Source of the DNA: an uncultured Thermoplasmatales archaeon | GTDB taxonomy: Archaea; Thermoplasmatota; E2; DHVEG-1 | Assembly (NCBI GenBank): GCA_964518165.1 | Contig: CAZFFN010000126.1 | Location: forward strand, 11,275-75,274 | Length of the DNA: 64,000 bases | Reading direction: 5' to 3' | Part shown: piece after piece, positions 1-64,000 of the stretch | Numbering within the stretch: position 1 is the first letter of the stretch | Layout: each line of letters opens with the position of its first letter | Made by a program: the position numbers and the translations under genes | The notes under the pieces: generated by a model | What the model saw: the letters and a program-made list of their open reading frames with translations, nothing else | What the model was told of the DNA's origin: nothing | Databases searched by the model: none

Positions 1-1
1 A

Positions 2-343
2 CTAGGTCACAATTTTATCCCGGCATCAATTCATGCAGGTGGACTAAGATACCATGGGGATTCACCATTACTTTGCAAACTAACAAAAGAAGGATACATG
101 GAAGCAGTTGCATACTATCAAAAAGAAATATTCAAAGCAGCTAAAATATTTGCACAAACCGAAGGATTTGTAGTAGCACCTGAAGCAGCACATGCAGTAA
201 GAGCCGCTATTGACTTTGCAAAGATTTGTAAAAAGAAAAAAGAAAGAAAAAATATAGTATTTGCAAACAGCGGACATGGACACTTTGATTTAGCAGCATA
301 TGATTCTTATAATAATGGAGAAATAATTGATTGTGAATATTAA
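2..343 (+). CDS. C-terminal fragment of a tryptophan synthase beta (TrpB)-like PLP enzyme; the gene starts upstream of the window
   Basis: The frame is open from nt 2. The translation ...GGLRYHGDSPLL...TEGFVVAPEAAHAVRAAIDFAK...IVFANSGHGHFDLAAY matches the TrpB C-terminus (TEGIIPALESSHA ... VVNLSGRGDKD pattern). Confidence 0.6.
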   Translation, partial: LGHNFIPASIHAGGLRYHGDSPLLCKLTKEGYMEAVAYYQKEIFKAAKIFAQTEGFVVAPEAAHAVRAAIDFAKICKKKKERKNIVFANSGHGHFDLAAYDSYNNGEIIDCEY

Positions 344-432
344 TTTTTTTAAGGGCAATATTTTTAAACCATAGCTCTTAATAATGAGTTTAGTATATCG
401 GTCTTGGATTTAATTAATACGAGGGAGTTAAA

Positions 433-1434
433 ATGACTAAAAAAGATTTATTTACAGAAAAACTTGGTACTGAAAAACTTAAAAAAGGCTTTGCACAAAT
501 GCAGAAAGGTGGCGTTGTAATGGACGTTACAAACAAGGAACAAGCTAAAATCGCTGAAGATGCAGGCGCAGTAGCAGTAATGGCTCTAGAAAGAGTTCCA
601 GCAGACATTAGAGCTGAAGGCGGTGTAGCAAGAATGGCAGATCCCTCAAAAATAGTTGAAATATTAGACTCAGTGAGCATCCCAGTTATGGCAAAAGCAC
701 GAATCGGACATTTTGTTGAAGCACAAGCTCTCCAATCCCTTGGCGTTGATATGATTGATGAATCAGAGGTGTTAACTCCCGCAGATCCTTATTATCATAT
801 AGATAAACACAAATTCAAAATACCTTTTGTATGTGGCTGTAGAAACCTAGGTGAAGCAGTTAGAAGAATCTATGAAGGAGCTGCAATGATTAGAACAAAA
901 GGCGAAGCAGGCACTGGCAATGTGATAGAAGCAGTAAGACACCAGCATATGGTAACAAGTATGATAGATAAATTACAAAACTTAGATAAAACAGAAATAG
1001 AAAAACTATCAGAAGAATATTGTAAAAGCTATATTGATGCAAAAGTTGAACTTACAGGTAGAAAAGTTGATGAAAATACAATTATTTTTTCAGATTATGA
1101 TTTTAATACTGTTAAAAAAGAAATTAATGAAATTCTAAAAGAAATAAAAAAAATTCAACGACTTCCTAGGGTAAATTTTGCAGCAGGAGGAATTGCAACA
1201 CCAGCTGATGCAGCGTTTATGATGCAACTAGGAAGTGATGGAGTATTTGTTGGATCAGGTATTTTTAAATCAAATAATCCTGAGAAGAGAGCAAAAGCAA
1301 TTGTTGAGGCTGTTGCTAATTATGATAAACCAAAAGTAATTGCTGAAGTTAGTAAGAACTTAGGTGAAGCAATGGTAGGAATAAATATAGACACAATTCC
1401 TAAAGAAGAAAGACTCCAGGAGAGAGGATGGTAA
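433..1434 (+). CDS. pdxS: Pyridoxal 5'-phosphate synthase lyase subunit PdxS (archaeal long form)
   Basis: 333 aa with [52 protein letters not shown] and an approximately 35-aa insertion as in the methanococcal-type PdxS. It overlaps pdxT by 7 nt. Confidence 0.9.
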
Positions 1435-2030
1435 AAAAGGTAACAATCGGAGTTATAGCAATACAAGGTGCAATCTCAGAACATATCAATTCAATAAAAA
1501 AAGCGATAAATGAAAAAAAGATAAATGGTAAAGTAATTTCAATTAGATATACTGATCAAATTGATGAATGTCAAGGTCTTGTGCTCCCTGGCGGGGAAAG
1601 TACCACTATTTCAAGGATTCTTTTTAAAAGAAATCTTCATAAAAAAATAAAAGACAAAATAGAAAAAAAAGAACTCTTTGTTATGGGTACATGTGCTGGA
1701 TGTGTAGTATTATCAAAAGAAATTGATGATACAACTAAAGAAGTTAAACTTTTAGAATTAATGAATATTAAGACACAGAGAAACTATTTTGGAAGACAGC
1801 GGGAATCATTTGAAAAAAATATTAAAATTAAGGGTTTCAATAAACCATTTAATGCTATTTTTATAAGAGCACCTATAATTGAAAAAGTATGGGGTGGCTG
1901 TGAAGTTTTATCAAAAATTGATGAAAAAATTGTAATGGCAAGGCAGGAAAACATGCTAGCACTATCTTTTCATCCAGAGCTTACATCTGATCTTAGGATT
2001 CATAAATATTTTTTAGAAAAGTTACTATAA
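1428..2030 (+). CDS. pdxT: PLP synthase glutaminase subunit PdxT
   Basis: 200 aa class I glutamine amidotransferase with [10 protein letters not shown] (catalytic Cys) and [10 protein letters not shown]. Translationally coupled to pdxS. Confidence 0.85.
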
Positions 2031-2088
2031 AAAACAAGATGTTTAAAAAATTTAAATATCAATTTTTAAAAAAAATTATAATGAAGGC

Positions 2089-2409
2089 TTATGCCTTCAT
2101 GATAGCTAGTAAAAATATTCCAAGTGCAACACCAGCACCAACAACAGCACCAATGATTGCTACAATACCTTGTAATATTGTATCTTTAAACATCAAAAAG
2201 CTCATGCTAGGAACGCCGAGTATACCTTCTAACCATCCAGCACCATACATAAATATTACAAAGACTAGTAAACCAATTACAACTAAAATTCCGCCAACTG
2301 CACGGCTACGACCTGAACCAAAATAAGCAGTAAATAACCCTGCAATTATACTGGCAATTGCAAATACTAGCGTCATCATACTCATAAACTGAGCAACATA
2401 ATCAACCAT
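2089..2409 (-). CDS. Small membrane protein with 3 predicted TM helices, hypothetical
   Basis: 106 aa hydrophobic and Gly-rich. GGAGGA sits 8 nt upstream of the ATG on the minus strand. The overlapping plus-strand ORF 2039..2326 is low-complexity and judged spurious. Confidence 0.55.
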   Translation of the reverse strand: MVDYVAQFMSMMTLVFAIASIIAGLFTAYFGSGRSRAVGGILVVIGLLVFVIFMYGAGWLEGILGVPSMSFLMFKDTILQGIVAIIGAVVGAGVALGIFLLAIMKA

Positions 2410-2425
2410 CTATTCTTTCCTCCTC

Positions 2426-2659
2426 TTAAAATTTTGTACCTGTAAGTGTTTTTGTATCAATTACTCCTTCAATTGATCTAATTTTATCGACGACAATCTT
2501 TCCAAGTTTCTCGAAATCGTCGGCTTTAATTTTAGCTACAAGATCATATTCTCCAAACAGAGGGTGTAGTTCGACAACTTGTGGAACTTTTGATAATCTG
2601 TTATATACATCATGTTCTTGTGCAGGAGCTGCACTTATTAATACAAAGCCTATAGCCAT
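2426..2659 (-). CDS. Stand-alone Lrp/AsnC-type RAM (C-terminal ligand-binding) domain protein
   Basis: 77 aa, ...HDVYNRLSKVPQVVELHPLFGEYDLVAKIKADDFEKLGKIVVDKIRSIEGVIDTKTL is the typical AsnC C-terminal fold. An AGGTGA RBS is upstream. Confidence 0.7.
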   Translation of the reverse strand: MAIGFVLISAAPAQEHDVYNRLSKVPQVVELHPLFGEYDLVAKIKADDFEKLGKIVVDKIRSIEGVIDTKTLTGTKF

Positions 2660-2782
2660 ATGATTCTCACCTATTTTTCCTTATATAGTTTTATAATATA
2701 AATCTTTTCAAAAAAATACTATATATTACTATAAATACAAAATAAAAAACCCTTTAAAGAGAATTATTATACCTAAAAACAT

Positions 2783-4507
2783 ATGAGTTATGCCATCCCG
2801 GTGATAAAAGAAAAGATTATTGGTTCATTAAAGTGTGCAATTAATGATAAAAATTTTGAGATTAAATTAGAAAAACCTACTAATGTAAAAATGGGGGATT
2901 TTTCATTTCCATGTTTTAAATTAGCTCCAAAATTCAAAAAATCTCCAAAAGAAATTGCTGAAGATATCACTTCAAAAATTAAAAAAGAAGATTTTTTAGA
3001 AAAAATTGAAACAAAAAATGGTTACATCAATTTTTTCTTAAATGAACAGAAGATCTCTTCTAAAATTATTAATGACATATATAAAACAAAGGAACGTTAT
3101 GGATATCTAAAAAACAAAAATAAAAAAGTAATAATTGAACATACTTCTGCAAATCCTAACGGGCCACTTCATATCGGACGAGCAAGAAATCCTATTATTG
3201 GTGATACTATTGTTAGAATTTTTAAATCAGCAGGATACAATGTTGAATCACAATTTTATTTGGATGATATGGGAAAACAAGTAGCAATTCTAGCATGGGG
3301 TGTAAATCATCTTAAAAAAGATGTGATTAAAACATCCGATAGAAAAAAACCAGATCATGCAACAGTTGGTTATTATCAAAAAGCAACAAAACTTTTAGAA
3401 GAAAACCTCGAAATTTCTGAAGAAATACAAAATTTAATAAAAAAAAGTGAAGAAGGAGATAAAAAAACTATAGAACTTTTACATAAAGCATATAAACCGG
3501 TACTGAAAGGAATGAAGGAAAGCCTTAAAAAATTAAATATTGAGATAGAAAGATACATACCAGAATCAAAATTCTTGGAAAATAACTCTGTTGATGAAGT
3601 TGTTACAAAACTAAAAAAATCAAAATATTCTGATATTGAAAATGGGGCATATTTTATAGATATGGCACCATTTGGAATAAAGGGTAGAAATACTAAATTT
3701 TTCTTTTTAAGAAGAGATGGTACTACTCTTTATGCAACCCGAGATATTGCCTACCATTTGTGGAAGGCAAAAAATGCTGATTTATTAATCAATATACTTG
3801 GTGAAGACCATAAATTAGAATCAAAACAAGTTGAAACTGCCTTAGAAATCGTTGGAGCAAAAAAAATCCCAAAAGTCATTTTTTATTCATTTGTTTCTTT
3901 ACCTGGAGGCAAAATGTCTACCAGGAAAAATAGAGTAGTATATCTTGATGATTTAATTGAGGAATGTATAACCAGAGCGTATCTTGAGGTTAAAAAAAGA
4001 AGGGGAGATGAACTTTCTGAAGAAAAAATGAAAGAAATTGCTGAAAAAATTGGTGTAGGTGCAATTCGATATAACATAATAAAAGTACAGCCTGAAAAAT
4101 CAATTGTTTTCAAATGGGAAGAAGCACTAAATTTTGAAGGAAATTCTGCTCCATTTATACAATATGCACATGCAAGGGCTGCAAGCATAATTAAAAAATA
4201 TGGTAAAAAAGTAAAACTTGATAATAAAATAGAAATATCACATGAATCTGAAATAAGTTTAATTAAAAAAATTGGTGAATTTCCAGATATTATAAATCAA
4301 GCAAGTAAAGAATTTAAACCTCATTTGATTTCATTTTATTTATTTGAACTTGCAGTGCAGTTCAATCAATTTTATAGAGATTGCCATGTTTTATCTGAGA
4401 AAGATAGAGGAATAAAAGAAACTAGATTAAAGATTGTAGTCGCAACAAAAATTGCTATAAAAAATGGTTTAAATATTCTTGGAATAGAAGCACTCGATGA
4501 GATGTAA
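2783..4507 (+). CDS. argS: Arginyl-tRNA synthetase
   Basis: 574 aa with HTSANPNGPLHIGRARN (HIGH motif) and class I ArgS anticodon-binding C-terminus (FNQFYRDCHVL). Confidence 0.9.
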   Translation: MSYAIPVIKEKIIGSLKCAINDKNFEIKLEKPTNVKMGDFSFPCFKLAPKFKKSPKEIAEDITSKIKKEDFLEKIETKNGYINFFLNEQKISSKIINDIYKTKERYGYLKNKNKKVIIEHTSANPNGPLHIGRARNPIIGDTIVRIFKSAGYNVESQFYLDDMGKQVAILAWGVNHLKKDVIKTSDRKKPDHATVGYYQKATKLLEENLEISEEIQNLIKKSEEGDKKTIELLHKAYKPVLKGMKESLKKLNIEIERYIPESKFLENNSVDEVVTKLKKSKYSDIENGAYFIDMAPFGIKGRNTKFFFLRRDGTTLYATRDIAYHLWKAKNADLLINILGEDHKLESKQVETALEIVGAKKIPKVIFYSFVSLPGGKMSTRKNRVVYLDDLIEECITRAYLEVKKRRGDELSEEKMKEIAEKIGVGAIRYNIIKVQPEKSIVFKWEEALNFEGNSAPFIQYAHARAASIIKKYGKKVKLDNKIEISHESEISLIKKIGEFPDIINQASKEFKPHLISFYLFELAVQFNQFYRDCHVLSEKDRGIKETRLKIVVATKIAIKNGLNILGIEALDEM

Positions 4508-5276
4508 AATGAACATCAAAGAGATAAATGTTAAAAATTCACTTAAAAAAATTACTAGAAAAGACGATCTTTTCAATGGGAACTATACAATAGATCCCTA
4601 CCAAAATTGTTATTTTTCATGTTCATATTGTGATTCATCTCTAGAAAAAACAATCTATGTTAAAAGAAACATAGCTGAACTTCTTAGAAAAAAAATAAAG
4701 ACCATTCCGAAATCTAATATTATAATTGGAAGTGTCCATGACCCTTATCAAAAAATTGAAGAAAAATTCAAGATTACAAGAAATATTTTAAAAATATTAA
4801 AAGAAAATAATCAGACGTGTAACATTTTAACAAAATCTGATTTAGTTTTAAGAGACCTTGATATTTTAAAAAAAATAAACAACTGTACAGTAACTATTTC
4901 AATTACAACATATGATGAAAACCTAAGAAAAATATTTGAAAAAAATGTAATCTCTGCAGATAAAAGAATAAATGTTTTAAAAAAACTTAGAAAAAATAAT
5001 ATTAAAACTGGCATTGCAATAATTCCAATAATCCCATATATAACTGAAGATCAAGCAAAAAAAATATTTGATAAATCAAATATCTATAAACCAGATTTTT
5101 ATCTATTTAGATATCTAGAACTAAAAGGAGATCAAAAAAGAATTTTTTTAAAAATAATTGAAAAAAACTTTCATAAAGAATATGAGTCTTTTAAAAAATT
5201 ATATAGCAAAACCATACTTCCCTGCAAAAAGTATATCCAAAAAACTGATTTAAAAATAAAAAAAGATTTAGAATAA
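4497..5276 (+). CDS. Radical SAM protein (COG1533 / SplB-like family)
   Basis: CYFSCSYC = CxxxCxxC about 40 aa from the N-terminus, approximately 255 aa. The start could be ATG 4497 (overlapping the argS stop) or ATG 4509. Confidence 0.6.
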   Translation: MRCKMNIKEINVKNSLKKITRKDDLFNGNYTIDPYQNCYFSCSYCDSSLEKTIYVKRNIAELLRKKIKTIPKSNIIIGSVHDPYQKIEEKFKITRNILKILKENNQTCNILTKSDLVLRDLDILKKINNCTVTISITTYDENLRKIFEKNVISADKRINVLKKLRKNNIKTGIAIIPIIPYITEDQAKKIFDKSNIYKPDFYLFRYLELKGDQKRIFLKIIEKNFHKEYESFKKLYSKTILPCKKYIQKTDLKIKKDLE

Positions 5277-5530
5277 ATCAAATAAAAAGAATGAAAAATT
5301 AACTGTTTATAAATTCATTAGCTCTTTTCCTTCCGTATCTTTTTTCTAAATATTTTAAATATCTATCCCTACTTTTAGGGTTTAACTTATATTTCATAAT
5401 TTCGCCCTCAATTAATTCTGTAAAATAATTTCTTGAATTTATTTTATATAAACTCTATGTGTAAAAATTTCAAAAAAGAAGTTATACGAATTTAAAAAAA
5501 GTATTTAAAAAATAAAAAAATTAAGTTAGA

Positions 5531-8500
5531 TTATTTTTTTCTTCTTGGAAAAATTAATACTAAAATAAGGATAATTATTACAATAAATATTGCAATTATA
5601 AACATATTTTTTTCCAAAAAACTTTGTTGTTTTACCTTGTTTGGATAACCAGTTGGTCCAAAAGGCATATGTCCATTGATATCAAATTCCTCATCGTATT
5701 CAACAGGTTTAGTATCTTCTTTTTCCCAATAATTGTTGTCACTATATTCAGTGCTTGGAACATATGGTCTAAGTTCTGGATCACCAAAATAGATGACACT
5801 TTCTTTATCATCCCACCACCATTGTGGGTTACCATCTTCTCCACCGCCGAGATAAAGTATTCCTACGTGTTGAATACCGCGGGCAAAAGCTTCACCAATA
5901 GTATAACCAAGTGCTAAATCACGAGGGATTGTTTCTCTCCAAACAGTTGCATACCAACTAGTAGCCCATGGGTCTTGGATTTGAAAAACTGAACCATGTC
6001 TAATTAACGATAATTGAAGCTGTGTGTACGCTGTTTGACAGATATTTGTAATAAATCCCATGCTGTAAAGATTATCAAGACCTTCGTCCAAAACAGATGC
6101 ATTTTTCATATCTGTAGTTTTTCTAGAAAATGAAAGTGAACCAGTTACACCATCATAAAGATTTTCAACTTCAAATGGAATATTTTCTTTATTGGGAAAT
6201 AATATTTTATTTATTTTTTCACGTATAGGTTTTCTTGCTAAAGCATAATCAAAACCAGTAGGCGGGAAGAATAATGAATTATGGTTTGTGAAAGGAATTA
6301 TTCCCTTGATATCCATAGTCATTGTATCAGGTTCTTCAGTTGAACCGAGATACCAGTCATATCCAAATTTTGGATTTAATTGCTTTGCTGGCCCTACCAA
6401 TAAATTGAAAAGATTTCCTGATTTTGTTTCCGGGTCCCAAAACTCAGTCTCGCCTCCTGCAGTATGATGCCCGTGGGCAGCATGAATCCACATTATGCAA
6501 CCATTATTGATGTTGTCCATAACTTTTTCAAACTGAGTGGAATAAACTGGATTATATCCACCTCTTTCTAAATAAAATGGGACCATCTCAGTTTCAGACA
6601 TATCTGGGAAATAAGCGCCTTTTTTACCAGTGTGTTTTTCAATTGATCCCATATCAATTGGTTCATTAGTTACAGATTCACCTGGAACTAGACCATCAGC
6701 ACATTCATATTTAGCACCATAGTATTTACTAGCTCTTTCATTAAATCTATATTTTTGAGTAACAAATGAACACATTACAGGGTTTTCTGCTTTGACCATT
6801 TGTTCTGGTGTATCAATAACAAGAGTACTTCCAATCGGATTTTTTAATAGACCTAAAATGCCTTGTCTTTTACTAGTACTCCCCGTAACATATGTTTTAT
6901 CTTCACTAAGTGCAGGGTTTTCAAAAATTAGAGCTGGATAAAACATATTACGTGAAATCCAGTAAGCTGAATCAACGGGACTTCCTGCAAATCTACCAGT
7001 GTTAGCAACTCCAATAAATACCCTGTCCCATGAAGCACCTATATCAAATTGATCAGCAACTGTTATAATATTTTCATCGCCTTCTTTATCAAAATTATGT
7101 TTATCCAAAAAATCATAAACCCTTCTACCGGTAAAGACCATTTCTCCACTGGAAGGAGTCCCACCATATCTATCATGAGAAAAATGCTCCCATAAAGTAT
7201 TATGATATGTAACAGCACAGGATAGTTCAGGATGCATATCTACAATCAAAACAGGTGTTCCGTGATGGGCTGCTACAAATGCAGCTGGGCCAATAAATAA
7301 TCCTGCTTCTGTTTCATCTGCCGGTGTTAACTCTTCTTTATACCAAAAGGTCCACGGATCAATTGTTGAAAATACAATATCGTTACTTCCAGATATTTTT
7401 CTAATGCTATCAAATATGTTTTCAATTTTTATGAAATTTTCTTTAATGTTTGCAATTTCTTCAAGGTTATTAAAAACATCTTTTGATATGTGATCACAGA
7501 AATTAACTAGATAAATATCTTTTACTCCTAGTTTAAATAATGCTTCTTTTGTTTTATCTGATAGTTTTTCTGAAGAAGTATATAGAAGAGGAGCATTTAG
7601 AGAACTAGCAAGAACTGCACCGTTAGTTGCAGAAGCAAGTGAGTCACCTTCAACTTTTGATATATTTTGCTCCCAAGAATATTCTATTTCAAAATCAAGA
7701 GGTGAATCAATATCATTTTTTGAAAAAACAGATACTGAATAATGCTCGTCATTTTTACATTCTCCTAAGGAATGTATTTTAACTTTCTGATGAGTCTCTT
7801 CTTCATTTTCTTCAAAAGCAGTATATATTGCTTCTCCACTAGGTCCAACTAGAGTAAAACCAAGATCTACATTTGGATTATCCCATTTTAATTTAATTTC
7901 AACATCCCTACAACCAAAAGGTGTTTGATCAGGAATCTTAATGTCTATACCTGGATACATTGTAACATCAACATGATAAGTTACACCAGGTTTAATCATA
8001 CCGCCAACTGTTCCTTGGAGTTGGAGTAAATTTCCTATTATATTTTTCCTAACATAATCAGCATCACCTTCAGTAGGCATATCAGTTACGCCAATACGCC
8101 ATTTACCAGGTTTATATATGTATGCATGGGCTGGTTCGTGACCTGCAGGTTGATAAACATTCCAAGCTGAAACAGCAGTAGTTTGAAGCCAACCTTGTTC
8201 GTCTTTACAATATATTTGCATGTCTGGATCGCCCGTAGGCATCATAATCCTGTCACCAATAAGAAGTCCATCCCACCAGCAATCTGCATATAAAAATTTA
8301 TACCCCTCAGGAATATCAAAGGTATGATAAATTGGGTTTAACGAGTTGGTTTGTTCTAAATTAAATGTCTCAATTTCATGTATTGAAGAAGCAGGAAGAG
8401 TTCTTTTTATGGTATTTTTAGTTTCAATATTCGGGGTTTCAAAATCTTTTTCAACTACAGATACAACTGCTTTATCTGAATAAGACCATTCATTTAAAGC

Positions 8501-8998
8501 AATTTTACTTGAGATACTATACGGGTCATCTCCATTTATGGATGTAGTTTTTTTAGCTTTCCAACTATTATCAATTTCTTTTTCATCTACATTTATAAGG
8601 GTCATCTGATCCATTTTTCCATTACAATAACTCATCCAGTCTTTCATAAAATAATCTAGACCCTGTCTAGAATTTAAAGTAACTTCTTTTTCTTTATTTG
8701 AAGTAAACTTATCTTGATAAAATAATAGTGGATTTGAATAAAGAGTATTGTCCTTTTTAAAAACAGATGTTGGAACTGATGCTAAGTACGCATAATCATC
8801 AAGATAGCTTTCTTTATCAAAATTGACAAAAGTTGCTTTTTTTAAGGGCTGTACATTTGTATAAGATGGACCTTTCATAAAACCAGGATCTTTTTGAATT
8901 TTTTCACTAGATACAAATGGACTAAAAACAGACGTCAAAAATAAACAAACAGTTAATAATATCATAACTTTTTTAATTTTTTCAAATTTTGCTTTCAT
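5531..8998 (-). CDS. Large secreted, C-terminally membrane-anchored surface protein (paralog A) with CWB2-like motifs and a conserved C-terminal domain of unknown function
   Basis: 1155 aa with an N-terminal signal peptide (MKAKFEKIKKVMILLTVCLFLTSVFSPFVSS) and a C-terminal TM plus basic tail (FIIAIFIVIIILILVLIFPRRKK). Motifs: DYAYLASVPTSVF...SNPLLF, GDSLASATNGAVLASSLNAPLLYT...LFKLGVKDIYLVN, GPAAFVAAHHGTPVLIVD, IMWIHAAHGHH, SMGF..C, DPWxTSWY, WWWD, HGHMPFG. A GGGGGT RBS is upstream. Confidence 0.8.
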   Translation of the reverse strand: MKAKFEKIKKVMILLTVCLFLTSVFSPFVSSEKIQKDPGFMKGPSYTNVQPLKKATFVNFDKESYLDDYAYLASVPTSVFKKDNTLYSNPLLFYQDKFTSNKEKEVTLNSRQGLDYFMKDWMSYCNGKMDQMTLINVDEKEIDNSWKAKKTTSINGDDPYSISSKIALNEWSYSDKAVVSVVEKDFETPNIETKNTIKRTLPASSIHEIETFNLEQTNSLNPIYHTFDIPEGYKFLYADCWWDGLLIGDRIMMPTGDPDMQIYCKDEQGWLQTTAVSAWNVYQPAGHEPAHAYIYKPGKWRIGVTDMPTEGDADYVRKNIIGNLLQLQGTVGGMIKPGVTYHVDVTMYPGIDIKIPDQTPFGCRDVEIKLKWDNPNVDLGFTLVGPSGEAIYTAFEENEEETHQKVKIHSLGECKNDEHYSVSVFSKNDIDSPLDFEIEYSWEQNISKVEGDSLASATNGAVLASSLNAPLLYTSSEKLSDKTKEALFKLGVKDIYLVNFCDHISKDVFNNLEEIANIKENFIKIENIFDSIRKISGSNDIVFSTIDPWTFWYKEELTPADETEAGLFIGPAAFVAAHHGTPVLIVDMHPELSCAVTYHNTLWEHFSHDRYGGTPSSGEMVFTGRRVYDFLDKHNFDKEGDENIITVADQFDIGASWDRVFIGVANTGRFAGSPVDSAYWISRNMFYPALIFENPALSEDKTYVTGSTSKRQGILGLLKNPIGSTLVIDTPEQMVKAENPVMCSFVTQKYRFNERASKYYGAKYECADGLVPGESVTNEPIDMGSIEKHTGKKGAYFPDMSETEMVPFYLERGGYNPVYSTQFEKVMDNINNGCIMWIHAAHGHHTAGGETEFWDPETKSGNLFNLLVGPAKQLNPKFGYDWYLGSTEEPDTMTMDIKGIIPFTNHNSLFFPPTGFDYALARKPIREKINKILFPNKENIPFEVENLYDGVTGSLSFSRKTTDMKNASVLDEGLDNLYSMGFITNICQTAYTQLQLSLIRHGSVFQIQDPWATSWYATVWRETIPRDLALGYTIGEAFARGIQHVGILYLGGGEDGNPQWWWDDKESVIYFGDPELRPYVPSTEYSDNNYWEKEDTKPVEYDEEFDINGHMPFGPTGYPNKVKQQSFLEKNMFIIAIFIVIIILILVLIFPRRKK

Positions 8999-9016
8999 TT
9001 TATAAAACCCCCAAAT

Positions 9017-9037
9017 AGATATAAATCCTTTATATCT
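9017..9037. promoter_or_regulatory. Perfect 9-bp palindrome AGATATAAA-tcc-TTTATATCT between the two giant paralog genes
   Basis: Located 19-39 nt upstream of the 5531..8998 gene's ATG and about 100 nt downstream of the 9115..12627 gene's stop. It includes a TATA-like TTTATATC. Confidence 0.4.
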
Positions 9038-9114
9038 ATAATTACTTTTATATATTAATATATTCCTAGTTTATAGTATTTTTGTAAAGATTAAAAAAAA
9101 ATAAAAAAATAAGA

Positions 9115-12100
9115 TTATTTTTTACGACCCATAGCAACTAATACTAACAACAAAATAAAAATAATTACTATAATCGCTATTAACCAAATAGGTATTATTG
9201 GTTGGGGTTCTCTTTGGTTTGGATAATCTTTTGCACCAAATGGCATATGGCCATGTACTGAAAAATCTTCTTCTAAAATAGGTGATTCAACATCATCTAT
9301 TGTCCAATGGTTTTTTGATTCAGGATCCCATCTGCTCTCAGGTGCCCAAACACGTAAATCAGGATCACCAAAGAAAACAACGTTTTCATTTAAATCCCAC
9401 CACCATTGATCGACTAAGTACTGCATTCCAACTTCTGCCATACCTTGTTCATATGCTTCACCAATAGTATGGCCAAGAGCTATTTGACGCGGAATGGAAT
9501 GTAACCATATACCACTATACCATGATGTACTCCATGGGTCAAGTATCTGATAGCTAGTTCCATGCCTAATCATAACTTGATGTAAATATGTATATGCAAT
9601 AAGGCAAGAAACAGCATTAAAGCCCATGCTGTGAAGATTATCGAGATCCTCATCAAAATTAAGGCCGTTATATCCTGTTATTACATTTTCTCCACCGGCT
9701 AGAGGATCAATTACAACACCGTCTCCATATGCCCTGTAAGACCTTCCTATTATTGGTAAAAGACTCAGACCATTTGATTCCTTGATATGTAGATCAACTG
9801 GGAATGCATCAACTAGAAGTGATGGTTTAACCTGTGGATTCATTACTGCAACATCTGGATCTTCTGTGCTTCCTTTATCAACTGATATTAGATCAAGGGG
9901 TGTGCTTGCATAACTTGCTAATTTTAGTAAAAATGAAAAAGATGGTAGACCTGCTTTACTAAGCATATGTGGAAGGTGATTTAGAAATTCTTTGAATGTA
10001 CCTCTAGAAATTAAGGGACGTTCGTATGCTCTCCACGGATTTTCTTCATATACATAAGGGCTTTCGGGATCCCAGAAACTCAGAGTTCCGTAGTTACCAT
10101 TTCCTCCATGACAGCTTTCCATCCACATTATAGTTCCTTTATTAAGATTCTCAATTGCTTTTTCATATTGGGTTGAAAAAACGTTACTATAGCCTGCTTG
10201 TTGCCCATAAAACGGAGTGGCATATGTTTCATGAAGATCTGGGACATATGCTGCTGTTTTTCCTTCTACAGCACCCTGATCTATTGGATGCTTTGAAACT
10301 GTTTCATAGGGAATAATACCATTAGCTGTTGTGTATTTTCCACCCCAGTGTTTTTCTGCAGCTATCTCATTGAATTTATATAAATAAACATTATAGGTGT
10401 GTAACAATGGATATTTGTAGTTTTCTTCCATTTGTTCTTTTGTAATTACTAGATCAGTACCAATCGGATTCACAAGTTTACCCAATATTGGAACAACCTT
10501 ACTTGAACTTCCATTAACTAAATCAACTCCAGAAGGATCTAATGCAGGGTTTTCAAATATTAAAGCCGGATAGAAAACACTTCTTGATATCCAGTAACTG
10601 ATATCAACAGGTGTACTTGAAAATCTTCCTGGTATGAGTCTTCCTGTAAATGTTCTATCCCATGTTGAACCGATATCAAATTGATCAGCTACAGTAATCA
10701 TTGTAGAAAGGCCCTCTTTTGATTTTGAAAGATCATAATCATATGATTCAAGGAATTTTAATACATTTCTACCAGTCAAAACCATACTTGCAACTGACGG
10801 CAGATGAGGTCTAAATGATGCGTTTGCAGTATTTCTCCAAAATTCATTATGCCAGACAACCGCTTGAGATAGTTCAGGATGGTTATCAACTATTAAAACA
10901 GGTGCTCCATGATGAGCTGCTATAAAAGCTGCTGGTCCAAAAAAGTAAGCACCAGGATATTCACCAACGGGAACTGGATATAATGAATAATAATATGTCC
11001 ATGGATCAATTGTTGAAAAAACCACATCATCACTATTTGTATTTGATTTTATTTTATTGTATAATTCTAGGTAATCCGTGTATTCAGTAATTTTTGCAAT
11101 ATTTTTAATTTCATTTTTTACATCATTTTCTAAATAATTACCAACATTTAAAAGATGTATTTTTTTAACACCCAGTTTGTATAAGGCATCTTTTGTATCT
11201 TCCGGGATTTCATTGTTTTTAATATACAATAGAGGGGCATTTATATTACTAGCAAGAACTGCCCCATTTGTTGCAGAAGCTAGATTATCGCCTTTTTCTC
11301 TTGAAATATCTTTTTTCCACGAGTATTCTATTGTAAAATCAATTTCTTGATCCACATCTTCTAAAGCAAAAACACCTATCTTGTATCTTTCATCATCCTT
11401 TGTTTCACCAAGTTTTTCCAAATGTATCGTTCTCTCAGTAATCCCTTTTTCAACACCTTCTATAATTTCCTCATTAGAGGGCGTGGATGCTGTTTCTGCT
11501 CCAGTTGGATCAAGTACAAAGAAACCAAGTGGAACATTTGAGTTATCCCAATTTAAAGTGATTTCAACATCTCTACAGCCATAAGGAGTTGGATCTAAAA
11601 TTTCTTGTTCTATACCTGGGAATAAAGTAACTTCTACAGGTCGTGTATCACCTTTTTTAATTCCCATTTTTTTCAAAAGAGAATTGTCTTCTTCTACATT
11701 TTGATACATGCTTTCCATTTTTCCTTCTGGTGCTTTCTGAGTAGGCATATAAGTAACTCCTACCTCCCAGGTTCCATGGTTATAAACGTAAGAACTAGCT
11801 GTTTCTCCAGCCCCATAAAAAATATTCCATTTTGAATCTGCATCAGCCATACCAAGCTGGCTATCATATAATTGCAGATCAAGATCTATTGCAACGTTAT
11901 CCCAGAACATATGAGCAATAACATATTTGTAAGGCTCATTTATTTCAAAGGCTTTATAGCTCCCACCAACTCCAATTTCAGGGGTAGGAACATCTAAATT
12001 TATTGTATCTATTTTGTATCCCGATGGAATACTTCCTTTTAATTCTCCACTAAATGACTCTTTAGGTTTATCATATCCGTCTTTAACAATAGCAAGAACT

Positions 12101-12627
12101 GCTTCATCAGAATATGACCATTCTTTTTTAGCCAACTCACTTGATAGTTTGTAAGGATTAGAATAATCATAAGTATTGATTTTTTTTGCATCATATTTTT
12201 CTTCTAGTTCATTTTCAGCCATGCCAATTAAATTAAGTTCATCTAATTTTTCATCGCAATATCCCATCCAGTCATCCATAAAATATTCTACACCTTCTGA
12301 GGCATCTTGAATTTTATATTTGAGTTCATCTCCAAATTCATCTTTATCTTGATAGAAAATTAATGGATGAGAATATAGTTTATCATTATGATTAAAAACA
12401 GCAGTTGGAACACTTGCTAAATAAGCCAAATCATCAACAAGTTTTTCTTTGTTAAACTTAACTAAGCTTGTCTTTTTTAGAGGAACTACTTCTTCATAAG
12501 AAGCACCTTGTGTAAAGCCTTTTATATTTTCTAAATTTCCTGCATTTGCCATTGGTACAAAAATACTTGTTAAAAATATACATACAACTAATATTGATAT
12601 TAAATTTTTATCTATTTTCGCTTTCAT
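9115..12627 (-). CDS. Large secreted, C-terminally membrane-anchored surface protein (paralog B of 5531..8998)
   Basis: 1170 aa with the same architecture and motif set (YLASVPTAVF, GDNLASATNGAVLASNINAPLLY, GPAAFIAAHHGAPVLIVD, IMWMESCHGGNG, SMGFNAVSC, DPWSTSWY, WWWD, HGHMPFG). Signal peptide at the N-terminus, TM plus GRKK at the C-terminus, and a GGGGGT RBS. Confidence 0.8.
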   Translation of the reverse strand: MKAKIDKNLISILVVCIFLTSIFVPMANAGNLENIKGFTQGASYEEVVPLKKTSLVKFNKEKLVDDLAYLASVPTAVFNHNDKLYSHPLIFYQDKDEFGDELKYKIQDASEGVEYFMDDWMGYCDEKLDELNLIGMAENELEEKYDAKKINTYDYSNPYKLSSELAKKEWSYSDEAVLAIVKDGYDKPKESFSGELKGSIPSGYKIDTINLDVPTPEIGVGGSYKAFEINEPYKYVIAHMFWDNVAIDLDLQLYDSQLGMADADSKWNIFYGAGETASSYVYNHGTWEVGVTYMPTQKAPEGKMESMYQNVEEDNSLLKKMGIKKGDTRPVEVTLFPGIEQEILDPTPYGCRDVEITLNWDNSNVPLGFFVLDPTGAETASTPSNEEIIEGVEKGITERTIHLEKLGETKDDERYKIGVFALEDVDQEIDFTIEYSWKKDISREKGDNLASATNGAVLASNINAPLLYIKNNEIPEDTKDALYKLGVKKIHLLNVGNYLENDVKNEIKNIAKITEYTDYLELYNKIKSNTNSDDVVFSTIDPWTYYYSLYPVPVGEYPGAYFFGPAAFIAAHHGAPVLIVDNHPELSQAVVWHNEFWRNTANASFRPHLPSVASMVLTGRNVLKFLESYDYDLSKSKEGLSTMITVADQFDIGSTWDRTFTGRLIPGRFSSTPVDISYWISRSVFYPALIFENPALDPSGVDLVNGSSSKVVPILGKLVNPIGTDLVITKEQMEENYKYPLLHTYNVYLYKFNEIAAEKHWGGKYTTANGIIPYETVSKHPIDQGAVEGKTAAYVPDLHETYATPFYGQQAGYSNVFSTQYEKAIENLNKGTIMWMESCHGGNGNYGTLSFWDPESPYVYEENPWRAYERPLISRGTFKEFLNHLPHMLSKAGLPSFSFLLKLASYASTPLDLISVDKGSTEDPDVAVMNPQVKPSLLVDAFPVDLHIKESNGLSLLPIIGRSYRAYGDGVVIDPLAGGENVITGYNGLNFDEDLDNLHSMGFNAVSCLIAYTYLHQVMIRHGTSYQILDPWSTSWYSGIWLHSIPRQIALGHTIGEAYEQGMAEVGMQYLVDQWWWDLNENVVFFGDPDLRVWAPESRWDPESKNHWTIDDVESPILEEDFSVHGHMPFGAKDYPNQREPQPIIPIWLIAIIVIIFILLLVLVAMGRKK

Positions 12628-12932
12628 AAATTTACCCCCTTTCTGTAATAAATAAATATTACGAACAGTATATATAATATTAAGTTATATAATTGTTTTG
12701 TTTTCTTTTTTGTTTTCTTTTTCCTTAAACCAATTTTTATTTTTATTTTATATATTACTAGTGATAATAAGGTTTATTTATAAATTATGTTACTATAACC
12801 ACAAAAAGTCCCATAAACCCGTTAGTTCGCTGTTATATAGTTATAATAGTAACAAAATTAATTTAGAATCTTGGAAATATGGTTAAAAAAAGTTAAATAA
12901 GTTGGGTTGCTTAACAGAAAAAAGATTACTAT

Positions 12933-13865
12933 ATGAATAATGAGTTTAGAAAAATACTAGAAAAACAACAATATGGTATTGTTGGCAATCATTCTGGTGT
13001 AAAGCTATGCCACTGGATGAGACAAAGTCTTTTATTTGATAGAGAATGTTACAAACAAACATTCTATGGAATTAACACCCATAGATGTCTTCAAATGACA
13101 CCAACTATTAACCAATGTACGCATAACTGCCTTTTTTGCTGGAGAAACCAAGGCTTTCCAGATGACGGATTTAAAAAAATCGATGACCCAGAATTTATAC
13201 TTAATGAAGCAATAAAACAACAAAGGCGTCTTATAACTGGTTTTAAAGGTGATGGCAGGTGCAATCAAAAAAAATGGGAAGAAGCAAATAACCCTAATAT
13301 GCTCGCATGTTCACTAACTGGTGAACCTACGATGTATCCTAAACTAGGAGAATTTTTTGAATTATGTCATAAAAAAGGAATCACTACGTTTCTTGTAACA
13401 AATGGAACTATTCCAAAAGCACTAGAAAACATGGATACTTTACCAAAACAGCTTTATGTATCAATTGTTGCACCAAACAAAGAAGTTTATAAGAAAGTAT
13501 GCTCGCCAAAGATTACTGACGGCTGGGAAAAAATAAACAAAACTTTAGAGATACTTCCTTCTTTAGATACTAGAACTGTTATTAGACACACCTTAGTAAA
13601 TGGATGGAACATGGATGAAAGATATATTGATCAATATGCCAAGCTTGACAAAAAAGCAGATCCAATGTTCATTGAGCCTAAAGGTTATGTTTTTGTTGGA
13701 TATTCAAGGGAAAGAATGAACCTAGCTAATATGCCTTCACATGAAATGATTAAAAATTTTAGTAAAAAACTAAGCGAAAAAACTGGTTACTATTTTTCAA
13801 TGGAAAAACCTGATTCTAGAGTAACTTTGCTTACAAAAAATAAAAAACCGGTAAGATTTGAGTAA
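12933..13865 (+). CDS. taw1: tRNA 4-demethylwyosine synthase Taw1 (TYW1 homolog), radical SAM
   Basis: 310 aa. The N-terminal auxiliary Cys region (GVKLCHW...THRCLQMTP) is followed by CTHNCLFCWR (CxxxCxxC), collinear with archaeal Taw1. Confidence 0.8.
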   Translation: MNNEFRKILEKQQYGIVGNHSGVKLCHWMRQSLLFDRECYKQTFYGINTHRCLQMTPTINQCTHNCLFCWRNQGFPDDGFKKIDDPEFILNEAIKQQRRLITGFKGDGRCNQKKWEEANNPNMLACSLTGEPTMYPKLGEFFELCHKKGITTFLVTNGTIPKALENMDTLPKQLYVSIVAPNKEVYKKVCSPKITDGWEKINKTLEILPSLDTRTVIRHTLVNGWNMDERYIDQYAKLDKKADPMFIEPKGYVFVGYSRERMNLANMPSHEMIKNFSKKLSEKTGYYFSMEKPDSRVTLLTKNKKPVRFE

Positions 13866-13901
13866 TAAACTTTTTATACATTAATTTACAAAATATTATT
13901 A

Positions 13902-15926
13902 ATGATTAAAAATAATATTATGTTGTTTAAATCTATAAAAGCTAATCTTATCTTCTTTGTAATAATTTTATTGGTCATTCAATCATTATCAAGCTTTGCA
14001 ATCGGCATAAATACAAAAAATATACAGACCAAAGAAGAAAAAAGAAGTTCGTCATTAAAAAATAGTTTTATAATTGAGTTTAAGGATGAATCTATCTTAT
14101 CTTTTAGAGGAAAAATCAAAAATTTTTTATCAAATAGTAATATATTACAAGGAAATTTTTTAAAAGATAAAGTTGAACAATATAAATCAAAACTTGATTC
14201 AATGCATTTAAAGGCAAAGTTAGATATTCTTAATATCCTTGGATCAAGTTATACAATTAAAGATCTATTTACCCATGATTTTAAACTTTTTTCAAACTCT
14301 TTGGTAATAAAAAATATTCCAAATAATGTGATTGATTCTATAAAATCCTTAGATTATGTTAAAAATGTAAGAGTTCCAAAAAAAATAAAGATGCAATCTG
14401 ATCCTCTATCTTGGGGGGTAAGTAAGATAAATGCAGATCAAGTTTGGAACTTACATGATAATAAAGGTAGAAAAATAAATGGAGAAGGAATAAGTATCGC
14501 AATAATTGATACGGGTATTGATTATGATCACAGTCTATTAGGTGGAGGATTTGGACCAGGTTATACAGTTGTCGATGGAGATGATTTTGTTGAATATAAT
14601 AGATACGATGAAGAAAATGAAGTTTGGTATGAAAAGCTTCCAGAAGATGATCATGATCCAGATGACGAACAGGGACATGGTACACATTGTGCTGGAATAG
14701 CCTTAGGTGTTGCACCAGGTGCTTCACTTTATGCTTATCGTGTTCTAAATAAAGACGGCTGGGGAGATGAAAATTGGCTTCAAGAAGCTATAACTCGAGC
14801 AACTGATCCAAATGGGGATTTTGATATTTCAGATCATGTTGATATACTATCATTAAGTTTTGGAACAGTTAGCGAAGGAAAACCAGATGACAATATGAGC
14901 AAATGGGTCAATCAAGCGGTTGATTGCGGAGTAACAGTAGTTGCTGCAGCTGGAAATAATGGTTCTAATTATCATACAATTAGTTCACCAGGTTGTGCAG
15001 AAAAAGCAATAACTGTTGGAAATTCTAATTCTTATGATAGGGTAGATCCTAGTAGTTCAAGAGGCCCAACTTTGAATGGAAAAACTAAACCAGATCTAGT
15101 AGCACCCGGTATGCATATAGAAAGCACATGGTTAAATAACGGGTTTAAAACATTGTCAGGAACAAGTATGTCTACTCCTCATGTTGCTGGAGCTACTGCA
15201 CTTCTTTTGCAGTTGCATCCTGACTTTTCTCCAAATGATGTTAAAGAAACTCTAAAACAAAATGCTGTTAAATTATTTGCCCCAAATGGATCGATTTATG
15301 ATGAGTTTACTCAAGGCGCTGGAAGAATTGATATACTTAAATCAGTTAATCTATCAGAAGCACCACCAATTGCTGAATTAGAAATTTCAGAATATGTAAA
15401 AAAAGGTATAATAAATATAAATGGTACTGCTATGAATGGAACTGGAAATTCAAGTGATTTTACTAATTTTAGTTTGTACTATAAATACGATGAAGATTGG
15501 ATAGAACTATGTACAAAAACTCAAGAGATTGATGATTCATTAATGTATGAATGGGACACAACACATTTTGAAAAAGGTCTTTACAAACTGAAATTATTTG
15601 TAAGAAGTAAAGATCAGGCTAGTGTAGATATTAAAGAGATAAATATTGATTATGATGGTTTAATTATTGAGTGTAATGAAAGTTTCTTTGAAGATGAGGA
15701 GATTAAAGTAGATATTTTTAATGTAAATATGGAACCAGTAGATTGTTTTGTATTTTTTATTCCAAAGTTTCATCTCCCTCAAATTAGATACGGAAGTACA
15801 GTTCAATTTAGGGGACCAACCTTATATAATCCATTAAAACAGAATATTACTGGTAAAATTTTTGCAATTAAATTACTAAAATTTGAAACAAAAGGTAAAG
15901 AGATAGAGATAAAAAATATTGTTTAA
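13902..15926 (+). CDS. Secreted subtilisin-like serine protease (S8) with N-terminal propeptide and C-terminal extension
   Basis: Signal peptide, then IAIIDTGIDYDH (Asp), HGTHCAGIA (His), GTSMSTPHVAGATALL (Ser) and a catalytic Asn region. Confidence 0.9.
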   Translation: MIKNNIMLFKSIKANLIFFVIILLVIQSLSSFAIGINTKNIQTKEEKRSSSLKNSFIIEFKDESILSFRGKIKNFLSNSNILQGNFLKDKVEQYKSKLDSMHLKAKLDILNILGSSYTIKDLFTHDFKLFSNSLVIKNIPNNVIDSIKSLDYVKNVRVPKKIKMQSDPLSWGVSKINADQVWNLHDNKGRKINGEGISIAIIDTGIDYDHSLLGGGFGPGYTVVDGDDFVEYNRYDEENEVWYEKLPEDDHDPDDEQGHGTHCAGIALGVAPGASLYAYRVLNKDGWGDENWLQEAITRATDPNGDFDISDHVDILSLSFGTVSEGKPDDNMSKWVNQAVDCGVTVVAAAGNNGSNYHTISSPGCAEKAITVGNSNSYDRVDPSSSRGPTLNGKTKPDLVAPGMHIESTWLNNGFKTLSGTSMSTPHVAGATALLLQLHPDFSPNDVKETLKQNAVKLFAPNGSIYDEFTQGAGRIDILKSVNLSEAPPIAELEISEYVKKGIININGTAMNGTGNSSDFTNFSLYYKYDEDWIELCTKTQEIDDSLMYEWDTTHFEKGLYKLKLFVRSKDQASVDIKEINIDYDGLIIECNESFFEDEEIKVDIFNVNMEPVDCFVFFIPKFHLPQIRYGSTVQFRGPTLYNPLKQNITGKIFAIKLLKFETKGKEIEIKNIV

Positions 15927-16696
15927 TCTGGAGTTAAATCCTCTCCGCCTTTAAACTGCATTTGAATTGAAGTATAAAGATCATCAATTCCCATATATTC
16001 AGGAAGTCCTGTTTTAAAAAGTCTTGTTTTTTCTTGAAACTCAGCAATTAAACTAAGAATCTTTTCACTCATCTCCCTATAAATAGAAGCTTGTTCATTG
16101 TATATTGCATTTTCTAGTTCAAAAGTAGAGTTACCCCATCTCATAATTTTTTCTAATTCTTTTTCCTCGAGGAGATCTATTTTACTTAAAATGTTCATAT
16201 GGGGTTTACCGAGTCTAAAATTTGTATTCAAAGAAAGTAGAATTTGGGAAACAAAACCAGAAGCAGTCTTTGCTAAAGATGGATCAAGAAGATAACCAAT
16301 TACTGATCTATCAGGTTGAAAAAATTCTATTATATATTTACCTGCTTCACGGAAAACAAAAAGTTCTAGCTGACCGGGTGTATCCATAAGTATATAATCT
16401 GTTTTAAAAGACTCAATACTTTTTTTGACATCTTCAGTATTAAGCGCAAGCATATCAGCACATGCAATTTGAGCACCATTTGGGCCAAGTGAATAGGTCT
16501 CCATTACTTCTTTTAAAGATATCCAATCTCTAATATCTACATCTGGATCATACGGTAAATTCTCAGCACCGGGATCTAAATTTACTGTTATTGCATCAAG
16601 TCCCTTTAAATTCATCCATTTTTTAAAATTATCAGTTAACGTTGATTTACCTGAACCTGCGGTTCCTATTAGATAAAGAAAAATTTCTTCTTTCAT
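15923..16696 (-). CDS. GPN-loop GTPase (Npa3/XAB1 family)
   Basis: LIGTAGSGKSTL P-loop and a GPNGAQ GPN motif, 257 aa. Confidence 0.8.
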   Translation of the reverse strand: MKEEIFLYLIGTAGSGKSTLTDNFKKWMNLKGLDAITVNLDPGAENLPYDPDVDIRDWISLKEVMETYSLGPNGAQIACADMLALNTEDVKKSIESFKTDYILMDTPGQLELFVFREAGKYIIEFFQPDRSVIGYLLDPSLAKTASGFVSQILLSLNTNFRLGKPHMNILSKIDLLEEKELEKIMRWGNSTFELENAIYNEQASIYREMSEKILSLIAEFQEKTRLFKTGLPEYMGIDDLYTSIQMQFKGGEDLTPD

Positions 16697-16700
16697 TTTT

Positions 16701-18041
16701 TTACATTCCGCGTAACTTATTCATATGTTCAATACGTTGATTGATTAAATCCTTTTTACCAATGTCATGTCGTATAAAAATATGATCGCTTTTAATATGT
16801 TTTAATGCTTTTTCACAGATTTCTTCAGCAGAACTTAGCTCATCAGAAATTCCAACAACCGCTAGAGACCTAGAAGTAGTAGTAGTAACATAATCATTCA
16901 TTTTGTTTACTGATGCATAAAATAAATGTGATCCAGCTTCATTTATTTTTTTCTCATCTACATATACTTTTTTTCCATCAATGCTTTTTACACCATAACC
17001 TTTCGGAACTACATATTTACATACTGTGGATTTCTTTTTCATTTTAATCTTTTTCTTATTTAAAGTTCCTTTAATCATTGCATCACAGATTTTTACATAG
17101 TCTGACTCGAGTAAAGGTAAAACATTCATTGCTTCAGGATCGCCAAAACGTGCATTAATTTCGATTATCTTTGGACCATTTGAAGTAAGCATGAATTGAC
17201 CATAAATTGCACCAATATATGAACAGCCTTCTTTATCTAATGCTTCGACTATTTTTTGAAGGATATGAGCTCCTTCTTCATAATCACTTTTTGAAAGAAA
17301 TGGTAATAAGCCATTTTCACAAGAATAAGCACCCATACCTCCAGTATTTGGTCCTTTATCGCCTGGAAGTAATCTTTTATGATCTTGAACTGCATGAAGA
17401 GGTAGAATTGTTTTTCCATCTGAAAAAGCTTGAAGTGTGAACTCTTCACCAACTGCTTTTTCTTCAACTAAAATCTTTGATTCTCCGCCTATCTCTTTTT
17501 CAAGAACTTTATTTACATAATCCATTGCTTCATCGATATCATTGAAATGATCACCAAATACTTTTACTCCTTTTCCACCTGTAAGGCCAATTGGTTTTAA
17601 AGCAACTTCACAGTCTAATTTTTCAATATATTTTTTTGCTTTTTCAGCGCTATTAAATGTTTCAAATTTAAGTTGACCTGGTATTTTGTATTTTTTAAGT
17701 AAATTTCTCATCCATTCTTTATCTGTTTCAATTCTTGCCGCTTCTTTAGTAGGTGAAACTGCATTTATGTTTTTTTCCTTTAGTTTATTTACAAGCCCCT
17801 TTTCAAGTGGTGCCTCAGGTCCAACTATTACTATATCAATTTTTTTTTCTAATGCATAGTTTACAACAGAATTTACATTTGTTTCTTTTTCAATTTTATA
17901 ATCTTTTGCTAGATTCTTTATTCCTGGATTAACATTTTTCATAAGTGAATAAAGTTCAGCATTTTTTGATCTACAAACAGCATCACAAATGGCGTGTTCT
18001 CTTGCTCCGCCCCCGACAACTAAGACTTTCAAATTAATCAT
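16701..18041 (-). CDS. purD: Phosphoribosylamine-glycine ligase
   Basis: KVLVVGGGAREHAI N-terminus and an ATP-grasp core, 446 aa. Confidence 0.9.
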   Translation of the reverse strand: MINLKVLVVGGGAREHAICDAVCRSKNAELYSLMKNVNPGIKNLAKDYKIEKETNVNSVVNYALEKKIDIVIVGPEAPLEKGLVNKLKEKNINAVSPTKEAARIETDKEWMRNLLKKYKIPGQLKFETFNSAEKAKKYIEKLDCEVALKPIGLTGGKGVKVFGDHFNDIDEAMDYVNKVLEKEIGGESKILVEEKAVGEEFTLQAFSDGKTILPLHAVQDHKRLLPGDKGPNTGGMGAYSCENGLLPFLSKSDYEEGAHILQKIVEALDKEGCSYIGAIYGQFMLTSNGPKIIEINARFGDPEAMNVLPLLESDYVKICDAMIKGTLNKKKIKMKKKSTVCKYVVPKGYGVKSIDGKKVYVDEKKINEAGSHLFYASVNKMNDYVTTTTSRSLAVVGISDELSSAEEICEKALKHIKSDHIFIRHDIGKKDLINQRIEHMNKLRGM

Positions 18042-18088
18042 ACCTCCGAAAGGATTTGTTTAAATAAATTTCATGTATTTAATTTACA

Positions 18089-18613
18089 CTATTTTTTCAA
18101 AAATTCAGAAACCGATAATAACGGTATAAAATTTACATCATGATCATGAAGTTTTTCTTCAGCACCACTCTCTCTGTCAACTACAACAACCACTTCATCA
18201 ACTAGGCCTTTGTTTTGTCTAATTGTATTAATTGTTTTAATAACTGATCCTCCGCTTGTTGTTACATCTTCAATTATCAATACTTTCTTGTTGTTTATAT
18301 CATCGCCCTCAATTTGTTTACTAGTTCCGTGTCCTTTCTTTTCTTTTCTGATTATTACATAGGGAATTTCTGTTTCTAGCGATAATGCAACAAGCAATGG
18401 TACCGCACCTAGTTCCATCCCAGCTAAATAATCATAGCCTTTTGCATATTCTGACATTATTTTAACGATTTTTTTTAATACATCTGGTTTAGTACTTGCT
18501 TTTTTAATATCAACATAGTAATCACTTACTGCACCAGAAGTTAGTACAAAACGTCCGAATTTTATTGCTCCACAGTCTTTTAAAAGTTCTATTAACTTGG
18601 TTTTATCAGCCAT
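18089..18613 (-). CDS. pyrE: Orotate phosphoribosyltransferase-like type I PRTase
   Basis: FGRFVLTSGAVSDYYVD and the PRPP-binding VLIIEDVTTSGGS, 174 aa. Confidence 0.7.
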   Translation of the reverse strand: MADKTKLIELLKDCGAIKFGRFVLTSGAVSDYYVDIKKASTKPDVLKKIVKIMSEYAKGYDYLAGMELGAVPLLVALSLETEIPYVIIRKEKKGHGTSKQIEGDDINNKKVLIIEDVTTSGGSVIKTINTIRQNKGLVDEVVVVVDRESGAEEKLHDHDVNFIPLLSVSEFLKK

Positions 18614-18682
18614 TGATTAACTGTAATGTAAGAATTGTTATATTACCTTTTCACTAAAATAAAAAAAAAGATTATGGATTTT

Positions 18683-19276
18683 TTATTTTACAGATTCATA
18701 TTTATGAGTGACATGTGAAAAAGATTCAGATCCTCCTTCACAGGAAACTGTCCAACCACAAAGTTCAACTTTTTCATCAATTACATCACCGGAATCATCA
18801 TAAGTATATACTGTTTTTAAATTAATTCTAGTTTTAATTTTTAGACTTCCTTTTAAAACAAGTTTTTCATCTTCAAAAATCAGTATATCTACCTGGTATG
18901 CATCATCAGATAACATTAATGGTATTTCAATTTCTTTTGTTGAATCTGCATTTATTTTTCCAACTAACACAGTATTTTTACAGTCAGCTACTTTATTACT
19001 TTCTTTTACAACATAGGCAACTATCTTTATTTTACCTGACTCTTTACTCCATATATTTGTAAGATAAGGCGTACAAGTTATATTTATTGTTGTGTTAGTT
19101 TCTTCAGTTTTCAATAAATATATTTCTTCAACAAATAGATGTTTTTCAGGTAATTGGGGTTCTGCTTCAACTGGTTTTTCAAATAGTATAGTAAATGCTC
19201 CAAATATTGCAATTAATGCTACTGCGATTGTTACTAGAAAGATACTAGCTTTTTTGAATTTTTTACTTACATTCAT
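18683..19276 (-). CDS. N-terminally membrane-anchored or secreted hypothetical protein
   Basis: A signal/anchor (IFLVTIAVALIAIFGAFTILF) is followed by a beta-rich extracellular region with 4 Cys. Confidence 0.5.
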   Translation of the reverse strand: MNVSKKFKKASIFLVTIAVALIAIFGAFTILFEKPVEAEPQLPEKHLFVEEIYLLKTEETNTTINITCTPYLTNIWSKESGKIKIVAYVVKESNKVADCKNTVLVGKINADSTKEIEIPLMLSDDAYQVDILIFEDEKLVLKGSLKIKTRINLKTVYTYDDSGDVIDEKVELCGWTVSCEGGSESFSHVTHKYESVK

Positions 19277-19393
19277 GTTTTCACCAAGTTATTGTTTGAC
19301 ATTGACAATATATAAACACTCAGAAATTGTTTGGTAAAAGCCAAACAAAAGCAAACAATATATAAATATACAATAACATAATTATTTAGTGAA

Positions 19394-20170
19394 ATGACAA
19401 AAGTAACCCTTGATATGAGCAGTTTCAAAGCACTTGCTTCAGATACAAGATTAAATATTTTAAAGTCCTTAGATGGAAAAAAGATGAATCTAAAGGACAT
19501 ATCTAAAGAAACTGAACTAAACAAGGCAACTCTCCATGAACATCTAAATAAACTATCTGAAGCCGGGCTTGTAAAAAGAATTGAAAGAAAAGGCCATAAA
19601 TGGGTTTATTACAAACTTACCTGGAAAGGAGAAGGGCTACTTCATCCAGAAAACACTAGAATTGTAGTGCTTTTTTCTTTAACTTTTGTTGCTCTTGCAG
19701 CAGGAATAGTTCAATTTATTAGATATCTGACTGTGAAAGTTTCTAATACAATTCCAAGGAATCTTAATGACGTTGGTTATGGAATTAGAGAAGGAACTGA
19801 TACTCTATTTAAAAGTGCAAATGTAACTGATTCAAATAACGCCATATATATAGCAACCGATAGTGTTAATGAATCATTACCTGGAACAGTGGATTTATTT
19901 CTTTCTAGGGGATTTGCTAATTCAAACCAATCAATACTACCTTTTATAAAAGATAAAATCCCTTATAATTGGAATTTAACTACAAATCATACTGTTAATA
20001 CAACCACACCAAAAATAGATACTGGAGCAAATTTAGCTGCAGAACAAACAACTAATTTTACAAGCGATCCATTGTTGCTATATATTGCAATAGGATGTTT
20101 CATTCTATTTGCATCTATCTTATGCATTTCAATTTGGAGATACAAAAAGAACAAAACTCCAAAACTCTAA
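19394..20170 (+). CDS. Membrane-embedded ArsR/SmtB-type winged-helix transcription regulator (HTH-TM-extracellular NxS/T-rich region-TM)
   Basis: The N-terminal FKALASDTRLNILKSLDGKKMNLKDISKETELNKATLHEHLNKLSEAGLV is an ArsR-family HTH. A TM helix follows, then an approximately 120-aa N/T/S-rich segment with many N-x-S/T sequons, a C-terminal TM and a KKNK tail. Confidence 0.65.
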   Translation: MTKVTLDMSSFKALASDTRLNILKSLDGKKMNLKDISKETELNKATLHEHLNKLSEAGLVKRIERKGHKWVYYKLTWKGEGLLHPENTRIVVLFSLTFVALAAGIVQFIRYLTVKVSNTIPRNLNDVGYGIREGTDTLFKSANVTDSNNAIYIATDSVNESLPGTVDLFLSRGFANSNQSILPFIKDKIPYNWNLTTNHTVNTTTPKIDTGANLAAEQTTNFTSDPLLLYIAIGCFILFASILCISIWRYKKNKTPKL

Positions 20171-20454
20171 TGCCTCCCGTAAATATTCTATATAATACTT
20201 ACTTTCTGATTAATTTGGTTTTAATACTTTTTCTAAATCTTCTTCTTCAATAAAATCAAATAATGTTTTTTGCATCCGCATCACCAACTACATGTATATA
20301 ATAAGTATTTAAAAATGTTTTTCCATAATTTTTAGGAAAATCAGTATTTTATAAAATTATCAAATATTTTTTATTTTTGATATTTTTATATTCCAAAATA
20401 TTAAAATATATATATTTTGATTACAAATTATAATGTGGAGTTGGGGGAATAAAC

Positions 20455-22146
20455 GTGAGACATAAATTTTTTGATGTAAAAAAAGGTGTTTTTTTTGTAG
20501 TGAGTATATTGTTTTTGATGAATATTTTTATGCCGGTTACAAATAGCATAAAATTAAATTCAAGTTCAAATAATAAAGATTTTTCAATAATTATTCACAA
20601 AATATTTCAAGATGATGAAATTGATCCCTTTCCCCATTTAGAAGGCGGAGATTGGAAACTATCTATATATGTAAATGATGAAAAAAGAACTTTAGAATGC
20701 TCAGGGAAAGAAGTAATACTTGATAAAATACTTGTTTGGGAAGATATCATTCAAGAGAATATGAAATTTTTAGAGATAAGATTTGAACTTTTAGATTTAG
20801 ATTCTGGTGTTTGGCCTGATGAACATGATATTGCAGATATTAGCGCATATGCTGATGAAAACTATTATGATGGCAAATATGATGATACAGAAGATTTTGA
20901 AAATAATAGACCTGCTGTTTTTAAAAGATATTACAATCTTGTAAGCGAGAAATGGGAGGAAGTAGACAATAATAATGATTACTTACAAGAGGTGCAAGAA
21001 TCATATTTAACATGGTTTCTTACTAGTGGTAATTTTGATGGGAGTACTACAACAGATGAAAACGATGTTTCAATTTGGTTTGATATATCAATTGGGAACT
21101 CTGCTCCATTTCCACCAGAAACACCATCGGGGCCTACCTCTGGATGGGTAGATCAGATTTATTTGTACACTACAAAAACCAATGATCCAGATAATGATAA
21201 AATAAAATATGGATGGGATTGGGATGGAGATGATGAAATTGATCAAATAACTGATTTTTTTGACCCTTGGGAATCTGCTGATGTTTATCATGGATGGTCC
21301 ACTGGTAAAATCAACTATGTTAAAGTCTGTGCAATAGATGAAAAAGGTGCGGTAAGTGAATGGTCCAATGAATTAAAGGTAGAAATTAATGGACCATATG
21401 GCAAAAGTGGATTTGAACTTGAAGAATGGTCATTAGGAGAAATATATTGTGTATATCTTGATCATTATGAAACAACTGAACTATTAGATATATTAAGAGG
21501 CGGTGGAAATATTGTTACTGCCGCTGCAGGGTTGATTTCGGCTATTGCAACTGCTGCCGGGGTTCCACTAGACATAAGCATTTCTATTGCAATAGTAACT
21601 GGAATTTTGAGGCTTGGAGTTGAAGTTATCAACCTTATGGATAGAGGTATGGGTATTTATGTAAAAACGTATATTGTAATGCTTGAAGGTGTTCCACTTT
21701 CATATTTTTCAGTAATGTGGTCTCAGTCTTTAGGGGATGATGCGTGGAGTATACCTGATGGGAATCAAGCTCCAAATACACCTAATAAACCCATTGGCGA
21801 AATAAAATGTAAAAAGGGTAAATCGTATACTTTTACTAGTGTTTCTGATGATCCAAATGATGATAAAATTGCTTATGTTTTCGAATGGGGCGATGGAACC
21901 TATAGTTGTGTTGATTATAATAATTCAGGTGAATCAGTTAGTCAAAAACATAATTGGTCTGAAATAGGAGAATATAATATTCGAGTGAAAGCAATTGATA
22001 TTTATGGTTATGAAAGCAAGTGGTCTGAACCATTAAACATTGAAATTAATAAAAAGAGTAAGATCAAATTCTTTTTGAAATTAGAAAATTTTTATGAGGT
22101 ATTTAAAAATGTTTTTGGAAAAGAAATTTGTAGAGAGGTGATATAA
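20455..22146 (+). CDS. Secreted protein with two PKD-like modules (GTG start)
   Basis: GTG start with GGGGG 7 nt upstream. Signal peptide, two approximately 90-aa modules (DPDNDKIKYGWDWDGD...; DPNDDKIAYVFEWGDG...HNWSEIGEYNIRVKAIDIYGYESKWSEP), and an internal Gly/Ala-rich hydrophobic stretch. Confidence 0.7.
   Translation: MRHKFFDVKKGVFFVVSILFLMNIFMPVTNSIKLNSSSNNKDFSIIIHKIFQDDEIDPFPHLEGGDWKLSIYVNDEKRTLECSGKEVILDKILVWEDIIQENMKFLEIRFELLDLDSGVWPDEHDIADISAYADENYYDGKYDDTEDFENNRPAVFKRYYNLVSEKWEEVDNNNDYLQEVQESYLTWFLTSGNFDGSTTTDENDVSIWFDISIGNSAPFPPETPSGPTSGWVDQIYLYTTKTNDPDNDKIKYGWDWDGDDEIDQITDFFDPWESADVYHGWSTGKINYVKVCAIDEKGAVSEWSNELKVEINGPYGKSGFELEEWSLGEIYCVYLDHYETTELLDILRGGGNIVTAAAGLISAIATAAGVPLDISISIAIVTGILRLGVEVINLMDRGMGIYVKTYIVMLEGVPLSYFSVMWSQSLGDDAWSIPDGNQAPNTPNKPIGEIKCKKGKSYTFTSVSDDPNDDKIAYVFEWGDGTYSCVDYNNSGESVSQKHNWSEIGEYNIRVKAIDIYGYESKWSEPLNIEINKKSKIKFFLKLENFYEVFKNVFGKEICREVI
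21112..21390 (+). repeat. PKD-like protein module copy 1 (in gene 20455..22146)
   Basis: Protein-level repeat DP-x-x-D-x-I-x-Y-x-[WF]-[DE]-W-[GND]-D... ...V-[KR]-[VA]-[KC]-A-x-D-x-x-G-x-x-S-x-W-S. Confidence 0.6.
21766..22047 (+). repeat. PKD-like protein module copy 2 (in gene 20455..22146)
   Basis: Same motif set: YVFEWGDGTY ... NIRVKAIDIYGYESKWSEPLNI. Confidence 0.6.
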
Positions 22147-22176
22147 ATTAAAAAAAATTTTTTAATCATATTTTTA

Positions 22177-23721
22177 ATGATTTTTTGTTTGGTTGGGAGT
22201 ATATATGCTGGTGCAATAAAAATAGATAAAGAAAATAATGAAATTCTAAATAAAACAATTAATGCTAATTCTTCCTGGACTTTAATGATTTATTTGGATG
22301 GTGATAATAATCTTGAAAGCAGTGCAATAGATGATTTTTTAGAAATGTCTGCTGTAGGATCTACTGAAAATGTTAATATTGTAGTCCAGTTTGATAGGGT
22401 TGATGGGTATGATTACTCGTTTGGGGATTGGACTAGTTGTAAAAGATTCCATATTTTAAAAGATATGGTTCCAACTCCAGAAAATGCTATAATGGATATC
22501 GGGGAAGCAAATATGGGTGACCCTCAAGAACTTATAGATTTTGCAACCTGGTCAATGAGTAATTTTCCAGCTGAAAAATATTGTTTAATTCTTTGGGATC
22601 ATGGATCAGGTTGGAAACTATCTAATAAAAATGGGAGAAAAGATATTTGTGAAGATATTACTAATTATGATGTTCTAAAATTATATGAGTTAAAAAATGC
22701 TCTATCAGAGATTACATCTGATTCTTCATTTAAGATTGACTTACTAGGCTTTGATGCTTGTTTGATGGGTGAAATTGAAGTTGCTTACGAATTAAAAAAT
22801 TTTTGTAATTTCTTTACTGCTTCAGAAAATACAGAGCCTGCAGACGGATGGAATTATGAAGATTCTTTAGCTGATTTAATTGATAATTATGAAAACACAG
22901 ATGGTGAAAAACTTGGCGAATATTTTGTAACACATTATGAAGGGTATCAGATTACATTATCAACAATAGATGTTTCAAATTTGAATGCGTTAACAGATGC
23001 TATCAGTAATCTTGCTTCAGCTTTATCTTCTTCAGAATATATAGATAAAGTTCTAAATGTTTTTAGTAATGTTGAAAAATATATGGAATCTTGTGATATA
23101 TATCATTTTGCTCAGTTGATATCTGAAAATATTTATGATTATGCAATTCAACAATATTCTGAGGAGGTAAAAAATGAAATCGAATACACGGTTACTTCTG
23201 AAAAACATGATAGTTATAATGAAAATTCACATGGGCTTTCGATATATTTACCTGATTGTACATATGATCACGAATATGATAGTTTGGATTTTTCAACTAA
23301 TGGTTTGTGGGATGATTTTTTAATCTATATTTTTGAAGGTGCTACTTCAAGTAATCCACCAACTATACCCATTATAAATGGCATAAGTGAAGGAGAAGCA
23401 GGTACGACACATCGTTATACTTTTCAGTCATCTGATCCAGAAGGAGATGATATATATTATGTAATTGACTGGAATGATGGATCTCAACATGAAATAATTG
23501 GTCCAAAAGCAACAGGTGTTGAGATAGAAGCATATCATGTTTGGTATGACCAAGGAGGATATGTTTTACGAGCTAAAGCAGTTGATTCAAATGGAGCTGC
23601 TAGTTCATGGAGTACCTTTAATATAATGATGCCCAGGATAAAAAATAGTTTCAGAGATAGTTTGAAATTACCTTTCTTAAGAAATATATTTGAGATTTTT
23701 AATATTGGAGAGGATTTTTAA
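22177..23721 (+). CDS. Clostripain-family (C11, clan CD) cysteine peptidase with a C-terminal PKD-like module
   Basis: WTLMIYLDGDNNLE N-terminal motif, LILWDHGSGW (His-Gly) and LLGFDACLMG (Asp-Ala-Cys). The C-terminal module is DPEGDDIYYVIDWNDGS...YVLRAKAVDSNGAASSWS. Confidence 0.8.
   Translation: MIFCLVGSIYAGAIKIDKENNEILNKTINANSSWTLMIYLDGDNNLESSAIDDFLEMSAVGSTENVNIVVQFDRVDGYDYSFGDWTSCKRFHILKDMVPTPENAIMDIGEANMGDPQELIDFATWSMSNFPAEKYCLILWDHGSGWKLSNKNGRKDICEDITNYDVLKLYELKNALSEITSDSSFKIDLLGFDACLMGEIEVAYELKNFCNFFTASENTEPADGWNYEDSLADLIDNYENTDGEKLGEYFVTHYEGYQITLSTIDVSNLNALTDAISNLASALSSSEYIDKVLNVFSNVEKYMESCDIYHFAQLISENIYDYAIQQYSEEVKNEIEYTVTSEKHDSYNENSHGLSIYLPDCTYDHEYDSLDFSTNGLWDDFLIYIFEGATSSNPPTIPIINGISEGEAGTTHRYTFQSSDPEGDDIYYVIDWNDGSQHEIIGPKATGVEIEAYHVWYDQGGYVLRAKAVDSNGAASSWSTFNIMMPRIKNSFRDSLKLPFLRNIFEIFNIGEDF
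23350..23634 (+). repeat. PKD-like protein module (in C11 peptidase gene)
   Basis: YYVIDWNDGSQ ... YVLRAKAVDSNGAASSWSTFNI. Confidence 0.6.
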
Positions 23722-23723
23722 AA

Positions 23724-25865
23724 ATGTTAAAAAATAAATTTATTAGTTTATCAATTATTTTTTTATTTATTTTTTCTAGTTTTGCGGGTGCCATTTGTAT
23801 TAGTAACAAAAGCAATATAAAAAAAGAAAATGAAAGATATACTTCTCTTTCTAAAGGAATTGGCGGTTGGCACTCTGAAGAAAGTCTTCAGGTTGATGGT
23901 AAAAATTTTGAAGATGTCGAAAAGATTGGTGGTAATGGAGGCGGTTGGGAAAGCCCTTATGAAACAAATTCTATTAGAATATGGGCAGAGGAAAATCGTG
24001 TTAGAGCAAAATATCTTTTTGATATTGATGAAGGGCCAGTTAAATATTTAAAATATGATATTTTGTATAAAGATGTAGGATGGTTTTCAGATGGCCCTGA
24101 TGCATTAGTTTATAACTGGGATGATACTTGGGGTTCCTATTCAAATATTGGTGGAGCTGGTGAAGATAATGATAATTATGAATGGGAAACTCATACCTTT
24201 ACAACTAATTCAGATAAATATGTAAATAGTAAAGGAGAAATACTTGTTGGAGCACAAGCATATGATGATTCTTCAGTTTTTCACCAAGATGATTTAGCTA
24301 TAAAGATAATGAAAATTTCCTATAAAGCTGCAGATGAAGAAATTTTTAATGTTGAATATCAACCATATGATTCAAATGATGATGGTGCAAAAGATAGCAT
24401 TAAAGCTAAAATTGATGCGGATGTTGGAAATGATGGAGATGGAACTTCAGTTAATGTTAAAGCTATTTGTTATCTAAAAGATCCCTCCGGTAACATTATT
24501 GATTCAAATCAAAAAACATGGTTAATAACCGATCATCAAGTTGAATATGGAATAATTAATACAAGTTCGCTTGGCGGAAATAATGGAATGTATAGTTTAG
24601 AAATCAAGTTAATTGATGAATATGGAAATTTAGAAGATGAAACTTCTAAATCTATTTATCTTGTCCCCGATCCAAAAAGAACTGTTGATTTTTATGTATC
24701 ACCTATTGAAGGTGGGTCGATACTTCTTGAGCAAAGTACATACTATGATAATGAGTCAACGCTTCTATCAAATAAAGAATATGATATTTCAGCTTTATCA
24801 GAAGAATATTACGCGTTTGACAAATGGGAATGTACTGGTGGCGTTTCAGTTGAACATTACAATTCTAAAGATACAAAAATGACTGTAAACAATAATGGGA
24901 GTATAAAAGCAGTTTTTACATTTGAATTTAATACATTATACTTTTTTGTTCAACCAGACTTTTCAGGATATATTAAAGTTGAAGATAATGATTTTACTAA
25001 TAATTCAGGATGCTATATTGATTCTGGAAAATATTCTCTAGAAGCTGTATCAACTGATGATTCATACTATTTTTCCGAGTGGTATGTTGAAGGAGATATC
25101 AGTGTTGAAGATGAATATATTTCTCAAACAGTATTAGATGTGTTTGGTGATGGAATACTCTTAGCAATTTTCAATGAAAATAATCCGCCTAATAAACCAG
25201 AACTTCCTGACGGGGCTCTTTCCGGGGCAATATATGAAAGTTATTCTTATTCAACTAAAACAACTGACTCTAATAAAGATCAAATATATTATTTATTTGA
25301 CTGGAATGATGGCACAGATAGTGGCTGGCTTGGACCTTATGAATCCGATGAAAAATGTACTGCAGCTCATAGTTGGGGAGGGTCTAGAACGTATCAAGTG
25401 AGAGTAAAGGCTAAGGATAGTCATGGTTCAGAAAGTGAATGGTCTGATCCTATTTCGGTTGGAATTTTCAGCCCTCCTTCTTCTCCAAAAATAAAGGGTC
25501 CAACACATGGAGAAATCAAAAAAGAATATGATTTTACGTTTAGTTCTACGGATCCAGATAGCGATGATGTATATTTCTATATAGAATGGGGGGATAATAA
25601 CATTGAAGATTGGGTGGGCCCCTACAATTCTGGCGAAGAGGTAACAATATCACATTCATTTAGAAGAAAAGGCACTTTTACAATAAAAGCACTTGCAAAA
25701 GATGAAAACGAGGTTGTAAGCCAATCATGGGGGATGCTAGTTATTGATTGTCCAAAAACAAAAAAATATAATTTTAATTTTCTGGATTTTTTAATAGAAA
25801 AATCTATATTCATAAGATTGGTTGAAAAAATACAATTCCTATCTTTGTTTGATTTTTTAAATTGA
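23724..25865 (+). CDS. Secreted protein with Ig-like/InlB-B-like repeats and two C-terminal PKD-like modules
   Basis: Signal peptide MLKNKFISLSIIFLFIFSSFAGA. Modules are DSNKDQIYYLFDWNDGT...YQVRVKAKDSHGSESEWSDP and DPDSDDVYFYIEWGDNN...FTIKALAKDENEVVSQSW. It starts 3 nt after the upstream gene. Confidence 0.7.
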   Translation: MLKNKFISLSIIFLFIFSSFAGAICISNKSNIKKENERYTSLSKGIGGWHSEESLQVDGKNFEDVEKIGGNGGGWESPYETNSIRIWAEENRVRAKYLFDIDEGPVKYLKYDILYKDVGWFSDGPDALVYNWDDTWGSYSNIGGAGEDNDNYEWETHTFTTNSDKYVNSKGEILVGAQAYDDSSVFHQDDLAIKIMKISYKAADEEIFNVEYQPYDSNDDGAKDSIKAKIDADVGNDGDGTSVNVKAICYLKDPSGNIIDSNQKTWLITDHQVEYGIINTSSLGGNNGMYSLEIKLIDEYGNLEDETSKSIYLVPDPKRTVDFYVSPIEGGSILLEQSTYYDNESTLLSNKEYDISALSEEYYAFDKWECTGGVSVEHYNSKDTKMTVNNNGSIKAVFTFEFNTLYFFVQPDFSGYIKVEDNDFTNNSGCYIDSGKYSLEAVSTDDSYYFSEWYVEGDISVEDEYISQTVLDVFGDGILLAIFNENNPPNKPELPDGALSGAIYESYSYSTKTTDSNKDQIYYLFDWNDGTDSGWLGPYESDEKCTAAHSWGGSRTYQVRVKAKDSHGSESEWSDPISVGIFSPPSSPKIKGPTHGEIKKEYDFTFSSTDPDSDDVYFYIEWGDNNIEDWVGPYNSGEEVTISHSFRRKGTFTIKALAKDENEVVSQSWGMLVIDCPKTKKYNFNFLDFLIEKSIFIRLVEKIQFLSLFDFLN
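25179..25465 (+). repeat. PKD-like protein module copy 1 (in gene 23724..25865)
   Basis: YYLFDWNDGT ... YQVRVKAKDSHGSESEWSDPISV. Confidence 0.6.
25469..25750 (+). repeat. PKD-like protein module copy 2 (in gene 23724..25865)
   Basis: YFYIEWGDNN ... FTIKALAKDENEVVSQSWGML. Confidence 0.55.
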
Positions 25866-25988
25866 ACAAAAACAACCTAATTTTTTTATTTTTTTACTAT
25901 TTTTTCATGTAAATCCTACAAAAACCTAATAATATACCAAAAAACTTTTATAACAAGAAAAAAATATTATAGATTCAAAGTAATTTAT

Positions 25989-26003
25989 ATTGTGAGATTA
26001 TGA
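25989..26003 (+). promoter_or_regulatory. ATTGTGAGA-TTATGA motif upstream of TFB copy 1 (shared with the TFB copy 2 start region)
   Basis: The same ATTGTGAGA ... GATTATGA spans the ATG of TFB copy 2 (30020..30040). Here it initiates a 14-codon uORF (26000..26044) encoding MINKNYFNNIQTVT, similar to the TFB2 N-terminus [11 protein letters not shown]. Confidence 0.45.
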
Positions 26004-26101
26004 TTAATAAAAATTATTTCAATAATATTCAGACAGTGACCTAGAAGATATAATTTGAAATAAAGTTTTTTTGGTTATAAAATATAATATGAGGGTTAAA
26101 G

Positions 26102-27037
26102 TTGAATAAAAAAGACAAACAGAAAATCGAATATAAAACAAAGTGTCCTGAATGCGGCAGTATAAACCTTGCAAAAAATTATAGTAGGGGTGAAATTGTT
26201 TGTGAAGATTGCGGTCTTGTGGTAACCGAAGACTTAGCAGATCATGGTCCAGAGTGGCGTGCTTTTGATAGTGAACAACATAAAAAGAAAGCAAGAGCAG
26301 GACCACCAATGAAATATACCATACATGATAAAGGATTAAGCACAGCTATAAGCTGGAAAAATAGAGATGCATATGGTAGATCAATCCCTACAAAAAACAG
26401 AGGGCAAATTTACAGACTTAGAAAATGGCAGAGAAGGACAAGAATAAGTAGCGCATCTGAAAGAAGTCTTGCTGAGGCTTTTTCTGTTCTAAGTAGAATT
26501 TCATCTAGAATGAATCTACCTAGAAGCATTAGAGAAAGAGCAGGAATGCTTTACAGGCAAGCAGCTAAAAAGAACTTAATTAGGGGTAGAAGTGTAGAAA
26601 TCGTAGTTGTAGCAACAATATATGCGGCCTGTAGGCTAGCAGGTATGCCAAGAACACTTGACGAGATTAGTAGTATAACCAGCATTTCTAGAAGAGATAT
26701 TGGTAGAACATATAGATTTGTAGTCAGAGAACTCAAGCTTAAAATGGCTGTTCCTTCACCACTTGATTATATTACTAGATTTATAGGGGATTTAAATCTC
26801 AGCCAGAAAGTAAAAAAGAAATCCGTAGATATTTTAAATCTAGCTATCGAAAAAGAATTAACTAGTGGTAGAGGCCCGGTTGGTGTTGCAGCTGCATCGA
26901 TATATATTGCTTCAGTTATATCTGGTGAAAGAAGAACTCAAAAAGAAATATCTGATGTAGCAAGAGTTACAGAAGTTACAATAAGAAACAGATACAAGGA
27001 ATTAGCTAGAAAACTGGACATACGAATGGAAATCTAA
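26102..27037 (+). CDS. tfb: Transcription initiation factor IIB (TFB), copy 1, TTG start
   Basis: 311 aa with a Zn ribbon (CPECGS...CEDCG), B-finger/linker and two cyclin folds. No in-frame ATG precedes the Zn ribbon. The TTG start makes its N-terminal length equal to TFB copy 2, and GAGGG lies 6 nt upstream. Confidence 0.85.
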
Positions 27038-27092
27038 ATTTTTTATTTTTTTGTATAATTTTATTAAACAATCTTTCTTTTTTATTATTAAC

Positions 27093-27872
27093 ATGAAAAA
27101 AATTGTTTATACTGATTTAGATGGGACAATTCTTAATCATGATAATTATTCATTTGAAGAATCTAAACCTGGTATTGATCTTTTAAAAAATATAAATGTT
27201 CCTTTGGTTTTTTGTACTAGTAAAACTAGATTTGAAATAGAATTATACCGCAAAAAACTAGATAATACACACCCTTTTATTTCTGAAAATGGTGGAGCAA
27301 TATTCATTAAAAAAGATTATTTTTCATTTGAATTCAAGTATGATAAAATCATTGATGAATATAAATCAATAATTCTAGGTGAGAAATATGATTATCTATT
27401 AAAAATATTGGATAAGTTAAAACAAGACTTTAGAATTAGATCTTTTATTGATATGAACCTTGAAGAAATTGCAAAATCATCTAATTTAAGTTTGAATGAA
27501 GCAGCACTTGCTAAAAAAAGAGAATTTGAAATTCCATTTAAATTAGTTGATAAAAAAGATGAAAAAAGGCTTTTAGAGAAAATTGAAAAATTAGGACTAA
27601 AATGTATGATAGGCGGAAGATATTATCACCTAGCAAAAAATAACAGCAAAGGTAAAGCTGTAAAAATTTTAAATGAACTATATAAGAAAAAATATGGGGA
27701 AATATATTCATATGGATTTGGAGATTCACATAATGATTTTACTATGCTTGATAATGTAGATGAGGGATATTTAGTAAAGAAAAAAGATAACACTTATTGT
27801 TCTAAAAAATATAATCTTGCTCCAGATATAGGGCCAATTGGATGGAATAAAGTCATACAAAATTTGTTTTAA
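27093..27872 (+). CDS. HAD-IIB family phosphatase (mannosyl-/glucosyl-3-phosphoglycerate phosphatase-like)
   Basis: MKKIVYTDLDGTIL (DxD motif I), FCTSKT (motif II) and a GDSHNDFTML-type motif IV. Start is placed at ATG 27093 rather than the track's 27051. Confidence 0.65.
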   Translation: MKKIVYTDLDGTILNHDNYSFEESKPGIDLLKNINVPLVFCTSKTRFEIELYRKKLDNTHPFISENGGAIFIKKDYFSFEFKYDKIIDEYKSIILGEKYDYLLKILDKLKQDFRIRSFIDMNLEEIAKSSNLSLNEAALAKKREFEIPFKLVDKKDEKRLLEKIEKLGLKCMIGGRYYHLAKNNSKGKAVKILNELYKKKYGEIYSYGFGDSHNDFTMLDNVDEGYLVKKKDNTYCSKKYNLAPDIGPIGWNKVIQNLF

Positions 27873-27948
27873 ACAAGATAATTTCTAATATAAAGGACAA
27901 ACTTTAAAAGAATGTCTAATTATTTAACTTTGTTTATTAGGGGAGATT

Positions 27949-29475
27949 ATGAGAAAAAACTTCAAATTAAAAATTTTTATTTATATCGTTTTTTCTATAC
28001 TTTTTCTGGGTTTAATCAATATTTCATCAGCTCAACCCTATGTTGGTGAGGATGATAGATATCTAAAAGAAGTGGAAATGAATACTGAAGAAACTTTTTA
28101 TTGGACAGTATATAAAAATTCATCCATTGATTATTCTGTAAATGTAGAGGTGAATGGATTAAGAGATTGGGCTACAAATATTGCTCCTTCTAATTTTGTA
28201 TTGTCTTCAGAAAACACCTATGAGGTTGTAACTCTTAATTTTAAAATACCTAAGTATCCCGATGTTGAAAATCTAAAAGGCAGTATAAGTTTTATATATC
28301 GACCTCTCAATAGTTCTGATAAAACTACTATTGAAAAAGATTTTAGTATAAATATCGTTGGAATTTATGACGGGAGAGAAAACACAATTTTCGGTGGTTT
28401 TACAAATCCACTACCCGCTCCTTTAAACAATTCTTATGGTGCTTTACTTATCAATATATTTATTTGGATAATAATTTCACTTGTTATTTACTTTATAATA
28501 AAATATATATTGCTTGGTCTTGCAAAAAAAACCAAAACAGAGTTTGATGATGCAGTTATTGAAATTGTTAGAAAACCGATTTTTCTGATTATATTTTTAT
28601 ATGGGCTTATTGTCTCAATAATTCGATTTGGAATAAATATTGGGTACCAGGCTTCGTTATTTCAAATATATTTTTTGATTGTTGTAATATTTGGAATTTA
28701 TATCTTTTATAGGGTATTTAATGAAGTTTTAGATGAGATAACAAAGAAAAAAGGTGGTAAAGATAGTACATTTGCTACAACCTTAAAGCCGGTATTAAAC
28801 AAAGTTGGAGTTGTCATAATTGTTATTGGAGGTCTAATATTTGGTTTAAGTGCTGTGGGAATCGAAGTTACAGCGCTTCTGGCTGGTGCAGGTGTGATGG
28901 GTCTTGTTCTTGCTTTTGCCGCCCAAGACACTCTTTCAAATTATTTCAGCGGAATTCACCTACTTCTAGATAGACCTTTTAAAATTGGAGACATAATTTT
29001 ACTTGATAGCGGGGAATATTGTAAAGTACTTAATATTGGTATGAGATCTACTAAATTATATAGTCTATTTGAACATGAATCGATTGTTTTACCTAACAAC
29101 ACAGTTGCAAATCAAAAAATTGTAAATATCGTTCAGCCGGACACAAAAATTAGAAAAAAAGTGGAGGTTAGCGTTGCATATGGTTCTGATCTTAAAAAAG
29201 TTTATAAGATTCTAGAAGAAGTAACAAAAAGCCATCCTGATGTTATAGTAAAAAAAGGATTTGATGTATTTGTTAGGTTCACTGAATTTGGGGACTCTGG
29301 ACTTAAGTTCATGGTTATCTTTTGGGTTGAAGATGTAATGAACCAATGGAGAGCTATGAGTGAAATAAGAACAGGGATTGATAAAAGGTTCAGAGAGGAA
29401 GGAGTCACTGTTCCGTTCCCTCAAAGAACTGTATGGATAAAAAAACCTAAAAAAGAAGATAACAAAGAAAAATAA
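27949..29475 (+). CDS. MscS-family mechanosensitive channel with N-terminal extracellular domain
   Basis: Signal peptide, TM helices, and the MscS pore/beta-domain signature LSNYFSGIHLLLDRPFKIGDII...VLPNNTVANQKIVN. Confidence 0.8.
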   Translation: MRKNFKLKIFIYIVFSILFLGLINISSAQPYVGEDDRYLKEVEMNTEETFYWTVYKNSSIDYSVNVEVNGLRDWATNIAPSNFVLSSENTYEVVTLNFKIPKYPDVENLKGSISFIYRPLNSSDKTTIEKDFSINIVGIYDGRENTIFGGFTNPLPAPLNNSYGALLINIFIWIIISLVIYFIIKYILLGLAKKTKTEFDDAVIEIVRKPIFLIIFLYGLIVSIIRFGINIGYQASLFQIYFLIVVIFGIYIFYRVFNEVLDEITKKKGGKDSTFATTLKPVLNKVGVVIIVIGGLIFGLSAVGIEVTALLAGAGVMGLVLAFAAQDTLSNYFSGIHLLLDRPFKIGDIILLDSGEYCKVLNIGMRSTKLYSLFEHESIVLPNNTVANQKIVNIVQPDTKIRKKVEVSVAYGSDLKKVYKILEEVTKSHPDVIVKKGFDVFVRFTEFGDSGLKFMVIFWVEDVMNQWRAMSEIRTGIDKRFREEGVTVPFPQRTVWIKKPKKEDNKEK

Positions 29476-29479
29476 TCTT

Positions 29480-29911
29480 TTATTTTTTTAATATTCTATT
29501 TGCTTTTTTGAGTAAAATTTTTGAATTTTTAAAAGTCAATCTATCAAGTGCTTTATTATATTTAAACCATTCATAATCTTGATGTTCATGAGATAAGTTT
29601 ACATTAAAAGTATCACTTTCTACTAAGAAAAAAACTACTTCTTTATAAATTGTATTATTATTTTTTTTGAAATAATAACTTATTTTTTCTTTATAATCAT
29701 CAATTAATTTTAGATTTTCTTTTTTTAGCCCTGTTTCTTCAAATGCTTCTCGAAACATTGTTTCTTTTTCTGATTCATCTTCTTCGATATGTCCCTTTAC
29801 AAATCCCCAGTGACCGATACTATACTTTAAAAGTAGAAATTTATCTTCTTTATAAATTACTGCTCCACTTGACTTTTCCATATTTTGTATCACTAATTTT
29901 TTGGTTAGCAA
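29480..29911 (-). CDS. Nudix hydrolase
   Basis: Nudix box GHWGFVKGHIEEDESEKETMFREAFEETGL. Confidence 0.85.
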   Translation of the reverse strand: MLTKKLVIQNMEKSSGAVIYKEDKFLLLKYSIGHWGFVKGHIEEDESEKETMFREAFEETGLKKENLKLIDDYKEKISYYFKKNNNTIYKEVVFFLVESDTFNVNLSHEHQDYEWFKYNKALDRLTFKNSKILLKKANRILKK

Positions 29912-30035
29912 TATTTATGTTATAAGGTTTTTTCTTTTTTAAAACGTTGATTATCGATATAAATGTACCAAAACTTTATATAGAAGTAGTTATACATATA
30001 TATTGATAAATAAATAGAAATTGTGAGAAGAGATT

Positions 30036-30971
30036 ATGAAAAATAAAGAAATAAATTCAATAGAGGAAATAATTGAATGCCCTGAATGTAAAAGCGAAAA
30101 ACTTACAAAAGATTACAACAGAGCAGAAATTGTCTGTAACAGATGTGGCCTTGTTATAGACGAAAACTTAATAGATTACGGTCCAGAGTGGCGTGCTTTT
30201 GATAGCGAACAAAAACAAAAAAGAGCAAGAACAGGAATGCCAATGACACCATTAATGCATGATAAAGGACTTACAACCACAATAGATTGGAAAAATAGAG
30301 ACTTTTATGGAAGATCAATACCAAACAGAAATAGATCTAGAGTATATAGGCTAAGAAAATGGCAGAGAAGGCTTAGAACAAGCCAATACCAAGAACGAAA
30401 CCTAATGGAAGCACTAAGAAACCTTGATAGAATGTCTTCTTCCCTTGCACTTCCAAGATCGGTAAGGGAAAACTCAGCAATGATTTATAGAAAAGCAATG
30501 GATAAAAACCTAATTAGAGGTAGAAGCATAGATGGAGTAGTTGCTGCAACGATATATGCAGCATGTAGACAATGTAATGTTCCAAGAACACTTGATGAAA
30601 TAAGCCAAAAAACAGGGATAAAAAGAAAAGAAATTGGTAGAAACTATAGACATATAAATAAATCATTAAAACTAAACCTCAGACCAACTAAACCAAAACA
30701 ATACTTAACACGATTCTGTAACGATCTTGACTTAAGTTCAAAAACTAGAGCAAAAGCCGACAATATCCTAAAAAAAGCTACAAATAAAGAACTTGTAAGT
30801 GGCAGAGGACCAATAGGACTTGCTGCTGCATCATTATACATGGCATCTGTTTTATCAGGTGAAAAAAGAACCCAGAAAGAAATCGCAGAAACATCAGGTG
30901 TTACAGAAGTTACAATTAGAAATAGATACAAAGAACTAGCTGATAGATTAAGCATTAAAATTGCAGTATAA
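30036..30971 (+). CDS. tfb: Transcription initiation factor IIB (TFB), copy 2
   Basis: 311 aa, collinear with copy 1 (CPECKS...CNRCG Zn ribbon, GPEWRAFD, cyclin repeats). Confidence 0.9.
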
Positions 30972-30993
30972 ACCTTTTTATTTCTACCTTAAC

Positions 30994-31395
30994 TTATTTA
31001 GTTTTTTTAAAATCAACAGATACTGAATTTATACAATACCGTTTACCAGTAGGTTTTGGACCATCATTAAAAACATGACCAAGATGACCATTACAAATTT
31101 TACATAAAACTTCAGTTCTAAGCATCCCCTGGCTAAAATCTTTTTTTAATTCGACTGAATTCTCATTAATAACATCATAAAAACTTGGCCAACCAGAACC
31201 AGAATTAAATTTTGTATCAGAAGAAAATAATTTGTTTTTACATCCTTTACATAGATAAATTCCTTTCTCTTCGTTGGTCAAATATTTACCAGTAAAAGGA
31301 GGTTCAGTACCTTTTTTTCTAAGTACTTTATATTCTTCTTTGGAAAGTTTCTTTTTCCATTCTCTTTCTGAACCAGGTAATTCCTTATTGCCCAT
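30994..31395 (-). CDS. msrB: Peptide methionine-(R)-sulfoxide reductase MsrB
   Basis: GWPSF, CxxC...CxxC zinc site, HLGHVFNDGP, RYCINS. Confidence 0.9.
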   Translation of the reverse strand: MGNKELPGSEREWKKKLSKEEYKVLRKKGTEPPFTGKYLTNEEKGIYLCKGCKNKLFSSDTKFNSGSGWPSFYDVINENSVELKKDFSQGMLRTEVLCKICNGHLGHVFNDGPKPTGKRYCINSVSVDFKKTK

Positions 31396-31523
31396 ATTTG
31401 ATCATATTGCAAAAAAATAGGGACTATATAAAATGATATTATGATAAGAAATTAATTTTTTTTTGTTAAATCATATATAAAAATTCCAATAGTTTCATAT
31501 AAAAAAGAAAGTATTTAGAAACA

Positions 31524-32159
31524 ATGGCTGTAAACGATGATAAAAAAGAAATTATTGCATCATATCTTACACAGACAGTAATAATAATTACTTTAATTCT
31601 AGCAATTTTAGTTAAACAATGGATATGGGTGATAGGTGCACTAGTTGGTATTATAATTACCTTTTTACCAAAAATCCTAAAAAAAGATACTCCTTTTGAT
31701 TTACCTTGGTCCATAGATGTTTTAATTGCTACTGTTTTTGGTTTAAATACTGCAGGAATCCTACTAAACGCATATGATTTAATACCTGGTTTTATAGTTA
31801 TAACTCAGGTTCTGTTTTCTGTATTAACTGCTTTTTTTTCGTTTGCAATAATATATATTTTACACATATACTGGGATGGTCTTATAATGAATAGATATGC
31901 TATGGCCTTTTTAGTAGCTGTAACTACAATGGCATCAGCAGTGGTTCTAGAATTTATAAAATGGTTTAAAATATTTGGCAGAAAACAAACAACTGTTGAA
32001 GGAGTTTTATTATCTCTTTTAGTTAGTACTATCTCGGGGATAATAACTGCATTGGTTGGAGTAAACTTGATAGTAAGTGGTAAATTCGATGAAATAACTG
32101 AAGATCTAGGTAAACAGATTGATTCAAAAATAATTAAGAGAAATAAAAAAGAAAAATAA
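31524..32159 (+). CDS. Integral membrane protein, hypothetical (5-6 TM)
   Basis: 211 aa hydrophobic. The overlapping minus-strand ORF 31466..31714 is judged spurious. Confidence 0.5.
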   Translation: MAVNDDKKEIIASYLTQTVIIITLILAILVKQWIWVIGALVGIIITFLPKILKKDTPFDLPWSIDVLIATVFGLNTAGILLNAYDLIPGFIVITQVLFSVLTAFFSFAIIYILHIYWDGLIMNRYAMAFLVAVTTMASAVVLEFIKWFKIFGRKQTTVEGVLLSLLVSTISGIITALVGVNLIVSGKFDEITEDLGKQIDSKIIKRNKKEK

Positions 32160-32177
32160 ATTTTTTAGAAATTATTT

Positions 32178-34223
32178 TCAAAACAATTTTTTATTTTTGT
32201 ATATTTCCCTAAGTGGTATATAAAACACTAATACTGCAATGAATAACCACAAAATCAATGAAGGTAGTGTTGGTGGGATATCAAACATTACAAAATCAAG
32301 CCCCATAATAATTAAGAAAGCTACAACAACACCAGTTAAAGCTTCACCTGCAATTAAACCTGCTGTAAATAATAAACCAGTTCTTACAATTTTTTCTTTA
32401 GGTTTTACTTCTGTTTGTTTTATCGCAAGCTCCCACTCACTTGATTCCTCATCATCGCCATTACCAAAGTATTTTTTAATTTTTTTATCTGTTAAATAAC
32501 GTATTATTCCTCCAGCAAATATTGGTGTTGCAAGAGTAAATGGAAGATATATACCAATAGCAACTGGCAGAACAGGTATATCTATAAGAATTAAAACAAG
32601 TGCAAGAACTACCCCTGCTAAAACAAACGGCCATACCATATCTCCACCAAGAACGCCTCTAACTACACCATTCATTAGAAAAGCCTGTGGCGCAGGTAGA
32701 TTGATACTGCCGATTTCATATGCTTTATCAAGGGCTTGTACAACAAATGCAAGTACAGGTGCTGCTGCAAGTATCCCTATGAGTTCAGCGATCTGCTGCT
32801 TATAAGGCGTTGCACCAATCATTTGACCTGCAGTCATAGATTGAAGGACGTCCCCTGAAATTGCTGCACAGCAAGCAATTACTGCGGCTATAAGTAAAGC
32901 TATCCCAAATGCGGCTGTACTTCCACCAAGCCCCAGTCCAAAAAGAATTAAAGATGTTAAAAGTAGCACAGAAACTGTAACACCAGAAGTCGGATTGTTT
33001 GATGAGCCTACAAGACCTGCCATGTATCCAGCTATAGCACTAGCAATAAAAGCAAACAATATTGCAAAAATTGCCATTATTCCAGATATAAAATAATTAT
33101 TTGATATCCATACATAAACTAGAAAAACCGGTATTGTAAGTGCACCTATAGTTAAAAATACATATTTAAAATTAAGATCTTTATCAGTTCGTTTTTTTGT
33201 ATCTTTATGCCCACTTTTTATTCCTATTACTGCCTCTTTTATTCCATCTGCTAAGTTATGACGTAATTTAAATATTGTATATAGTCCACCTACAACCATT
33301 GCACCTACACCAATGTATCTAATGTAGTTACCCCATATCTCAAAAAAACCCCAGATTACTTTTCCAACCTCAAGATTTCCGCCTCCAAGAGAAATAGCAT
33401 CAGTAATTTGAGCTTCAGTGATAGGTGTTGGAATACCAGTTGCTAGTGATACGAGAGGAGCAATAATAACCCAACCAATAAGACCACCGACAAATACAAA
33501 CGATGATATTTTTGGCCCAATTATCCAACCGACACCAAGAAGTGCAGGTGAAGTTGCAATTCCGCCATATAACATTCCCTCATTGTTTTGGAGTCCAATA
33601 TTATATTTTCCTATACTAATAATTCCTTGTATTCTTCCAGCTAATGCATGAAGTCCTACCTGGGCATATTTTAATGAAGCACCTAATAAAGCTCCAATCA
33701 ATAACCAGACTGGTTTAACGCCTGATTCTCGTTTTTTCTTTGCTTTTTTTCCTCCAACTGTAGTTGTTAAAACAGCTGCGACTGCAACACCTTCAGGAAA
33801 AGGTAAATCAGTTTTAATTATAAGAGCACGTCTAAGTGAAACCATCCATAACACACCAAGTATGCCACCAAGTGCTGCAATAATAGTAGTTTCAAGATAA
33901 TGAATTTCAGTCCATGCGCCAAGTAGTACCATTGCTGGAATTGTAAATATTACACCAGCAGCAAGTGCCGTTCCTGCTGCGGCCCCCATCATACCAATGT
34001 TTACTTCTAAAATTGTTCCTTTTAATGGTTTTAGTAAAGCAAAAGCTAAAACTGCTCCAGGTATTGCTGCAGAAACTGTCATTCCTGCATATAATCCAAA
34101 GTAAGCATTAGCTGACCCTAGGACAATTGCTAAGAATGCTCCGACTAGCATTGCTTTTAGTGTTAATTCTGGCATTTCTACTTTTGCAGGTATAAATGAT
34201 TTAAAGTTTTCTCTGTCAAACAT
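32178..34223 (-). CDS. OPT-family oligopeptide transporter
   Basis: 681 aa polytopic protein with an OPT-family-like N-terminus (PELTLKAMLVGAFLAIVLGSANAYFGLYAGMTVSAAIPGAV). Confidence 0.75.
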   Translation of the reverse strand: MFDRENFKSFIPAKVEMPELTLKAMLVGAFLAIVLGSANAYFGLYAGMTVSAAIPGAVLAFALLKPLKGTILEVNIGMMGAAAGTALAAGVIFTIPAMVLLGAWTEIHYLETTIIAALGGILGVLWMVSLRRALIIKTDLPFPEGVAVAAVLTTTVGGKKAKKKRESGVKPVWLLIGALLGASLKYAQVGLHALAGRIQGIISIGKYNIGLQNNEGMLYGGIATSPALLGVGWIIGPKISSFVFVGGLIGWVIIAPLVSLATGIPTPITEAQITDAISLGGGNLEVGKVIWGFFEIWGNYIRYIGVGAMVVGGLYTIFKLRHNLADGIKEAVIGIKSGHKDTKKRTDKDLNFKYVFLTIGALTIPVFLVYVWISNNYFISGIMAIFAILFAFIASAIAGYMAGLVGSSNNPTSGVTVSVLLLTSLILFGLGLGGSTAAFGIALLIAAVIACCAAISGDVLQSMTAGQMIGATPYKQQIAELIGILAAAPVLAFVVQALDKAYEIGSINLPAPQAFLMNGVVRGVLGGDMVWPFVLAGVVLALVLILIDIPVLPVAIGIYLPFTLATPIFAGGIIRYLTDKKIKKYFGNGDDEESSEWELAIKQTEVKPKEKIVRTGLLFTAGLIAGEALTGVVVAFLIIMGLDFVMFDIPPTLPSLILWLFIAVLVFYIPLREIYKNKKLF

Positions 34224-34382
34224 TTAATTCACTTTATAATATAAACTTCTAAATATTTAAAATTAATGAATTATTTAAAGAATCATATATAAATACATAA
34301 TTCGTGGGATCGCTGAGAATTATTGTAGGTCTTTCTGGGGTCTTTTACGATGATTACTGTTTTTACACTGCTTTTTGTAAAA

Positions 34383-34435
34383 AAGGGAAATTAAATCTTA
34401 TTAAAACTTTTTTCCCTTCTTAATATCTTTTTTTT
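34383..34435 (+). terminator. Hairpin (AAGGGAAA / TTTCCCTT, 20-nt loop) followed by a T8 tract inside a 390-nt intergenic region
   Basis: The inverted repeat and T-run are seen directly in the sequence. The flanking genes are divergent, so a terminator here implies a short unannotated transcript. Confidence 0.3.
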
Positions 34436-34614
34436 GAGTTTTTTTTATAAAAAATGATTTTAGCAAGGTCAGAATAATTGTTTTCATTTTACAAAAAAAT
34501 ATACTATTTATTTTAATTAACGAATTGAATAAAAAATAAGATCAAGATTATTGGCAACAAATAAAAAGTCTTAAAAACCCAAAAATTTTTTATTGATCTT
34601 CAAATACTATCTAT

Positions 34615-35220
34615 ATGATATATTGGTTACTACCCATTTTGGTAGGACTTAGCGTAATATTAGCATATAAAATATATAATTTCGTTAAATATGATGTCCA
34701 TCGTCCCATGCTTAATTTCGTTGCTGAAAAATACGAGTATCCTCTAAAAATAGTTGAAATCGGGGTATTCTTTGGTACCAACGCTTGCAGAATGTTTAAA
34801 AAACTTGATGTAAAAAAAATGTTCCTTATAGATCCCTATAAGAAATACCAAGATTATGAAAAAGAAAAAAATGTTTTACTAAAACTAGCTCTTCCTTCCT
34901 CATTTAAAACAGCATTGTTTGTGCTGAACGGATATGCTAATCGTGTTGTTCCTCTGCAGATGAAATCTGAAGATGCTGTTGATTTCATTCCTGATGATCT
35001 TGACATGGTTTATATAGATGGTAATCATGAGTATGAATATGTGAAAAAGGATATAAACATATATTATGAAAAGGTTAAATCCGGTGGAATCATTGGAGGG
35101 CACGATATCAAAGGAAATTCAAATGAGGATAATGTACATAGAGCAGTATTTGAATTCGCAGATAAAAAAAATTTATTTGTTCATGTTGAAGCACCCGACT
35201 GGTGGATAATAAAAATATAG
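34615..35220 (+). CDS. N-terminally membrane-anchored class I SAM-dependent methyltransferase (TylF/Methyltransf_24-like)
   Basis: TM at the N-terminus. VEIGVFFGTNA is glycine-rich motif I, and DMVYIDGNHEYEYV...GGIIGGHD is typical of the TylF/MycF-like fold. Confidence 0.5.
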   Translation: MIYWLLPILVGLSVILAYKIYNFVKYDVHRPMLNFVAEKYEYPLKIVEIGVFFGTNACRMFKKLDVKKMFLIDPYKKYQDYEKEKNVLLKLALPSSFKTALFVLNGYANRVVPLQMKSEDAVDFIPDDLDMVYIDGNHEYEYVKKDINIYYEKVKSGGIIGGHDIKGNSNEDNVHRAVFEFADKKNLFVHVEAPDWWIIKI

Positions 35221-35280
35221 GTAAAAGATTGTTTGCAAAAAAAGCATCAATCTCACAGTTTTTTTTCCTGTTGGAGAATA

Positions 35281-35353
35281 TGGGCCCGCCGAGATTTGAA
35301 CTCGAGTTACTACCACCCCAAGGTAGAAGGATGCCAAGCTACCCCACGGGCCC
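35281..35353 (-). tRNA. tRNA-Pro (anticodon GGG)
   Basis: Minus strand GGGCCCG-TG-GGGT-AGCTTGGCA-TCCT-T-CTACC-TTGGGGT-GGTAG-TAAC-TCGAG-TTCAAAT-CTCGG-CGGGCCC-A. It has a 7-bp acceptor stem, U8, A14, G18, G19, A21, a 5-bp anticodon stem, G37, a TTCAAAT T-loop and no encoded CCA. Confidence 0.85.
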
Positions 35354-35453
35354 GTGATAGTATAGTGAAATACGATTTTTGATACAAAAACTTATTTAAA
35401 ATTTGAGATTAAAAAAATTTAAAAAGAAATCTTACTTCACTAGGAATCTAATA

Positions 35454-35720
35454 ATGAATGGTTTTACTATAGAATTAATTGGAATACTAGCAGGAAGTCT
35501 AACATCAATGGGTTTTATTCCACAGCTAATAAAAGGGTATAAAACTAAAAAACTAGATGATGTCTCATATTATATGCCAACATTACTTGCATTTGGTATG
35601 TTCCTATGGTTAACATATGGTATCCTAATTAGATCCATAGCAGTAATTGCAGCTAATCTATTTAGTATAATATGTAATTTAACTCTAATATTAATGAAAA
35701 GATATTACTCAAAAAAGTAA
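35454..35720 (+). CDS. SemiSWEET / PQ-loop (MtN3-like) 3-TM transporter
   Basis: About 88 aa from ATG 35454, with GFIPQLIKGYKTKKLDDVS (PQ motif) and LWLTYGI. The track's upstream start at 35403 adds an unlikely basic extension. Confidence 0.6.
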   Translation: MNGFTIELIGILAGSLTSMGFIPQLIKGYKTKKLDDVSYYMPTLLAFGMFLWLTYGILIRSIAVIAANLFSIICNLTLILMKRYYSKK

Positions 35721-35721
35721 A

Positions 35722-36285
35722 TTATTGCTCAAGTGTTGCATGCCTGCTACGCATATCTTCTTCACATTCGCCTATGCTATTGAGTAGATCAGCAATAATT
35801 CCATCAAACAAAATCCATACACTTGCTTCAAACAAAGTTCCAAGTGGCGCATATTTTTCACGTTCAATTTCTTTACAATTTGCGGAAATAAAAAGAGTGA
35901 TATCCGCAAATTTAGCAATATCTGAATCTTTTTTACCAGTGATTGAAATTACTTTAGCACCCAAGTTATTTGCAATCTCAGCAGTCATAACAGCAGGAAT
36001 GGTCTCACCAGAACCAGAAACAATAACAACTAGATCCCCTTCTTTTACAGGAGCAGTTATTGTTTCACCTACGACAAAAGTTTGCTTTCCTAAATGAACA
36101 AGTCTAATTGCAAAGGCTTTAGCAACAAGACCTGATCTGCCTGCCCCATATACAAAGATTCTGTTTGAATTTAAAAAAAGTTTTTTACATCTATCAATAT
36201 CCTTTTGAGAAACAGCTAAAAGAATATCTTTTAATTTTTTTTGAATATAATTTACAGATTTTTTGAAAACAGGTTCACTACTCAT
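35722..36285 (-). CDS. SIS-domain 6-phospho-3-hexuloisomerase (PHI)-like
   Basis: IFVYGAGRSGLVAKAFAIRL, VVIVSGSGET, 187 aa. Confidence 0.7.
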   Translation of the reverse strand: MSSEPVFKKSVNYIQKKLKDILLAVSQKDIDRCKKLFLNSNRIFVYGAGRSGLVAKAFAIRLVHLGKQTFVVGETITAPVKEGDLVVIVSGSGETIPAVMTAEIANNLGAKVISITGKKDSDIAKFADITLFISANCKEIEREKYAPLGTLFEASVWILFDGIIADLLNSIGECEEDMRSRHATLEQ

Positions 36286-37154
36286 ATAATCTCCGAAAGA
36301 TCTCTGTAATCTGCTTCTTCTCTTTCAACTCTTTTCATTAGAGCTTTCTCAACTTGAAGCCGGATATATACTGCATCGTGCTCAACAAGAGGAGACTCAG
36401 AAATAAATGTTACATCTTTTTGCGTATCAAGAATATATTCAATCAAAGGATTAATTGGCATATCTCCCTTTTTGATAGGAATATGATAATATTCATTACC
36501 ATTTTCATATAAAACACCAGTTAAATGAATTAGATATTTATCAAGTTTTAAATCTTCAAGCTTTTCAAATACGAGTTCAAAATCCTCACGTTTTTTTAGA
36601 ATCCCATTATTCCTAGCGTGAATATGACCAAGACCTATAACAGGAAAAACACCTTTTACATTTTTACAAATTTCAATTATTTCATCAAGACTACCAAATA
36701 CTTTTTGTTTTCCCATAGTCTCAAGACCAAGTTTTGCTTTGATCTTGTTTTTCTTCATTGATGAATGGATTTTTTTAACACTTTTAGTAATTTTTTTCAT
36801 TGTTTTCTTAGGTGTATCATCACCATAAAAACCAGGATGAACAACAACTGTTTTTGCACCCATCTTATCAGCAAGTTCAGCTGAATATAAAATTTTATCA
36901 ATACTTAAATCAAGTTCATCACCAGTTCCAGCTAAATTAATATAATAAGGAGCATGAACATGTAATTCAATATCGTAATCTTCAGCAAACTCTCTCATAA
37001 AATTTGCTTCTTCATCTTCCATTACATAAAGTCCTCTAACAAATTGAACTTCCATAGCGTTTAAATCAAGTACTTCTTGAGTGTAAACTAATCCGTCTTT
37101 GTTTGTTCTGCCTTTACATGATAATGGAATTCCTGCTGGGCCAATTCTAATCAT
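36282..37154 (-). CDS. nfo: Endonuclease IV (AP endonuclease family 2, TIM barrel)
   Basis: HAPYYINLAG matches the family-2 signature H-x-x-Y-[LIVMF]-[IM]-N-[LIVMCA]-[AG]. VVHPGFYGDD, 290 aa. Confidence 0.7.
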   Translation of the reverse strand: MIRIGPAGIPLSCKGRTNKDGLVYTQEVLDLNAMEVQFVRGLYVMEDEEANFMREFAEDYDIELHVHAPYYINLAGTGDELDLSIDKILYSAELADKMGAKTVVVHPGFYGDDTPKKTMKKITKSVKKIHSSMKKNKIKAKLGLETMGKQKVFGSLDEIIEICKNVKGVFPVIGLGHIHARNNGILKKREDFELVFEKLEDLKLDKYLIHLTGVLYENGNEYYHIPIKKGDMPINPLIEYILDTQKDVTFISESPLVEHDAVYIRLQVEKALMKRVEREEADYRDLSEII

Positions 37155-37238
37155 AAATTATATCCTCTTCAAATTAATTAGATACTTCTATCTTATATAT
37201 TTTATTATTACAAAAAGTAGTACAAATTATATCTTTTA

Positions 37239-37493
37239 TTATGCTATCTCCTCAAGTACACTCATAATATTCCAAATAAGTGTTCTGCCATGAAGTGGTA
37301 TATTTGGATCATTAGCCATATCATCTAATCTTGAAGAAGCAGTAGCAACTCTTACATCCAAAGGATCTTTTTCATTTAATAGAGATGTTTTTACTTCTTC
37401 AGCACCTCGTCTTATATTTCTTGGAATCGAATTATCTTCATTTAGCATATCAAGTCCATCACATACTTGTTCAATTTTATTTTCCGTTGACAT
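37239..37493 (-). CDS. UPF0147-family small archaeal protein
   Basis: 84 aa with the SIPRNIRRGAEE motif typical of UPF0147. Confidence 0.6.
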   Translation of the reverse strand: MSTENKIEQVCDGLDMLNEDNSIPRNIRRGAEEVKTSLLNEKDPLDVRVATASSRLDDMANDPNIPLHGRTLIWNIMSVLEEIA

Positions 37494-37567
37494 AGCAAAT
37501 CACCCTAAATATATTTGATACTTCCAGCACTGTATAAAGGTTTTAAATAAAAATATTTGGGAAAAAA

Positions 37568-39844
37568 TCAGTCATTTAGATACTCTTTATTAAAAAGACT
37601 AACAATTTCTTCTGCAATTTGCTTACCTATGCCTTTTACTTCAGTTAATTCTTCAACTGACGCATTTGCAATGTCTTTAATATTTCCAAAATGATAAAGC
37701 AAACGTTTAGCAAGAATTGATGATACATAAGGAAGCCCCTCAACGAGAAATTGTTGTTGTTCTCTTAGTGACATTTGAGGTTTTTCTCCTCTGATAGACA
37801 CTGATTTTTTGTCTTTATTTTGTTCTCTATTAGCAATAACTCTTAATAGATCAGCAGTCTCTTTTTCATCATGAGTTGTAATTATTGGTATTCCATAATC
37901 AATAGAAATTGATGCAAGACTTCCAAAAATTGCATTTTGGTTGATATTTCTACGTGTCAAAACATTTTCGCCCTCTAGAACCAGTAATGGTCTAGAATAT
38001 GCACTTCTTAACCTTGAGATCTGTTTAAATAAATTTTTGTTAATTAAAGAACTCAAAAAATCATCCACATTTTTTCTTTCAACACCAATTCTTGAAGATA
38101 ATATGTAATCACCGACATCTAGTTGTTGCGCCTCAATATCAACTCCTTTTAATGTTAAATTCTTTGCCACATTTGACCGATATTCTCTTTGATCTACAAC
38201 AATTTTAGTTTTATTTTTTTGATTATTACCATATTCACTTAATTTTTTTTGTGATTTTTTATCTTTGATTTGTCTTTTATAAAAATCATCAGCGTTTTCA
38301 AATGTTCTATCAAGTTTATTTCTAATGGTTTCAAGTTCTCTACGCATACGTTTTTCTTTTCTTTTAGCGGACCAATAATAACCCTCATCAGGTGTCCCTT
38401 TAGCTATCAAAATAATTACTTCCCCTGACATTTTTCTAGCAGTTCGCCCTCTCCTTTGTATGAAACGTATTTCTGAAGGAATTGGTTCATAGAATACAAC
38501 TAGATCCGTACTAGGAATATCAAGGCCTTCTTCAGCAACAGATGTTGCTACAAGTACGTTATACTTATTTTTTCTGAAACCCTCGATAATTTCTGCCTGT
38601 TCTTTTTGAGTTAGTCCTTTATCATTTTGTTTGGGCGCCTGGCCGATAAACCGTTTAGGATTGATATTATCGATTTCCTCAAGATTTTTTGCAATATATG
38701 CTGAAGTATCTCTATAATGTGTAAACACAATTATTTTTGATTTTTTGTTATTTGAAATCTGTTTTTCAACTATTTTTCTAACCTCATTTATTTTAGGATG
38801 TTCAATGTCAAGTGTTTTTGCATGAGCTACAGCCTCAAGAATAGCATTATCTCTCAAAAGTGTTTTAGAAGATCTAGTGCTATTTTTTGTCTGAGATTCA
38901 CTTTTCATTCTATTAAAATAGTTTAAAAAAGCATTAATTCCCTGAGTTTGAATTAGGTCTAAAGAATAATATATCTTCATAGCCTCGCTTTGAATACTTG
39001 CTGCTTTGAATAGTATTTTAGGTGGATTATTTCTTGATTTTATTTCCTTTTGTATTTTTCTTTGTGCTTCTAATAATTTAGTTTTATTGATATTTGATAA
39101 AGAAGCCGATTCAATGATATTAATTTTTTTGAGTTTTTTTAATCTATCAGATAAAGATTTTCTTAAAAGTTGTATTGAATACGAAAAATCTCTAGGTAAA
39201 GAAACATCTCTCCATCTAATCTTTAAATCATGGACATATGGTTTGACATCTGGATCATTTTTTGTTTTAATTTCCACATTTTTAATATCTAGGTTTTTAC
39301 ATACTTCTAAAATTTTTTCTAAATTATTTCCTGGTGAAGCAGTCATCCCTAAAACTAATCTTTCTTCTCTTTGTTTTTGATACATCTCAGAAATAAAAAC
39401 ATATGCATAATCACCCACGGCATGGTGACATTCATCAAAAACGATAAGAGATACATTTTTTAGGTTTATTTTTTTAGATAATAAGTCATTTTGGATAACT
39501 TGGGGAGTTGAAACAATAATTCTACTTTTTTCCCATAACTTCTTTCTTTTTTCAGGCGATACTTCTCCTGTAAAAATTGATATTTCTTTATTTTCTATTT
39601 CAAGATTATTACATAAAAAATTCGAGTGTTGATTAACAAGTGGCTTAGTTGGTGATAAAAATAAGATTTTGTTTTCTGATTTTTTTAATTGTTTTGATAC
39701 TAAAATTAAAGCGATTATGGTCTTTCCAAGACCTGTTGGCAAAACAACTAACGTATTTTTGTCTTTTGCCGATTGAGCAATATTTATTTGATATTGTCTT
39801 TCTTCTATTGAATCTTTTTTAATAAAATTTTTTTCTATGTACAC
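37568..39844 (-). CDS. hef: Hef: DEAH helicase fused to an ERCC4/XPF nuclease and HhH2 domain
   Basis: RQYQINIA (motif I region), GLGKT, DECHHAVGDYAY, helicase C-terminal motifs, then ERKNVDDFLSSL (ERCC4 ERK motif) and a tandem HhH C-terminus. 758 aa. Confidence 0.9.
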   Translation of the reverse strand: MYIEKNFIKKDSIEERQYQINIAQSAKDKNTLVVLPTGLGKTIIALILVSKQLKKSENKILFLSPTKPLVNQHSNFLCNNLEIENKEISIFTGEVSPEKRKKLWEKSRIIVSTPQVIQNDLLSKKINLKNVSLIVFDECHHAVGDYAYVFISEMYQKQREERLVLGMTASPGNNLEKILEVCKNLDIKNVEIKTKNDPDVKPYVHDLKIRWRDVSLPRDFSYSIQLLRKSLSDRLKKLKKINIIESASLSNINKTKLLEAQRKIQKEIKSRNNPPKILFKAASIQSEAMKIYYSLDLIQTQGINAFLNYFNRMKSESQTKNSTRSSKTLLRDNAILEAVAHAKTLDIEHPKINEVRKIVEKQISNNKKSKIIVFTHYRDTSAYIAKNLEEIDNINPKRFIGQAPKQNDKGLTQKEQAEIIEGFRKNKYNVLVATSVAEEGLDIPSTDLVVFYEPIPSEIRFIQRRGRTARKMSGEVIILIAKGTPDEGYYWSAKRKEKRMRRELETIRNKLDRTFENADDFYKRQIKDKKSQKKLSEYGNNQKNKTKIVVDQREYRSNVAKNLTLKGVDIEAQQLDVGDYILSSRIGVERKNVDDFLSSLINKNLFKQISRLRSAYSRPLLVLEGENVLTRRNINQNAIFGSLASISIDYGIPIITTHDEKETADLLRVIANREQNKDKKSVSIRGEKPQMSLREQQQFLVEGLPYVSSILAKRLLYHFGNIKDIANASVEELTEVKGIGKQIAEEIVSLFNKEYLND

Positions 39845-39944
39845 ATTATCTGTAATTATAAGGGGTTTTTAGAAGTTTTGTAAAATTTAGTTTTTCAACA
39901 AAATTTATAACTATAGAAGAAGATATACGATATGGTTGGTATAA

Positions 39945-40142
39945 ATGGATATAATAGGTTTAGACATTCCTTTATATGTTTTATTTCTAATAGGAATAGT
40001 TGCTGTTTTTATTATTTGGAAATTAATAAAATTTGCATTTAAAATTTTGATAGTAATTGTTGTTTTTTTCCTTACGTTATTTGGTTTAGATTTTTTGGGC
40101 GTTTTTGATTTTGCCCAAAATCTACTATCAACTATTATCTAG
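39945..40142 (+). CDS. Small 2-TM membrane protein, hypothetical
   Basis: 65 aa, highly hydrophobic, and divergent from hef. Confidence 0.35.
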   Translation: MDIIGLDIPLYVLFLIGIVAVFIIWKLIKFAFKILIVIVVFFLTLFGLDFLGVFDFAQNLLSTII

Positions 40143-40303
40143 GTATCTCTATTGTTGAAAGATATAAAAAACATTTCTCTGTCAACAAGTTCTAGCTTTC
40201 CAAAATTGTGTGCATTTTGATATTTATCTTTTATTTCAAGCATAATTTGCCTCTCCCCAAATGGCCAAATATACGACCCTTATTTAAATTCTTTCATTTT
40301 TTT

Positions 40304-41158
40304 TTAACTAATAAAACTTCTGGAGTAAACACTATCTGAAGAAGGAATTGTAAATAAAATTGTTGTACCTGTACCTTCCCCATGACTATCAGCCCAGATT
40401 TTTCCGCCGTGTTTTTCTACTATTTTTTTACAAATAGCTAGGCCTAACCCCGTTGAATCAAGTTTATGTCTTGAATCATCAGTTTTGTAAAATTCATTAA
40501 ACATTCTATCGAGCTGATCTCTATTAAGACCAATGCCTGTATCTGTTACAGAAAACTGAATAAATTTGTCATTTTTTTTGGAAATTTCTTTTGAACTAAA
40601 TTCAATTTTACCGCCTTTTGGCATTGCATTTACTGAGTTTGAAATTAAATGATCAAAAAGTTCTACCAGCCTAGTTCTGTCAGTTTTTACAATTGTTTCT
40701 TTATTTAGATTATTTTGAATTTTAATATTATAACTTTTGAATACAACATCATATCTAGCAATAATGTTATTTACTATTTCATAAGCATTTTCTTTTTTAA
40801 GAAGTAAATCTGACGCAGATATGTCTGATAGTTCCCTAGCATTTTCTATTACTCTTTTAATATATTTTACATTTTTTAAACAAGTATCTGCAAGTTTTTT
40901 TGTGTTTTCATCTTTAATATCTTCTTTTATTATCGGGAGAAGAGATATTAAAGGAGTTAATGGAGTTGCTAAATCGTGACTTAAATTGTCAATAAATCTT
41001 GCTCTGTCTTGTACTAATTTTTTTATTTCTACTGTTTTATCAACTACATTTTCATGTAATTCTTTTTTAGTTTTTTCCAATTCATTTCTAAGCTCGTTGA
41101 TTATTTCGTCTTTTGATTTTGTCTCATTTAAAAAACTTAATGAAGAGCCATCACTCAT
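40304..41158 (-). CDS. Cytoplasmic sensor histidine kinase (HisKA + HATPase_c)
   Basis: H-box LSHDLATPLTPL, N-box, and G-boxes (DTGIGL, GTGLGLAICKKIVEKHGGKIW). No TM segments. Coiled-coil N-terminus. Confidence 0.85.
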   Translation of the reverse strand: MSDGSSLSFLNETKSKDEIINELRNELEKTKKELHENVVDKTVEIKKLVQDRARFIDNLSHDLATPLTPLISLLPIIKEDIKDENTKKLADTCLKNVKYIKRVIENARELSDISASDLLLKKENAYEIVNNIIARYDVVFKSYNIKIQNNLNKETIVKTDRTRLVELFDHLISNSVNAMPKGGKIEFSSKEISKKNDKFIQFSVTDTGIGLNRDQLDRMFNEFYKTDDSRHKLDSTGLGLAICKKIVEKHGGKIWADSHGEGTGTTILFTIPSSDSVYSRSFIS

Positions 41159-41304
41159 GTTTCCCTACTCTTTAATGGAAATGGATTTTTAATATTAAAA
41201 GTTTTATAGGATTATATTGGTTTTTCATAATAACTTTAAATAGGATAAAAGATATTTTTGTTTAGTTAAAAATATGCTGAGGGTCAAGTTGGGATAGATA
41301 ATAT

Positions 41305-41850
41305 ATGAATTCTAATGACGAAAAAGATTCTATTAAATCTCATAAACAAATCATTCATATGATTGATGAATTAAAGGAATTTGAAAACATCAAAATAGAT
41401 CATGAAATTAAAGAAAAGCCCATGACTAATGAAATATTAGAAATTGATAAAAACGAAATTAATGACAACTTAGTTATAGAAACTGAAGAAGAAAAAAAAG
41501 AATTCTTAAAAAATGTTAATCTTTTTCCCAAGATAAGGTGGAAAAACGAAGAAAATAAAGAAATCAATCCCTCTACTTTTAAAATTGGGTTTAATAAAAA
41601 TGGAGATCTTGTAAATCTAGATTTCAAGCAGAAAAAAATTCAGGAAGAGAAAAAAGTAAAATTAAATTTTAAAAACCTTTTTTCACTTTTTAAGATAAAA
41701 GATAAAAACAAAAATGAAGGGAAAGAGAAATCAAATGATTCAAAAATTTCTATGATCAAGGATAAAATTGGCAAGATTGGTAAATTAAAAAAACTAATTC
41801 CATCAAAAGGTAAAAAAGAGAAAAAAGCAGAAGAGGGTAGTGAGCAGTAA
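41305..41850 (+). CDS. Lys/Glu-rich low-complexity protein, hypothetical
   Basis: 181 aa, predicted disordered, with no recognisable domain. Confidence 0.4.
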   Translation: MNSNDEKDSIKSHKQIIHMIDELKEFENIKIDHEIKEKPMTNEILEIDKNEINDNLVIETEEEKKEFLKNVNLFPKIRWKNEENKEINPSTFKIGFNKNGDLVNLDFKQKKIQEEKKVKLNFKNLFSLFKIKDKNKNEGKEKSNDSKISMIKDKIGKIGKLKKLIPSKGKKEKKAEEGSEQ

Positions 41851-41863
41851 ATCGATTGCTACA

Positions 41864-42013
41864 CTATTTTGCTTTTTTGAAATATTCCGTTAAATCATAG
41901 ATAACCGCTTGTTCTGCTAAATGACGTATTCTGTTATTGACCATAAATACTTTCATTACTGACTTTAATTCGTTTAGCTGATTTCGGGTTGTTACTTCAG
42001 ATGCTATTTTCAT
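41864..42013 (-). CDS. Unannotated small ORF (49 aa) with RBS
   Basis: Minus-strand ATG at 42013 with GGTGGTGAGAT immediately upstream. The peptide MKIASEVTTRNQLNELKSVMKVFMVNNRIRHLAEQAVIYDLTEYFKKAK is below the ORF-track length cutoff. Confidence 0.4.
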   Translation of the reverse strand: MKIASEVTTRNQLNELKSVMKVFMVNNRIRHLAEQAVIYDLTEYFKKAK

Positions 42014-42154
42014 ATTTTATCTCACCACCTATCAAGTTATACTTTGTAATTTATGTTATATAAAGTTATTGTGTAAATATAACATAAATGGTTTTTTATC
42101 AAAAGGATAGAAAAAGCATTAAATAACTTAATTTTCATTCCCAAAGGATTACTA

Positions 42155-44977
42155 ATGGCATCAGAAGAATACAACTATATAGAAATCGAAAATAAATGGC
42201 AAAAAGAATGGTATAAAGAAAAAATATATGAATCAAAAAAAACCAACAATAAAAAATTCTTTATTCACTTTGCCTATCCGGGAGTATCAGGTTATTTACA
42301 TGTAGGCCATATGAGAGGTTTTACATATTGTGATATCATCGCCAGATACAAAAGAATGACCGGGCATGATGTTTTATTTCCCGCTGGTTTTCATGCTTCG
42401 GGAATTCCTTCAATTGGTTTTGCAAAAAAAATTGAGCGAAAAGACCCTCGGACAATAAACATTCTCAAAGAATATGGGCTTAACAAAGATGAAATTGAAA
42501 AATTAAAAAACCCAAATGAGGTAGTTAATTACTTTTCAAAAGTATATGTAAATGATTATTGGAAAAAATTCGGGTATCTCATTGATTATTCACGAATAAT
42601 GAGTACAATATCAAAAGGATATAAACAATTTATAAAATGGCAATTTAAAAAATTAAATGAAAATGATTTGTTAATAAAAAAACCACATTACGCACCTTTT
42701 TGTCCCAATTGCGGTCCAGTTGCAGTAGATAAATCTGAAACAGATATATCAAAAGGTGGAAATGCAGAGATACAAGAATTTACAGTTATTAAATTTAAGA
42801 TGGATGACGGAAAAATTCTCCCTGCAGCCACTCTAAGACCTGAAACAATCTATGGTGTTACAAACATGTGGATAAATCCAAAAATTACATATGAACTAGC
42901 AGAGGTAGAAGGAGAATTATGGATAGTATCAAAGGAAGCACTTGAAAAACTATCGCATCAAATAGATAAAATAAAACCACTCAATAAAAAAATTAAAGGT
43001 GAACGACTAATAGGAAAAACTTGCAAAGTACCAATAATAGAAAGAAAAGTTCCATTACTCCCGGGGCCTTTTGCAAATCCAAATGTTGCAACAGGAATAG
43101 TTATGTCAGTTCCCGCTCATGCACCATATGATTATATTGCATTAAAAGAACTACAAACAGATATAGAACCAATTACTATAATTGATGTAAAAGATTTTGG
43201 AACAAACCCTGCAAAAGAAATGACTGAAAGATTGAATATCAAAAACCAAAAAGAAGCTGAAAAACTTGAAACAGCCACAGAAGAAGTATACAAAAAAGAA
43301 TTTCATACAGGTAAGCTAAATAAAAAGTGTGGAAAATTTTCTGGAATAAAAATATCTGAAATAAAAGACCAAGTCAAAGATGAATTGATAAAAAATAATC
43401 AAGCGACAATTATGAGAGAATTTTCTGAAGAAGTTGTCTGCAGATGTGCAAAAAAAGTGATTATTAAAAAAATTCCGGATCAATGGTTTGTTAAATATAG
43501 TGATAAAAATCTTACAGAAAATACAAAAGAGCATGTTAAAAAAATGGAAATTTTTCCTGAGGAATATAAGAAAGAATTACCTGGAGTTTTAGATTGGTTT
43601 GATGACAGAGCTTGCATTAGAAAAGGGAGTTGGCTAGGAACAGAATTTCCTTTCAAAAAAGGATGGATCGTAGAACCAATCTCTGATTCTACTCTTTATC
43701 CTGCTTATTACGTTATATCTAAATATGTAAATCAACAAGAAATTAAAACAGAGGATATGACCGAAAAATTCTTTGATTATGTATTTTTAGGTAAAGGAGA
43801 ATCAAAATTACCTATTTGGAAACAAATCAGAGAAGATTTTGAATACTGGTATCCCGTTAACATCAACCTGGGTGGAAAAGAACATAAAACAGTCCATTTT
43901 CCTGTCTTTTTAATGAATCATGTAGCTGTTTTGCCTAGTTCTAAACGACCAAAAGGAATATTTGTTCATTGGTGGGTGACTCAAAAAGGAAAAGAAAAGA
44001 TTAGTAAGTCAAAAGGCGGAGCAGAACACATAGCAGAAGCAGCAACTAAATATGGCGTAGACGCCATGAGATTATATTATGCTCATGTAGGTTCAACATT
44101 CGTTGATATCGAATGGGATTCAGAAAAAGTAATAAAATACAAAAATAGGCTAGCTAACATCTACAAACAAATTGATAGAATTAAAAAAATAAAAGATAAA
44201 AAAGATGAAAACCTAGATTTATGGCTTAAAAGTAAAATAAACAACACAATTAAAAAAACAAAAGATGCTTTTAAAAAATATGATTTAAGAGTTGCAACTA
44301 ATGATATATTTTTTGACTGTAATAAAAATCTTCAGTGGTATCTTAAAAGAGGCGGAGGCAATAAAGACATATTAGGTGATTTTATTAAAAAATGGATTAA
44401 ACTAATGACCCCTATAACTCCTCATTTATCTGAAGAACTATGGTCTGAAAGTAAAGATTCATTTATTTCAAATGAAAAATATCCTAATTTTTCAAATGAA
44501 CAAGTGTACCCCGAGCAAGAAAACGGTGAGTACCTCCTTTCAGAGACGATCAAAGACATATCCGAGATATTAAAGGTTACAAGTATTAAACCTAAAAAAA
44601 TCTGTATATACACATCACAAAGTTGGAAACAAGATATTTACAAAAAAGCAATAAAAATGTCAGAGGAAAACAAACTTAATATAGGAATTTTAATGAAAGA
44701 GATTATGTCAGATCCAGATCTAAAAAAGAAAGGAAAAGAAATATCAAAATTTGTAAAAAAACTACCGCAAGAAATAATGAAACTAAATAAAACCGATAAA
44801 AAAAGATATCTTGTTGAAATTAGCGAAAAAAAATATCTTAAAGATTCGGAAAAATATATCCAGGATTTTTTTGAGTGTGATATTGAAATATATAATTCAG
44901 AAGAAAAAGAAATTTATGATCCTGAAAATAAATCAAGATTCGCTCAACCCTTAAGACCCGCTATTTATGTGGAGTAA
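42155..44977 (+). CDS. leuS: Leucyl-tRNA synthetase (archaeal type)
   Basis: HVGHMRGF (HIGH), KISKSKGG (KMSKS), CP1 editing domain, 940 aa. Confidence 0.95.
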   Translation: MASEEYNYIEIENKWQKEWYKEKIYESKKTNNKKFFIHFAYPGVSGYLHVGHMRGFTYCDIIARYKRMTGHDVLFPAGFHASGIPSIGFAKKIERKDPRTINILKEYGLNKDEIEKLKNPNEVVNYFSKVYVNDYWKKFGYLIDYSRIMSTISKGYKQFIKWQFKKLNENDLLIKKPHYAPFCPNCGPVAVDKSETDISKGGNAEIQEFTVIKFKMDDGKILPAATLRPETIYGVTNMWINPKITYELAEVEGELWIVSKEALEKLSHQIDKIKPLNKKIKGERLIGKTCKVPIIERKVPLLPGPFANPNVATGIVMSVPAHAPYDYIALKELQTDIEPITIIDVKDFGTNPAKEMTERLNIKNQKEAEKLETATEEVYKKEFHTGKLNKKCGKFSGIKISEIKDQVKDELIKNNQATIMREFSEEVVCRCAKKVIIKKIPDQWFVKYSDKNLTENTKEHVKKMEIFPEEYKKELPGVLDWFDDRACIRKGSWLGTEFPFKKGWIVEPISDSTLYPAYYVISKYVNQQEIKTEDMTEKFFDYVFLGKGESKLPIWKQIREDFEYWYPVNINLGGKEHKTVHFPVFLMNHVAVLPSSKRPKGIFVHWWVTQKGKEKISKSKGGAEHIAEAATKYGVDAMRLYYAHVGSTFVDIEWDSEKVIKYKNRLANIYKQIDRIKKIKDKKDENLDLWLKSKINNTIKKTKDAFKKYDLRVATNDIFFDCNKNLQWYLKRGGGNKDILGDFIKKWIKLMTPITPHLSEELWSESKDSFISNEKYPNFSNEQVYPEQENGEYLLSETIKDISEILKVTSIKPKKICIYTSQSWKQDIYKKAIKMSEENKLNIGILMKEIMSDPDLKKKGKEISKFVKKLPQEIMKLNKTDKKRYLVEISEKKYLKDSEKYIQDFFECDIEIYNSEEKEIYDPENKSRFAQPLRPAIYVE

Positions 44978-45671
44978 AAAAATGGATAGCAACCATTTAA
45001 AAGAATCTGAACAAACATGGGATAAGATTGCTGCTAGCTTTGATAAAACAAGGAAAAAACCATGGCAAATCTGTCTTGATTACATAAAAACTCAAGATAG
45101 ACACAATGTTTTTGCAGATCTAGGATGTGGAAATGGAAGGCATTTAATCCCTGCATCAAAACATTTCAAAAAAGCAATTGGAGTAGATATTTCAAGTAAT
45201 TTATTACATATCGTAGGAAAAAAAATAAAAAAATTAGATATCATTAATGTAAAATTAATTCATTCGACTCTAACAGATATACCATTAAAGGAAAATAGTG
45301 TTGGATCCATAATTTTTATTGCAGCTTTACACAACATAAAACATAGAAAAAACAGAGTTAAAGCCCTTATAGAAGTAAAAAGAATTATGGAAAAAAAAGG
45401 CTCAGCAATGATTTCTGTATGGTCAAGAGAACAGGAAAAGTTTAGAGATCTATTTAATGAAAATAAAACACAAAAAAATAAAGAGCTTGGAGACATAGAG
45501 ATATTCTGGAGGCAAGACAAATTAGATGTAGCACGTTTTTATCATTTATATTCTCAACAGGAATTCAAAGAAGATATACTCAAAGCGGGTTTAAAAATTA
45601 AAAAATTTCAACCTGTAAAAATTGTTTCAAAAAAGTATTATGACAACTATTTTGCAACTGTTACAAAGTAA
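44967..45671 (+). CDS. Class I SAM-dependent methyltransferase (Methyltransf_11-like)
   Basis: VFADLGCGNGRHL motif I. Overlaps the leuS 3' end by 11 nt. Confidence 0.7.
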   Translation: MWSKKMDSNHLKESEQTWDKIAASFDKTRKKPWQICLDYIKTQDRHNVFADLGCGNGRHLIPASKHFKKAIGVDISSNLLHIVGKKIKKLDIINVKLIHSTLTDIPLKENSVGSIIFIAALHNIKHRKNRVKALIEVKRIMEKKGSAMISVWSREQEKFRDLFNENKTQKNKELGDIEIFWRQDKLDVARFYHLYSQQEFKEDILKAGLKIKKFQPVKIVSKKYYDNYFATVTK

Positions 45672-45672
45672 A

Positions 45673-47049
45673 TTATTTTTTATTTGTAAATAAACTCACA
45701 CAGACTAAAACAATTACTGAAATAAAAATCGCCCATATAGCAGGTAAAAAACCAAAACTTGGTAACAAATTATATTGATATAGAAATACTGATAGTTCGC
45801 CTATAATAATACTTGAGATACAACCATATTTAGTTACTTTTTTCCAGTACAAAACAGCAAGTGTTGTAGGACATAAAACAGCAAGTCCCGAAAAAGTAGT
45901 TTTAACAAGAGAGCCCATTATTCCAACACTTGTATCATAACCTGTGACAATAAATAAAATCGCAAAAAAGGTTAGAATTATAACTATAATTTTACCAATA
46001 CTAATCTCTGAAATTTTTCTTTTTTTGAATGGTAAATCATGTGAAAGCATAGTAGATAATGAAAGTAACTGAGAATCAGCTGTCGACATTAAAGCAGCTA
46101 ACGCCCCAATCATAACAAAAGAGTAAACTGGTGAGGCATATAGTCTAACCATCTCTGGAAGAACATAATCAGTATTCTCCGGATGAACTCCTGCACCTTG
46201 GGCCCAAACACCGATAAGAACAGGCAATAAAAATAAAATAGATACAATTATCGGATAAAAAATCATAGCTTTTTTTAGAGATTTTTCATTTTTAGCAGTA
46301 TAAAACCTAGAAAAAATTTGTGGAAACATTGGATCAGCAAATATCCACAGAAACATATATGAAAACCAAATTTGAGGTATAAAATATGAAAAACCTCCCG
46401 GACGCTCAAATAATTCAGGACTTGATTCAAATGCTAAATTATTAGCATTTTCAAAACCACCTAGGCTAATTGCTATAAAAATAACAGCAATACTGAGGGC
46501 GATTATCATAATTAAACCTTGAATCACATCAGTCCAACCAGACCCTCTCATACCTCCAAGTAACACATAAAGCATTATGATTAGAATAGTAATAATGGCG
46601 CCTATCTGCCAAAATACCCCAGTCATATTCTCAATTAAAAAACCTGCCCCTATTGCTTGAGTAGCAAGATAAGGTATTGTAAAAATAACCATAACAAACA
46701 TAAACAAAAGACGTAAACTTTTGCTTTTGAATTTTTTACCTATTAACTCAGGGGGAGTAATATAACCATTTTTCTTTCCTTCCTGCCATACTTTCCTGCC
46801 TATTACAAAAAACATAACTGCCATAATGGCAGTTCCAAATCCCATTATGCCGTATTGACCAAAACCAAATTTATAAGCAGCACCAGAAAAACCAAGGAAA
46901 GTAAAAGCTGAAAAATTTGTAGCAATCAATGTAAAGAAAAAAATAATTGATCCAAAAGATCTATTTGCAAGAAAATAATCTTCAGGTGTTTTTTTCGTAA
47001 TTTTATGAGCAAAAATACCTAGAGATAACAAAGAAATAAAATAGATCAT
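45673..47049 (-). CDS. Sodium:solute symporter (SSS family)
   Basis: 458 aa with 12-13 TM and an N-terminal HKITKKTPEDYFLANRSFGSI typical of PutP/PanF-like SSS. Confidence 0.8.
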   Translation of the reverse strand: MIYFISLLSLGIFAHKITKKTPEDYFLANRSFGSIIFFFTLIATNFSAFTFLGFSGAAYKFGFGQYGIMGFGTAIMAVMFFVIGRKVWQEGKKNGYITPPELIGKKFKSKSLRLLFMFVMVIFTIPYLATQAIGAGFLIENMTGVFWQIGAIITILIIMLYVLLGGMRGSGWTDVIQGLIMIIALSIAVIFIAISLGGFENANNLAFESSPELFERPGGFSYFIPQIWFSYMFLWIFADPMFPQIFSRFYTAKNEKSLKKAMIFYPIIVSILFLLPVLIGVWAQGAGVHPENTDYVLPEMVRLYASPVYSFVMIGALAALMSTADSQLLSLSTMLSHDLPFKKRKISEISIGKIIVIILTFFAILFIVTGYDTSVGIMGSLVKTTFSGLAVLCPTTLAVLYWKKVTKYGCISSIIIGELSVFLYQYNLLPSFGFLPAIWAIFISVIVLVCVSLFTNKK

Positions 47050-47069
47050 TACTAAAACTAAAAAAATTA

Positions 47070-47285
47070 TCAGTCATCCCTCCATATGTTTTTTGCTAAA
47101 ATATAAAAGAATAGGGTTAAAGAAACAGTTATTAAAATTAAATAATAGACCCATATAGGAAGACCTAACATTTTAGGATTTGATTGATTCCAACCCCAAA
47201 AATCTAGCGAAAGAACAAATAGTATTATAAAAATTAAAAAAGAAATAAGTCTTTTCTTATCTTTCAACCAGGAAATTTGTTTCAT
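47070..47285 (-). CDS. Small 2-TM membrane protein, putative SSS accessory subunit
   Basis: 71 aa, immediately upstream and co-directional with the SSS gene, as is common for DUF3311-like small partners. Confidence 0.45.
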   Translation of the reverse strand: MKQISWLKDKKRLISFLIFIILFVLSLDFWGWNQSNPKMLGLPIWVYYLILITVSLTLFFYILAKNIWRDD

Positions 47286-47403
47286 ACTTTACACCAATAT
47301 CTGCTATTTCCTGGTTTCTCTGGCTGGAAATAGATAAAACATTGCCAGATATTTCAGTAGCAAAAAATGGCATTTAGTAATTAAATTTTACTAAAAAATT
47401 TAT

Positions 47404-47784
47404 TTAAGAAAGAGTCATCTTTCTTACATTGCTAATCAATTCTCTTATATTAAATGGTTTAGCAATATAATCATGGATCTGATTTTGTAACCCTTTTATT
47501 TTTTCATGATCTCTTGTCCCTTTAGCGGTTAGTATAGAGATGATTACATTCTTTGATAATCCCTTGTTTTTTATTTCTTCAATTGTATCCCATCCATCCA
47601 TAAAAGGCATCATTATATCCATTAAAATAGGTCCTTTAAAACCTCTTTCAATTTCTTTAATACAATCCATACCACTATCAACAGCGTATACTTCAAAACC
47701 TTCTTTTTCAAAAATTCTTCTAATTGTTATGAGAATATCAGGATCATCATCAACAACCATTATTCTTTTTTTCATATCCTCCAA
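47404..47784 (-). CDS. Single-domain response regulator (CheY-like receiver)
   Basis: VVDDDPD, ILMDIMMPFMDG (phospho-Asp), T, and KPF. Confidence 0.9.
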   Translation of the reverse strand: MEDMKKRIMVVDDDPDILITIRRIFEKEGFEVYAVDSGMDCIKEIERGFKGPILMDIMMPFMDGWDTIEEIKNKGLSKNVIISILTAKGTRDHEKIKGLQNQIHDYIAKPFNIRELISNVRKMTLS

Positions 47785-47861
47785 TCCACCGTTATGATAT
47801 ACTTTATCGTGATTTATATATATAGTTATCGTGCTAAAATGACAAAATGTTAAAAATATAT

Positions 47862-48611
47862 TTATTCTATTGTTTCAAGCAAAATATCGCTAAGTTTCCC
47901 TATTTCTTCAGGTGTTAGATTTTCCACTCTTTTCCTTTTAAAAGGAATATTATTAATATTATTAACATTATAATTATCTTTGATAATCTTTCTAATCATC
48001 TTTCTTCTATGGTTAAAAAGTGTTCTTGACAGATTTAAGAAAAATTTTTCATTTTTAACATGGAATGGAGGTTTTTTTAATCGAATTAATTTAACAATGC
48101 ATGCATCCACTTTGGGTTGTGGATTAAATGAATTTTTTGAAATTTTCTCTAGTATTTCACAATATGCCTTATAATATAAATGAACTGTTAAATGTGAATA
48201 ATCTTTTGTTCCAGGTAGCCCAACCATTCTTTTTGCAAAATCTTCTTGATAGATTAAAATAGCTTTATCAAAATTATTTTCTAAAAATTTAAAAGTAATA
48301 GGGGATGAAATTTGAAAAGGAAGATTTGATACAATTTTATTGAAACTAATCCGTTCAAAATCAACTTTTACTGCATCATCGTTGATAAGTTCAACATTAT
48401 TAGGTAAAATTTTTTCCAAGTATTCAAATAGCTTTTTATCATATTCAATAGCTATTACTTTTTTTGCTTTTTTAGCAAGTATTTTAGTTAAAATTCCTTT
48501 ACCCGGCCCAACTTCTAAAACAATATCTTTATCTTTTATATCCGCATAATCAACTTCTCTTAAAACAACATTTTTATCGATTAAAAAATTTTGACCAAGT
48601 TTAGTTTTCAT
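47862..48611 (-). CDS. ksgA: 16S rRNA dimethyladenosine transferase KsgA/Dim1
   Basis: LGQNFLID, VLEVGPGKGILT. Confidence 0.9.
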   Translation of the reverse strand: MKTKLGQNFLIDKNVVLREVDYADIKDKDIVLEVGPGKGILTKILAKKAKKVIAIEYDKKLFEYLEKILPNNVELINDDAVKVDFERISFNKIVSNLPFQISSPITFKFLENNFDKAILIYQEDFAKRMVGLPGTKDYSHLTVHLYYKAYCEILEKISKNSFNPQPKVDACIVKLIRLKKPPFHVKNEKFFLNLSRTLFNHRRKMIRKIIKDNYNVNNINNIPFKRKRVENLTPEEIGKLSDILLETIE

Positions 48612-48614
48612 AAA

Positions 48615-49184
48615 CTAATAATGGCCCCTTGATACTGGAGGTCTAGTAAATAATCTATATTTCTGTTTAGGATCCGTAAGTTCAAGCTCGATTCTTTTTG
48701 CAATTAGCTTATTAGGAGCACGTAAAAAATCAATACGATCACACATTTCTTTGAAACTTTTAAAAGGTTTTTTTCTTCTTTCATCGAGTATATCATGCAT
48801 CATTTTTTTACCAAGGCCCGGTAATAATTCTAAAACATGATATCTAGTTGAAATCGCAGGTGCTTCATTATAAAACTTTATGAATCTTTCTTCATGATCC
48901 TTTACAAGATCGAGTAAAACAAATGGCAGTTCACCATGTGCTGTTGATGTCATATCTTTATATGTTACTCTACCTTTTATTTTAGCGATTTTTTCTCTTT
49001 TTTTAGAATTCTTTCCAACATAGATTCTTTCGCCAACATTAAAATTTGTACCTTTTTTTGGGACAAGTTCTAAAAGAGTAAATTGGTTTTCACCAACACC
49101 ATAAACAGTGGGAAATCTCTTATGTGGAGGAAGATCTCCTCTACCCTTTGGCAAATAATCTAATACATATACATAGTCCTCCAC
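48615..49184 (-). CDS. DUF655 family protein (OB-fold/HhH, conserved partner of ksgA in archaea)
   Basis: MEDYVYVLDYLPKGR N-terminus and conserved gene order with ksgA and rpoF. Confidence 0.7.
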   Translation of the reverse strand: MEDYVYVLDYLPKGRGDLPPHKRFPTVYGVGENQFTLLELVPKKGTNFNVGERIYVGKNSKKREKIAKIKGRVTYKDMTSTAHGELPFVLLDLVKDHEERFIKFYNEAPAISTRYHVLELLPGLGKKMMHDILDERRKKPFKSFKEMCDRIDFLRAPNKLIAKRIELELTDPKQKYRLFTRPPVSRGHY

Positions 49185-49202
49185 TTTTATTTCCTCCCTG
49201 AT

Positions 49203-49544
49203 CTATTTTGTATAATATTTAGCTACAACATCAATTATTTGTTTAATTTCTTTATCGCCAAAATTAGTTCTTTCTTTGGCAAATAATGTTCTAACATCAT
49301 CTTTAGTTATAGGCAATATATCTGCGATTTTATATGCATGATTTTCTTTTAAAAAATCAAGCTTTTTTAATTCGCCAATAAGTTTTTTTGTATCTGTAGC
49401 ACTTATTTTAGCAAATTTTTGAGCATGTTCTAATGCAATTTTTTGTTCATAGAGAAGTTCTTCTCTTTCTTTTCTTATTTTATTTAATTTATTTTTTACT
49501 TCTGAAAGTGAAACTGGTTTTTCTTTTGAATCATTTCCAGGCAA
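49203..49544 (-). CDS. rpoF: DNA-directed RNA polymerase subunit Rpo4 (RpoF)
   Basis: 113 aa helical protein at the conserved rpl21e-rpoF-DUF655-ksgA position. Confidence 0.65.
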   Translation of the reverse strand: MPGNDSKEKPVSLSEVKNKLNKIRKEREELLYEQKIALEHAQKFAKISATDTKKLIGELKKLDFLKENHAYKIADILPITKDDVRTLFAKERTNFGDKEIKQIIDVVAKYYTK

Positions 49545-49545
49545 T

Positions 49546-49839
49546 TTATTTCACTCTCCTAAGATGTTCACTTCTAATTACCAAGCTTTTATGTTTTTTG
49601 CCATCTTTTAAACCAACGATGTAAGAATTTCCCTGTTTTCCCTCAATTTTACCTGTTTTTCCATGAAATCTGATATGAGGCATACCTTTGTGGATACCTG
49701 AATCTATCACAATATTCACATAGTCTCCTTCTTCAAATTTTTGAAGGGCTCTTGTAATTGACTTTATTCCACCATCTCGTGGTCTTTTTCTGAGTATATT
49801 TCTACTTTTACTTCTTATTCCTTTTGATCTTTTTACCAA
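49546..49839 (-). CDS. rpl21e: 50S ribosomal protein L21e
   Basis: 97 aa, MVKRSKGIRSKSRNILRKRPRDGG... Confidence 0.9.
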   Translation of the reverse strand: MVKRSKGIRSKSRNILRKRPRDGGIKSITRALQKFEEGDYVNIVIDSGIHKGMPHIRFHGKTGKIEGKQGNSYIVGLKDGKKHKSLVIRSEHLRRVK

Positions 49840-49842
49840 ACT

Positions 49843-51069
49843 TTATTCCCCCTTGACTTTTATTACATCAAGTTGTTTGACCTTGCAGGGATTGTTGAGT
49901 AGACTACTAATGCTTGGTTGTGTCCGATTATCATCACCGGTAACCAGTTCTTTTACATAGGTTCCTGATTGTGTTTCGATTTTTAGTGTTATTATAGTTT
50001 CATCTACTGACTCAATTTTGCAGTTATATATCGTTTTATTTCTAATCAAATCTGCTCGTCTATGAGCGACCCTAGAAGGGGTTTTCTGTTTTATAGTTTT
50101 GCCCTGTAATGATAAAACAACCTTTTTAAGTTTTTCGATATTTATTGGATTATTGCATTCAAAAATAATTCTATAACACTTTTTATACTTACTTTGTTTA
50201 ATTTTAGCAACTTCCTTTCTATTAGAAGATCTAAGATTTGTGACCCTTATTTTATCTTTATATTCTTGATTTATCCTATTTTCAATTTCATTTAGATTTA
50301 TATTTCTGATTTTAGGATTTTTAAGTTCTAAAACAAAAGGACGGCCATCTCCAAGCATTTTGACATCAATATCTTCTCTACCTGCTCCATGAAATGATTC
50401 ATCTTCTGATTCTGTTTCTTCCAAAAAAAACCTAGCAACTAGTTCTTCAACACTTGTATCATACAATGTACCAGAGTAGTTACATTTTCTACAACCTTTT
50501 CCTCTGCAAATCCTACAATACCATTTAGTTTGAGGTATATCTCTACTATATTTATTGTATCTACCATAAATAAAAAGAGATTTTATCTGTAGAGATACTA
50601 TATCAAATTGGGTATCTATAATAGCCATTATAGTAGGTTTTTGAAAAGAGACTTCTTTTTCCAATTTTTCTTCTAAGGTTAAACCAATTTTTCTATTTAT
50701 CTCAGATTTTATTGATTCAGAATATTCAGAATTTATTTGCCCATATATATCTTCTTCTTTTTCAAGTATATCTTCATCTACCTTTGCACCTATTAAAAAA
50801 GTTTCAAAATCATATTTTTTAAGTTCTTCATACAAAAGAGTTCTAAACTTTTCTATTTCAGAAATTAGTCCTTCACAAAGAAAACAGTTCTTTATTTTGG
50901 TTTTATCTATCTTTAATTCTTGTCTTATTTTTTCTCCTTTAACATGGTTTGGAATGTTAGGATCTTTCTTTCTAATCATTCTTCCAATGCACTGATCGCA
51001 GAGATCATATGTTTCTAATATCTTTTTTAGATTTGATATTATTTTATTATCTAATTCAAATTTATTCAT
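49843..51069 (-). CDS. pus10: tRNA pseudouridine synthase Pus10
   Basis: THUMP-like N-terminus with CDQCIGR and a CRICRGKGCRKC zinc site, 408 aa, next to rpl21e as in many archaea. Confidence 0.75.
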   Translation of the reverse strand: MNKFELDNKIISNLKKILETYDLCDQCIGRMIRKKDPNIPNHVKGEKIRQELKIDKTKIKNCFLCEGLISEIEKFRTLLYEELKKYDFETFLIGAKVDEDILEKEEDIYGQINSEYSESIKSEINRKIGLTLEEKLEKEVSFQKPTIMAIIDTQFDIVSLQIKSLFIYGRYNKYSRDIPQTKWYCRICRGKGCRKCNYSGTLYDTSVEELVARFFLEETESEDESFHGAGREDIDVKMLGDGRPFVLELKNPKIRNINLNEIENRINQEYKDKIRVTNLRSSNRKEVAKIKQSKYKKCYRIIFECNNPINIEKLKKVVLSLQGKTIKQKTPSRVAHRRADLIRNKTIYNCKIESVDETIITLKIETQSGTYVKELVTGDDNRTQPSISSLLNNPCKVKQLDVIKVKGE

Positions 51070-51399
51070 TAAAATTCCTTTGAGCGAAAGTTTGTTCCAT
51101 TATTAATATTAACTATTCTCACTTTCTTATTTTTAGGTTATAATATAAGAATACAAACATTAAAAATAAAAAGGTAGGTAAAAACCAAAAAAAATAATTT
51201 ACTCCAATTGTATATGCTAGTGTTAAAAAGAAAACTACGCCTGTAAATAGTAATAGTAAATCACCATATTTCAAATTAAATCCCTACTTAAAGCAAAATG
51301 AGTAATGCATATAAACTATTTTCTAAAAATTTTTTATAACATTAAATTTTTAATGGATAATACTATACGAGTTTAAAATCTGTTTGGAGGAAAATATTT

Positions 51400-52698
51400 A
51401 TGGTTGAAGTTAAACCTTTCAAAGGTATTACTTATAACAAAGAAAAAATTGAAGATTTAAATGATGTAATGTCACCACCTTATGACATTATTTCTGAAGA
51501 AATGCAAAACAAACTTTATGATAAACATGATAAGAACTTTGTCAGATTAATCTTAAATAAAAAACAATCTGAAGATGCTGATGAAAACAATCGGTATACT
51601 AGAGCTAAAAAATTATATAATGATTGGCTTAAAGAAAAAATACTCTTAGAGTCAGATAAAGAAGCAATATTTCCATATAAAATAACATATGAAGTTGATG
51701 GAAATGAAAAAACAATGAATGGTTTTTTTGTTCTTTTAAAACTTGATCAGGATTATGAAAAAGTAAAAGCACATGAAAGGACTCTTTCTAAACCTAAAGC
51801 AGATAGGTTGAATTTGATGAGATCATGCCATTCGAATCTTGAACCAATTCAATTGTTATATATTGATGAAAAAGATACAATCAGAGAGAAAATTGATCAG
51901 TCGATTAATTCACCTTTGATTGATGTTAAGGGTTATGATGGTTTTAAACACCAATTATGGAAAACTGAAGACAAAGATTTAATTGAAAAAGTTAAAAATA
52001 AATTAAAAGATGAAATTTTATTTATTGCTGATGGCCACCATAGGTATCAAACTGCAATTAATTTTTCTGAAGAAATGAAGAAAAAAACTGGAGATATTGA
52101 TGATAATGCTCCTTTTAACTATAGAATGGTAATTCTTGCAAATATGTTTGATGAAGGATTATCTATTCTTCCAACTCACAGACTGATTAAGATGGATGAT
52201 ATCGATATTGATAAACTTATTAAAAAACTAGAAAAATATTTTTCAATTGAAAAAATGGATATTGATAAATCAAAGAATGTAAGCAAGCATATAATGAATA
52301 AAATTAAGACAGACCATAAACATAAGTTTGCAGTTTATTTAAGAGATTGTTACTATATCCTAACTCTAAAAGATGAAAAAAGCATGGATGAGTTTGCAAA
52401 AGATAGATCAGAAACATGGAGAACCCTCGATGTTTCTATACTTCATAAAATCGTTTTAGAACATGGATTAAGTATAAATCAGGATAATTTAGAAGACCAT
52501 GTTAAATATACTAGAGACGACGATGAAGCAATTAAATTTGTTAATAATAATAAATTTGATATGTCTATTCTAATGAACGCGACAAAAATAGAGGAATTGA
52601 AAGCTATTGCTGATGCAGGGGAACATATGCCTCAAAAGTCTACATATTTTCTTCCCAAGATGCTTTCAGGCCTTGTAATGTATAAGATGGACATATAG
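51400..52698 (+). CDS. DUF1015 family protein
   Basis: N-terminal VKPFKGITYN, 432 aa. Confidence 0.6.
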   Translation: MVEVKPFKGITYNKEKIEDLNDVMSPPYDIISEEMQNKLYDKHDKNFVRLILNKKQSEDADENNRYTRAKKLYNDWLKEKILLESDKEAIFPYKITYEVDGNEKTMNGFFVLLKLDQDYEKVKAHERTLSKPKADRLNLMRSCHSNLEPIQLLYIDEKDTIREKIDQSINSPLIDVKGYDGFKHQLWKTEDKDLIEKVKNKLKDEILFIADGHHRYQTAINFSEEMKKKTGDIDDNAPFNYRMVILANMFDEGLSILPTHRLIKMDDIDIDKLIKKLEKYFSIEKMDIDKSKNVSKHIMNKIKTDHKHKFAVYLRDCYYILTLKDEKSMDEFAKDRSETWRTLDVSILHKIVLEHGLSINQDNLEDHVKYTRDDDEAIKFVNNNKFDMSILMNATKIEELKAIADAGEHMPQKSTYFLPKMLSGLVMYKMDI

Positions 52699-52946
52699 AT
52701 TATCTTCATTTTCATTTTTTCTTAATTTAGCTTTTATTTTTTTATAATTAGATTAATATAAATTTGTAAATTTTACAAATTGGTGTTTTTATTAGAAACA
52801 TATATATACTATGCAAGACAAATATTATCATGATATAGTTATACTATGTCAATTGAATATCTCTTTTAGAAGAGGCGAAGACAAAAATGAAGGAAATAAC
52901 AATATCAAAAAATTTTTTTTCAAACAAAATGGTGGTGCTTAAGTAA

Positions 52947-53057
52947 ATGAATCCAATGGTTATGGTTCTAATTGGGTTTGTTGGTGGTTTAATGACCATG
53001 ACCATCGTAAATATGTATAAATGGGCGATAAAATATTTTTATAAAGAACTGGACTAA
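52947..53057 (+). CDS. Unannotated 36-aa single-TM peptide
   Basis: ATG at 52947 with GGTGGTG 9 nt upstream, MNPMVMVLIGFVGGLMTMTIVNMYKWAIKYFYKELD. Confidence 0.35.
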   Translation: MNPMVMVLIGFVGGLMTMTIVNMYKWAIKYFYKELD

Positions 53058-53114
53058 TTAATCAAAAATCTTTAAAAACAAATAAATAATAAAAAAAAGA
53101 AAAAGATAGATATT

Positions 53115-53591
53115 TTATTTTGGTATTTTAGGAATTACTTTTTCAATTTCTTCAGATTTACCTGCATCCCATATGGCTCTAATTGCTAGTAAACCTGCTG
53201 CTGGAGCTGCAAAAACTGCTATATAACCGGTTAAACTAGTAAACAAGGATACAAAAGCTTCGTTTTGTGCAAAGCCCCAGGTATTAATAAATTGTGTTGT
53301 TGTTCCAATCATTACCAAAATCAAAGCACCTAATAAAAATGTTGGAACTTTTTCTTTTGTTATCGAGCCTATTGCAAAGAACGATAGAACTCCAACTATG
53401 AAGCCTAAAACTCCAAGTATCATTGCGATATATGCGTTTGAATCACTGTATATACCTGCACCTACAATTATTCCTGCGATTAGTGCAATAAGTACACCAA
53501 TGAGGAATAACCAACTTCCTATTTTTTTAAACATATTTTGCATGTTTTCCATCCTCTCTCCTATATTTTTGTATAACTTATAAAATATCAT
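53115..53591 (-). CDS. Integral membrane protein, hypothetical (4 TM)
   Basis: 158 aa hydrophobic. Confidence 0.5.
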   Translation of the reverse strand: MIFYKLYKNIGERMENMQNMFKKIGSWLFLIGVLIALIAGIIVGAGIYSDSNAYIAMILGVLGFIVGVLSFFAIGSITKEKVPTFLLGALILVMIGTTTQFINTWGFAQNEAFVSLFTSLTGYIAVFAAPAAGLLAIRAIWDAGKSEEIEKVIPKIPK

Positions 53592-53884
53592 ACTTATATA
53601 AGGATTTAGTGTAAACGAATAAATAGGTGCTTATTCAGGTGAACAAAAACTATTCGTTAAATGTCGATAATATACACATGAGTAACTTTTACACTTTGAC
53701 ATTTTAATAAGATATGTTTATATATTATAAACAAAAAAATCATTTATGGATCAAACCGTGGAGGGGAACTGAGATTCTTTTGATTTACCTCTTCTTGCAT
53801 CTCAAAAAAACCCCTCCTCTTTACCCCCTATTTTTAGGAAAAAATTTAAGATACAATATTTTATTCATTATATTAAGATATAAA

Positions 53885-54202
53885 ATGAAAAGTATAATGG
53901 TCGTAGATGATGAAAAAAATATTTTAGATGAGATAAAAAATATTTTGGAAAATAATGAATTTGAAGTTGTTACTGCAGAAAACAGTAAAAAAGCATTTGA
54001 ATTGATGGGATCAAAAAAAATTGATGATTTTGGTTTGATTCTAATAGACTCTTCGTTACCAGATACAAAAACCCCTGCACTATTTTCAATGAAACCAGGA
54101 GCCAACAAAGGCGTTGATACTACAAAAGAAGAAGATTTTTTACAAAAACCATTTACAAAACAACAATTAATAGACTTTGTAAAAAAGAAATTTGATGATT
54201 AA
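53885..54202 (+). CDS. Single-domain response regulator (receiver) with atypical alpha4-beta5 region
   Basis: IMVVDDEKNIL, LILIDSSLPD and LQKPF. The track's ORF start at 53714 adds AT-rich non-coding-like sequence, so the start is placed at ATG 53885. Confidence 0.6.
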   Translation: MKSIMVVDDEKNILDEIKNILENNEFEVVTAENSKKAFELMGSKKIDDFGLILIDSSLPDTKTPALFSMKPGANKGVDTTKEEDFLQKPFTKQQLIDFVKKKFDD

Positions 54203-54786
54203 ATACAATCTAAAATTTTTTGAAAATCATCTTTCATTAAAGCCATCTTATTCTTATTATATGTAACAACTGCAGGGTGAAAAACAGGGAAAATAATTAT
54301 TTTGCCAGAAACCGTTTCAATTTCGAATTTTTTACCATGAACCTTTGAAATTTTTTCTTTTGATAAATTAAATTTTTCAAAGATATATTGAGTTGCAAAA
54401 TTTCCAAGAGGAACAATAACTTTTGGATTAATAATATCAATTTGCCTATCTAAATATGGAGTACAAGTTTCAATCTCACCTGAATAAGGGTTCCTATTTT
54501 TAGGCGGTCTACATTTCAAAATATTACCTATGAAAATATCGTTTCTACTCAAATTTATAGATCCCAACAACTCCTCTAAAATTTTTCCGGCTCTTCCAAC
54601 GAAAGGCTTTCCTTGAATATCCTCATTTCTACCAGGTGCCTCACCAATGAAAAAAATATCTGAATTTTCATTTCCATCACCGGGCACAGTATTTGTTCTT
54701 GTTTTATGTAAATCACATTTTCTACAATTGCTAATTACGTTATTTAACTCTGTTAAATTCATTCTTTTAAAGAATATAAACATCAA
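54199..54786 (-). CDS. udg: Uracil-DNA glycosylase, family 4
   Basis: CRKCDLHKTRTNTVPGDG, IFFIGEAPGRNED, FVGRAGKIL. Confidence 0.85.
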   Translation of the reverse strand: MMFIFFKRMNLTELNNVISNCRKCDLHKTRTNTVPGDGNENSDIFFIGEAPGRNEDIQGKPFVGRAGKILEELLGSINLSRNDIFIGNILKCRPPKNRNPYSGEIETCTPYLDRQIDIINPKVIVPLGNFATQYIFEKFNLSKEKISKVHGKKFEIETVSGKIIIFPVFHPAVVTYNKNKMALMKDDFQKILDCI

Positions 54787-54824
54787 GTTATTTATTCTTT
54801 GGAAATATTCAGAAATGATTAAAA

Positions 54825-55244
54825 ATGAATAGTAAAGAAAAAAATAACATAATATTGATAAGACTTTTTAAAAACGAAGATGTAAATAATATGATTAAAA
54901 AAGCATGTAAAATTCATAATGCCAAAACTGGAATCATCTTATCAGGTATAGGTCAATTAAAAAATGTTACTTTAGGCTATTTTAAGAAAAAAGATGATTA
55001 TTCTCCACAGACTTTTAAAAAACCCCTAGAATTACTGAATTTAAATGGAAATATAATCAAAAGCAATGATGAATACATTCTTCATCTGCATGCAATACTT
55101 GGTGATGAAGATAAAACTACCATTGGAGGACATTTTATTGAAGGTATTGTTAGTGTTACAGGAGAAATAGCTATATTAAAAACAGATATACATGCTCTAA
55201 GAACAAAAGATGAAGAAACAGGTCTTAAAAGCTTAAGTATTTAG
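54825..55244 (+). CDS. PPC (DUF296) domain protein
   Basis: 139 aa with a DUF296-like pattern (IILIRL..., GIILSGIGQLKNVTLGYF, ILHLHAILGDEDKTTIGGH). Confidence 0.5.
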   Translation: MNSKEKNNIILIRLFKNEDVNNMIKKACKIHNAKTGIILSGIGQLKNVTLGYFKKKDDYSPQTFKKPLELLNLNGNIIKSNDEYILHLHAILGDEDKTTIGGHFIEGIVSVTGEIAILKTDIHALRTKDEETGLKSLSI

Positions 55245-55306
55245 TAAAAGTTTTTTAGCAAAAAAAATATTACTTTTACAGCTTAACCTATGTGAGGACA
55301 TAACAT

Positions 55307-55549
55307 ATGAAATTTAATCAACTCAGTGAAAGGATTAAAACTCTAAAAGATGCAAGAAAAATATTAAATTCCGAATATGAAAACACAGATTTTCACAAAA
55401 AAAAAGTTGCCAATCCGCGGTCCAGTATTCCACCATCTCCAGAAGATGAAGAAGCGATACGATTGCTTACTACAATTCAAAAAATTGACCACTATATTAA
55501 AAAATATCAAGATGAACAATTGACTATTCTTAAAAAAACTGAAGAATAA
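55307..55549 (+). CDS. Small hypothetical protein
   Basis: 80 aa, charged and helical. Confidence 0.35.
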   Translation: MKFNQLSERIKTLKDARKILNSEYENTDFHKKKVANPRSSIPPSPEDEEAIRLLTTIQKIDHYIKKYQDEQLTILKKTEE

Positions 55550-55556
55550 AAAAATT

Positions 55557-57065
55557 TTAAATTAAATTTCTCCTTATTCCAAAAAATGATTTTATTAGTA
55601 CAATTATTGGAATTATTTCAAGTCTTCCTATCCACATATTAAAAATGAGCATACTTTTTGAAATTGGCGACATTGATATATTTGTCACTCCAGATGAAAG
55701 ACCTACATTACCTTGTGCTGAGCATACTTCAAAAATTGTATTACTTAAAGAACTATGCTCAATCATTGAAACAATAATGATACCTGCCGATAGAAGAATA
55801 ACCCACATAAATGAAATTATCGCTGCTTCATTGATCAAATCCATTGCATCATCTTTAGATAAAGATTTATCACCAAGTTTATGAACAAACACGCGGCGAG
55901 GAGTGGAAATAGAACGCTTTATTCTCCAGCCAACACCTTTATAGAGAAGTATTCCTCGAAATATCTTAATACCACCAGCAGTAGAACCAGCGGCACCCCC
56001 CAGAATCATTGCAAACGAAAGTATCAGCATTGCAGGTTCTTTCCACTGTGAAAAATCTGGAATAGAAGCAAAACCGGTACAGGAAATTGCTGAAATAAAC
56101 TGGAAACCTGAGATTTTTAATGATGCAAGCCAATTACCATTATAGATATGTAGATTCATGAAAGTTAAACCAATAACTCCTAAAATTATCAATAAAATCA
56201 TTGCCTTAAACTGAGCATCAGATAAAAATTTCTTAATTCTTCCTTTCAATAAATTATAATGAGCAGCAAAAGCAATAGCTCCAAGAACCATTAAAACAAT
56301 AATAGCTAATTGACTAATCACCCCAAAACTAGAAATGCTATCATCGGTAACAGAGAAACCACCTGTCGCAAGACCGGTCATACCATGATTAATAGATTCC
56401 CATATATTCATACCATCTGAAGTAATTGCACCAATTATTATTAATGAAATAATTCCTATAACAGAATAAAGAAGAAAAATCCACCATATGGTTCTAACAG
56501 TTGAAACAATAGAAGGATGTGTTTTTTGATCTCTTGCCTCACCTTTATAAAGAACAAATGAACCAGTACCCGGACGTGCTAGAATACTAAGAGTAAGAAC
56601 TATAACACCGACTCCACCAACCCACTGTATAAGTGAACGCCAAAACTGTAGCGAATATGGAAGTAAATCTTCTCTAGCAACCATCGTTAGACCAGTTCCT
56701 GTCCAACCTGACATCGACTCAAAAAAGGCTGAAAGAGGTGCCATCGTAGCTAATGACGATTTATTATATGGAATTAAAATAAAAGGTATACTACTAATTG
56801 CTGAAATTAATAACCATCCAAGGGCTGCTGTTACCATAGCACTTTTAAAATCAGCTGGTTCGGCGTGTCTTAAAAAATAATAAAGAGGAAAACCAATTAA
56901 AAAGAAAAGAGCGGAAGTAATTAAAAATGGAGCAATGGCATCAAAACTACTAGATTGCCCAAATTCACCAAAGTACAGAGGTATAACTAGGGCAACAAGT
57001 GAAACAAAACCAATGATTATTGAGATGCCGCCAAGATCTCTTAAAACAGTTTTTAAATCACTCAT
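55557..57065 (-). CDS. trkH: TrkH/KtrB-family potassium uptake membrane protein
   Basis: 502 aa with repeated MPM motifs and selectivity-filter-like Gly (GWTGTGL, ATGGFS, CTGFAS, GSTAGGIK). Confidence 0.8.
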   Translation of the reverse strand: MSDLKTVLRDLGGISIIIGFVSLVALVIPLYFGEFGQSSSFDAIAPFLITSALFFLIGFPLYYFLRHAEPADFKSAMVTAALGWLLISAISSIPFILIPYNKSSLATMAPLSAFFESMSGWTGTGLTMVAREDLLPYSLQFWRSLIQWVGGVGVIVLTLSILARPGTGSFVLYKGEARDQKTHPSIVSTVRTIWWIFLLYSVIGIISLIIIGAITSDGMNIWESINHGMTGLATGGFSVTDDSISSFGVISQLAIIVLMVLGAIAFAAHYNLLKGRIKKFLSDAQFKAMILLIILGVIGLTFMNLHIYNGNWLASLKISGFQFISAISCTGFASIPDFSQWKEPAMLILSFAMILGGAAGSTAGGIKIFRGILLYKGVGWRIKRSISTPRRVFVHKLGDKSLSKDDAMDLINEAAIISFMWVILLSAGIIIVSMIEHSSLSNTIFEVCSAQGNVGLSSGVTNISMSPISKSMLIFNMWIGRLEIIPIIVLIKSFFGIRRNLI

Positions 57066-57123
57066 ATCTATTATTTCTCCTTACCACTCTTTTGTTTTAT
57101 AGCAAAAAATAAAAATCAAGTAC

Positions 57124-58038
57124 TTAATTATTCCTAATTTCACTAATTTTTTCTTTAATTTCTTTTTTTATCTGATCAGAAACAACATTATTTGTAAACG
57201 CATCAGCTCTTACAGCAACAGATATTTTATTTGCAATAGTTCTAGCTATTTTCCCTCTTTTTGATCTAGGAGCTCTATTTATCTCACTAAGTTGGAAAAT
57301 AATTCCATGTTTTGGTGGTTTTCCTCCTTGTTTTTTGAATCTAAATAATGCTTTTTCAGCACCTAAAACTTGTATTGTTGAAGAAGGTAGTAAAGCTAGT
57401 TTTTTAAGAGATCCTGCATAGGAAATTAATCGTGCTCCTATTAGAGGACCTACAATTTCTGATAGATTAGGAGCAATTTTTTCCATATCATTTCCAATTT
57501 TATTCTGAAGTTTTTTGATGTCTTTTTCTAACTCAGATATAGAATCAATCAAAGGGCTCATCCTGTCTTTTGATGTTTTAATTTCTGACCATGTATTATA
57601 TCTTTCATTTAATAGATTTTGAATATGAATAAAATCATCAACTGTATCTATCATCTGAATTACTTGTAAATCAATTGTTTCTAGATTATTTTTCACTTCA
57701 TTTTTTGTAAGATTAAGAATACCTTTTTGGAGTAAACCTTCAGGGTAATTAAAATCTGATGGATTTATCTCTACTTTTTTAAAAAAAGGATTTTTGTTAT
57801 CAACTATACCTAAATCACTTAGCCTAGATTCATTTACTATGATTTTATCTTTATCCTGTGATTCAATTATCTTTCTTTCTTCAGCTAAAACCTTGTTCTC
57901 TCTAATATTTTTTAGTTTTTTTAAGATTTCTTCCTCATTTTTATTAAAAAGGATTTTTTTCTTTATTCCTTTATCATCTAAAAGAAAACTTCCAAACCAT
58001 TTTGTTATCAAATACATGTTATATTTTAATATCTTCAA
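57124..58038 (-). CDS. nop5: C/D box snoRNP protein Nop5 (Nop56/58 homolog), short form
   Basis: NOP domain GARLISYAGSLKKLALLPSSTIQVLGAEKALFRF...KHGIIFQ, 304 aa. Confidence 0.8.
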   Translation of the reverse strand: MKILKYNMYLITKWFGSFLLDDKGIKKKILFNKNEEEILKKLKNIRENKVLAEERKIIESQDKDKIIVNESRLSDLGIVDNKNPFFKKVEINPSDFNYPEGLLQKGILNLTKNEVKNNLETIDLQVIQMIDTVDDFIHIQNLLNERYNTWSEIKTSKDRMSPLIDSISELEKDIKKLQNKIGNDMEKIAPNLSEIVGPLIGARLISYAGSLKKLALLPSSTIQVLGAEKALFRFKKQGGKPPKHGIIFQLSEINRAPRSKRGKIARTIANKISVAVRADAFTNNVVSDQIKKEIKEKISEIRNN

Positions 58039-58066
58039 AGCAGTTTAAAATACTTTATGTTTAAAT

Positions 58067-59176
58067 TTATATTAATTCATATGATAGGTTGATAACTTTT
58101 GATGTAATATATCCATCATATCCATCTATAAGTGAGAAATCATGATGTCCAACTAAATCACCATTGTCATCTATCATGGGATCACAGGGATCATTATTCC
58201 TAATGTGCTTAATAGTCCAATTGTATGTTTCAATTAAGCTAAGATTGCCATCCTTGTTAGCATCCACAAAATTACCATTTTCATCTTGATAATCAAAACC
58301 TTTTTTTCCTAATCCGTCATAAAGAGGCCCAAGGAAGTTACCTATCGGAATTCCTTCTTCACCAGCAGTAAAAATTATAGAAGTATTACTACTAAGAGAG
58401 TTAATAAAACCACCGCTATGGCAAGGTTGTAGAAAATAAATGGTCCTTGTACTTAAAATTGAAGTGGTCATTTCTGCAAGTTCTTTTTCACTCAGTGAAT
58501 ATTTACTATCAGTTGAATTTGAATATGTTTTTTTATTTCTAAAAAAGATTGGAAAAATATTTCTCATAACTTTTTTAGAACTATCTTCAGTTAGAATATC
58601 TGGATTCCAAAGTGGAAAACAGGTATCATATGCATTTATTCCACTGCACAAATCAATATATTTATTTAATATTGGTATTTTTATTGTGCTTTTGTCTTTC
58701 CCATGCCCGATTAATTCAACTAAGAGAAGCTCATTATGATTATCATTATCATTTATTTTATTTCTTAATATGTTAAAAACTTTCGTAATATTATCTTTAG
58801 TAGAATTCATATAATTTTTTGAATGAAATGAGTTAGGATCAAAATTTGAACCAGGAGTAAAACCATCACGATTTATCTCTGTCAATAAAATAAAAATATT
58901 TTCTCTTTTAAAATTATAAATATCAACTAAAATATTAAAAAAATTTTGAGCATCTCCTGTATACCATTGATAATATTTTTCTATTGGATTTCCAGAAATT
59001 TTTTCCTGATTTTTTGCACCATATTTTCCAACAATAATTACAGCATACTTTTCATCGTAGATTATTTTATTCAAAGAATTTTCTTGAGAAGCATCGATTA
59101 AAATATTTAAACTTTCAACATTAAGAGAGGAAAATAAGAATAAAAAAATTAGTATAAGACAAATTATTTTCTTCAT
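58067..59176 (-). CDS. Secreted legumain/GPI8-like (C13, clan CD) cysteine peptidase homolog
   Basis: Signal peptide. YAVIIVGKYGAKN...YYQWYTGDAQNFFNIL (legumain-like N-terminal strand), LLLVELIGHG (His-Gly) and YFLQPCHSGGF (Cys motif). Confidence 0.55.
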   Translation of the reverse strand: MKKIICLILIFLFLFSSLNVESLNILIDASQENSLNKIIYDEKYAVIIVGKYGAKNQEKISGNPIEKYYQWYTGDAQNFFNILVDIYNFKRENIFILLTEINRDGFTPGSNFDPNSFHSKNYMNSTKDNITKVFNILRNKINDNDNHNELLLVELIGHGKDKSTIKIPILNKYIDLCSGINAYDTCFPLWNPDILTEDSSKKVMRNIFPIFFRNKKTYSNSTDSKYSLSEKELAEMTTSILSTRTIYFLQPCHSGGFINSLSSNTSIIFTAGEEGIPIGNFLGPLYDGLGKKGFDYQDENGNFVDANKDGNLSLIETYNWTIKHIRNNDPCDPMIDDNGDLVGHHDFSLIDGYDGYITSKVINLSYELI

Positions 59177-59347
59177 ACAATCATCATTTTAGCATATTTA
59201 TAATAATCAAAGTATAAATATTTTTCTCCGAAAAATAATTTAAATACTAGAGTATTATTTCATCAAAGACGTGATAATCTGAAAGAAATTACTCAGAAAA
59301 TTTCAACTTTACATTTAAAAAACCCTACAATTCTTGCTTCAGGTATA

Positions 59348-60187
59348 ATGGATGAAGATGCTGGCTCTATGAAAAAAATTATCAAGAATGGAGCCGGAGC
59401 AGTTACTACAAAATCTATAGGATTAAAACCAAAAAAAGGATATTCTAATCCAAGTTGCCTAGAGCTTGAACATGGAATTTTAAATGCCATGGGTCTTCCA
59501 AATCCAGGTATTGATAGCTATAAAGAGGAAATTAAAGAACTTAAAAAAATAAAACAACCTGTTATCGGAAGTATTTATGGTAAAGATTCCAAAGAATTTT
59601 TAATTCTTGCAAAAAAAATGGAAGAACTCGGAGTTGATGCTGTAGAGCTAAATATGAGTTGCCCTCATGCTAAAGGTTATGGCCTAGAAATTGGATCTGA
59701 TCCAAAATTGGTATCAACTATTGTCTTAAATACAAAACACTCAATTAATATCCCTGTTTTTGTAAAATTATCGCCAAACCTAACCGATATTGTGAAAATA
59801 GCAAAAGCTGCTGAAAAAGCAAAAGCAGATGCGATAGTTGCAATTAACACAGTTAAAGCAATGAAAATAGATATTGAAACAAAACAACCAGTTTTATCAA
59901 ACAAGATAGGAGGATACTCAGGGCCTGCAATTAAACCAATTGGTATTAGATGCGTTTATGATATTTATGAACATACTAACATCCCAATAATTGGATGCGG
60001 AGGAATAACAAGTGGAGAAGATGCAATTGAATTTATGATGGCAGGCGCATCAGCTGTTCAAATAGGATCAGCAGTATATTATCGAGAACTTGATGTATTC
60101 AAAAAAGTTACTTCTGAAATAAAAAAATGGATGAAAAAAAACAATTATGAAAATCTCAACGAAATTATAGGAGCGGCTCATCAATGA
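59348..60187 (+). CDS. pyrD: Dihydroorotate dehydrogenase catalytic subunit (class 1B); the coding region likely begins upstream at a non-ATG codon
   Basis: GAGAVTTKSI, NMSCPHAKG, IPVFVKLSPN, GGYSGPAIKP. The in-frame upstream stretch 59279..59347 encodes LKEITQKISTLHLKNPTILASGI (conserved PyrD beta1) but contains no ATG, GTG or TTG. Confidence 0.8.
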   Translation: MDEDAGSMKKIIKNGAGAVTTKSIGLKPKKGYSNPSCLELEHGILNAMGLPNPGIDSYKEEIKELKKIKQPVIGSIYGKDSKEFLILAKKMEELGVDAVELNMSCPHAKGYGLEIGSDPKLVSTIVLNTKHSINIPVFVKLSPNLTDIVKIAKAAEKAKADAIVAINTVKAMKIDIETKQPVLSNKIGGYSGPAIKPIGIRCVYDIYEHTNIPIIGCGGITSGEDAIEFMMAGASAVQIGSAVYYRELDVFKKVTSEIKKWMKKNNYENLNEIIGAAHQ

Positions 60188-60963
60188 ATTATCCAGAAGT
60201 AACAAAAATTTTAGAAACAAAAAAAGAAAATGAAACAATAAAAACAATAAAATTTGAACATAAAGAAAAAATAATCCCTGGTCAATTTTATATGATTTGG
60301 ATACCCGGAGTTGATGAAATCCCAATGAGTGTTTCCCATATCGAAGATAAAGTTAAAGGTATTACATTTCGTAAAGTTGGAGAAGCAACAGAAAAGTTAT
60401 TTAAACTCAAGAAAGGAGATAAAATAGGTATAAGAGGCCCCTATGGAAATGGTTTTAAAATAAATGGGAAAAAAATACTATTTGTAGCAGGTGGAACAGG
60501 TACTGCAATGATTGCTCCAGCCGTAGAATATGCATTAAACAAAAAGATAAAAAGCACAGTAATTATTGGCACTAAATGCAAAGAAGAATTATTTTTTGAA
60601 AAAAGATTAAAAGATCTAAATATAGATTATTTTATCTGTACCGATGATGGTTCATGTGGAAAAAAAGGATTTACAACTGATATCTTAGAAGAAATAATTT
60701 CTAAAGATAATTTTTCTTCAATTCTAACATGTGGTCCAGAGATTATGATGAAAAAAATTGTTGATATGTACAAAGATATCCCAATCCAGGCAAGCCTTGA
60801 AAGATATATGAAATGTGGATTTGGAATATGTGGACAGTGTACTATTGGTGAAGGTATTAGAGTATGTAAAGAAGGCCCTGTTTTTGATGGAAAAACTTTA
60901 AGAAAAATTAAAGACTTTGGTAAATACAAAAAAGATGCTTCAGGAAAAAGGATTTCTATATAG
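60184..60963 (+). CDS. pyrK: Dihydroorotate dehydrogenase electron-transfer subunit
   Basis: FAD/NAD-binding fold (GQFYMIW, FVAGGTGTA) and a C-terminal Cys cluster (CGFGICGQC...C). It overlaps pyrD in an ATGA arrangement. Confidence 0.85.
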   Translation: MNYPEVTKILETKKENETIKTIKFEHKEKIIPGQFYMIWIPGVDEIPMSVSHIEDKVKGITFRKVGEATEKLFKLKKGDKIGIRGPYGNGFKINGKKILFVAGGTGTAMIAPAVEYALNKKIKSTVIIGTKCKEELFFEKRLKDLNIDYFICTDDGSCGKKGFTTDILEEIISKDNFSSILTCGPEIMMKKIVDMYKDIPIQASLERYMKCGFGICGQCTIGEGIRVCKEGPVFDGKTLRKIKDFGKYKKDASGKRISI

Positions 60964-60986
60964 CAATTATTGGGAGGAAGAAATTT

Positions 60987-61406
60987 TTGAGTGTATATCA
61001 TGATGAAATTAAAGTTAAAACCGAAGGCGAAGTCGATATTATAGACATTACAGAAAACATTCAGAAAATTGTGGAAAAGTCAGATATCAAAAATGGGATA
61101 ATATGTGTATTTAACCCAGGCTCAACTGGCTCACTTACAACAATTGAATACGAGCCAGGGCTTAAGAAAGATTTTCCAATAGCACTTGAAAAAATTGCAC
61201 CTAAAAAAGATTATTATAATCATCATGAAACTTGGCATGATGATAATGGGCACTCGCATGTAAGAGCTAGTCTTATAGGACCTAGCGTAACACTACCTTT
61301 AATAAAAGGAAAAGTAGTACATGGGACCTGGCAGCAGATTGTATTTGTGGAACTAGATACAAGTAATAGAACTAGAAATATAATTGTCCAAATAGTTGGA
61401 GAATAA
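60987..61406 (+). CDS. YjbQ/UPF0047 family protein
   Basis: YNHHETWHDDNGHSHVRASLIGPS...HGTWQQIVFVELD. Confidence 0.75.
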   Translation: MSVYHDEIKVKTEGEVDIIDITENIQKIVEKSDIKNGIICVFNPGSTGSLTTIEYEPGLKKDFPIALEKIAPKKDYYNHHETWHDDNGHSHVRASLIGPSVTLPLIKGKVVHGTWQQIVFVELDTSNRTRNIIVQIVGE

Positions 61407-61408
61407 AA

Positions 61409-61918
61409 TTACCATTGGTTATAGTGAACTCTATCTTCTTTATATCTTTCAACCTTTTTTTGTTCTTTATCGGTAAAACCTAAGGAAATAATTGAGAAAG
61501 GGATTACACTGTCTGGCAATTTTAAAATATTTTTTAATTCGTTAACTCTATTTTCTTGTGGATATATTCCAACCCAGCATGATCCAAGCCCTATAGCTCT
61601 TGCACAAATAAGCATGTTTTGCGTTGCTGCACTGCAATCAATAGGCCAATACCCTTTAAATTTTTCAAGTTTTTTATCAGCACATATGAGTATTGCTTTT
61701 TTTGCTTTTGTAATAAACTTCGCTCTTTTGTGAAAACCAGGAATTTTGTTTAATATATCTTGATCATCAATTACAATAAAATGCCATGGCTGCTGATTTG
61801 CAGCTGATGGTGCAGAACATCCTGCTTCTATTAGAGTCTTTATAGCCTCATCATCAATTTCTTTATCAGTATATTCTCTAATGCTTCTTCTTGTAAAAAT
61901 TGCTTCTAATGCGTCCAT
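61409..61918 (-). CDS. Nitroreductase-family protein
   Basis: IFTRRSIREY, APSAANQQPWHFIVI. Confidence 0.8.
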   Translation of the reverse strand: MDALEAIFTRRSIREYTDKEIDDEAIKTLIEAGCSAPSAANQQPWHFIVIDDQDILNKIPGFHKRAKFITKAKKAILICADKKLEKFKGYWPIDCSAATQNMLICARAIGLGSCWVGIYPQENRVNELKNILKLPDSVIPFSIISLGFTDKEQKKVERYKEDRVHYNQW

Positions 61919-61974
61919 GTTATTATTAAAATAAAAGCTGTATATTAAAATTTTGATTAAGTTTATTTTGAATA

Positions 61975-62802
61975 TTATTCTACAAAATCAAAAAGTATTC
62001 TACTTGGATTATTTCCACCAAATTTTAGTTTAGTATTTGTTAAAAAAGAGGAAGTCTCAAAGACTATTTTTATCTTCATCAATCTATGTTCTTCTGATAT
62101 TTCACCATTAATTTTTAACCATATATCTCTTCTCATACCCGTAATTTTATTCTCAATGATACCTTCAGAAAATTTATTGTTTTCATCATCAAATAAGATT
62201 ATTTTAACACTCTTAATTGATGATAAATATGGTTTTTCAATGCTTAATCTAGCTTCCCAAGAACATTTCTCTAAGTATACTTCATCATTAATGTAAAAAG
62301 ATATCTCTTTTTTGTTATCGAGAGATAAAAGATTTTCAGAAATTTTTTCATAGCTATATTCAGGTTTATCTTTTTGTATACTATTTTTATCCAAATATAA
62401 AACAAATTCCTTTGGAAATAATTTTATCCTATGTTTAGATGCTCGAATAGAGTTATCCTTATATTCTGTCATTAGTGTTACTGTGTATACTAGAGGGTAT
62501 TCAATTCCCATTTCACTTGAAAAATCATATTCATATGAAACTTTTTCACCATTTAATCTTCCCCCATCTTGAAAATCCCAAGTATATGATCTTATCTTAT
62601 TTTCATTATTTATCTTTTCAACATCAAAAGTAATACTTTCATTAAAATAAGCCCTACTTGGTGCTATAATATTTACAAAAGGGTCTTTTTCATAGTTCTT
62701 TATAGAACTTATCTCTTTATTTTTATCAACGCAACCTGAAAAGATACTTGTAATAATAACTAATATCAATAAAATTATTTTAATTTTAATATTCTTCTCC
62801 AT
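61975..62802 (-). CDS. Secreted putative lipoprotein with a PKD domain
   Basis: Signal plus SGC lipobox-like site, YTWDFQDGG...YEYDF...YPLVYTVTL (canonical PKD WDFGDG pattern). Confidence 0.55.
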   Translation of the reverse strand: MEKNIKIKIILLILVIITSIFSGCVDKNKEISSIKNYEKDPFVNIIAPSRAYFNESITFDVEKINNENKIRSYTWDFQDGGRLNGEKVSYEYDFSSEMGIEYPLVYTVTLMTEYKDNSIRASKHRIKLFPKEFVLYLDKNSIQKDKPEYSYEKISENLLSLDNKKEISFYINDEVYLEKCSWEARLSIEKPYLSSIKSVKIILFDDENNKFSEGIIENKITGMRRDIWLKINGEISEEHRLMKIKIVFETSSFLTNTKLKFGGNNPSRILFDFVE

Positions 62803-62928
62803 AAATTTTCAGCACTATATAATTTACGACGATATTTATAAATTTTTACAGAAACATTTATAACATAATTAAATAAACTATTATTATAAGTAGTTAAATA
62901 TAAATCATATATTTCCCGGGCTGAATAA

Positions 62929-64000
62929 ATGTTTAGAAAAAAAACAATAGTATATCTATTAATTATAATTCAATTTATATCAGCTTTATCTATACCAATA
63001 ATTAATGCTGACAATAATATTCCCACATGGAATAAAGAATGGTCGTACAGAGAAGAAATAAATATTCCAATAAAAACAAATGAAAAATCTGCAAAATTTC
63101 AACCAATAGATATCTTATTTGAATTTAAAAACCCGTGTTGGGCTAAAAATGAAGAAGAACACTCCATCCGTATTGGTTGTTGGGATGGAAATAAATGGCA
63201 TGAGTTAGAGTCTCAGATATATGACTTAGAAAAAACAGATGGATCTTTACATATTAAAAAATGTGGAATTGTTTTTTTAATTCCAGAGTTTGCAAATGGC
63301 AAAGAAAGATATTTTGTTTATTATGATGAAAATAAAAAAGGATCCCTTAATTATAAAGACCACATTCAAATAGAAGATTCATACTATTATTTTGAACCAA
63401 TTACAGGGGTAAAAGCAGAGGGAGATTATTACAAAATAACTGAAGACGGATACTGTGTATTTGGAGTTGGACAAAAAGGAAAAGTAATTCATAGAAGACT
63501 CTCTCAAACAGTTGTAAAATTAAAACCTAAAACAAAAAATTTTGATATTCTTAATTCAGATAACATTGCATCTTTTTGTTTTTCATATCATAGAGGACCA
63601 GAATTTGAGGATGAGATATCTTCTGATGAAGAACTTATAGCAAAACAGATTCTCACAGATGGAAACCTAATGGTAGAGTTTAAAATAATAAGTCAATCTA
63701 AAGAAAAGAATCTCCGTACGTCAAATATTTATAAATACTATTATTGTCCAACTGAGGATAAACGATTAAATGTCCATGTTAAACACGAAGTTTTTGAAGA
63801 TGATATCGTAAAAGGAGTAGTAAATGTTGATGGCAGATATGGAGCAATAATATCCTACCAATCAAAAAGTGAAAAAATTAAACAAATGCGATTTGGAGAA
63901 ATCCTGCCATATATACATGTTTACAGAGAAGATGGGAAAATCCATGAATATCTAATGAATCAAAATCCCGAGGGAAAAAAACGAGAATGGATAATTCCAT
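62929..64000 (+). CDS. Secreted hypothetical protein, 3' partial (runs off the window; absent from the ORF track)
   Basis: ATG 62929, signal/anchor IVYLLIIIQFISALSIPIINA. The frame was translated without stops through nt 64000 (over 357 aa), with several Cys. Confidence 0.6.
   Translation, partial: MFRKKTIVYLLIIIQFISALSIPIINADNNIPTWNKEWSYREEINIPIKTNEKSAKFQPIDILFEFKNPCWAKNEEEHSIRIGCWDGNKWHELESQIYDLEKTDGSLHIKKCGIVFLIPEFANGKERYFVYYDENKKGSLNYKDHIQIEDSYYYFEPITGVKAEGDYYKITEDGYCVFGVGQKGKVIHRRLSQTVVKLKPKTKNFDILNSDNIASFCFSYHRGPEFEDEISSDEELIAKQILTDGNLMVEFKIISQSKEKNLRTSNIYKYYYCPTEDKRLNVHVKHEVFEDDIVKGVVNVDGRYGAIISYQSKSEKIKQMRFGEILPYIHVYREDGKIHEYLMNQNPEGKKREWIIP

What the first reader, a model, noticed from the sequence alone, without database searches (positions are those of the whole stretch)
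5531..12627. Tandem pair of giant paralogous surface proteins with an uncharacterised conserved C-terminal domain
Two adjacent, same-strand genes (1155 and 1170 aa) share a signal peptide, a C-terminal TM helix plus basic tail, the same GGGGGT RBS and long collinear blocks. The C-terminal approximately 500 aa carry a block of invariant His/Cys/Trp/Asp motifs (GPAAF[VI]AAHHG[TA]PVLIVD, ADQFDIG[AS][ST]WDR, SYWISR..FYPALIFENPAL, IMW..HG, SMGF....C..AYT, IRHG...QI.DPW[AS]TSWY, GHTIGEA, WWWD, FGDP.LR, HGHMPFG). I cannot place these motifs in any family I know. The pattern of invariant residues looks like an enzymatic core (hydrolase or transglutaminase-like) rather than a structural repeat.
Basis: partly seen in the sequence, partly recalled or inferred. 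Interest (0 to 1): 0.7.

Follow-up and report, generated by a model that had tools for sequence, protein, structure and literature searches.

The report
Membrane-anchored divergent gingipain-like archaeal surface peptidases
The two giant neighbouring genes encode cell-surface proteins of a Thermoplasmatota archaeon whose "unplaceable" C-terminal half is a very divergent gingipain-type (C25, caspase-fold) cysteine peptidase domain, fused to a module shaped like the S-layer anchoring tile of Clostridioides difficile; this is a new variant of a known enzyme kind, not a new enzyme class.

Summary
Two same-strand ORFs (1155 and 1170 aa, 41% identical end to end) each have a signal peptide, one C-terminal TM helix with a basic tail, and a GGGGGT ribosome-binding site.

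The C-terminal region passes no curated Pfam or NCBIfam threshold, but it is not an unknown fold:
- A profile of the region finds Asgard-archaeal proteins that pass the Peptidase_C25 threshold; profile-profile E = 2.2e-36 over 366 columns.
- His842-Gly843 and Cys987 are invariant in 214/214 homologues. The His column maps, through one weak step, to RgpB catalytic His211.

The family is confined to Thermoplasmatota, is multi-copy, and often lies in tandem arrays of 2-4 genes.

Most likely function: a membrane-anchored surface cysteine endopeptidase for extracellular protein degradation. An enzymatically active surface coat or a transpeptidase role is not excluded.

The catalytic Cys equivalence and His-Cys proximity could not be verified directly.

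Verdict: new variant of a known kind, moderate interest.

The parts
5531..8998 (-). Gene A, 1155 aa: signal peptide, alpha/beta domain, two beta-sandwiches, CWB2-like domain, C25-like peptidase domain, TM anchor
   Evidence: ORF. Identical protein P0001 is in the public collection. AF2 model pLDDT 85.1, pTM 0.87.
9115..12627 (-). Gene B, 1170 aa: divergent paralogue with the same architecture, transcribed first
   Evidence: ORF. 41% identical to A over the full length. Orthologues at 68% and 62% identity sit in the same upstream slot in L013 and L007.
8909..8998 (-). Gene A signal peptide (residues 1-30; B equivalent 12541-12627)
   Evidence: K-rich n-region plus a hydrophobic stretch. Modelled as a lone helix. 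The cleavage site is inferred.
8435..8866 (-). Gene A N-terminal alpha/beta domain (residues 45-188), candidate first unit of the CWB2-like tile
7667..8434 (-). Gene A two beta-sandwich domains (residues 189-444), PPC / beta-jelly-roll-like
7388..7666 (-). Gene A CWB2-like domain (residues 445-537; B equivalent 11032-11292)
   Evidence: Pfam CW_binding_2 E 0.0012, 19.8 bits, below the 24.9 cutoff. Family profile against Cwp6 (5j72) E 5.7e-4, aligning to all three Cwp6 repeats.
5759..7387 (-). Gene A C25 (gingipain)-like clan CD peptidase domain (residues 538-1080; B equivalent 9352-11031)
6470..6475 (-). Predicted catalytic His842-Gly843 of gene A (B: His840-Gly841, 10105-10110)
   Evidence: 214/214 invariant. 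Sits at the end of strand 836-840. Aligns with the invariant His of the C25-positive clade, which aligns with RgpB His211 at E 0.013.
6119..6436 (-). Lineage-specific insertion between the catalytic His and Cys (residues 855-960), containing the conserved NPxxxY..GSTEEPD and DG motifs
   Evidence: Low pLDDT of 49-62. His-Cys spacing is 145 in A and 168 in B, against 79 in the Asgard clade and 33 in RgpB (established numbering His211/Cys244). Invariant N875, P876, Y880, G885, T887, P890, D891, D949, G950.
6038..6040 (-). Predicted catalytic Cys987 of gene A (B: Cys1008, 9604-9606)
   Evidence: 214/214 invariant. Strand 980-984, then Cys, then helix 993-1000. Aligns with the invariant Cys of the C25-positive clade. 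Equivalence with RgpB Cys244 is inconclusive by sequence.
5657..5674 (-). Conserved juxtamembrane motif GHMPFG (residues 1109-1114; B: 9235-9252)
   Evidence: G1109 and H1110 invariant, P1112 and G1114 at 90% or more. H1110 present in 209/214. Function unknown.
5534..5620 (-). C-terminal TM helix (residues 1127-1150) plus basic cytoplasmic tail PRRKK (B TM and tail: 9118-9198)
   Evidence: Kyte-Doolittle 19-residue window mean up to 3.6. Modelled as helix 1132-1153. Coordinates.

Best explanation
Genes A and B encode type-I membrane-anchored cell-surface proteins of a Thermoplasmatota archaeon. The C-terminal ~540 ectodomain residues form a highly divergent gingipain-family (MEROPS C25, clan CD, caspase-haemoglobinase fold) cysteine peptidase domain.

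Proposed mechanism:
1. The signal peptide directs Sec export, and the C-terminal helix with its Arg/Lys tail holds the protein in the cytoplasmic membrane. This follows from sequence features; the topology is inferred.
2. The N-terminal alpha/beta domain, the CWB2-like domain and probably peptidase sub-domain A pack into a tile resembling the CWB2 triple of C. difficile surface proteins. Two PPC-like beta-sandwiches project from it. The fold match is shown; which segments form the tile is inferred.
3. His842 and Cys987 form the catalytic dyad that cleaves peptide bonds. Invariance, fold and the His equivalence are shown; catalysis is inferred.
4. The enzymes degrade extracellular (detrital) proteins at the cell surface. 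The resulting peptides are imported, for example by the OPT transporter in the same window. This role is inferred from context and literature.

The conserved tandem paralogues probably differ in specificity or regulation, mainly through the variable 100-170-residue insertion between His and Cys.

For: Sequence bridge: the C-terminal profile finds only 99 representatives among 1.84e9 proteins. Of 19 distant relatives in the tail, 7 exceed the PF01364 gathering score: 47.8, 43.1, 36.2, 31.6, 26.7, 26.7 and 23.6 bits against 23. One of them is named 'C25 family cysteine peptidase' by NCBI. hhalign of the family against that clade gives probability 99.94%, E 2.2e-36 over 366 columns, with His on His, Cys on Cys, and GRF, NLHS, RHG, LGEA and FGDP in register.

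Direct matches: gene A's own C-terminal region gives C25 as its only Pfam match (E 0.0037, His block to model positions 219-246). 8/14 members match C25, and P0084 scores 22.1 bits.

Link to a solved enzyme: the clade profile ranks RgpB 2nd and 3rd of 177,635 PDB sequences, aligning GRF...RxxxY and the His with RgpB 107-215, which places the His on His211.

Selection: H842, G843 and C987 are invariant in 214/214 members.

Geometry: strand then His-Gly, and strand, Cys, then helix.

Context: the window also holds a secreted subtilase, a C11 clostripain and an OPT oligopeptide transporter.

Literature: signal-peptide-bearing, otherwise unannotated C25 peptidases are reported as abundant and highly expressed in Thermoprofundales and in estuarine sediments (PMC6461988, PMC6752024, PMC9585477).
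Against: - Neither A nor B reaches the curated Pfam C25 score (17 bits against 23), and NCBIfam finds nothing.
- The family profile does not hit gingipains in PDB directly.
- The step from the Asgard clade to RgpB is weak (E 0.013-0.017).
- The Cys equivalence to RgpB Cys244 could not be shown by sequence.
- His-Cys proximity could not be measured, because no coordinates are exposed.
- The 145-168-residue insertion between His and Cys is unusual for clan CD and is poorly modelled.
- The strongest structural similarity of the whole protein is to a non-catalytic S-layer tile. High sequence conservation, fixed length and housekeeping synteny fit a structural envelope role at least as well as a nutritional one.
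- I could not show that this particular family is what the cited papers counted as C25.
- No biochemical data exist.
Confidence: 0.65

Rival explanations
1. Enzymatically active surface coat. The proteins are primarily envelope or S-layer-like building blocks of these archaea. The CWB2-like tile mediates lateral packing or binding to a surface glycan, as in C. difficile SlpA/Cwp proteins. The retained C25 domain serves self-processing or maturation, or gives the coat a proteolytic function.
For: - There is sequence-level CWB2 support for residues 445-537.
- In SlpA the CWB2 triple forms the lattice tile (PMC8881574).
- The C-terminal TM anchor is typical of archaeal surface-layer proteins (general knowledge).
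- Length is strikingly constant at ~1150 aa, mean column identity is 51%, and the family is multi-copy in tandem arrays.
- High expression is reported for unannotated extracellular C25 proteins in Thermoprofundales.
Against: - The three alpha/beta segments show no detectable sequence similarity to each other or, apart from the middle one, to CWB2.
- One of the three is probably just gingipain sub-domain A.
- There is no evidence of lattice formation.
- The glycan ligand of CWB2 (PSII) is a Firmicute cell-wall polymer not known in archaea.
- Strict invariance of the dyad shows catalysis is the selected function.
- This reading overlaps with the best explanation and is not fully exclusive of it.
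Confidence: 0.2
2. Sortase-like transpeptidase or processing enzyme. Like the clan CD enzymes PorU (C25), GPI8 transamidase and legumain-type ligases, the membrane-anchored enzyme cleaves a C-terminal sorting signal of other surface proteins and transfers them to a lipid or glycan anchor.
Against: - The gingipain hydrolases are the best clan CD matches.
- No conserved neighbouring substrate or partner gene exists: L003 has entirely different neighbours.
- 3-6 or more copies per genome is unusual for a dedicated sorting enzyme.
- The PorU match is weak (probability 0.60, TM 0.10).
Confidence: 0.1
3. Catalytically dead pseudo-peptidase acting only as an adhesin or binding protein.
For: The very large insertion between His and Cys and the failure to reach the curated C25 threshold could indicate loss of function.
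Against: His-Gly and Cys are invariant in 214/214 members across paralogues of 40-70% identity, together with about ten further invariant polar residues around them. Pseudo-enzymes normally lose such residues.
Confidence: 0.03
4. Transglutaminase-like or papain-like (clan CA) enzyme.
For: Invariant Cys, His and Asp residues are present.
Confidence: 0.01

Closest known systems
Gingipains RgpB and Kgp of Porphyromonas gingivalis (MEROPS C25, clan CD; PDB 1CVR/4IEF, 4RBM)
   Different: - Sequence similarity is below curated thresholds.
- The His-Cys spacing is 145-168 residues instead of 33.
- The host is archaeal.
- There is no N-terminal gingipain-type prodomain, no haemagglutinin/adhesin domains and no T9SS C-terminal domain. 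Anchoring is by a TM helix instead.
- It is fused to a CWB2-like tile.
- Specificity is unknown.
Asgard-archaeal C25 family cysteine peptidases (e.g. MGQ4913333.1 = P0200, MCD6515738.1 = P0209, MFX1485865.1 = P0199)
   Same: Clear homologues of the whole C-terminal region (hhalign E 2.2e-36, 366 columns). Same three collinear blocks, same invariant His and Cys, a shared insertion motif (GS/GG..PD), a similar overall size of ~1200 aa, and PPC/CUB beta-sandwiches N-terminal to the peptidase.
   Different: They pass the Pfam C25 threshold and have a shorter His-Cys spacing (79). They carry Big_7/Ig-like C-terminal domains instead of the GHMPFG-TM ending. Identity is only ~20%. They have not been characterised experimentally either.
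C. difficile cell-wall protein family (SlpA HMW, Cwp6, Cwp8; functionally Cwp84, a cysteine protease with three CWB2 repeats)
   Different: - Only one of the three units is recognisable by sequence.
- The units are not contiguous, with ~260 residues of beta-sandwich inserted between them.
- The enzyme is clan CD, whereas Cwp84 is papain-like (clan CA).
- The organism is archaeal, is not known to have the PSII ligand, and additionally uses a TM anchor.
PorU (C25 sortase-like peptidase of the type IX secretion system; PDB 6ZA2)
   Same: A multi-domain C25 enzyme at the cell surface. Foldseek hit over 622 columns.
   Different: The match is weak (probability 0.60, TM 0.10). T9SS does not exist in archaea, and there is no evidence for transpeptidation here.

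Membership tests
Peptidase family C25 (gingipain; Pfam PF01364) | Score at or above the curated Pfam gathering threshold (23 bits) | tested here: not met
   Full-length A and B give no C25 hit. A's C-terminal region alone scores 17 bits, E 0.0037. The best family member, P0084, scores 22.1 bits. Distant Asgard relatives do pass, at 23.6-47.8 bits.
Peptidase family C25 (gingipain; Pfam PF01364) | Demonstrable homology to accepted family members | tested here: met
   hhalign A3 vs A4 (the C25-positive clade): probability 99.94%, E 2.2e-36, 366 columns. hmmsearch E values of 1e-7 to 1e-12 against the whole library.
Clan CD cysteine peptidases | Caspase-haemoglobinase alpha/beta/alpha fold | tested here: met
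Clan CD cysteine peptidases | Catalytic dyad in the order His then Cys, with His followed by Gly and each residue at the C-terminal end of a hydrophobic beta-strand | tested here: met
   Strand 836-840 then H842-G843; strand 980-984 then C987 then a helix. All three residues are invariant in 214/214 members.
Peptidase family C25 (gingipain) | The His column is equivalent to RgpB His211 | tested here: met
   Family His aligns with the clade His, and the clade His aligns with RgpB residue 211 in 1cvr/4ief. That second step is weak, at E 0.013.
Peptidase family C25 (gingipain) | The Cys column is equivalent to RgpB Cys244 | tested here: inconclusive
   The Pfam C25 profile covers the Cys block (model positions 284-374). 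However, a local hhalign against a recalled RgpB sequence placed the Cys column 12 residues after Cys244, in a low-confidence stretch. No structural superposition was available.
Peptidase family C25 (gingipain) | Cysteine-dependent endopeptidase activity (Arg-X or Lys-X specificity in gingipains) | not testable with these tools
   Needs biochemistry. The S1 pocket residue was not identified.
CWB2 cell-wall-binding module (Pfam PF04122; Cwp family) | Score at or above the Pfam gathering threshold (24.9 bits) | tested here: not met
   19.8 bits (A) and 15.9 bits (B) at residues ~445-508. The family profile against Cwp6 gives E 5.7e-4.
CWB2 cell-wall-binding module (Pfam PF04122; Cwp family) | Three CWB2 units packed as a pseudo-threefold tile | tested here: inconclusive
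CWB2 cell-wall-binding module (Pfam PF04122; Cwp family) | Binding of an anionic cell-wall polymer (PSII) | not testable with these tools
   The ligand is known from Firmicutes (PMC8881574). Nothing comparable was examined here.
S-layer proteins | Self-assembly into a 2-D paracrystalline lattice covering the cell | not testable with these tools
   Requires imaging or in vitro assembly.
PGF-CTERM / archaeosortase substrates | PGF motif immediately preceding the C-terminal TM helix and basic tail | tested here: not met
   The motif is GHMPFG, not PGF, and it lies ~13 residues before the helix. The only PF18204 hit is E 0.29, in one homologue.

The most novel reading that the evidence does not exclude
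These proteins are the main surface coat of Thermoprofundales-like archaea: a proteolytic S-layer. In this reading a CWB2-type pseudo-threefold tile, a module otherwise known from Firmicute S-layers, mediates lateral packing on the membrane, while an active gingipain-like domain faces outward. The cell envelope itself would then be the protein-degrading organ that underlies detrital protein remineralisation in marine sediments. The conserved A/B tandem pairs would form hetero-oligomeric lattice units.
Probability: 0.15. Interest if true: 0.8.

Novelty: new variant of a known kind. Interest (0 to 1): 0.42.

Why it matters
Gingipain-like C25 peptidases are reported as the dominant class of exported peptidase genes in anoxic estuarine sediments (more than 40% of signal-peptide-bearing peptidases, PMC6752024) and as highly expressed in Thermoprofundales (PMC6461988). 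None of the archaeal ones has been characterised.

This work defines one compact, Thermoplasmatota-restricted family that curated libraries leave unnamed or misname. Source names include 'hypothetical', 'cell wall-binding repeat-containing protein' and 'bacteriocin immunity protein'. For this family it provides:
- a domain map;
- a predicted catalytic dyad (His842/Cys987 in gene A, His840/Cys1008 in gene B);
- a lineage-specific insertion that may control access or specificity;
- an unexpected fusion to a C. difficile-type surface tile.

That gives concrete constructs and mutants for biochemical tests of archaeal protein degradation in sediments. It also gives a seed alignment that could extend the Pfam and MEROPS C25 models. 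If the surface-coat reading were right, it would additionally bear on how these archaea build their envelope.

Tried and rejected
1. Direct curated-library searches of full-length A and B (Pfam, NCBIfam) gave only a sub-threshold CWB2 hit.
2. Sequence and profile searches of the family against PDB gave only Cwp6 CWB2 and no peptidase.
3. AF2 of the C-terminal region alone, with a 14-row alignment, failed (pLDDT 34.8).
4. Foldseek with the full-length model was dominated by weak beta-sandwich and jelly-roll matches (RMSD >15 A) and was uninformative apart from PorU.
5. phmmer of two bridging proteins against PDB found nothing relevant.
6. The internal-repeat test among the three alpha/beta segments and between the two beta-sandwiches found no significant similarity.
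7. hhalign against an RgpB sequence recalled from memory (residues 107-215 and 336-346 verified) reproduced the GRF, His and FGDP equivalences but mis-registered the Cys region, so it is inconclusive.
8. The AFDB fold library was unavailable.
10. The exact-match contig look-up of P0001 found nothing, and the locus tags MBGDN05_00116/117 are not mentioned in the searchable literature.
11. Rfam found no RNA families anywhere in the window.
12. Considered and rejected: a recent duplication or assembly artefact, because the pair is 41% identical and conserved in other genomes; a mobile-element origin, because the flanks are housekeeping genes; and a transglutaminase or papain fold.
Full report
**Observation.** The window holds two same-strand ORFs on the minus strand: gene B at 9115..12627 (1170 aa), transcribed first, and gene A at 5531..8998 (1155 aa). 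They are 41% identical and 59% similar over 1186 aligned columns, collinear from the first Met to the juxtamembrane region. Each has:
- a Lys-rich N-terminus followed by a hydrophobic signal-peptide core;
- a single very hydrophobic C-terminal helix followed by PRRKK (A) or GRKK (B);
- GGGGGT 9-10 nt upstream of the ATG;
- T-rich tracts after the stop codon.

**Context.** The region is about 30% G+C. The neighbours are housekeeping genes typical of an archaeal chromosome: ArgRS, two radical-SAM proteins including a Taw1/TYW1-type wyosine enzyme, a GPN-loop GTPase and PurD. Further along lie Hef, Pus10 and LeuRS. The window also encodes a secreted subtilase next to the pair, a clear clostripain-family C11 peptidase, a PKD-repeat protein and an OPT oligopeptide transporter. 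Together these indicate a peptide-scavenging organism. No Rfam family is present in the window.

**Family.**
- Gene A retrieves 485 homologues, almost all ~1150 aa and unnamed. The named ones come from Thermoplasmatota, including the MBG-D single-cell genome SCGC AB-539-N05.
- An exhaustive profile search with the C-terminal region finds only 99 representatives (50% identity clusters) among 1.84 billion proteins.
- In species-representative genomes, 211 stretches match. All 78 loci retrieved are from Thermoplasmatota, Thermoplasmatales or Thermoplasmata MAGs, and several genomes contribute 3-4 loci.
- Same-strand tandem arrays of 2-4 copies occur at 20 of 81 loci.
- The pair recurs with the same flanks in a relative (L001: Taw1, 1158 aa, 1155 aa, radical SAM ... 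ArgRS) and with unrelated flanks in the MBG-D genome (L003).
- Gene B is a divergent type, 40-41% identical to most members. It has orthologues at 68% and 62% identity in the same upstream slot in L013 and L007.

The tandem A/B arrangement is therefore conserved and is not a recent duplication.

**What the C-terminal region is.** Curated libraries do not name it. Full-length A and B give only a sub-threshold CWB2 match near residue 450, and the family profile hits only the CWB2 repeats of Cwp6 in PDB. Four independent lines nevertheless place it in the gingipain lineage.

2. *Sequence bridge.* The tail of the exhaustive profile search contains distant full-size relatives matched in three collinear blocks. 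Seven of the 19 scanned exceed the Pfam Peptidase_C25 gathering score, by up to 47.8 bits against 23, and no other catalytic family recurs. They come from Asgard archaea, and NCBI names one of them 'C25 family cysteine peptidase'. Profile-profile comparison of the family's C-terminal region with this clade gives probability 99.94%, E 2.2e-36, over 366 columns covering positions 34-545 of the 566-residue query.

3. *Direct weak matches.* Scanned alone, gene A's C-terminal region has C25 as its only Pfam match (E 0.0037). The His block aligns with model positions 219-246, and 8 of 14 members behave the same way. P0084 reaches 22.1 bits.

4. *Link to a solved enzyme.* The clade profile ranks RgpB second and third of 177,635 PDB sequences (E 0.013-0.017). 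It aligns the GRF...R...Y block and the His with RgpB residues 107-215, which places the His on catalytic His211, and FGDP with 336-346.

**Catalytic residues.**
- His842-Gly843 follow strand 836-840. Cys987 follows strand 980-984 and precedes helix 993-1000. This is the clan CD arrangement.
- All three residues are invariant in 214 of 214 distinct full-length homologues, as are H579, R659, D676, D799, D891, D949, N976, R1000 and Q1006.
- The equivalents in gene B are His840-Gly841 and Cys1008.
- The Cys equivalence to RgpB Cys244 could not be confirmed by sequence. An alignment to a recalled RgpB sequence was mis-registered there.
- The His-Cys distance could not be measured, because coordinates are not exposed.

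**What is unusual.**
- The His-Cys spacing is 145 residues in A and 168 in B, against 79 in the Asgard clade and 33 in RgpB (RgpB numbering from established knowledge).
- The insertion is the only long low-confidence stretch of the model. It still carries invariant motifs (NP...Y..GSTEEPD, DG) that are partly shared with the Asgard clade.
- Only residues 445-537 have sequence-level CWB2 support. The other two units are probably the N-terminal alpha/beta domain (45-188) and peptidase sub-domain A (538-700). This is inferred, because the three segments show no significant mutual similarity.

**Domain map of gene A.**

| Residues | Part |
|---|---|
| 1-30 | signal peptide |
| 45-188 | alpha/beta domain |
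| 189-444 | two beta-sandwiches |
| 445-537 | CWB2-like domain |
| 538-1080 | C25-like peptidase (sub-domain A 538-700; His842; insertion 855-960; Cys987; FGDP 1071-1074) |
| 1109-1114 | GHMPFG |
| 1127-1150 | TM helix |
| 1151-1155 | basic tail |

**Mechanism.** The best-supported reading is a membrane-anchored, outward-facing cysteine endopeptidase. It would degrade extracellular protein at the cell surface, with peptides imported by transporters such as the OPT encoded nearby. This agrees with reports that exported C25 peptidases dominate sediment peptidase gene pools and are highly expressed in Thermoprofundales (PMC6752024, PMC6461988, PMC9585477). I could not verify that those reports refer to this exact family.

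What is shown: fold, homology, invariance of the dyad, and the export and anchor signals. What is inferred: catalysis, topology, physiological role, and the composition of the tile.

Rivals:
- an enzymatically active surface coat (about 0.2), which overlaps with the main reading;
- a PorU/GPI8-like transpeptidase (about 0.1);
- a dead pseudo-enzyme (about 0.03), contradicted by the 214/214 invariance;
- a transglutaminase or papain-like enzyme (about 0.01), contradicted by residue order and fold.

**Comparison and novelty.** The protein works like a gingipain and is homologous to C25 enzymes. It fails the curated Pfam membership score, and no curated library names it. The architecture combines a split CWB2-like tile, PPC-like sandwiches, a C25 core with a 100-170-residue insertion between His and Cys, and a TM anchor. 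My literature searches found no description of it.

I class it as a new variant of a known kind. It is of moderate interest to specialists in archaeal envelopes, sediment carbon cycling and clan CD enzymes. It is not a new enzyme class.

Noticed in passing
window 20455-25865 (+): A three-gene same-strand cluster. It consists of an unannotated 563-aa ORF (20455-22146, GTG start, no Pfam hit at E<=1e-5), a clear clostripain-family Peptidase_C11 (22177-23721, E 7e-52), and a 713-aa PKD / InlB-B-repeat surface protein (23724-25865). This is a second clan CD peptidase locus in the same window.
   Followed up: partly
window 13902-15926 (+): A 674-aa subtilase (Peptidase_S8, E 6e-59) with an N-terminal hydrophobic signal-like segment lies immediately beside the pair, across the Taw1 gene. 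The subtilase is absent from the equivalent position in the syntenic relative L001.
   Followed up: partly
window 32178-34223 (-): An OPT-family oligopeptide transporter (E 5e-79), consistent with uptake of peptides produced by the surface peptidases.
   Followed up: no
window 5657-5674 and 9235-9252 (-): A conserved juxtamembrane motif GHMPFG lies ~13 residues before the TM helix. G and H are invariant, and H is present in 209/214 homologues. It resembles a sorting or processing signal but is not a PGF-CTERM; the only PF18204 hit is E 0.29, in homologue P0113. Its function is unexplained.
   Followed up: partly
L058 2308-15426; also L024, L028, L037, L044, L049: Some Thermoplasmatota genomes carry arrays of three or four consecutive same-strand family members. 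Single genomes (e.g. isolate SRP332253_co2_223: L029, L035, L049, L050) have at least six copies.
   Followed up: partly
window 6119-6436 (-) and homologues: The insertion between the catalytic His and Cys varies in length. In some homologues (e.g. P0096, P0058) and in gene B it contains long hydrophobic or amphipathic stretches. The Asgard clade has a DGDGIVNP-type motif at the equivalent place, which looks like a possible Ca2+ site. Neither point was analysed further.
   Followed up: no
P0074, P0050, P0097 (homologues): Public names for family members are inconsistent and probably wrong: 'bacteriocin immunity protein' (P0074), 'cell wall-binding repeat-containing protein' (P0050), and one member assigned to a 'Petrotogales bacterium' MAG (P0097), which is likely a binning error given the otherwise exclusive Thermoplasmatota distribution.
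   Followed up: no
window 2783-13865 vs L001 5247-18386: Local synteny (Taw1, the pair, a radical-SAM gene ... ArgRS, with SNO/SNZ further on) is conserved between the window and GCA_964481275.1. In the MBG-D SAG (L003) the pair sits among acyl-CoA and biotin metabolism genes instead, so the pair moves as a unit.
   Followed up: partly

What the first reader, a model, noticed from the sequence alone, without database searches (positions are those of the whole stretch)
7500..7650. Clostridial-type CWB2-like cell-wall-binding motifs in archaeal proteins
Both giant paralogs contain two stretches (DDYAYLASVPTSVF...SNPLLF near the N-terminus; GDSLASATNGAVLASSLNAPLLYTSSEKLSDKTKEALFKLGVKDIYLVN mid-protein; same in paralog B around 11190-11300) that closely follow the CWB2 consensus (..DALSA.PLAAKLNAPILLT......L..LG.K.V.I.GG) known from Clostridioides S-layer/Cwp proteins. 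In an archaeon this suggests either a polymer-binding anchoring module for the cell envelope or horizontal acquisition from Firmicutes.
Basis: partly seen in the sequence, partly recalled or inferred. Interest (0 to 1): 0.5.

Follow-up and report, generated by a model that had tools for sequence, protein, structure and literature searches.

The report
Archaeal gingipain-like protease with CWB2 prism
The flagged motif belongs to a real, three-repeat copy of the bacterial "CWB2" cell-wall-anchoring module, built into two large membrane-anchored, gingipain-like surface proteases of a sediment archaeon; it matters because this module was known only as a wall anchor of Gram-positive bacteria and its ligand in archaea is unknown.

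Summary
Window 7500-7650 (- strand) encodes aa 450-500 of a 1155-aa protein, paralog A (5531-8998). Paralog B (9115-12627, 1170 aa, 44% identical) has the same stretch. Pfam CW_binding_2 is only sub-threshold (19.8 and 15.9 bits, cut-off 24.9). A profile of this segment from 36 homologs hits Cwp6 at E=8e-10. It also hits thousands of proteins in 1.84 billion; 10 of 10 tested carry three PF04122 repeats.

The family is widespread in Thermoplasmatota, and the same architecture occurs in Asgard archaea, so recent transfer from Firmicutes is not supported. Whether the prism binds a surface polymer is untested. I rate it a new variant of a known kind, of moderate interest.

The parts
5531..8998 (-). 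Paralog A, 1155 aa. Order of parts: signal peptide, CWB2 prism (three repeats, with a double beta-sandwich inserted in repeat 2), small beta domain, C25-like peptidase, C-terminal membrane helix.
   Evidence: ORF and translation. Identical protein P0001 in public data. AF2 full-length model pLDDT 90, pTM 0.91.
8906..8998 (-). N-terminal signal peptide, about aa 1-31 (MKAKFEKIKKVMILLTVCLFLTSVFSPFVSS).
   Evidence: Read from the sequence: basic n-region, then a hydrophobic helix at aa 2-25 in the model. No dedicated predictor was run.
8546..8857 (-). CWB2 repeat R1 (aa 48-151).
   Evidence: Secondary structure b54-59, a66-78, hairpin, b91-94, a103-124, b129-135, b148-154. hhalign to CWB2 repeats is in register but weak, P=0.013. 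It is part of the 256-267 residues superposed on the Cwp8/Cwp6/SlpA prisms. P90 is invariant in 116 sequences.
8441..8545 (-). N-terminal part of CWB2 repeat R2 (aa 152-186): 'INGDDPYSISSKIALNEWSYSDKAVVSVVEKDFE', the leading helix and strand beta1.
   Evidence: It aligns with the 'ri.G..Ry.Ta..ia' start of a bacterial CWB2 repeat in hhalign. The Pfam hit at aa 445-508 begins at profile position 13, so beta1 is missing there. The construct that joins aa 188 to aa 444 folds with pLDDT 90.9 and pTM 0.93.
7664..8440 (-). Two beta-sandwich (PPC / jelly-roll-like) domains, aa 187-445, inserted in the beta1-alpha1 loop of R2.
7427..7663 (-). C-terminal part of CWB2 repeat R2 (aa 446-524). This is the flagged stretch (nt 7500-7650), with the PILL-type core P470-L-L-Y473.
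   Evidence: Pfam PF04122 19.8 bits. Profile vs Cwp6 E=8.3e-10. Hits to PF04122 x3 proteins. hhalign 98.8%. A457, N468, P470 and G491 are invariant.
6899..7426 (-). CWB2 repeat R3 (aa 525-700), enlarged by a loop (aa 546-565) and extra helices. Motif 'GLFIGPAAFVAAHHGTPVLIV' at aa 566-586 with PILL-type core P582-V-L-I585.
   Evidence: hhalign vs CWB2 repeats P=0.001, in register. Included in the prism superposition. It is the most conserved region of the family: A576, H579, W603, W657, R659, G663, G668, P674 and D676 are invariant.
6755..6898 (-). Small beta domain or linker (aa 701-748) between the prism and the peptidase.
   Evidence: DSSP on the model shows strands 701-745. Not characterised further.
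5744..6754 (-). Gingipain-like (C25, clan CD) cysteine peptidase domain, aa 749-1085, with an insertion of about 105 aa between the catalytic His and Cys.
6470..6475 (-). Candidate catalytic His842-Gly843 ('WIHAAHG').
   Evidence: Invariant in 116 sequences. It sits at the end of strand 836-840. It aligns with 'WYYADHG' inside the C25 Pfam match of P0269, in a weak HSP.
6038..6040 (-). Candidate catalytic Cys987 ('GFITNICQ').
   Evidence: Invariant in 116 sequences. It sits at the end of strand 980-984. It aligns with the Cys of 'FMAC' in P0269.
5549..5611 (-). C-terminal transmembrane helix (about aa 1130-1150), followed by a basic tail PRRKK.
   Evidence: Sequence. Helix 1132-1154 in the model. 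Conserved hydrophobic stretch plus an RKK tail in the family consensus.
9115..12627 (-). Paralog B, 1170 aa, 44% identical to A, same architecture, directly upstream in tandem.
   Evidence: Six-frame scan with CWB2 HMMs: only A and B hit in the window.
11071..11307 (-). Paralog B, R2 core (aa 441-519), 'GDNLASATNGAVLASNINAPLLY...'.
   Evidence: Pfam PF04122 15.9 bits at aa 449-484. Custom CWB2 HMM E=2.3e-15.
12355..12435 (-). Paralog B, R1 motif (aa 65-91), 'DDLAYLASVPTAVFNHNDKLYSHPLIF'.
   Evidence: Sequence, aligned with R1 of A.
10882..10932 (-). Paralog B, R3 motif (aa 566-582), 'PAAFIAAHHGAPVLIVD'.
   Evidence: Sequence. Weak in-register match to CWB2 HMM positions 29-45, i-E=5.4, not significant. 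Alignment with A.

Best explanation
Identity (shown, from profiles and predicted structures). Both genes encode type-I surface proteins of a Thermoplasmatota (MBG-D/Thermoprofundales-like) archaeon. Each has a Sec-type signal peptide, a large acidic ectodomain and one C-terminal membrane helix.

The N-terminal 700 residues are a genuine three-repeat CWB2 module. It folds into the same intertwined triangular prism as the wall-anchoring module of C. difficile Cwp6, Cwp8 and SlpA. Only repeat 2, the flagged stretch, is still recognisable by sequence. Repeat 2 is split by two PPC/jelly-roll-like beta-sandwich domains.

The C-terminal third is a gingipain-like C25 (clan CD) cysteine peptidase with an invariant His-Gly...Cys dyad.

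How it most likely works (inferred). The membrane helix tethers the enzyme to the cell. The CWB2 prism acts as a rigid base that docks non-covalently onto a cell-surface glycopolymer or a glycosylated surface-layer component, and so fixes the height and orientation of the protease in the envelope. The beta-sandwich pair projecting from repeat 2 helps to hold substrates. The C25 domain cuts extracellular (detrital) proteins into peptides, which are then imported, for example by the OPT transporter encoded 20 kb away.

My confidence in the identity part is about 0.9. My confidence that the prism binds a surface polymer is about 0.35-0.4.
For: CWB2 homology of R2:
- Pfam is sub-threshold in both paralogs and in 18 of 40 homologs.
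- The segment profile hits Cwp6 at E=8.3e-10, matching all three Cwp6 repeats, and Cwp8 at 8.3e-5.
- It finds 2728 hits in 1.84 billion proteins. The non-family ones are mostly three-stretch proteins, and 10 of 10 tested are PF04122 x3.
- hhalign gives 98.8% probability.

Triplication and prism:
- A PILL-type core is present and conserved in all three repeats. That motif is required in each repeat for anchoring in C. difficile (PMC4973711).

Peptidase:
- H842, G843 and C987 are invariant.
- C25 Pfam hits are above cut-off in the Asgard relatives P0269 and P0198, which share R1, R2+R3 and the Cys region with paralog A.

Surface location: signal peptide and C-terminal membrane helix.

Proteolytic context: a subtilase next door, a clostripain and an OPT transporter in the window. 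C25 peptidases are reported as present and expressed in Thermoprofundales MAGs (PMC6461988).
Against: - Neither paralog reaches the Pfam cut-off for CWB2, and neither gives any C25 hit on its own.
- R1 and R3 are not significant by sequence (P=0.013 and 0.001). The triplication therefore rests on AlphaFold models, one of them of a spliced construct. AlphaFold may have learned the CWB2 prism from the PDB.
- My CWB2 repeat alignment was assembled from hits to the query's own profile, which inflates the hhalign score. Pfam confirmed those proteins independently.
- For the function: no ligand is known. No cell-wall polymer is known for these uncultured archaea. No glycopolymer gene cluster lies in the window.
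- The membrane helix makes a wall anchor dispensable.
- The prism is strongly acidic: net charge -25 +/- 9, against -4 +/- 12 for bacterial CWB2 triples. This argues against simple electrostatic binding of an anionic polymer such as PSII.
- The high pTM of the full-length model (0.91) fits a purely structural role equally well.
Confidence: 0.6

Rival explanations
1. Structural pedestal or tile. The CWB2 prism has no glycan ligand here. It serves as a rigid scaffold that holds the protease and the beta-sandwich domains at a fixed distance from the membrane. It may also let neighbouring molecules pack side by side, as SlpA prisms tile in the C. difficile S-layer.
For: - The membrane helix already anchors the protein.
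- The full-length model is one compact body, pTM 0.91.
- R1 and R3 keep little of the consensus beyond the buried PILL strand, which is a core element of the fold.
- The prism is strongly acidic.
- SlpA prisms tile through complementary faces without needing an ordered glycan (PMC8881574).
- Genomes carry tandem arrays of 2-4 paralogs.
Against: - R3 is the most conserved part of the family and has many invariant polar residues: H578, H579, H589, H599, D658, R659, D676. That looks like a functional site rather than pure scaffolding.
- In every characterised case the prism is a polymer-binding module (PMC4973711).
- No lattice prediction was made.
Confidence: 0.3
2. Substrate targeting. The prism recognises bacterial secondary cell-wall polymers in sediment necromass and steers the protease onto wall-associated proteins of dead Gram-positive cells.
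For: - The only known ligands of CWB2 are bacterial wall polymers (PMC4973711).
- These archaea are thought to live on detrital protein (PMC6461988).
- PPC-like domains in secreted proteases often bind substrates. This is my own knowledge; the fold match is.
Against: - A membrane-tethered enzyme has little reach.
- The acidic prism fits anionic wall polymers poorly.
- There is no direct evidence of any kind.
Confidence: 0.07
3. Recent horizontal acquisition of a CWB2 cassette from Firmicutes by this archaeon.
For: - CWB2 is overwhelmingly a Firmicute and Actinobacterial module (PMC5817068).
- The two genes have slightly higher G+C (0.33-0.35) than most of the window, which is about 0.30.
Against: - 223 relatives were found in the genome collection; the 79 loci kept are all from Thermoplasmatota MAGs, often with several paralogs each.
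- The complete architecture is shared with Odin-, Thor- and Prometheoarchaeota proteins.
- Structure-based identity to Cwp proteins is only 16-18%.
- Two repeats are beyond sequence recognition, and the module carries a lineage-specific 260-aa insertion.
- An ancient transfer, in either direction, is not excluded.
Confidence: 0.03
4. Chance resemblance confined to the short 'LNAPLL' core of an unrelated Rossmann-like domain.
For: Single-sequence Pfam scores are below the gathering cut-off. No significant internal repeat was detected between the three segments.
Against: - Profile E-values of 1e-10 to 1e-21 against bona fide CWB2 proteins.
- hhalign alignment over 65 columns.
Confidence: 0.01

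Closest known systems
CWB2 anchoring module of Clostridioides difficile cell-wall proteins (Cwp6 5j72, Cwp8 5j6q, SlpA HMW subunit 7acy/7acz; Pfam PF04122)
   Same: - Each repeat has a P[ILV][ILV]x core.
- The module is fused to an enzymatic effector domain on the cell surface.
- Repeat 2 is significantly similar in sequence.
   Different: - The host is an archaeon with no known wall polymer.
- Repeats 1 and 3 are unrecognisable by sequence.
- Repeat 2 is interrupted by a 260-aa double beta-sandwich, and repeat 3 is enlarged.
- The module is strongly acidic.
- The protein has its own membrane anchor.
- The ligand is unknown.
Gingipains RgpB/Kgp and PorU of Porphyromonas gingivalis (MEROPS/Pfam family C25, clan CD)
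   Same: - His-Gly and Cys at the ends of adjacent strands.
- An extracellular, cell-associated protease accompanied by beta-sandwich domains.
   Different: - No Pfam C25 hit for the two window proteins themselves.
- An insertion of about 105 aa between His and Cys. The spacing is 145 aa here, 79 aa in P0269, and about 33 aa in RgpB (the RgpB figure is from my own knowledge).
- No T9SS C-terminal domain; a membrane helix instead.
- A CWB2 prism at the N-terminus, where gingipains have a pro-domain.
- Substrate specificity is unknown.
Cwp84 / Cwp13 of C. difficile: cysteine proteases carrying three CWB2 repeats (my own knowledge; proteases among the Cwps are mentioned in PMC5817068)
   Same: The logic of a surface cysteine protease joined to a CWB2 triple.
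   Different: - The Cwp84 protease is papain-like (C1A), not clan CD.
- It is bacterial, held by the wall polymer PSII, and has no membrane helix.
- It is not related in the catalytic domain.
Extracellular C25/C11 peptidases reported from MBG-D / Thermoprofundales genomes (Lloyd et al. 2013, my own knowledge; PMC6461988)
   Same: Same lineage. The homologs P0081 and P0106 are MBGDN05_00117 and MBGDN05_00116 of the MBG-D single-cell genome SCGC AB-539-N05. The proposed role is the same: degrading sedimentary protein.
   Different: I found no paper that describes the CWB2 prism, the split repeat or the domain architecture. I could not verify that these exact genes are the ones called gingipain in those studies.

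Membership tests
CWB2 module (Pfam PF04122 CW_binding_2) | Single-sequence score at or above the Pfam gathering cut-off (24.9 bits) | tested here: not met
   A scores 19.8 bits (E=0.0012) and B 15.9 bits (E=0.019), one stretch each. 18 of 40 homologs hit, all below the cut-off, best E=5e-4.
CWB2 module (Pfam PF04122 CW_binding_2) | Significant homology to bona fide CWB2 repeats at profile level | tested here: met
   For repeat 2: Cwp6 E=8.3e-10 and Cwp8 E=8.3e-5. Hits at E<=1e-13 to proteins that are PF04122 x3, 10 of 10 tested. hhalign 98.8%, E=1.4e-16. For repeats 1 and 3 only P=0.013 and P=0.001.
CWB2 module (Pfam PF04122 CW_binding_2) | Three repeats forming one pseudo-threefold, intertwined prism | tested here: met
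   [not shown]
CWB2 module (Pfam PF04122 CW_binding_2) | Conserved P[ILV][ILV][LV] ('PILL') core in every repeat (PMC4973711) | tested here: met
   R1 P90-L-L-F, R2 P470-L-L-Y, R3 P582-V-L-I. P90 and P470 are invariant and P582 is at least 90% conserved in 116 sequences. The fourth position is F or Y in R1 and R2 instead of L or V.
CWB2 module (Pfam PF04122 CW_binding_2) | Three contiguous tandem repeats of about 90-100 aa | tested here: not met
   Repeat 2 is interrupted by about 260 aa (two beta-sandwich domains, aa 187-445). Repeat 3 is about 175 aa.
CWB2 module (Pfam PF04122 CW_binding_2) | Non-covalent binding to a secondary cell-wall polymer (PSII-type) and a matching polymer-synthesis locus in the genome | not testable with these tools
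   No ligand data exist. No glycopolymer cluster lies in the 64-kb window; the rest of the genome was not examined. The acidic net charge is weak evidence against an anionic ligand.
Peptidase family C25 (gingipain; clan CD) | Pfam PF01364 score at or above the cut-off (23 bits) | tested here: not met
   A and B give no hit at E<=10. 8 of 40 homologs are sub-threshold, best 22.1 bits. The homologous Asgard proteins P0269 (47.8 bits) and P0198 (23.6 bits) pass.
Peptidase family C25 (gingipain; clan CD) | Gingipain-type catalytic-domain fold | tested here: met
   [not shown]
Peptidase family C25 (gingipain; clan CD) | Catalytic His(-Gly) and Cys at the C-terminal ends of neighbouring strands | tested here: met
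   H842, G843 and C987 are invariant in 116 sequences and sit at the ends of strands 836-840 and 980-984. C987 aligns with the 'AC' Cys of P0269, within its C25 Pfam match. Residue-by-residue equivalence to RgpB His211/Cys244 was not available from the tools.
Peptidase family C25 (gingipain; clan CD) | Endopeptidase activity and Arg/Lys specificity | not testable with these tools
   Needs enzyme assays.
PPC / pre-peptidase C-terminal-type beta-sandwich (PF04151) | Pfam hit or fold match | tested here: inconclusive
   [not shown]
PGF-CTERM / archaeosortase-sorted surface proteins | PGF motif at the start of the C-terminal helix; NCBIfam or Pfam hit | tested here: not met
   A and B give no hit. 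One homolog (P0113) has a weak hit, E=0.29. The conserved 'GHMPFG' lies about 20 aa before the helix.

The most novel reading that the evidence does not exclude
The CWB2 prism may be an old, widespread building block of archaeal cell envelopes in Thermoplasmatota and Asgard lineages. Its conservation there would then imply one of two things: a so far undiscovered non-covalently bound surface glycopolymer, an archaeal counterpart of secondary cell-wall polymers; or these abundant, tandemly amplified proteins tile through their prisms into a protease-bearing surface lattice. Either would change how the envelopes of these uncultured sediment archaea are pictured.
Probability: 0.15. Interest if true: 0.75.

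Novelty: new variant of a known kind. Interest (0 to 1): 0.5.

Why it matters
CWB2 is treated in the literature as a wall-anchoring device of Gram-positive bacteria that works through a specific anionic wall polymer (PMC4973711, PMC5817068). Here a complete but highly diverged CWB2 prism sits in archaea that have no known wall polymer. It is fused to the gingipain-like proteases that have been invoked for protein degradation by the very abundant MBG-D/Thermoprofundales sediment archaea. It is conserved as far as Asgard archaea.

This matters in three ways:
- It gives a structural annotation to about 1150-aa proteins that are mostly labelled 'hypothetical'.
- It yields a concrete, testable question about the envelope of uncultured archaea: what does the prism bind?
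- It shows that two of the three repeats, and the peptidase itself, escape standard Pfam annotation. The distribution of CWB2 and of C25 peptidases in archaea is therefore probably underestimated.

Tried and rejected
- Internal-repeat test by hhalign between the three motif-bearing segments of the family: no significant similarity, P 0.05-0.15. Triplication could not be shown from sequence.
- Full-length family profile against PDB sequences: only Cwp6 at E about 1e-3 and no gingipain. The domain-restricted profile was needed.
- I first entertained a contiguous R2, with the last sandwich strand (aa 434-444) serving as beta1. I preferred the split-repeat model for three reasons: the Pfam match starts at profile position 13; aa 152-186 align with the start of a CWB2 repeat; and the spliced construct folds and superposes at 3.0-3.6 A.
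I used the spliced window sequence with full-length homologs instead.
- phmmer of the Odinarchaeota relative against the PDB found nothing useful. The catalytic residues therefore could not be mapped residue by residue onto RgpB.
- Rfam found no RNA genes in the window.
- Literature searches for CWB2 together with archaea, PF04122 or Peptidase_C25 found no description of this architecture.
Full report
1. What is at the coordinates

Window 5531-8998 and 9115-12627, both on the - strand, are two tandem ORFs of 1155 aa (paralog A) and 1170 aa (paralog B). They are 44% identical. Nt 7500-7650 encode aa 450-500 of A, '...EGDSLASATNGAVLASSLNAPLLYTSSEKLSDKTKEALFKLGVKDIYLVN'. B carries the equivalent stretch at aa 446-494.

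Both proteins begin with a basic-then-hydrophobic signal peptide. Both end with a hydrophobic helix followed by RKK. They are thus surface proteins tethered by a C-terminal membrane helix.

2. The host is an archaeon

The window carries two TFIIB genes, Nop56/58, archaeal-type Pus10, Tyw1, a GPN-loop GTPase and Hef. Protein A is identical to a public protein on a 95-kb contig.

The family has about 485 members at 90% clustering, nearly all about 1150 aa and nearly all unannotated. Two members are MBGDN05_00117 and MBGDN05_00116 of the Marine Benthic Group D single-cell genome SCGC AB-539-N05, which by their tags are neighbouring genes. NCBI names one member 'cell wall-binding repeat-containing protein'.

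A scan of one genome per prokaryotic species found 223 relatives. The 79 loci retrieved are all from Thermoplasmatota or Thermoplasmata MAGs. Seventeen of these 79 loci carry 2-4 co-oriented tandem copies.

3. Is the mid-protein stretch CWB2?

With single sequences, Pfam CW_binding_2 is the top hit but stays below its gathering score: A 19.8 bits and B 15.9 bits against a cut-off of 24.9, one stretch each. Among 40 homologs, 18 behave the same way.

I then built a 36-sequence profile of aa 436-545 (A3).
- Against all PDB sequences it hits Cwp6 at E=8.3e-10, matching each of the three Cwp6 repeats. It hits Cwp8 at E=8.3e-5 and SlpA weakly.
- Against 1.84 billion representative proteins it finds 2728 proteins at E<=1e-3. 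After its own family (one stretch near residue 430-560 of about 1150-aa proteins), most hits are matched in three stretches.
- Ten of ten of those tested are bona fide PF04122 x3 proteins (E 1e-40 to 1e-85), with amidase, GH18, glucosaminidase, LRR or esterase partners.
- hhalign of the family segment against 269 such repeats gives 98.8% probability and E=1.4e-16 over 65 columns, far more than the LNAPLL core.

One caveat applies. That repeat set was collected with the query's own profile, which favours the score. Pfam, however, confirmed the proteins independently.

Conclusion: repeat 2 is a genuine CWB2 homolog.

4. Is it triplicated?

Sequence alone does not show it. The three motif-bearing segments are not significantly similar to each other. 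Against true CWB2 repeats, the N-terminal segment reaches only P=0.013. A third segment that I noticed (aa 538-700, 'GLFIGPAAFVAAHHGTPVLIV') reaches P=0.001, while five control segments give P 0.12-0.56. Both weak alignments are nevertheless in register on the 'DAL..plAa..naPiLLt' motif. In addition, aa 152-186 ('INGDDPYSISSKIALNEWSYSDKAVVSVVEKDFE') align with the 'ri.G..Ry.Ta..ia...vvla' start of a CWB2 repeat.

Structure settles the question. AlphaFold2 on a 116-sequence alignment gives a confident full-length model, pLDDT 90 and pTM 0.91. Its parts are:
- an alpha/beta region at aa 48-181;
- two beta-sandwiches at aa 191-444;
- an alpha/beta region at aa 448-700;
- a small beta unit;
- an alpha/beta peptidase-like domain at aa 750-1080.

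My assignment of the repeats is:
- R1 = aa 48-151;
- R2 = aa 152-186 + 446-524, with the two beta-sandwiches inserted in its beta1-alpha1 loop;
- R3 = aa 525-700.

Each repeat keeps a P[ILV][ILV]x core (PLLF, PLLY, PVLI), with the proline invariant or nearly so. In C. difficile that motif is required in every repeat for anchoring (PMC4973711).

5. What the rest of the protein is

His842-Gly843 and Cys987 are invariant in 116 sequences. They lie at the ends of adjacent strands, as in clan-CD enzymes.

Pfam Peptidase_C25 does not hit A or B. It hits 8 of 40 homologs below threshold. It hits more distant relatives above threshold: P0269 from Odinarchaeota at 47.8 bits and P0198 from Promethearchaeota at 23.6 bits.

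BLASTP of A against P0269 aligns three regions: R1 (E=3e-13), R2+R3 (E=2e-17) and the Cys region (E=2e-5). In the last of these, C987 lies opposite the 'AC' cysteine of P0269. The full architecture is therefore shared with Asgard archaea.

The inserted sandwiches resemble the Tk-SP jelly-roll domain, collagenase CBD/PPC domains and GOLD domains. Relatives pass the Pfam PPC cut-off at the equivalent position.

6. Function

Shown (from profiles and predicted structures, not experiment): an extracellular, membrane-tethered protein that combines a CWB2 prism with a C25-type catalytic domain carrying an intact dyad.

Inferred: it cleaves extracellular protein. This fits the neighbourhood, which has a subtilase next door and a clostripain and an OPT peptide transporter within 25 kb. 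It also fits reports that Thermoprofundales encode and express C25 peptidases (PMC6461988).

The role of the prism is open. By analogy it docks on a surface glycopolymer or glycoprotein and fixes the protease in the envelope. I give this about 0.35-0.4. Several points weigh against it:
- the membrane helix makes such an anchor dispensable;
- no polymer is known for these archaea and no synthesis cluster lies in the window;
- the prism is strongly acidic, with net charge -25 +/- 9 against -4 +/- 12 for bacterial triples. This fits an anionic PSII-like ligand poorly.

A purely structural pedestal or tile is the main rival, at about 0.3. A role in targeting bacterial wall debris is possible but unsupported.

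Recent transfer from Firmicutes is unlikely, given the breadth of the family, the Asgard relatives, the low identity (16-18% in the structural alignments) and the lineage-specific insertion. An ancient transfer cannot be excluded.

7. Comparison with what is known, and novelty

The protein works like a Cwp-type surface enzyme: an effector domain plus a CWB2 triple. C. difficile even has CWB2-anchored cysteine proteases, although those are papain-like.

It passes the structural and profile tests for a CWB2 module. It fails three formal ones: the Pfam cut-off, contiguous repeats, and a known ligand. It passes the fold and dyad tests for C25 but not the Pfam cut-off.

I found no paper describing CWB2 in archaea or joined to a C25 peptidase. 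I therefore class it as a new variant of a known kind: known parts, in a new combination and a new host domain, with an unusual split repeat.

Limits

All structural statements rest on AlphaFold models, one of them of a spliced construct. No coordinates were available for inspecting residues. No experiment exists.

Noticed in passing
window 6899-7426 (-), paralog A aa 525-700 (repeat R3): R3 is the most conserved part of the whole family. It carries a cluster of invariant or nearly invariant polar residues: His578, His579, His589, His599, Trp657-Asp658-Arg659, Asp676 and Arg683. Ordinary CWB2 repeats do not have these. It looks like a functional site (metal or ligand binding, or the contact with the peptidase), but I could not map it in 3D.
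   Followed up: partly
window 13902-15926 (+): A 674-aa subtilase (Peptidase_S8, E=6e-59) lies about 1.3 kb from paralog B on the opposite strand, with a Tyw1-like radical SAM gene in between.
   Followed up: partly
window 20455-25865 (+): A clostripain-family peptidase (C11, E=7e-52) at 22177-23721 is flanked by two large co-oriented ORFs with no Pfam match (20455-22146, 563 aa; 23724-25865, 713 aa). An OPT oligopeptide transporter lies at 32178-34223 (-). Together with the two C25-like genes and the subtilase, this makes a protease-rich 30 kb.
   Followed up: partly
window 26102-27037 and 30036-30971 (+): Two TFIIB (TFB) paralogs sit 3 kb apart, separated by an HAD hydrolase and an MscS-type channel.
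   Followed up: no
window 6120-6435 (-), paralog A aa 855-960: About 105 aa are inserted between the catalytic His and Cys. The spacing is 145 aa here and 79 aa in the Odinarchaeota relative. The insert is mostly coil with lower model confidence, yet it contains invariant residues: N875, P876, Y880, G885, T887, P890, D891, D949 and G950. Its role is unknown.
   Followed up: no
window 5657-5674 (-), paralog A aa 1109-1114: A conserved 'GHMPFG' motif lies in the stalk about 20 aa before the membrane helix. It recalls a PGF-CTERM sorting signal but is not positioned like one, and no PGF-CTERM model matches A or B.
   Followed up: partly
loci L020, L024, L033, L041, L047, L057 and 11 others: Related Thermoplasmatota MAGs carry tandem arrays of 2-4 co-oriented paralogs of this family, and single MAGs carry up to 4 separate loci. 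The family is strongly amplified.
   Followed up: partly
proteins P0198, P0218, P0269, P0274: Asgard archaea (Promethearchaeota, Odinarchaeota/Odinarchaeia, Thorarchaeota) encode proteins with the same R1, insert, R2, R3, C25 layout. Some have extra CUB, PPC and Ig-like domains, and some are 1750-1780 aa long (P0165, P0167).
   Followed up: partly
[not shown]
   Followed up: no
window 18683-19276 (-): A 197-aa ORF gives a sub-threshold match to the archaeal DUF7490 (24.6 bits, cut-off 27).
   Followed up: no
whole window: No Rfam family reaches its gathering score anywhere in the 64 kb, so there are no tRNA, rRNA or other known RNA genes. G+C is about 0.26-0.36.
   Followed up: yes

Follow-up and report, generated by a model that had tools for sequence, protein, structure and literature searches.

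Within the 64-kb window, that is, the whole stretch of DNA that was analysed and that stems from an uncultured sediment archaeon, a gene encodes a protein of 258 amino acids with the architecture of a membrane-anchored ArsR-type regulator, here called the regulator. A perfect palindrome lies between it and a divergently oriented gene, and three genes for secreted proteins follow downstream. The features of the locus are compiled in Table 1.

Table 1. Features of the regulator locus (positions in the window).
Feature	Position	Strand	Evidence
Divergent gene; product DUF7490-like, signal-anchored, 197 aa	18683..19276	-	weak Pfam match, neighbour counts
TATA-like element TTTATATATT for the divergent gene	19307..19317	-	sequence
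Perfect 22-bp palindrome TTGTTTGG-TAAAAG-CCAAACAA, candidate operator	19327..19348	.	PWM, 80 loci, alignment
Regulator core promoter: conserved AAAA(A)CAAAC-AG/AT, then TATA box TATATAAATA (19359-19368)	19349..19368	+	alignment
Regulator gene (membrane-anchored ArsR-type protein of 258 aa), stop codon included	19394..20170	+	ORF, ATG start
Winged helix-turn-helix (wHTH), aa 1-88, predicted cytoplasmic	19394..19657	+	AF2, Foldseek, conservation, dN/dS
TM1, aa 89-111, N-in/C-out	19658..19726	+	hydropathy, model helix, family conservation
Extracellular loop, aa 112-225, N/S/T-rich, hypervariable	19727..20068	+	sequons, alignments, pLDDT, dN/dS
(Q)DP motif, TM2 (aa 226-249) and basic tail	20069..20167	+	alignments, positive-inside count, dN/dS
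Segment with PKD / C11-PKD / PKD secreted-protein genes (20455-25865)	20327..25918	+	blastn vs relatives

Architecture of the regulator

The original prediction had described an ArsR-type wHTH followed by a TM helix, a loop rich in N, S and T, a second TM helix and a basic tail, and this order of elements was borne out by Pfam, hydropathy and AlphaFold2 (AF2) analyses. Residues 14-62 match the Pfam families HTH_5 (ArsR; PF01022) with 46.3 bits (cut-off 22) and HTH_20 with 39.8 bits (cut-off 27), and the NCBIfam ArsR/SmtB subfamily NF033788 is matched with 50.9 bits, slightly below its cut-off of 55. In the AF2 model, the HTH adopts the fold alpha1-alpha2-alpha3-alphaR-beta-beta-alpha5 with pLDDT values of 91-96, and Foldseek ranked NolR, HlyU, SrnR, CzrA and SmtB as its closest structural counterparts (target-normalised TM-scores of about 0.7 for NolR, HlyU, CzrA and SmtB), while phmmer matches include PH1932 and HlyU. 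With the gathering score of HTH_5 exceeded and the expected fold predicted, the regulator belongs to the ArsR/SmtB winged-helix proteins; its recognition helix is N43-K44-ATLHEHL. Weak-to-borderline HMM matches of the regulator and its distant paralogues were also obtained with the Pfam families DUF7347, HVO_A0261_N and HVO_A0114, which are haloarchaeal wHTH families of unknown function; the cut-off of DUF7347 was passed by the homologues P0160 and P0184, the protein of the window staying under the cut-offs, and no publication on the DUF7347 and HVO_A0261 families was found in the literature that was searched.

The wHTH ends in an invariant LLHPENT immediately ahead of TM1. Alpha5 is short in the AF2 model, comprising residues 77-83 only (about 7 residues) before the TM helix begins, and alignment and model place about 5 residues between alpha5 and TM1. 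Hydropathy maxima at aa 90-108 and aa 227-245 coincide with the long model helices at aa 85-119 and aa 226-252. TM2 contains the conserved residue C235 and leads into the C-terminal tail W-R-Y-K-K-N-K-T-P-K-L, the YKKNKTPKL part of which holds 4 lysines in 9 residues, so that 5 basic residues, including R249, follow TM2. Among 120 homologues, the 15 residues past TM2 contain 3.84 K+R on average, as compared to 0.27 ahead of TM2, and by the positive-inside rule the HTH is predicted to lie inside and the loop outside, as expected for the membrane-bound one-component regulator that the original prediction had proposed. No signal peptide is present ahead of the 88-aa N-terminal domain, the N-terminus of the protein being the predicted cytoplasmic domain itself, and none of the NCBIfam models for C-terminal sorting signals (PGF-CTERM etc.) matched, all matches at E <= 0.01 being to HTH families. 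The assignment as a transmembrane one-component-type regulator is thus supported, with an ArsR-type wHTH in the cytoplasm and two TM helices that form a hairpin around an exposed loop.

Searches yielded 995 homologues of the regulator, and the order wHTH-TM-loop-TM-tail is kept in all of the 120 best. In these 120 aligned sequences, hardly any variation is seen in the wHTH, TM1, TM2 and the tail; 37 columns of the wHTH, among them N43 and K44, are invariant, and the invariant residues of the family cluster in HTH, TM1 and tail. The family is large, uncharacterised and conserved in sediment Thermoplasmatota, including metagenome-assembled genomes (MAGs) of the Thermoprofundales, which are a globally abundant group (PMC6461988).

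The loop behaves differently. It measures 114 aa, somewhat less than the roughly 120 aa first estimated, consists of 36% N+S+T and was correctly described as dense in N-x-S/T sequons: seven are present, whereas shuffled versions of the same loop contain 3.25 ± 1.5 (P = 0.02), and the sequon density of the regulator (3.1 per 100 aa) is the highest among the ORFs of the window (mean 0.58). An eighth 'sequon', N253-K-T, is unlikely to be a glycosylation site since it is located in the conserved cytoplasmic tail and N253 is invariant in the family. Sequon-rich loops are limited to the closest relatives, and many homologues have only 0-2 loop sequons, so that sequon richness was rejected as a family trait. 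In homologue alignments, the loop varies from 45 to 159 aa and its sequence is hypervariable without any conservation. Disorder is predicted for it (pLDDT < 50 at aa 128-214), and its dN/dS of 0.51, compared to 0.017 for the HTH (versus the close relative L001) and 0.05 for the TM2/tail part, indicates that the loop is under relaxed constraint. On the same grounds a folded or conserved loop domain was rejected, and hypervariability, predicted disorder and dN/dS give no support to a reading in which the loop would sense envelope or extracellular status.

The palindrome and a proposed bidirectional promoter

The core of the palindrome, GTTTGG-N6-CCAAAC, occupies positions 19329-19346, and its centre lies 56.5 nt ahead of the ATG. 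Throughout the family, the consensus is GTTYGG-N6-CCRAAC, just upstream of the BRE/TATA of the regulator gene; the core is exact in 60 of 80 orthologous loci, has one mismatch in 13 more, and the distance between palindrome and start codon is always 45-75 nt in these loci. No other copy of the core was detected in 911,476 nt. The single palindrome site of the window is also its only strong PWM site (25.6 bits), the runner-up scoring 10.6 bits within an ORF at 31971, and the search within ±8 kb of the 80 loci added two marginal matches only. An unbiased alignment of upstream regions from 78 loci showed a single conserved block, 19329-19368, comprising the palindrome with high information content and the regulator core promoter with 1-2 bits per column. 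From archaeal TATA-to-TSS spacing, the regulator mRNA is probably nearly leaderless. The palindrome accompanies the regulator gene irrespective of the upstream neighbour, and this conserved palindrome at the family's own promoter is described here for the first time.

The TATA-like element of the minus strand and the TATA box of the plus strand are placed almost symmetrically around the palindrome centre, at about 25 bp and 26 bp, respectively. A tatataaa-N12/13-palindrome layout recurs in DUF7490-like, vWA, serpin and paralogue loci, the palindrome is often halfway between two divergent TATA boxes, and in about 29 loci the divergent start codon is found 52-78 nt from its centre. In the window this distance is 62 nt, and the divergent gene, whose product matches DUF7490 weakly (24.6 bits, cut-off 27) and which has DUF7490-like counterparts as divergent neighbours in about 10 loci, is the probable co-regulated partner of the bidirectional promoter. 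At other loci, the divergent partner is pyrE or a gene for a secreted vWA or serpin protein; the usual position of the family gene is divergent to pyrE-purD, and its place in a housekeeping neighbourhood is conserved in the 80 loci. As further conserved partners, an MscS channel (present at only 10 of 80 loci) and a TFB (restricted to the window and two close relatives) were rejected.

Possible further targets were sought by scanning a metagenome collection with the exact 18-mer palindrome, which recovered 27 own sites and a further 47 that have no regulator gene next to them. Forty of these 47 are not archaeal promoter candidates, and most are parts of longer terminator-like hairpins on higher-GC contigs. 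Four, however, resemble related archaeal promoters: on low-GC contigs and with the same flank architecture, the 18-mer occurs 65-85 nt ahead of genes for secreted DUF4139 (two contigs), beta-propeller and TSP3/transglutaminase-like proteins, which are possible extra targets if their genomes encode the regulator. The candidate operator repeatedly precedes genes for secreted proteins, the divergent DUF7490-like gene of the window among them; in this weaker form, a link between the regulator and secreted-protein genes survives.

For the orthologues, which have N43-K44, the GTTYGG palindrome is present at 73 of the 80 loci, and it is also found with L083, a distant paralogue that bears CARDB. In contrast, three of four E44 paralogues have other half-sites, CTTAGG/CCTAAG (L084), CTCAGG/CCTAAG (L089) or ATTAGG/CCTAAT (L092), in the same position relative to the AAAAAC...TATA module, and two variants, L086 (H-E) and L091 (H-K), have degenerate ones; L084 stems from the same assembly as the orthologue L024. 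The palindrome thus appears to co-vary with residue 44 of the recognition helix (K versus E) among paralogues that are few and possibly related, suggesting residue 44 as part of a candidate specificity-determining pair.

Downstream genes and alternative readings

The three downstream genes, whose products all have hydrophobic N-termini, follow the regulator gene with gaps of 284 (not 285 as first reported), 30 and 2 nt. The original prediction had pointed out this arrangement; read as a functional pairing, a glycosylated loop would sense envelope or extracellular status and the regulator would control the PKD/C11 genes. The genes are co-oriented and adjacent, the regulator is predicted to expose a loop outside, and elsewhere the family operator is associated with secreted-protein genes. 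However, when L001 and L029, the closest relatives, were compared with the window by blastn, the alignment stopped at about 20321-20326 and restarted at about 25919-26052; there the regulator gene is directly followed by TFB, and the three-gene block lies within a 5.6-kb segment that both relatives lack. For L002, a contig that ends shortly past the regulator gene, the alignment extends to 20330 only, the left junction being common to it. The first 157 nt past the regulator stop are shared with relatives without the cluster and contain T-tracts, and between 20171 and 20454 there is no operator, that is, no PWM match of at least 8 bits. Conserved synteny, which had been suggested as a check and whose absence had been named as a refutation, was rejected: among the neighbours of the 80 loci the three genes are singletons, and tblastn detected only partial PKD-domain matches, 2-6 kb away, at 4 loci. 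With the block confined to a segment that the closest relatives do not have, and with no operator in front of it, the link is not supported; combined with the unconserved loop, these results make it highly improbable. The PKD/C11 genes are unrelated passengers, their adjacency to the regulator apparently stems only from the 5.6-kb segment, and for annotation the lesson is that such adjacency is not evidence of a regulatory unit.

Other roles for the hairpin can be imagined. A tethered factor might be released in the manner of SREBP/ATF6, the loop being cut extracellularly (site 1) and TM1 then within the membrane, so that the freed wHTH would act on the palindrome. An SREBP-like hairpin (DNA-binding domain inside, type II TM1, loop, TM2) is predicted, the loop is always present (at least 45 aa) yet unconstrained, the tether is very short with HPENT invariant at the cytoplasmic edge of TM1, and the host lineage possesses many secreted peptidases (PMC6461988), with S8 and C11 ones encoded in the window. 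Cleavage is purely hypothetical, though, neighbour clustering of the 80 loci gave no syntenic protease gene, a simple bait would not need the strong conservation of TM2 and tail, and ArnR, ToxR and CadC are membrane-resident and functional without release; we therefore regard release as unlikely. Even less probable is a structural tethering of the locus to the membrane, in a centromere-binding-like or segregation/organisation role. The one very high-affinity-looking site beside its own gene with none other in 64 kb, the resemblance of the fold to, among others, the pNOB8 centromere-binding protein 4rs8 and the conserved position in a housekeeping neighbourhood would fit such a tether, but the palindrome is fixed in its distance to BRE/TATA and often located between two promoters, as transcriptional operators are, and neighbour analysis revealed no partition ATPase nearby. 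We give hardly any credence to a conventional metal or thiol sensor with a membrane anchor, in spite of the best family matches being ArsR/SmtB models and of a fold resembling CzrA, SmtB and SqrR. The ligand sets of ArsR/SmtB metalloregulators (alpha3N CXC or alpha5 D/H/H/E) are absent, since residues 1-88 contain no cysteine, alpha3 has no CXC, and a DxHx10HxxE site cannot exist in an alpha5 of about 7 residues ahead of TM1; nor were conserved metal-resistance genes found among the neighbours.

Proposed mode of action and comparison with known systems

We favour, with moderate confidence, the interpretation that the regulator is a membrane-anchored autoregulator of a bidirectional promoter. 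An ArsR/SmtB-fold wHTH is joined by a kink of about 5 residues (LLHPENT) to a two-helix membrane hairpin. The outer loop of this hairpin evolves fast, is probably disordered, probably carries N-glycans in this lineage, and would serve as a spacer. A homodimer would bind GTTYGG-N6-CCRAAC, the centre of which precedes the TATA box by about 26 bp and corresponds to about -52 relative to the probable transcription start. It would control its own promoter and, at loci with a second TATA box at mirror distance, the divergent gene as well, in the window the DUF7490-like one. Archaeal activators usually bind just upstream of BRE/TATA, so that positive control seems more likely, repression by blocking of the BRE being also conceivable. 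Since conservation outside the HTH falls on the two TM helices and the short tail, any signal would more likely be perceived within the membrane or at its surface, or via a partner that binds to the tail, than by the loop. The palindrome could be bound by a factor other than the regulator, and with so short a tether joining alpha5 to TM1, the wHTH might have difficulty in binding DNA at the membrane. A further-reaching reading, which we consider a rather unlikely one, would make the family a lineage-wide switch of surface programmes in protein-degrading sediment archaea, with the loop as protease bait or envelope reporter. Set free by cleavage, or activated by a membrane signal, the wHTH would drive bidirectional promoters of secreted-protein genes (DUF7490-like, vWA, serpin, DUF4139, beta-propeller), and K44 or E44 would select GTTYGG or xTTAGG half-sites, insulating paralogues within one genome.

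The protein falls under the operational definition of transmembrane transcription regulators (TTRs), such as ToxR, TcpP and CadC, as having a DNA-binding domain and at least one TM (Demey et al., 2023; PMC10269533). Transmembrane DNA-binding regulators are documented in archaea (ArnR, PMC6396743) and widespread, with about four TTRs per archaeal genome (PMC10269533). The TTR architecture, with the DNA-binding domain on the predicted cytoplasmic side, is kept in all 120 homologues. To our knowledge, DNA sites or targets have been identified for almost no archaeal TTR, the main exception being ArnR. The present family, widespread in uncultured sediment Thermoplasmatota, offers a testable candidate operator, a candidate pair of specificity residues and a defined bidirectional promoter, and the regulator is a tractable entry to the question of how factors can function from the membrane in archaea.

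Like other TTRs, the regulator combines an N-terminal cytoplasmic DNA-binding domain with an extracytoplasmic part. In ToxR and CadC, however, the wHTH is of the OmpR type (Trans_reg_C), there is one TM only, and the periplasmic sensor is folded. The wHTH of the regulator is of the ArsR type (Trans_reg_C being absent from its 22 Pfam matches at E <= 0.01), its TM helices form a hairpin, its loop is predicted to be disordered, and a conserved cytoplasmic tail of 10 residues follows. With soluble ArsR/SmtB regulators (HlyU, NolR, SrnR, CzrA, SmtB and the archaeal PH1932) it shares fold and Pfam family. Members of this family usually bind inverted repeats as dimers in autoregulation, and the candidate operator of the regulator is likewise palindromic, the spacing of its half-sites by about one helical turn being what a dimer would require. 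The regulator differs from them in lacking metal/thiol ligands, in its truncated alpha5 running into a membrane helix and in being membrane-anchored. The eukaryotic factors SREBP and ATF6 are alike in topology (DNA-binding domain, TM1, loop, TM2, cytoplasmic C-end) without homology, and the C-terminal part of the regulator amounts to 10 residues and not to a regulatory domain. In Sulfolobus acidocaldarius, archaellum and pilus genes are activated by ArnR and ArnR1, one-component proteins bound to the membrane (PMC6396743). ArnR is likewise archaeal, with an N-terminal cytoplasmic HTH and two TM helices, and acts from the membrane, as the regulator presumably does; beyond the HTH class, no sequence relationship between the two was detected. 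In ArnR, a cytoplasmic HAMP-like/sensor region lies between HTH and TM pair, whereas the HTH of the regulator runs straight into TM1 (no HAMP match in Pfam; about 5 residues from alpha5 to TM1) and its TM pair encloses a long exposed loop with no cytoplasmic sensor domain. In both cases an inverted repeat precedes the core promoter: TCGAC-N5-GTCGA is the target of ArnR, and GTTYGG-N6-CCRAAC is the candidate operator of the regulator.

Architecture and conservation of the regulator family

Searches of Pfam with the regulator gave a match to HTH_5 (ArsR family) of 46.3 bits (cut-off 22) at residues 14-62, a segment also matched by HTH_20, while its score with the NCBIfam ArsR/SmtB subfamily model was slightly under the model cut-off. 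Kyte-Doolittle hydropathy has maxima at residues 90-108 and 227-245, separated by a loop of 114 residues (36% N+S+T), and the C-terminus after the second transmembrane helix (TM2) reads YKKNKTPKL. In an AlphaFold2 model computed from 120 homologues, an ArsR-type fold is formed by helices 8-14, 17-25, 33-40 and 44-56, a beta hairpin (60-75) and a helix (77-83), pLDDT being 91-96 throughout these elements; beyond them lie a long helix 85-119 and a helix 226-252, with residues 128-214 between the two unstructured (pLDDT <50). Foldseek matched the model to NolR, HlyU, SrnR, CzrA and SmtB in the PDB, and phmmer matches were the archaeal ArsR homologue PH1932 and HlyU. Pfam, hydropathy and AlphaFold2 agree on the architecture of the original prediction, namely an ArsR-type HTH, a TM helix, an N/T/S-rich loop, a second TM helix and a basic tail. 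The loop was also correctly described as dense in N-x-S/T sequons, with seven compared to 3.25 ± 1.5 expected from its composition (P = 0.02), and the protein as a whole has the top sequon density among the ORFs of the window; an eighth 'sequon' lies outside the loop, in the conserved cytoplasmic tail. Frequent loop sequons are found only in the nearest relatives, which are equally AT-rich.

A word-indexed search yielded 995 homologues, and all of the best 120 have exactly two hydrophobic segments in the same layout, with loops of 45-159 residues. Two alignments, one of 21 and one of 120 sequences, show complete or almost complete conservation of the wHTH, an LLHPENT junction, TM1, a (Q)DP motif, TM2 (C235) and the C-terminal tail, W-R-x-x-K-N-K-T-P-K-L; in neither can the loop be aligned. 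With respect to the closest relative, dN/dS amounts to 0.017 for HTH plus TM1, 0.05 for TM2 plus tail and 0.51 for the loop. With the TM helices and tail under such strong purifying selection and the loop unconstrained, any signal would more likely enter through the membrane or the tail than through the loop. Across 120 homologues there are on average 3.84 K+R in the 15 residues after TM2 versus 0.27 before it, which places the loop, by prediction, outside and both termini inside the cell.

A full-library profile search (E ≤ 1e-10) retrieved 1320 cluster representatives, about 25 of which are matched over their whole length; a much larger number have just the wHTH plus TM1 module in common, combined with different extracytoplasmic parts, for example CARDB domains, or with long low-complexity regions. 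Scanning one genome per species gave 80 orthologous loci, all in uncultured Thermoplasmatota MAGs, including the Thermoprofundales/MBG-D genomes SG8-52-3, SM1-50 and 3300003432D (PMC6461988). JGI contig MLSed_10000051 (95 kb) matched the window itself.

Predicted operator and promoter context

Reading the upstream regions of regulator genes revealed a palindrome, GTTYGG-N6-CCRAAC. Next come AAAA(A)CAAAC-AG and a TATA box, the latter some 30 nt ahead of the ATG. When 78 upstream regions were aligned with MAFFT in an unbiased manner, information was close to zero upstream of position 19327 and reached 1-2 bits per column at 19329-19368. Within the 911,476 nt covered by the 80 loci there are 60 exact copies of the core, each centred 45-75 nt before a regulator start codon, and 13 further loci have a one-mismatch core at the same position; a weight-matrix scan of the 80 loci detected no other convincing palindrome site. 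In the 64-kb window the only site scores 25.6 bits and the next best 10.6. Taken alone, such a single match is unremarkable (with ≤1 mismatch allowed, one also turns up in 14 of 100 shuffled sequences), so the case is carried by conservation across loci. Irrespective of its upstream neighbour, be it pyrE, a DUF7490-like gene or another, the regulator gene has the palindrome in front of it, and the palindrome therefore belongs to the regulator gene.

Features of the window
Feature	Position	Strand	Remarks
Adjacent long ORFs	5531-8998; 9115-12627	-	1155 and 1170 aa
S8 peptidase	13902-15926		secreted
DUF7490-like gene	19276 (start codon)		divergent
TATA-like element	19307-19317	opposite	about 25 bp from palindrome centre; for DUF7490-like gene
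Palindrome	19327-19348		TTGTTTGGTAAAAGCCAAACAA; perfect 22-mer, read from the sequence
Regulator TATA box	19359-19368	+	26 bp from palindrome centre (19337.5)
Regulator ORF	19394-20170	+	ATG start; 258 aa
Short ORF	20210-20287	-	MQKTLFDFIEEEDLEKVLKPN
PKD/C11 indel	20327-25918		5.6 kb; absent in L001 and L029; left junction in L002
C11 (clostripain-type) peptidase	22177-23721		
TFB (TFIIB) paralogues	26102-27037; 30036-30971		<5 kb apart
MscS-type mechanosensitive channel	27949-29475		few genes downstream of regulator
OPT oligopeptide transporter	32178-34223		

The layout of TATA box, 12-13 nt and palindrome repeats wherever an inserted gene separates pyrE from the regulator gene, and it also occurs in paralogue loci. 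The inserted genes comprise DUF7490-like ones (about 10 loci), members of two vWA families and a serpin gene; each of their products has a signal peptide or anchor. pyrE itself lies at such a distance from the palindrome in about 17 loci and 84-116 nt away in about 22 others. A promoter motif of its own is strongly conserved in front of pyrE (GATTTATAATTTTACAT, regulator's strand; L007, L009, L012, L017, L023, L026 and others); this motif abuts the palindrome in some genomes and is about 35 nt further off in others.

Where the recognition helix starts, residues 43-44 read N-K without exception in the 120 aligned homologues and vary in more distant paralogues. Among the paralogue loci that were fetched, the CARDB-bearing P0184 (L083) has N-K and GTTTGG-N6-CCAAAC, P0160 (L084) T-E and CTTAGG-N6-CCTAAG, P0147 (L089) H-E and CTCAGG-N6-CCTAAG, and P0155 (L092) S-E and ATTAGG-N6-CCTAAT; half-sites are degenerate for P0153 (L086; H-E) and P0154 (L091; H-K). 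In the three E44 loci with intact half-sites (L084, L089, L092) the palindrome is placed identically relative to the same AAAAAC...TATA module. A symmetric change of both half-sites together with a change at the DNA-reading end of the recognition helix would be expected if the family binds palindromes as dimers, in a sample that is small and phylogenetically non-independent. L084 (CAZVNH010000286.1) and the N-K orthologue L024 (CAZVNH010000034.1) come from the same assembly and have CTTAGG- and GTTCGG-type operators, respectively; thus, two specificities coexist in one genome, which suggests insulated paralogous circuits.

When a metagenome collection was scanned with the commonest exact 18-mer of the palindrome, 74 sites were obtained, 27 of them in front of a regulator gene, and most of the other 47 are parts of longer hairpins in unrelated higher-GC contigs. 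In four low-GC contigs the 18-mer, flanked in the same way, lies 65-85 nt ahead of genes for secreted proteins: DUF4139 (twice), a beta-propeller (PF09826) and a TSP3/transglutaminase-like protein. The DUF4139 proteins are homologous and encoded on independent contigs (L111, 2710-4281; L162, 1600-3183), with the exact palindrome about 70 nt upstream and no regulator gene adjacent to it. These four contigs, which lack an adjacent regulator gene, hint at a possible regulon that would comprise surface or secreted proteins.

Gene neighbourhood and the PKD/C11 block

Neighbour clustering gave a conserved order in which genes for a GPN-loop GTPase, purD and pyrE precede the regulator gene in divergent orientation; by tblastn with the window neighbours, 61 of the 80 loci have a divergent pyrE on the upstream side and 59 have purD. 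The 3' side varies, being occupied by a convergent rpoN-S9-L13-L18e block, a small membrane protein plus receiver domain, an MscS-like channel or TFB. TFB follows immediately in L001 and L029, the two closest relatives with enough sequence; this gene corresponds to the first of the two TFB paralogues of the window. A shorter, co-directional MscS-like gene lies directly 3' of the regulator gene in about eight other loci (L016, L024, L037, L038, L048, L066, L067, L076), and since only 10 of 80 loci are concerned overall, the MscS-regulator link is weak. Between pyrE and the regulator gene, L028 and L065 harbor an additional gene for a protein of about 392 aa (cluster c64), judged tyrosine-recombinase-like from its sequence as read by eye. 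The intergenic region beside the regulator gene looks like a recurrent insertion site.

The three secreted PKD/C11 proteins encoded downstream had been paired with the regulator. Their gap to it is real, although it counts 284 nt instead of 285 nt; the pairing itself finds no conserved synteny in the 80 loci, the outcome by which the original prediction proposed to reject it. By tblastn, merely partial PKD-domain matches occur in 11-12 of 80 loci, and those downstream of the regulator gene (four loci) are 2-6 kb off, none adjacent. In blastn comparisons, colinearity with L001 and L029 stops at about 20321-20326 and restarts at about 25919-26052, so the three genes sit in an indel whose left junction is 157 nt past the regulator stop codon; the alignment with L002 ends at 20330, and that contig stops soon after the regulator gene. 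Judged from this gene order, no link exists between the regulator and the protease cluster. The 157 nt 3' of the regulator gene (20171-20326) are alignable with relatives at 72-82% identity and contain the short minus-strand ORF, whose position is taken in L004 and L029 by a convergent 109-aa ORF (cluster c57); it may be a remnant or the N-terminus of a small conserved gene.

Elsewhere in the window, the adjacent long ORFs have hydrophobic N-termini and no Pfam match, and may encode paralogous surface proteins. The S8, C11 and OPT genes constitute a peptide-scavenging repertoire as described for Thermoprofundales/MBG-D.

Mode of action and relation to known regulators

Beyond the observed architecture, conservation pattern, predicted operator and geometry, we infer that a regulator dimer, fixed in the membrane through two TM hairpins, occupies the palindrome around -52, and that the bound dimer would control its own gene and the mirror-image promoter. 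Sites just upstream of BRE/TATA are typical of archaeal activators, as exemplified by ArnR boxes and EarA sites (PMC6396743); because the palindrome occupies such a position, activation is tentatively favoured. Release of the DNA-binding domain by proteolysis, which the SREBP-like topology would permit, seems unlikely, and a purely structural DNA-membrane tether still less likely. Sensing of envelope or extracellular status in partnership with the PKD/C11 genes, as in the original prediction, is highly improbable in view of their gene order. A classical metal sensor is the least probable of these readings, because residues 1-88 are without Cys and alpha5 is truncated; identity with a metalloregulator was ruled out on these grounds.

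The DNA-binding domain belongs to the ArsR/SmtB family by HMM and fold, and, as Demey et al. (PMC10269533) define the class operationally, the protein is a transmembrane transcription regulator. The class is thus already known. What is added for an uncharacterised family within it is a predicted operator together with a candidate specificity determinant and a defined promoter context; abundant and conserved, this family is now open to experiment. ArnR-type proteins have a HAMP or sensor region, whereas the regulator has neither, which rules out this identity. Likewise, it is not of the ToxR/CadC type, in which an OmpR-type wHTH is combined with a folded outer domain, since it contains neither of the two.
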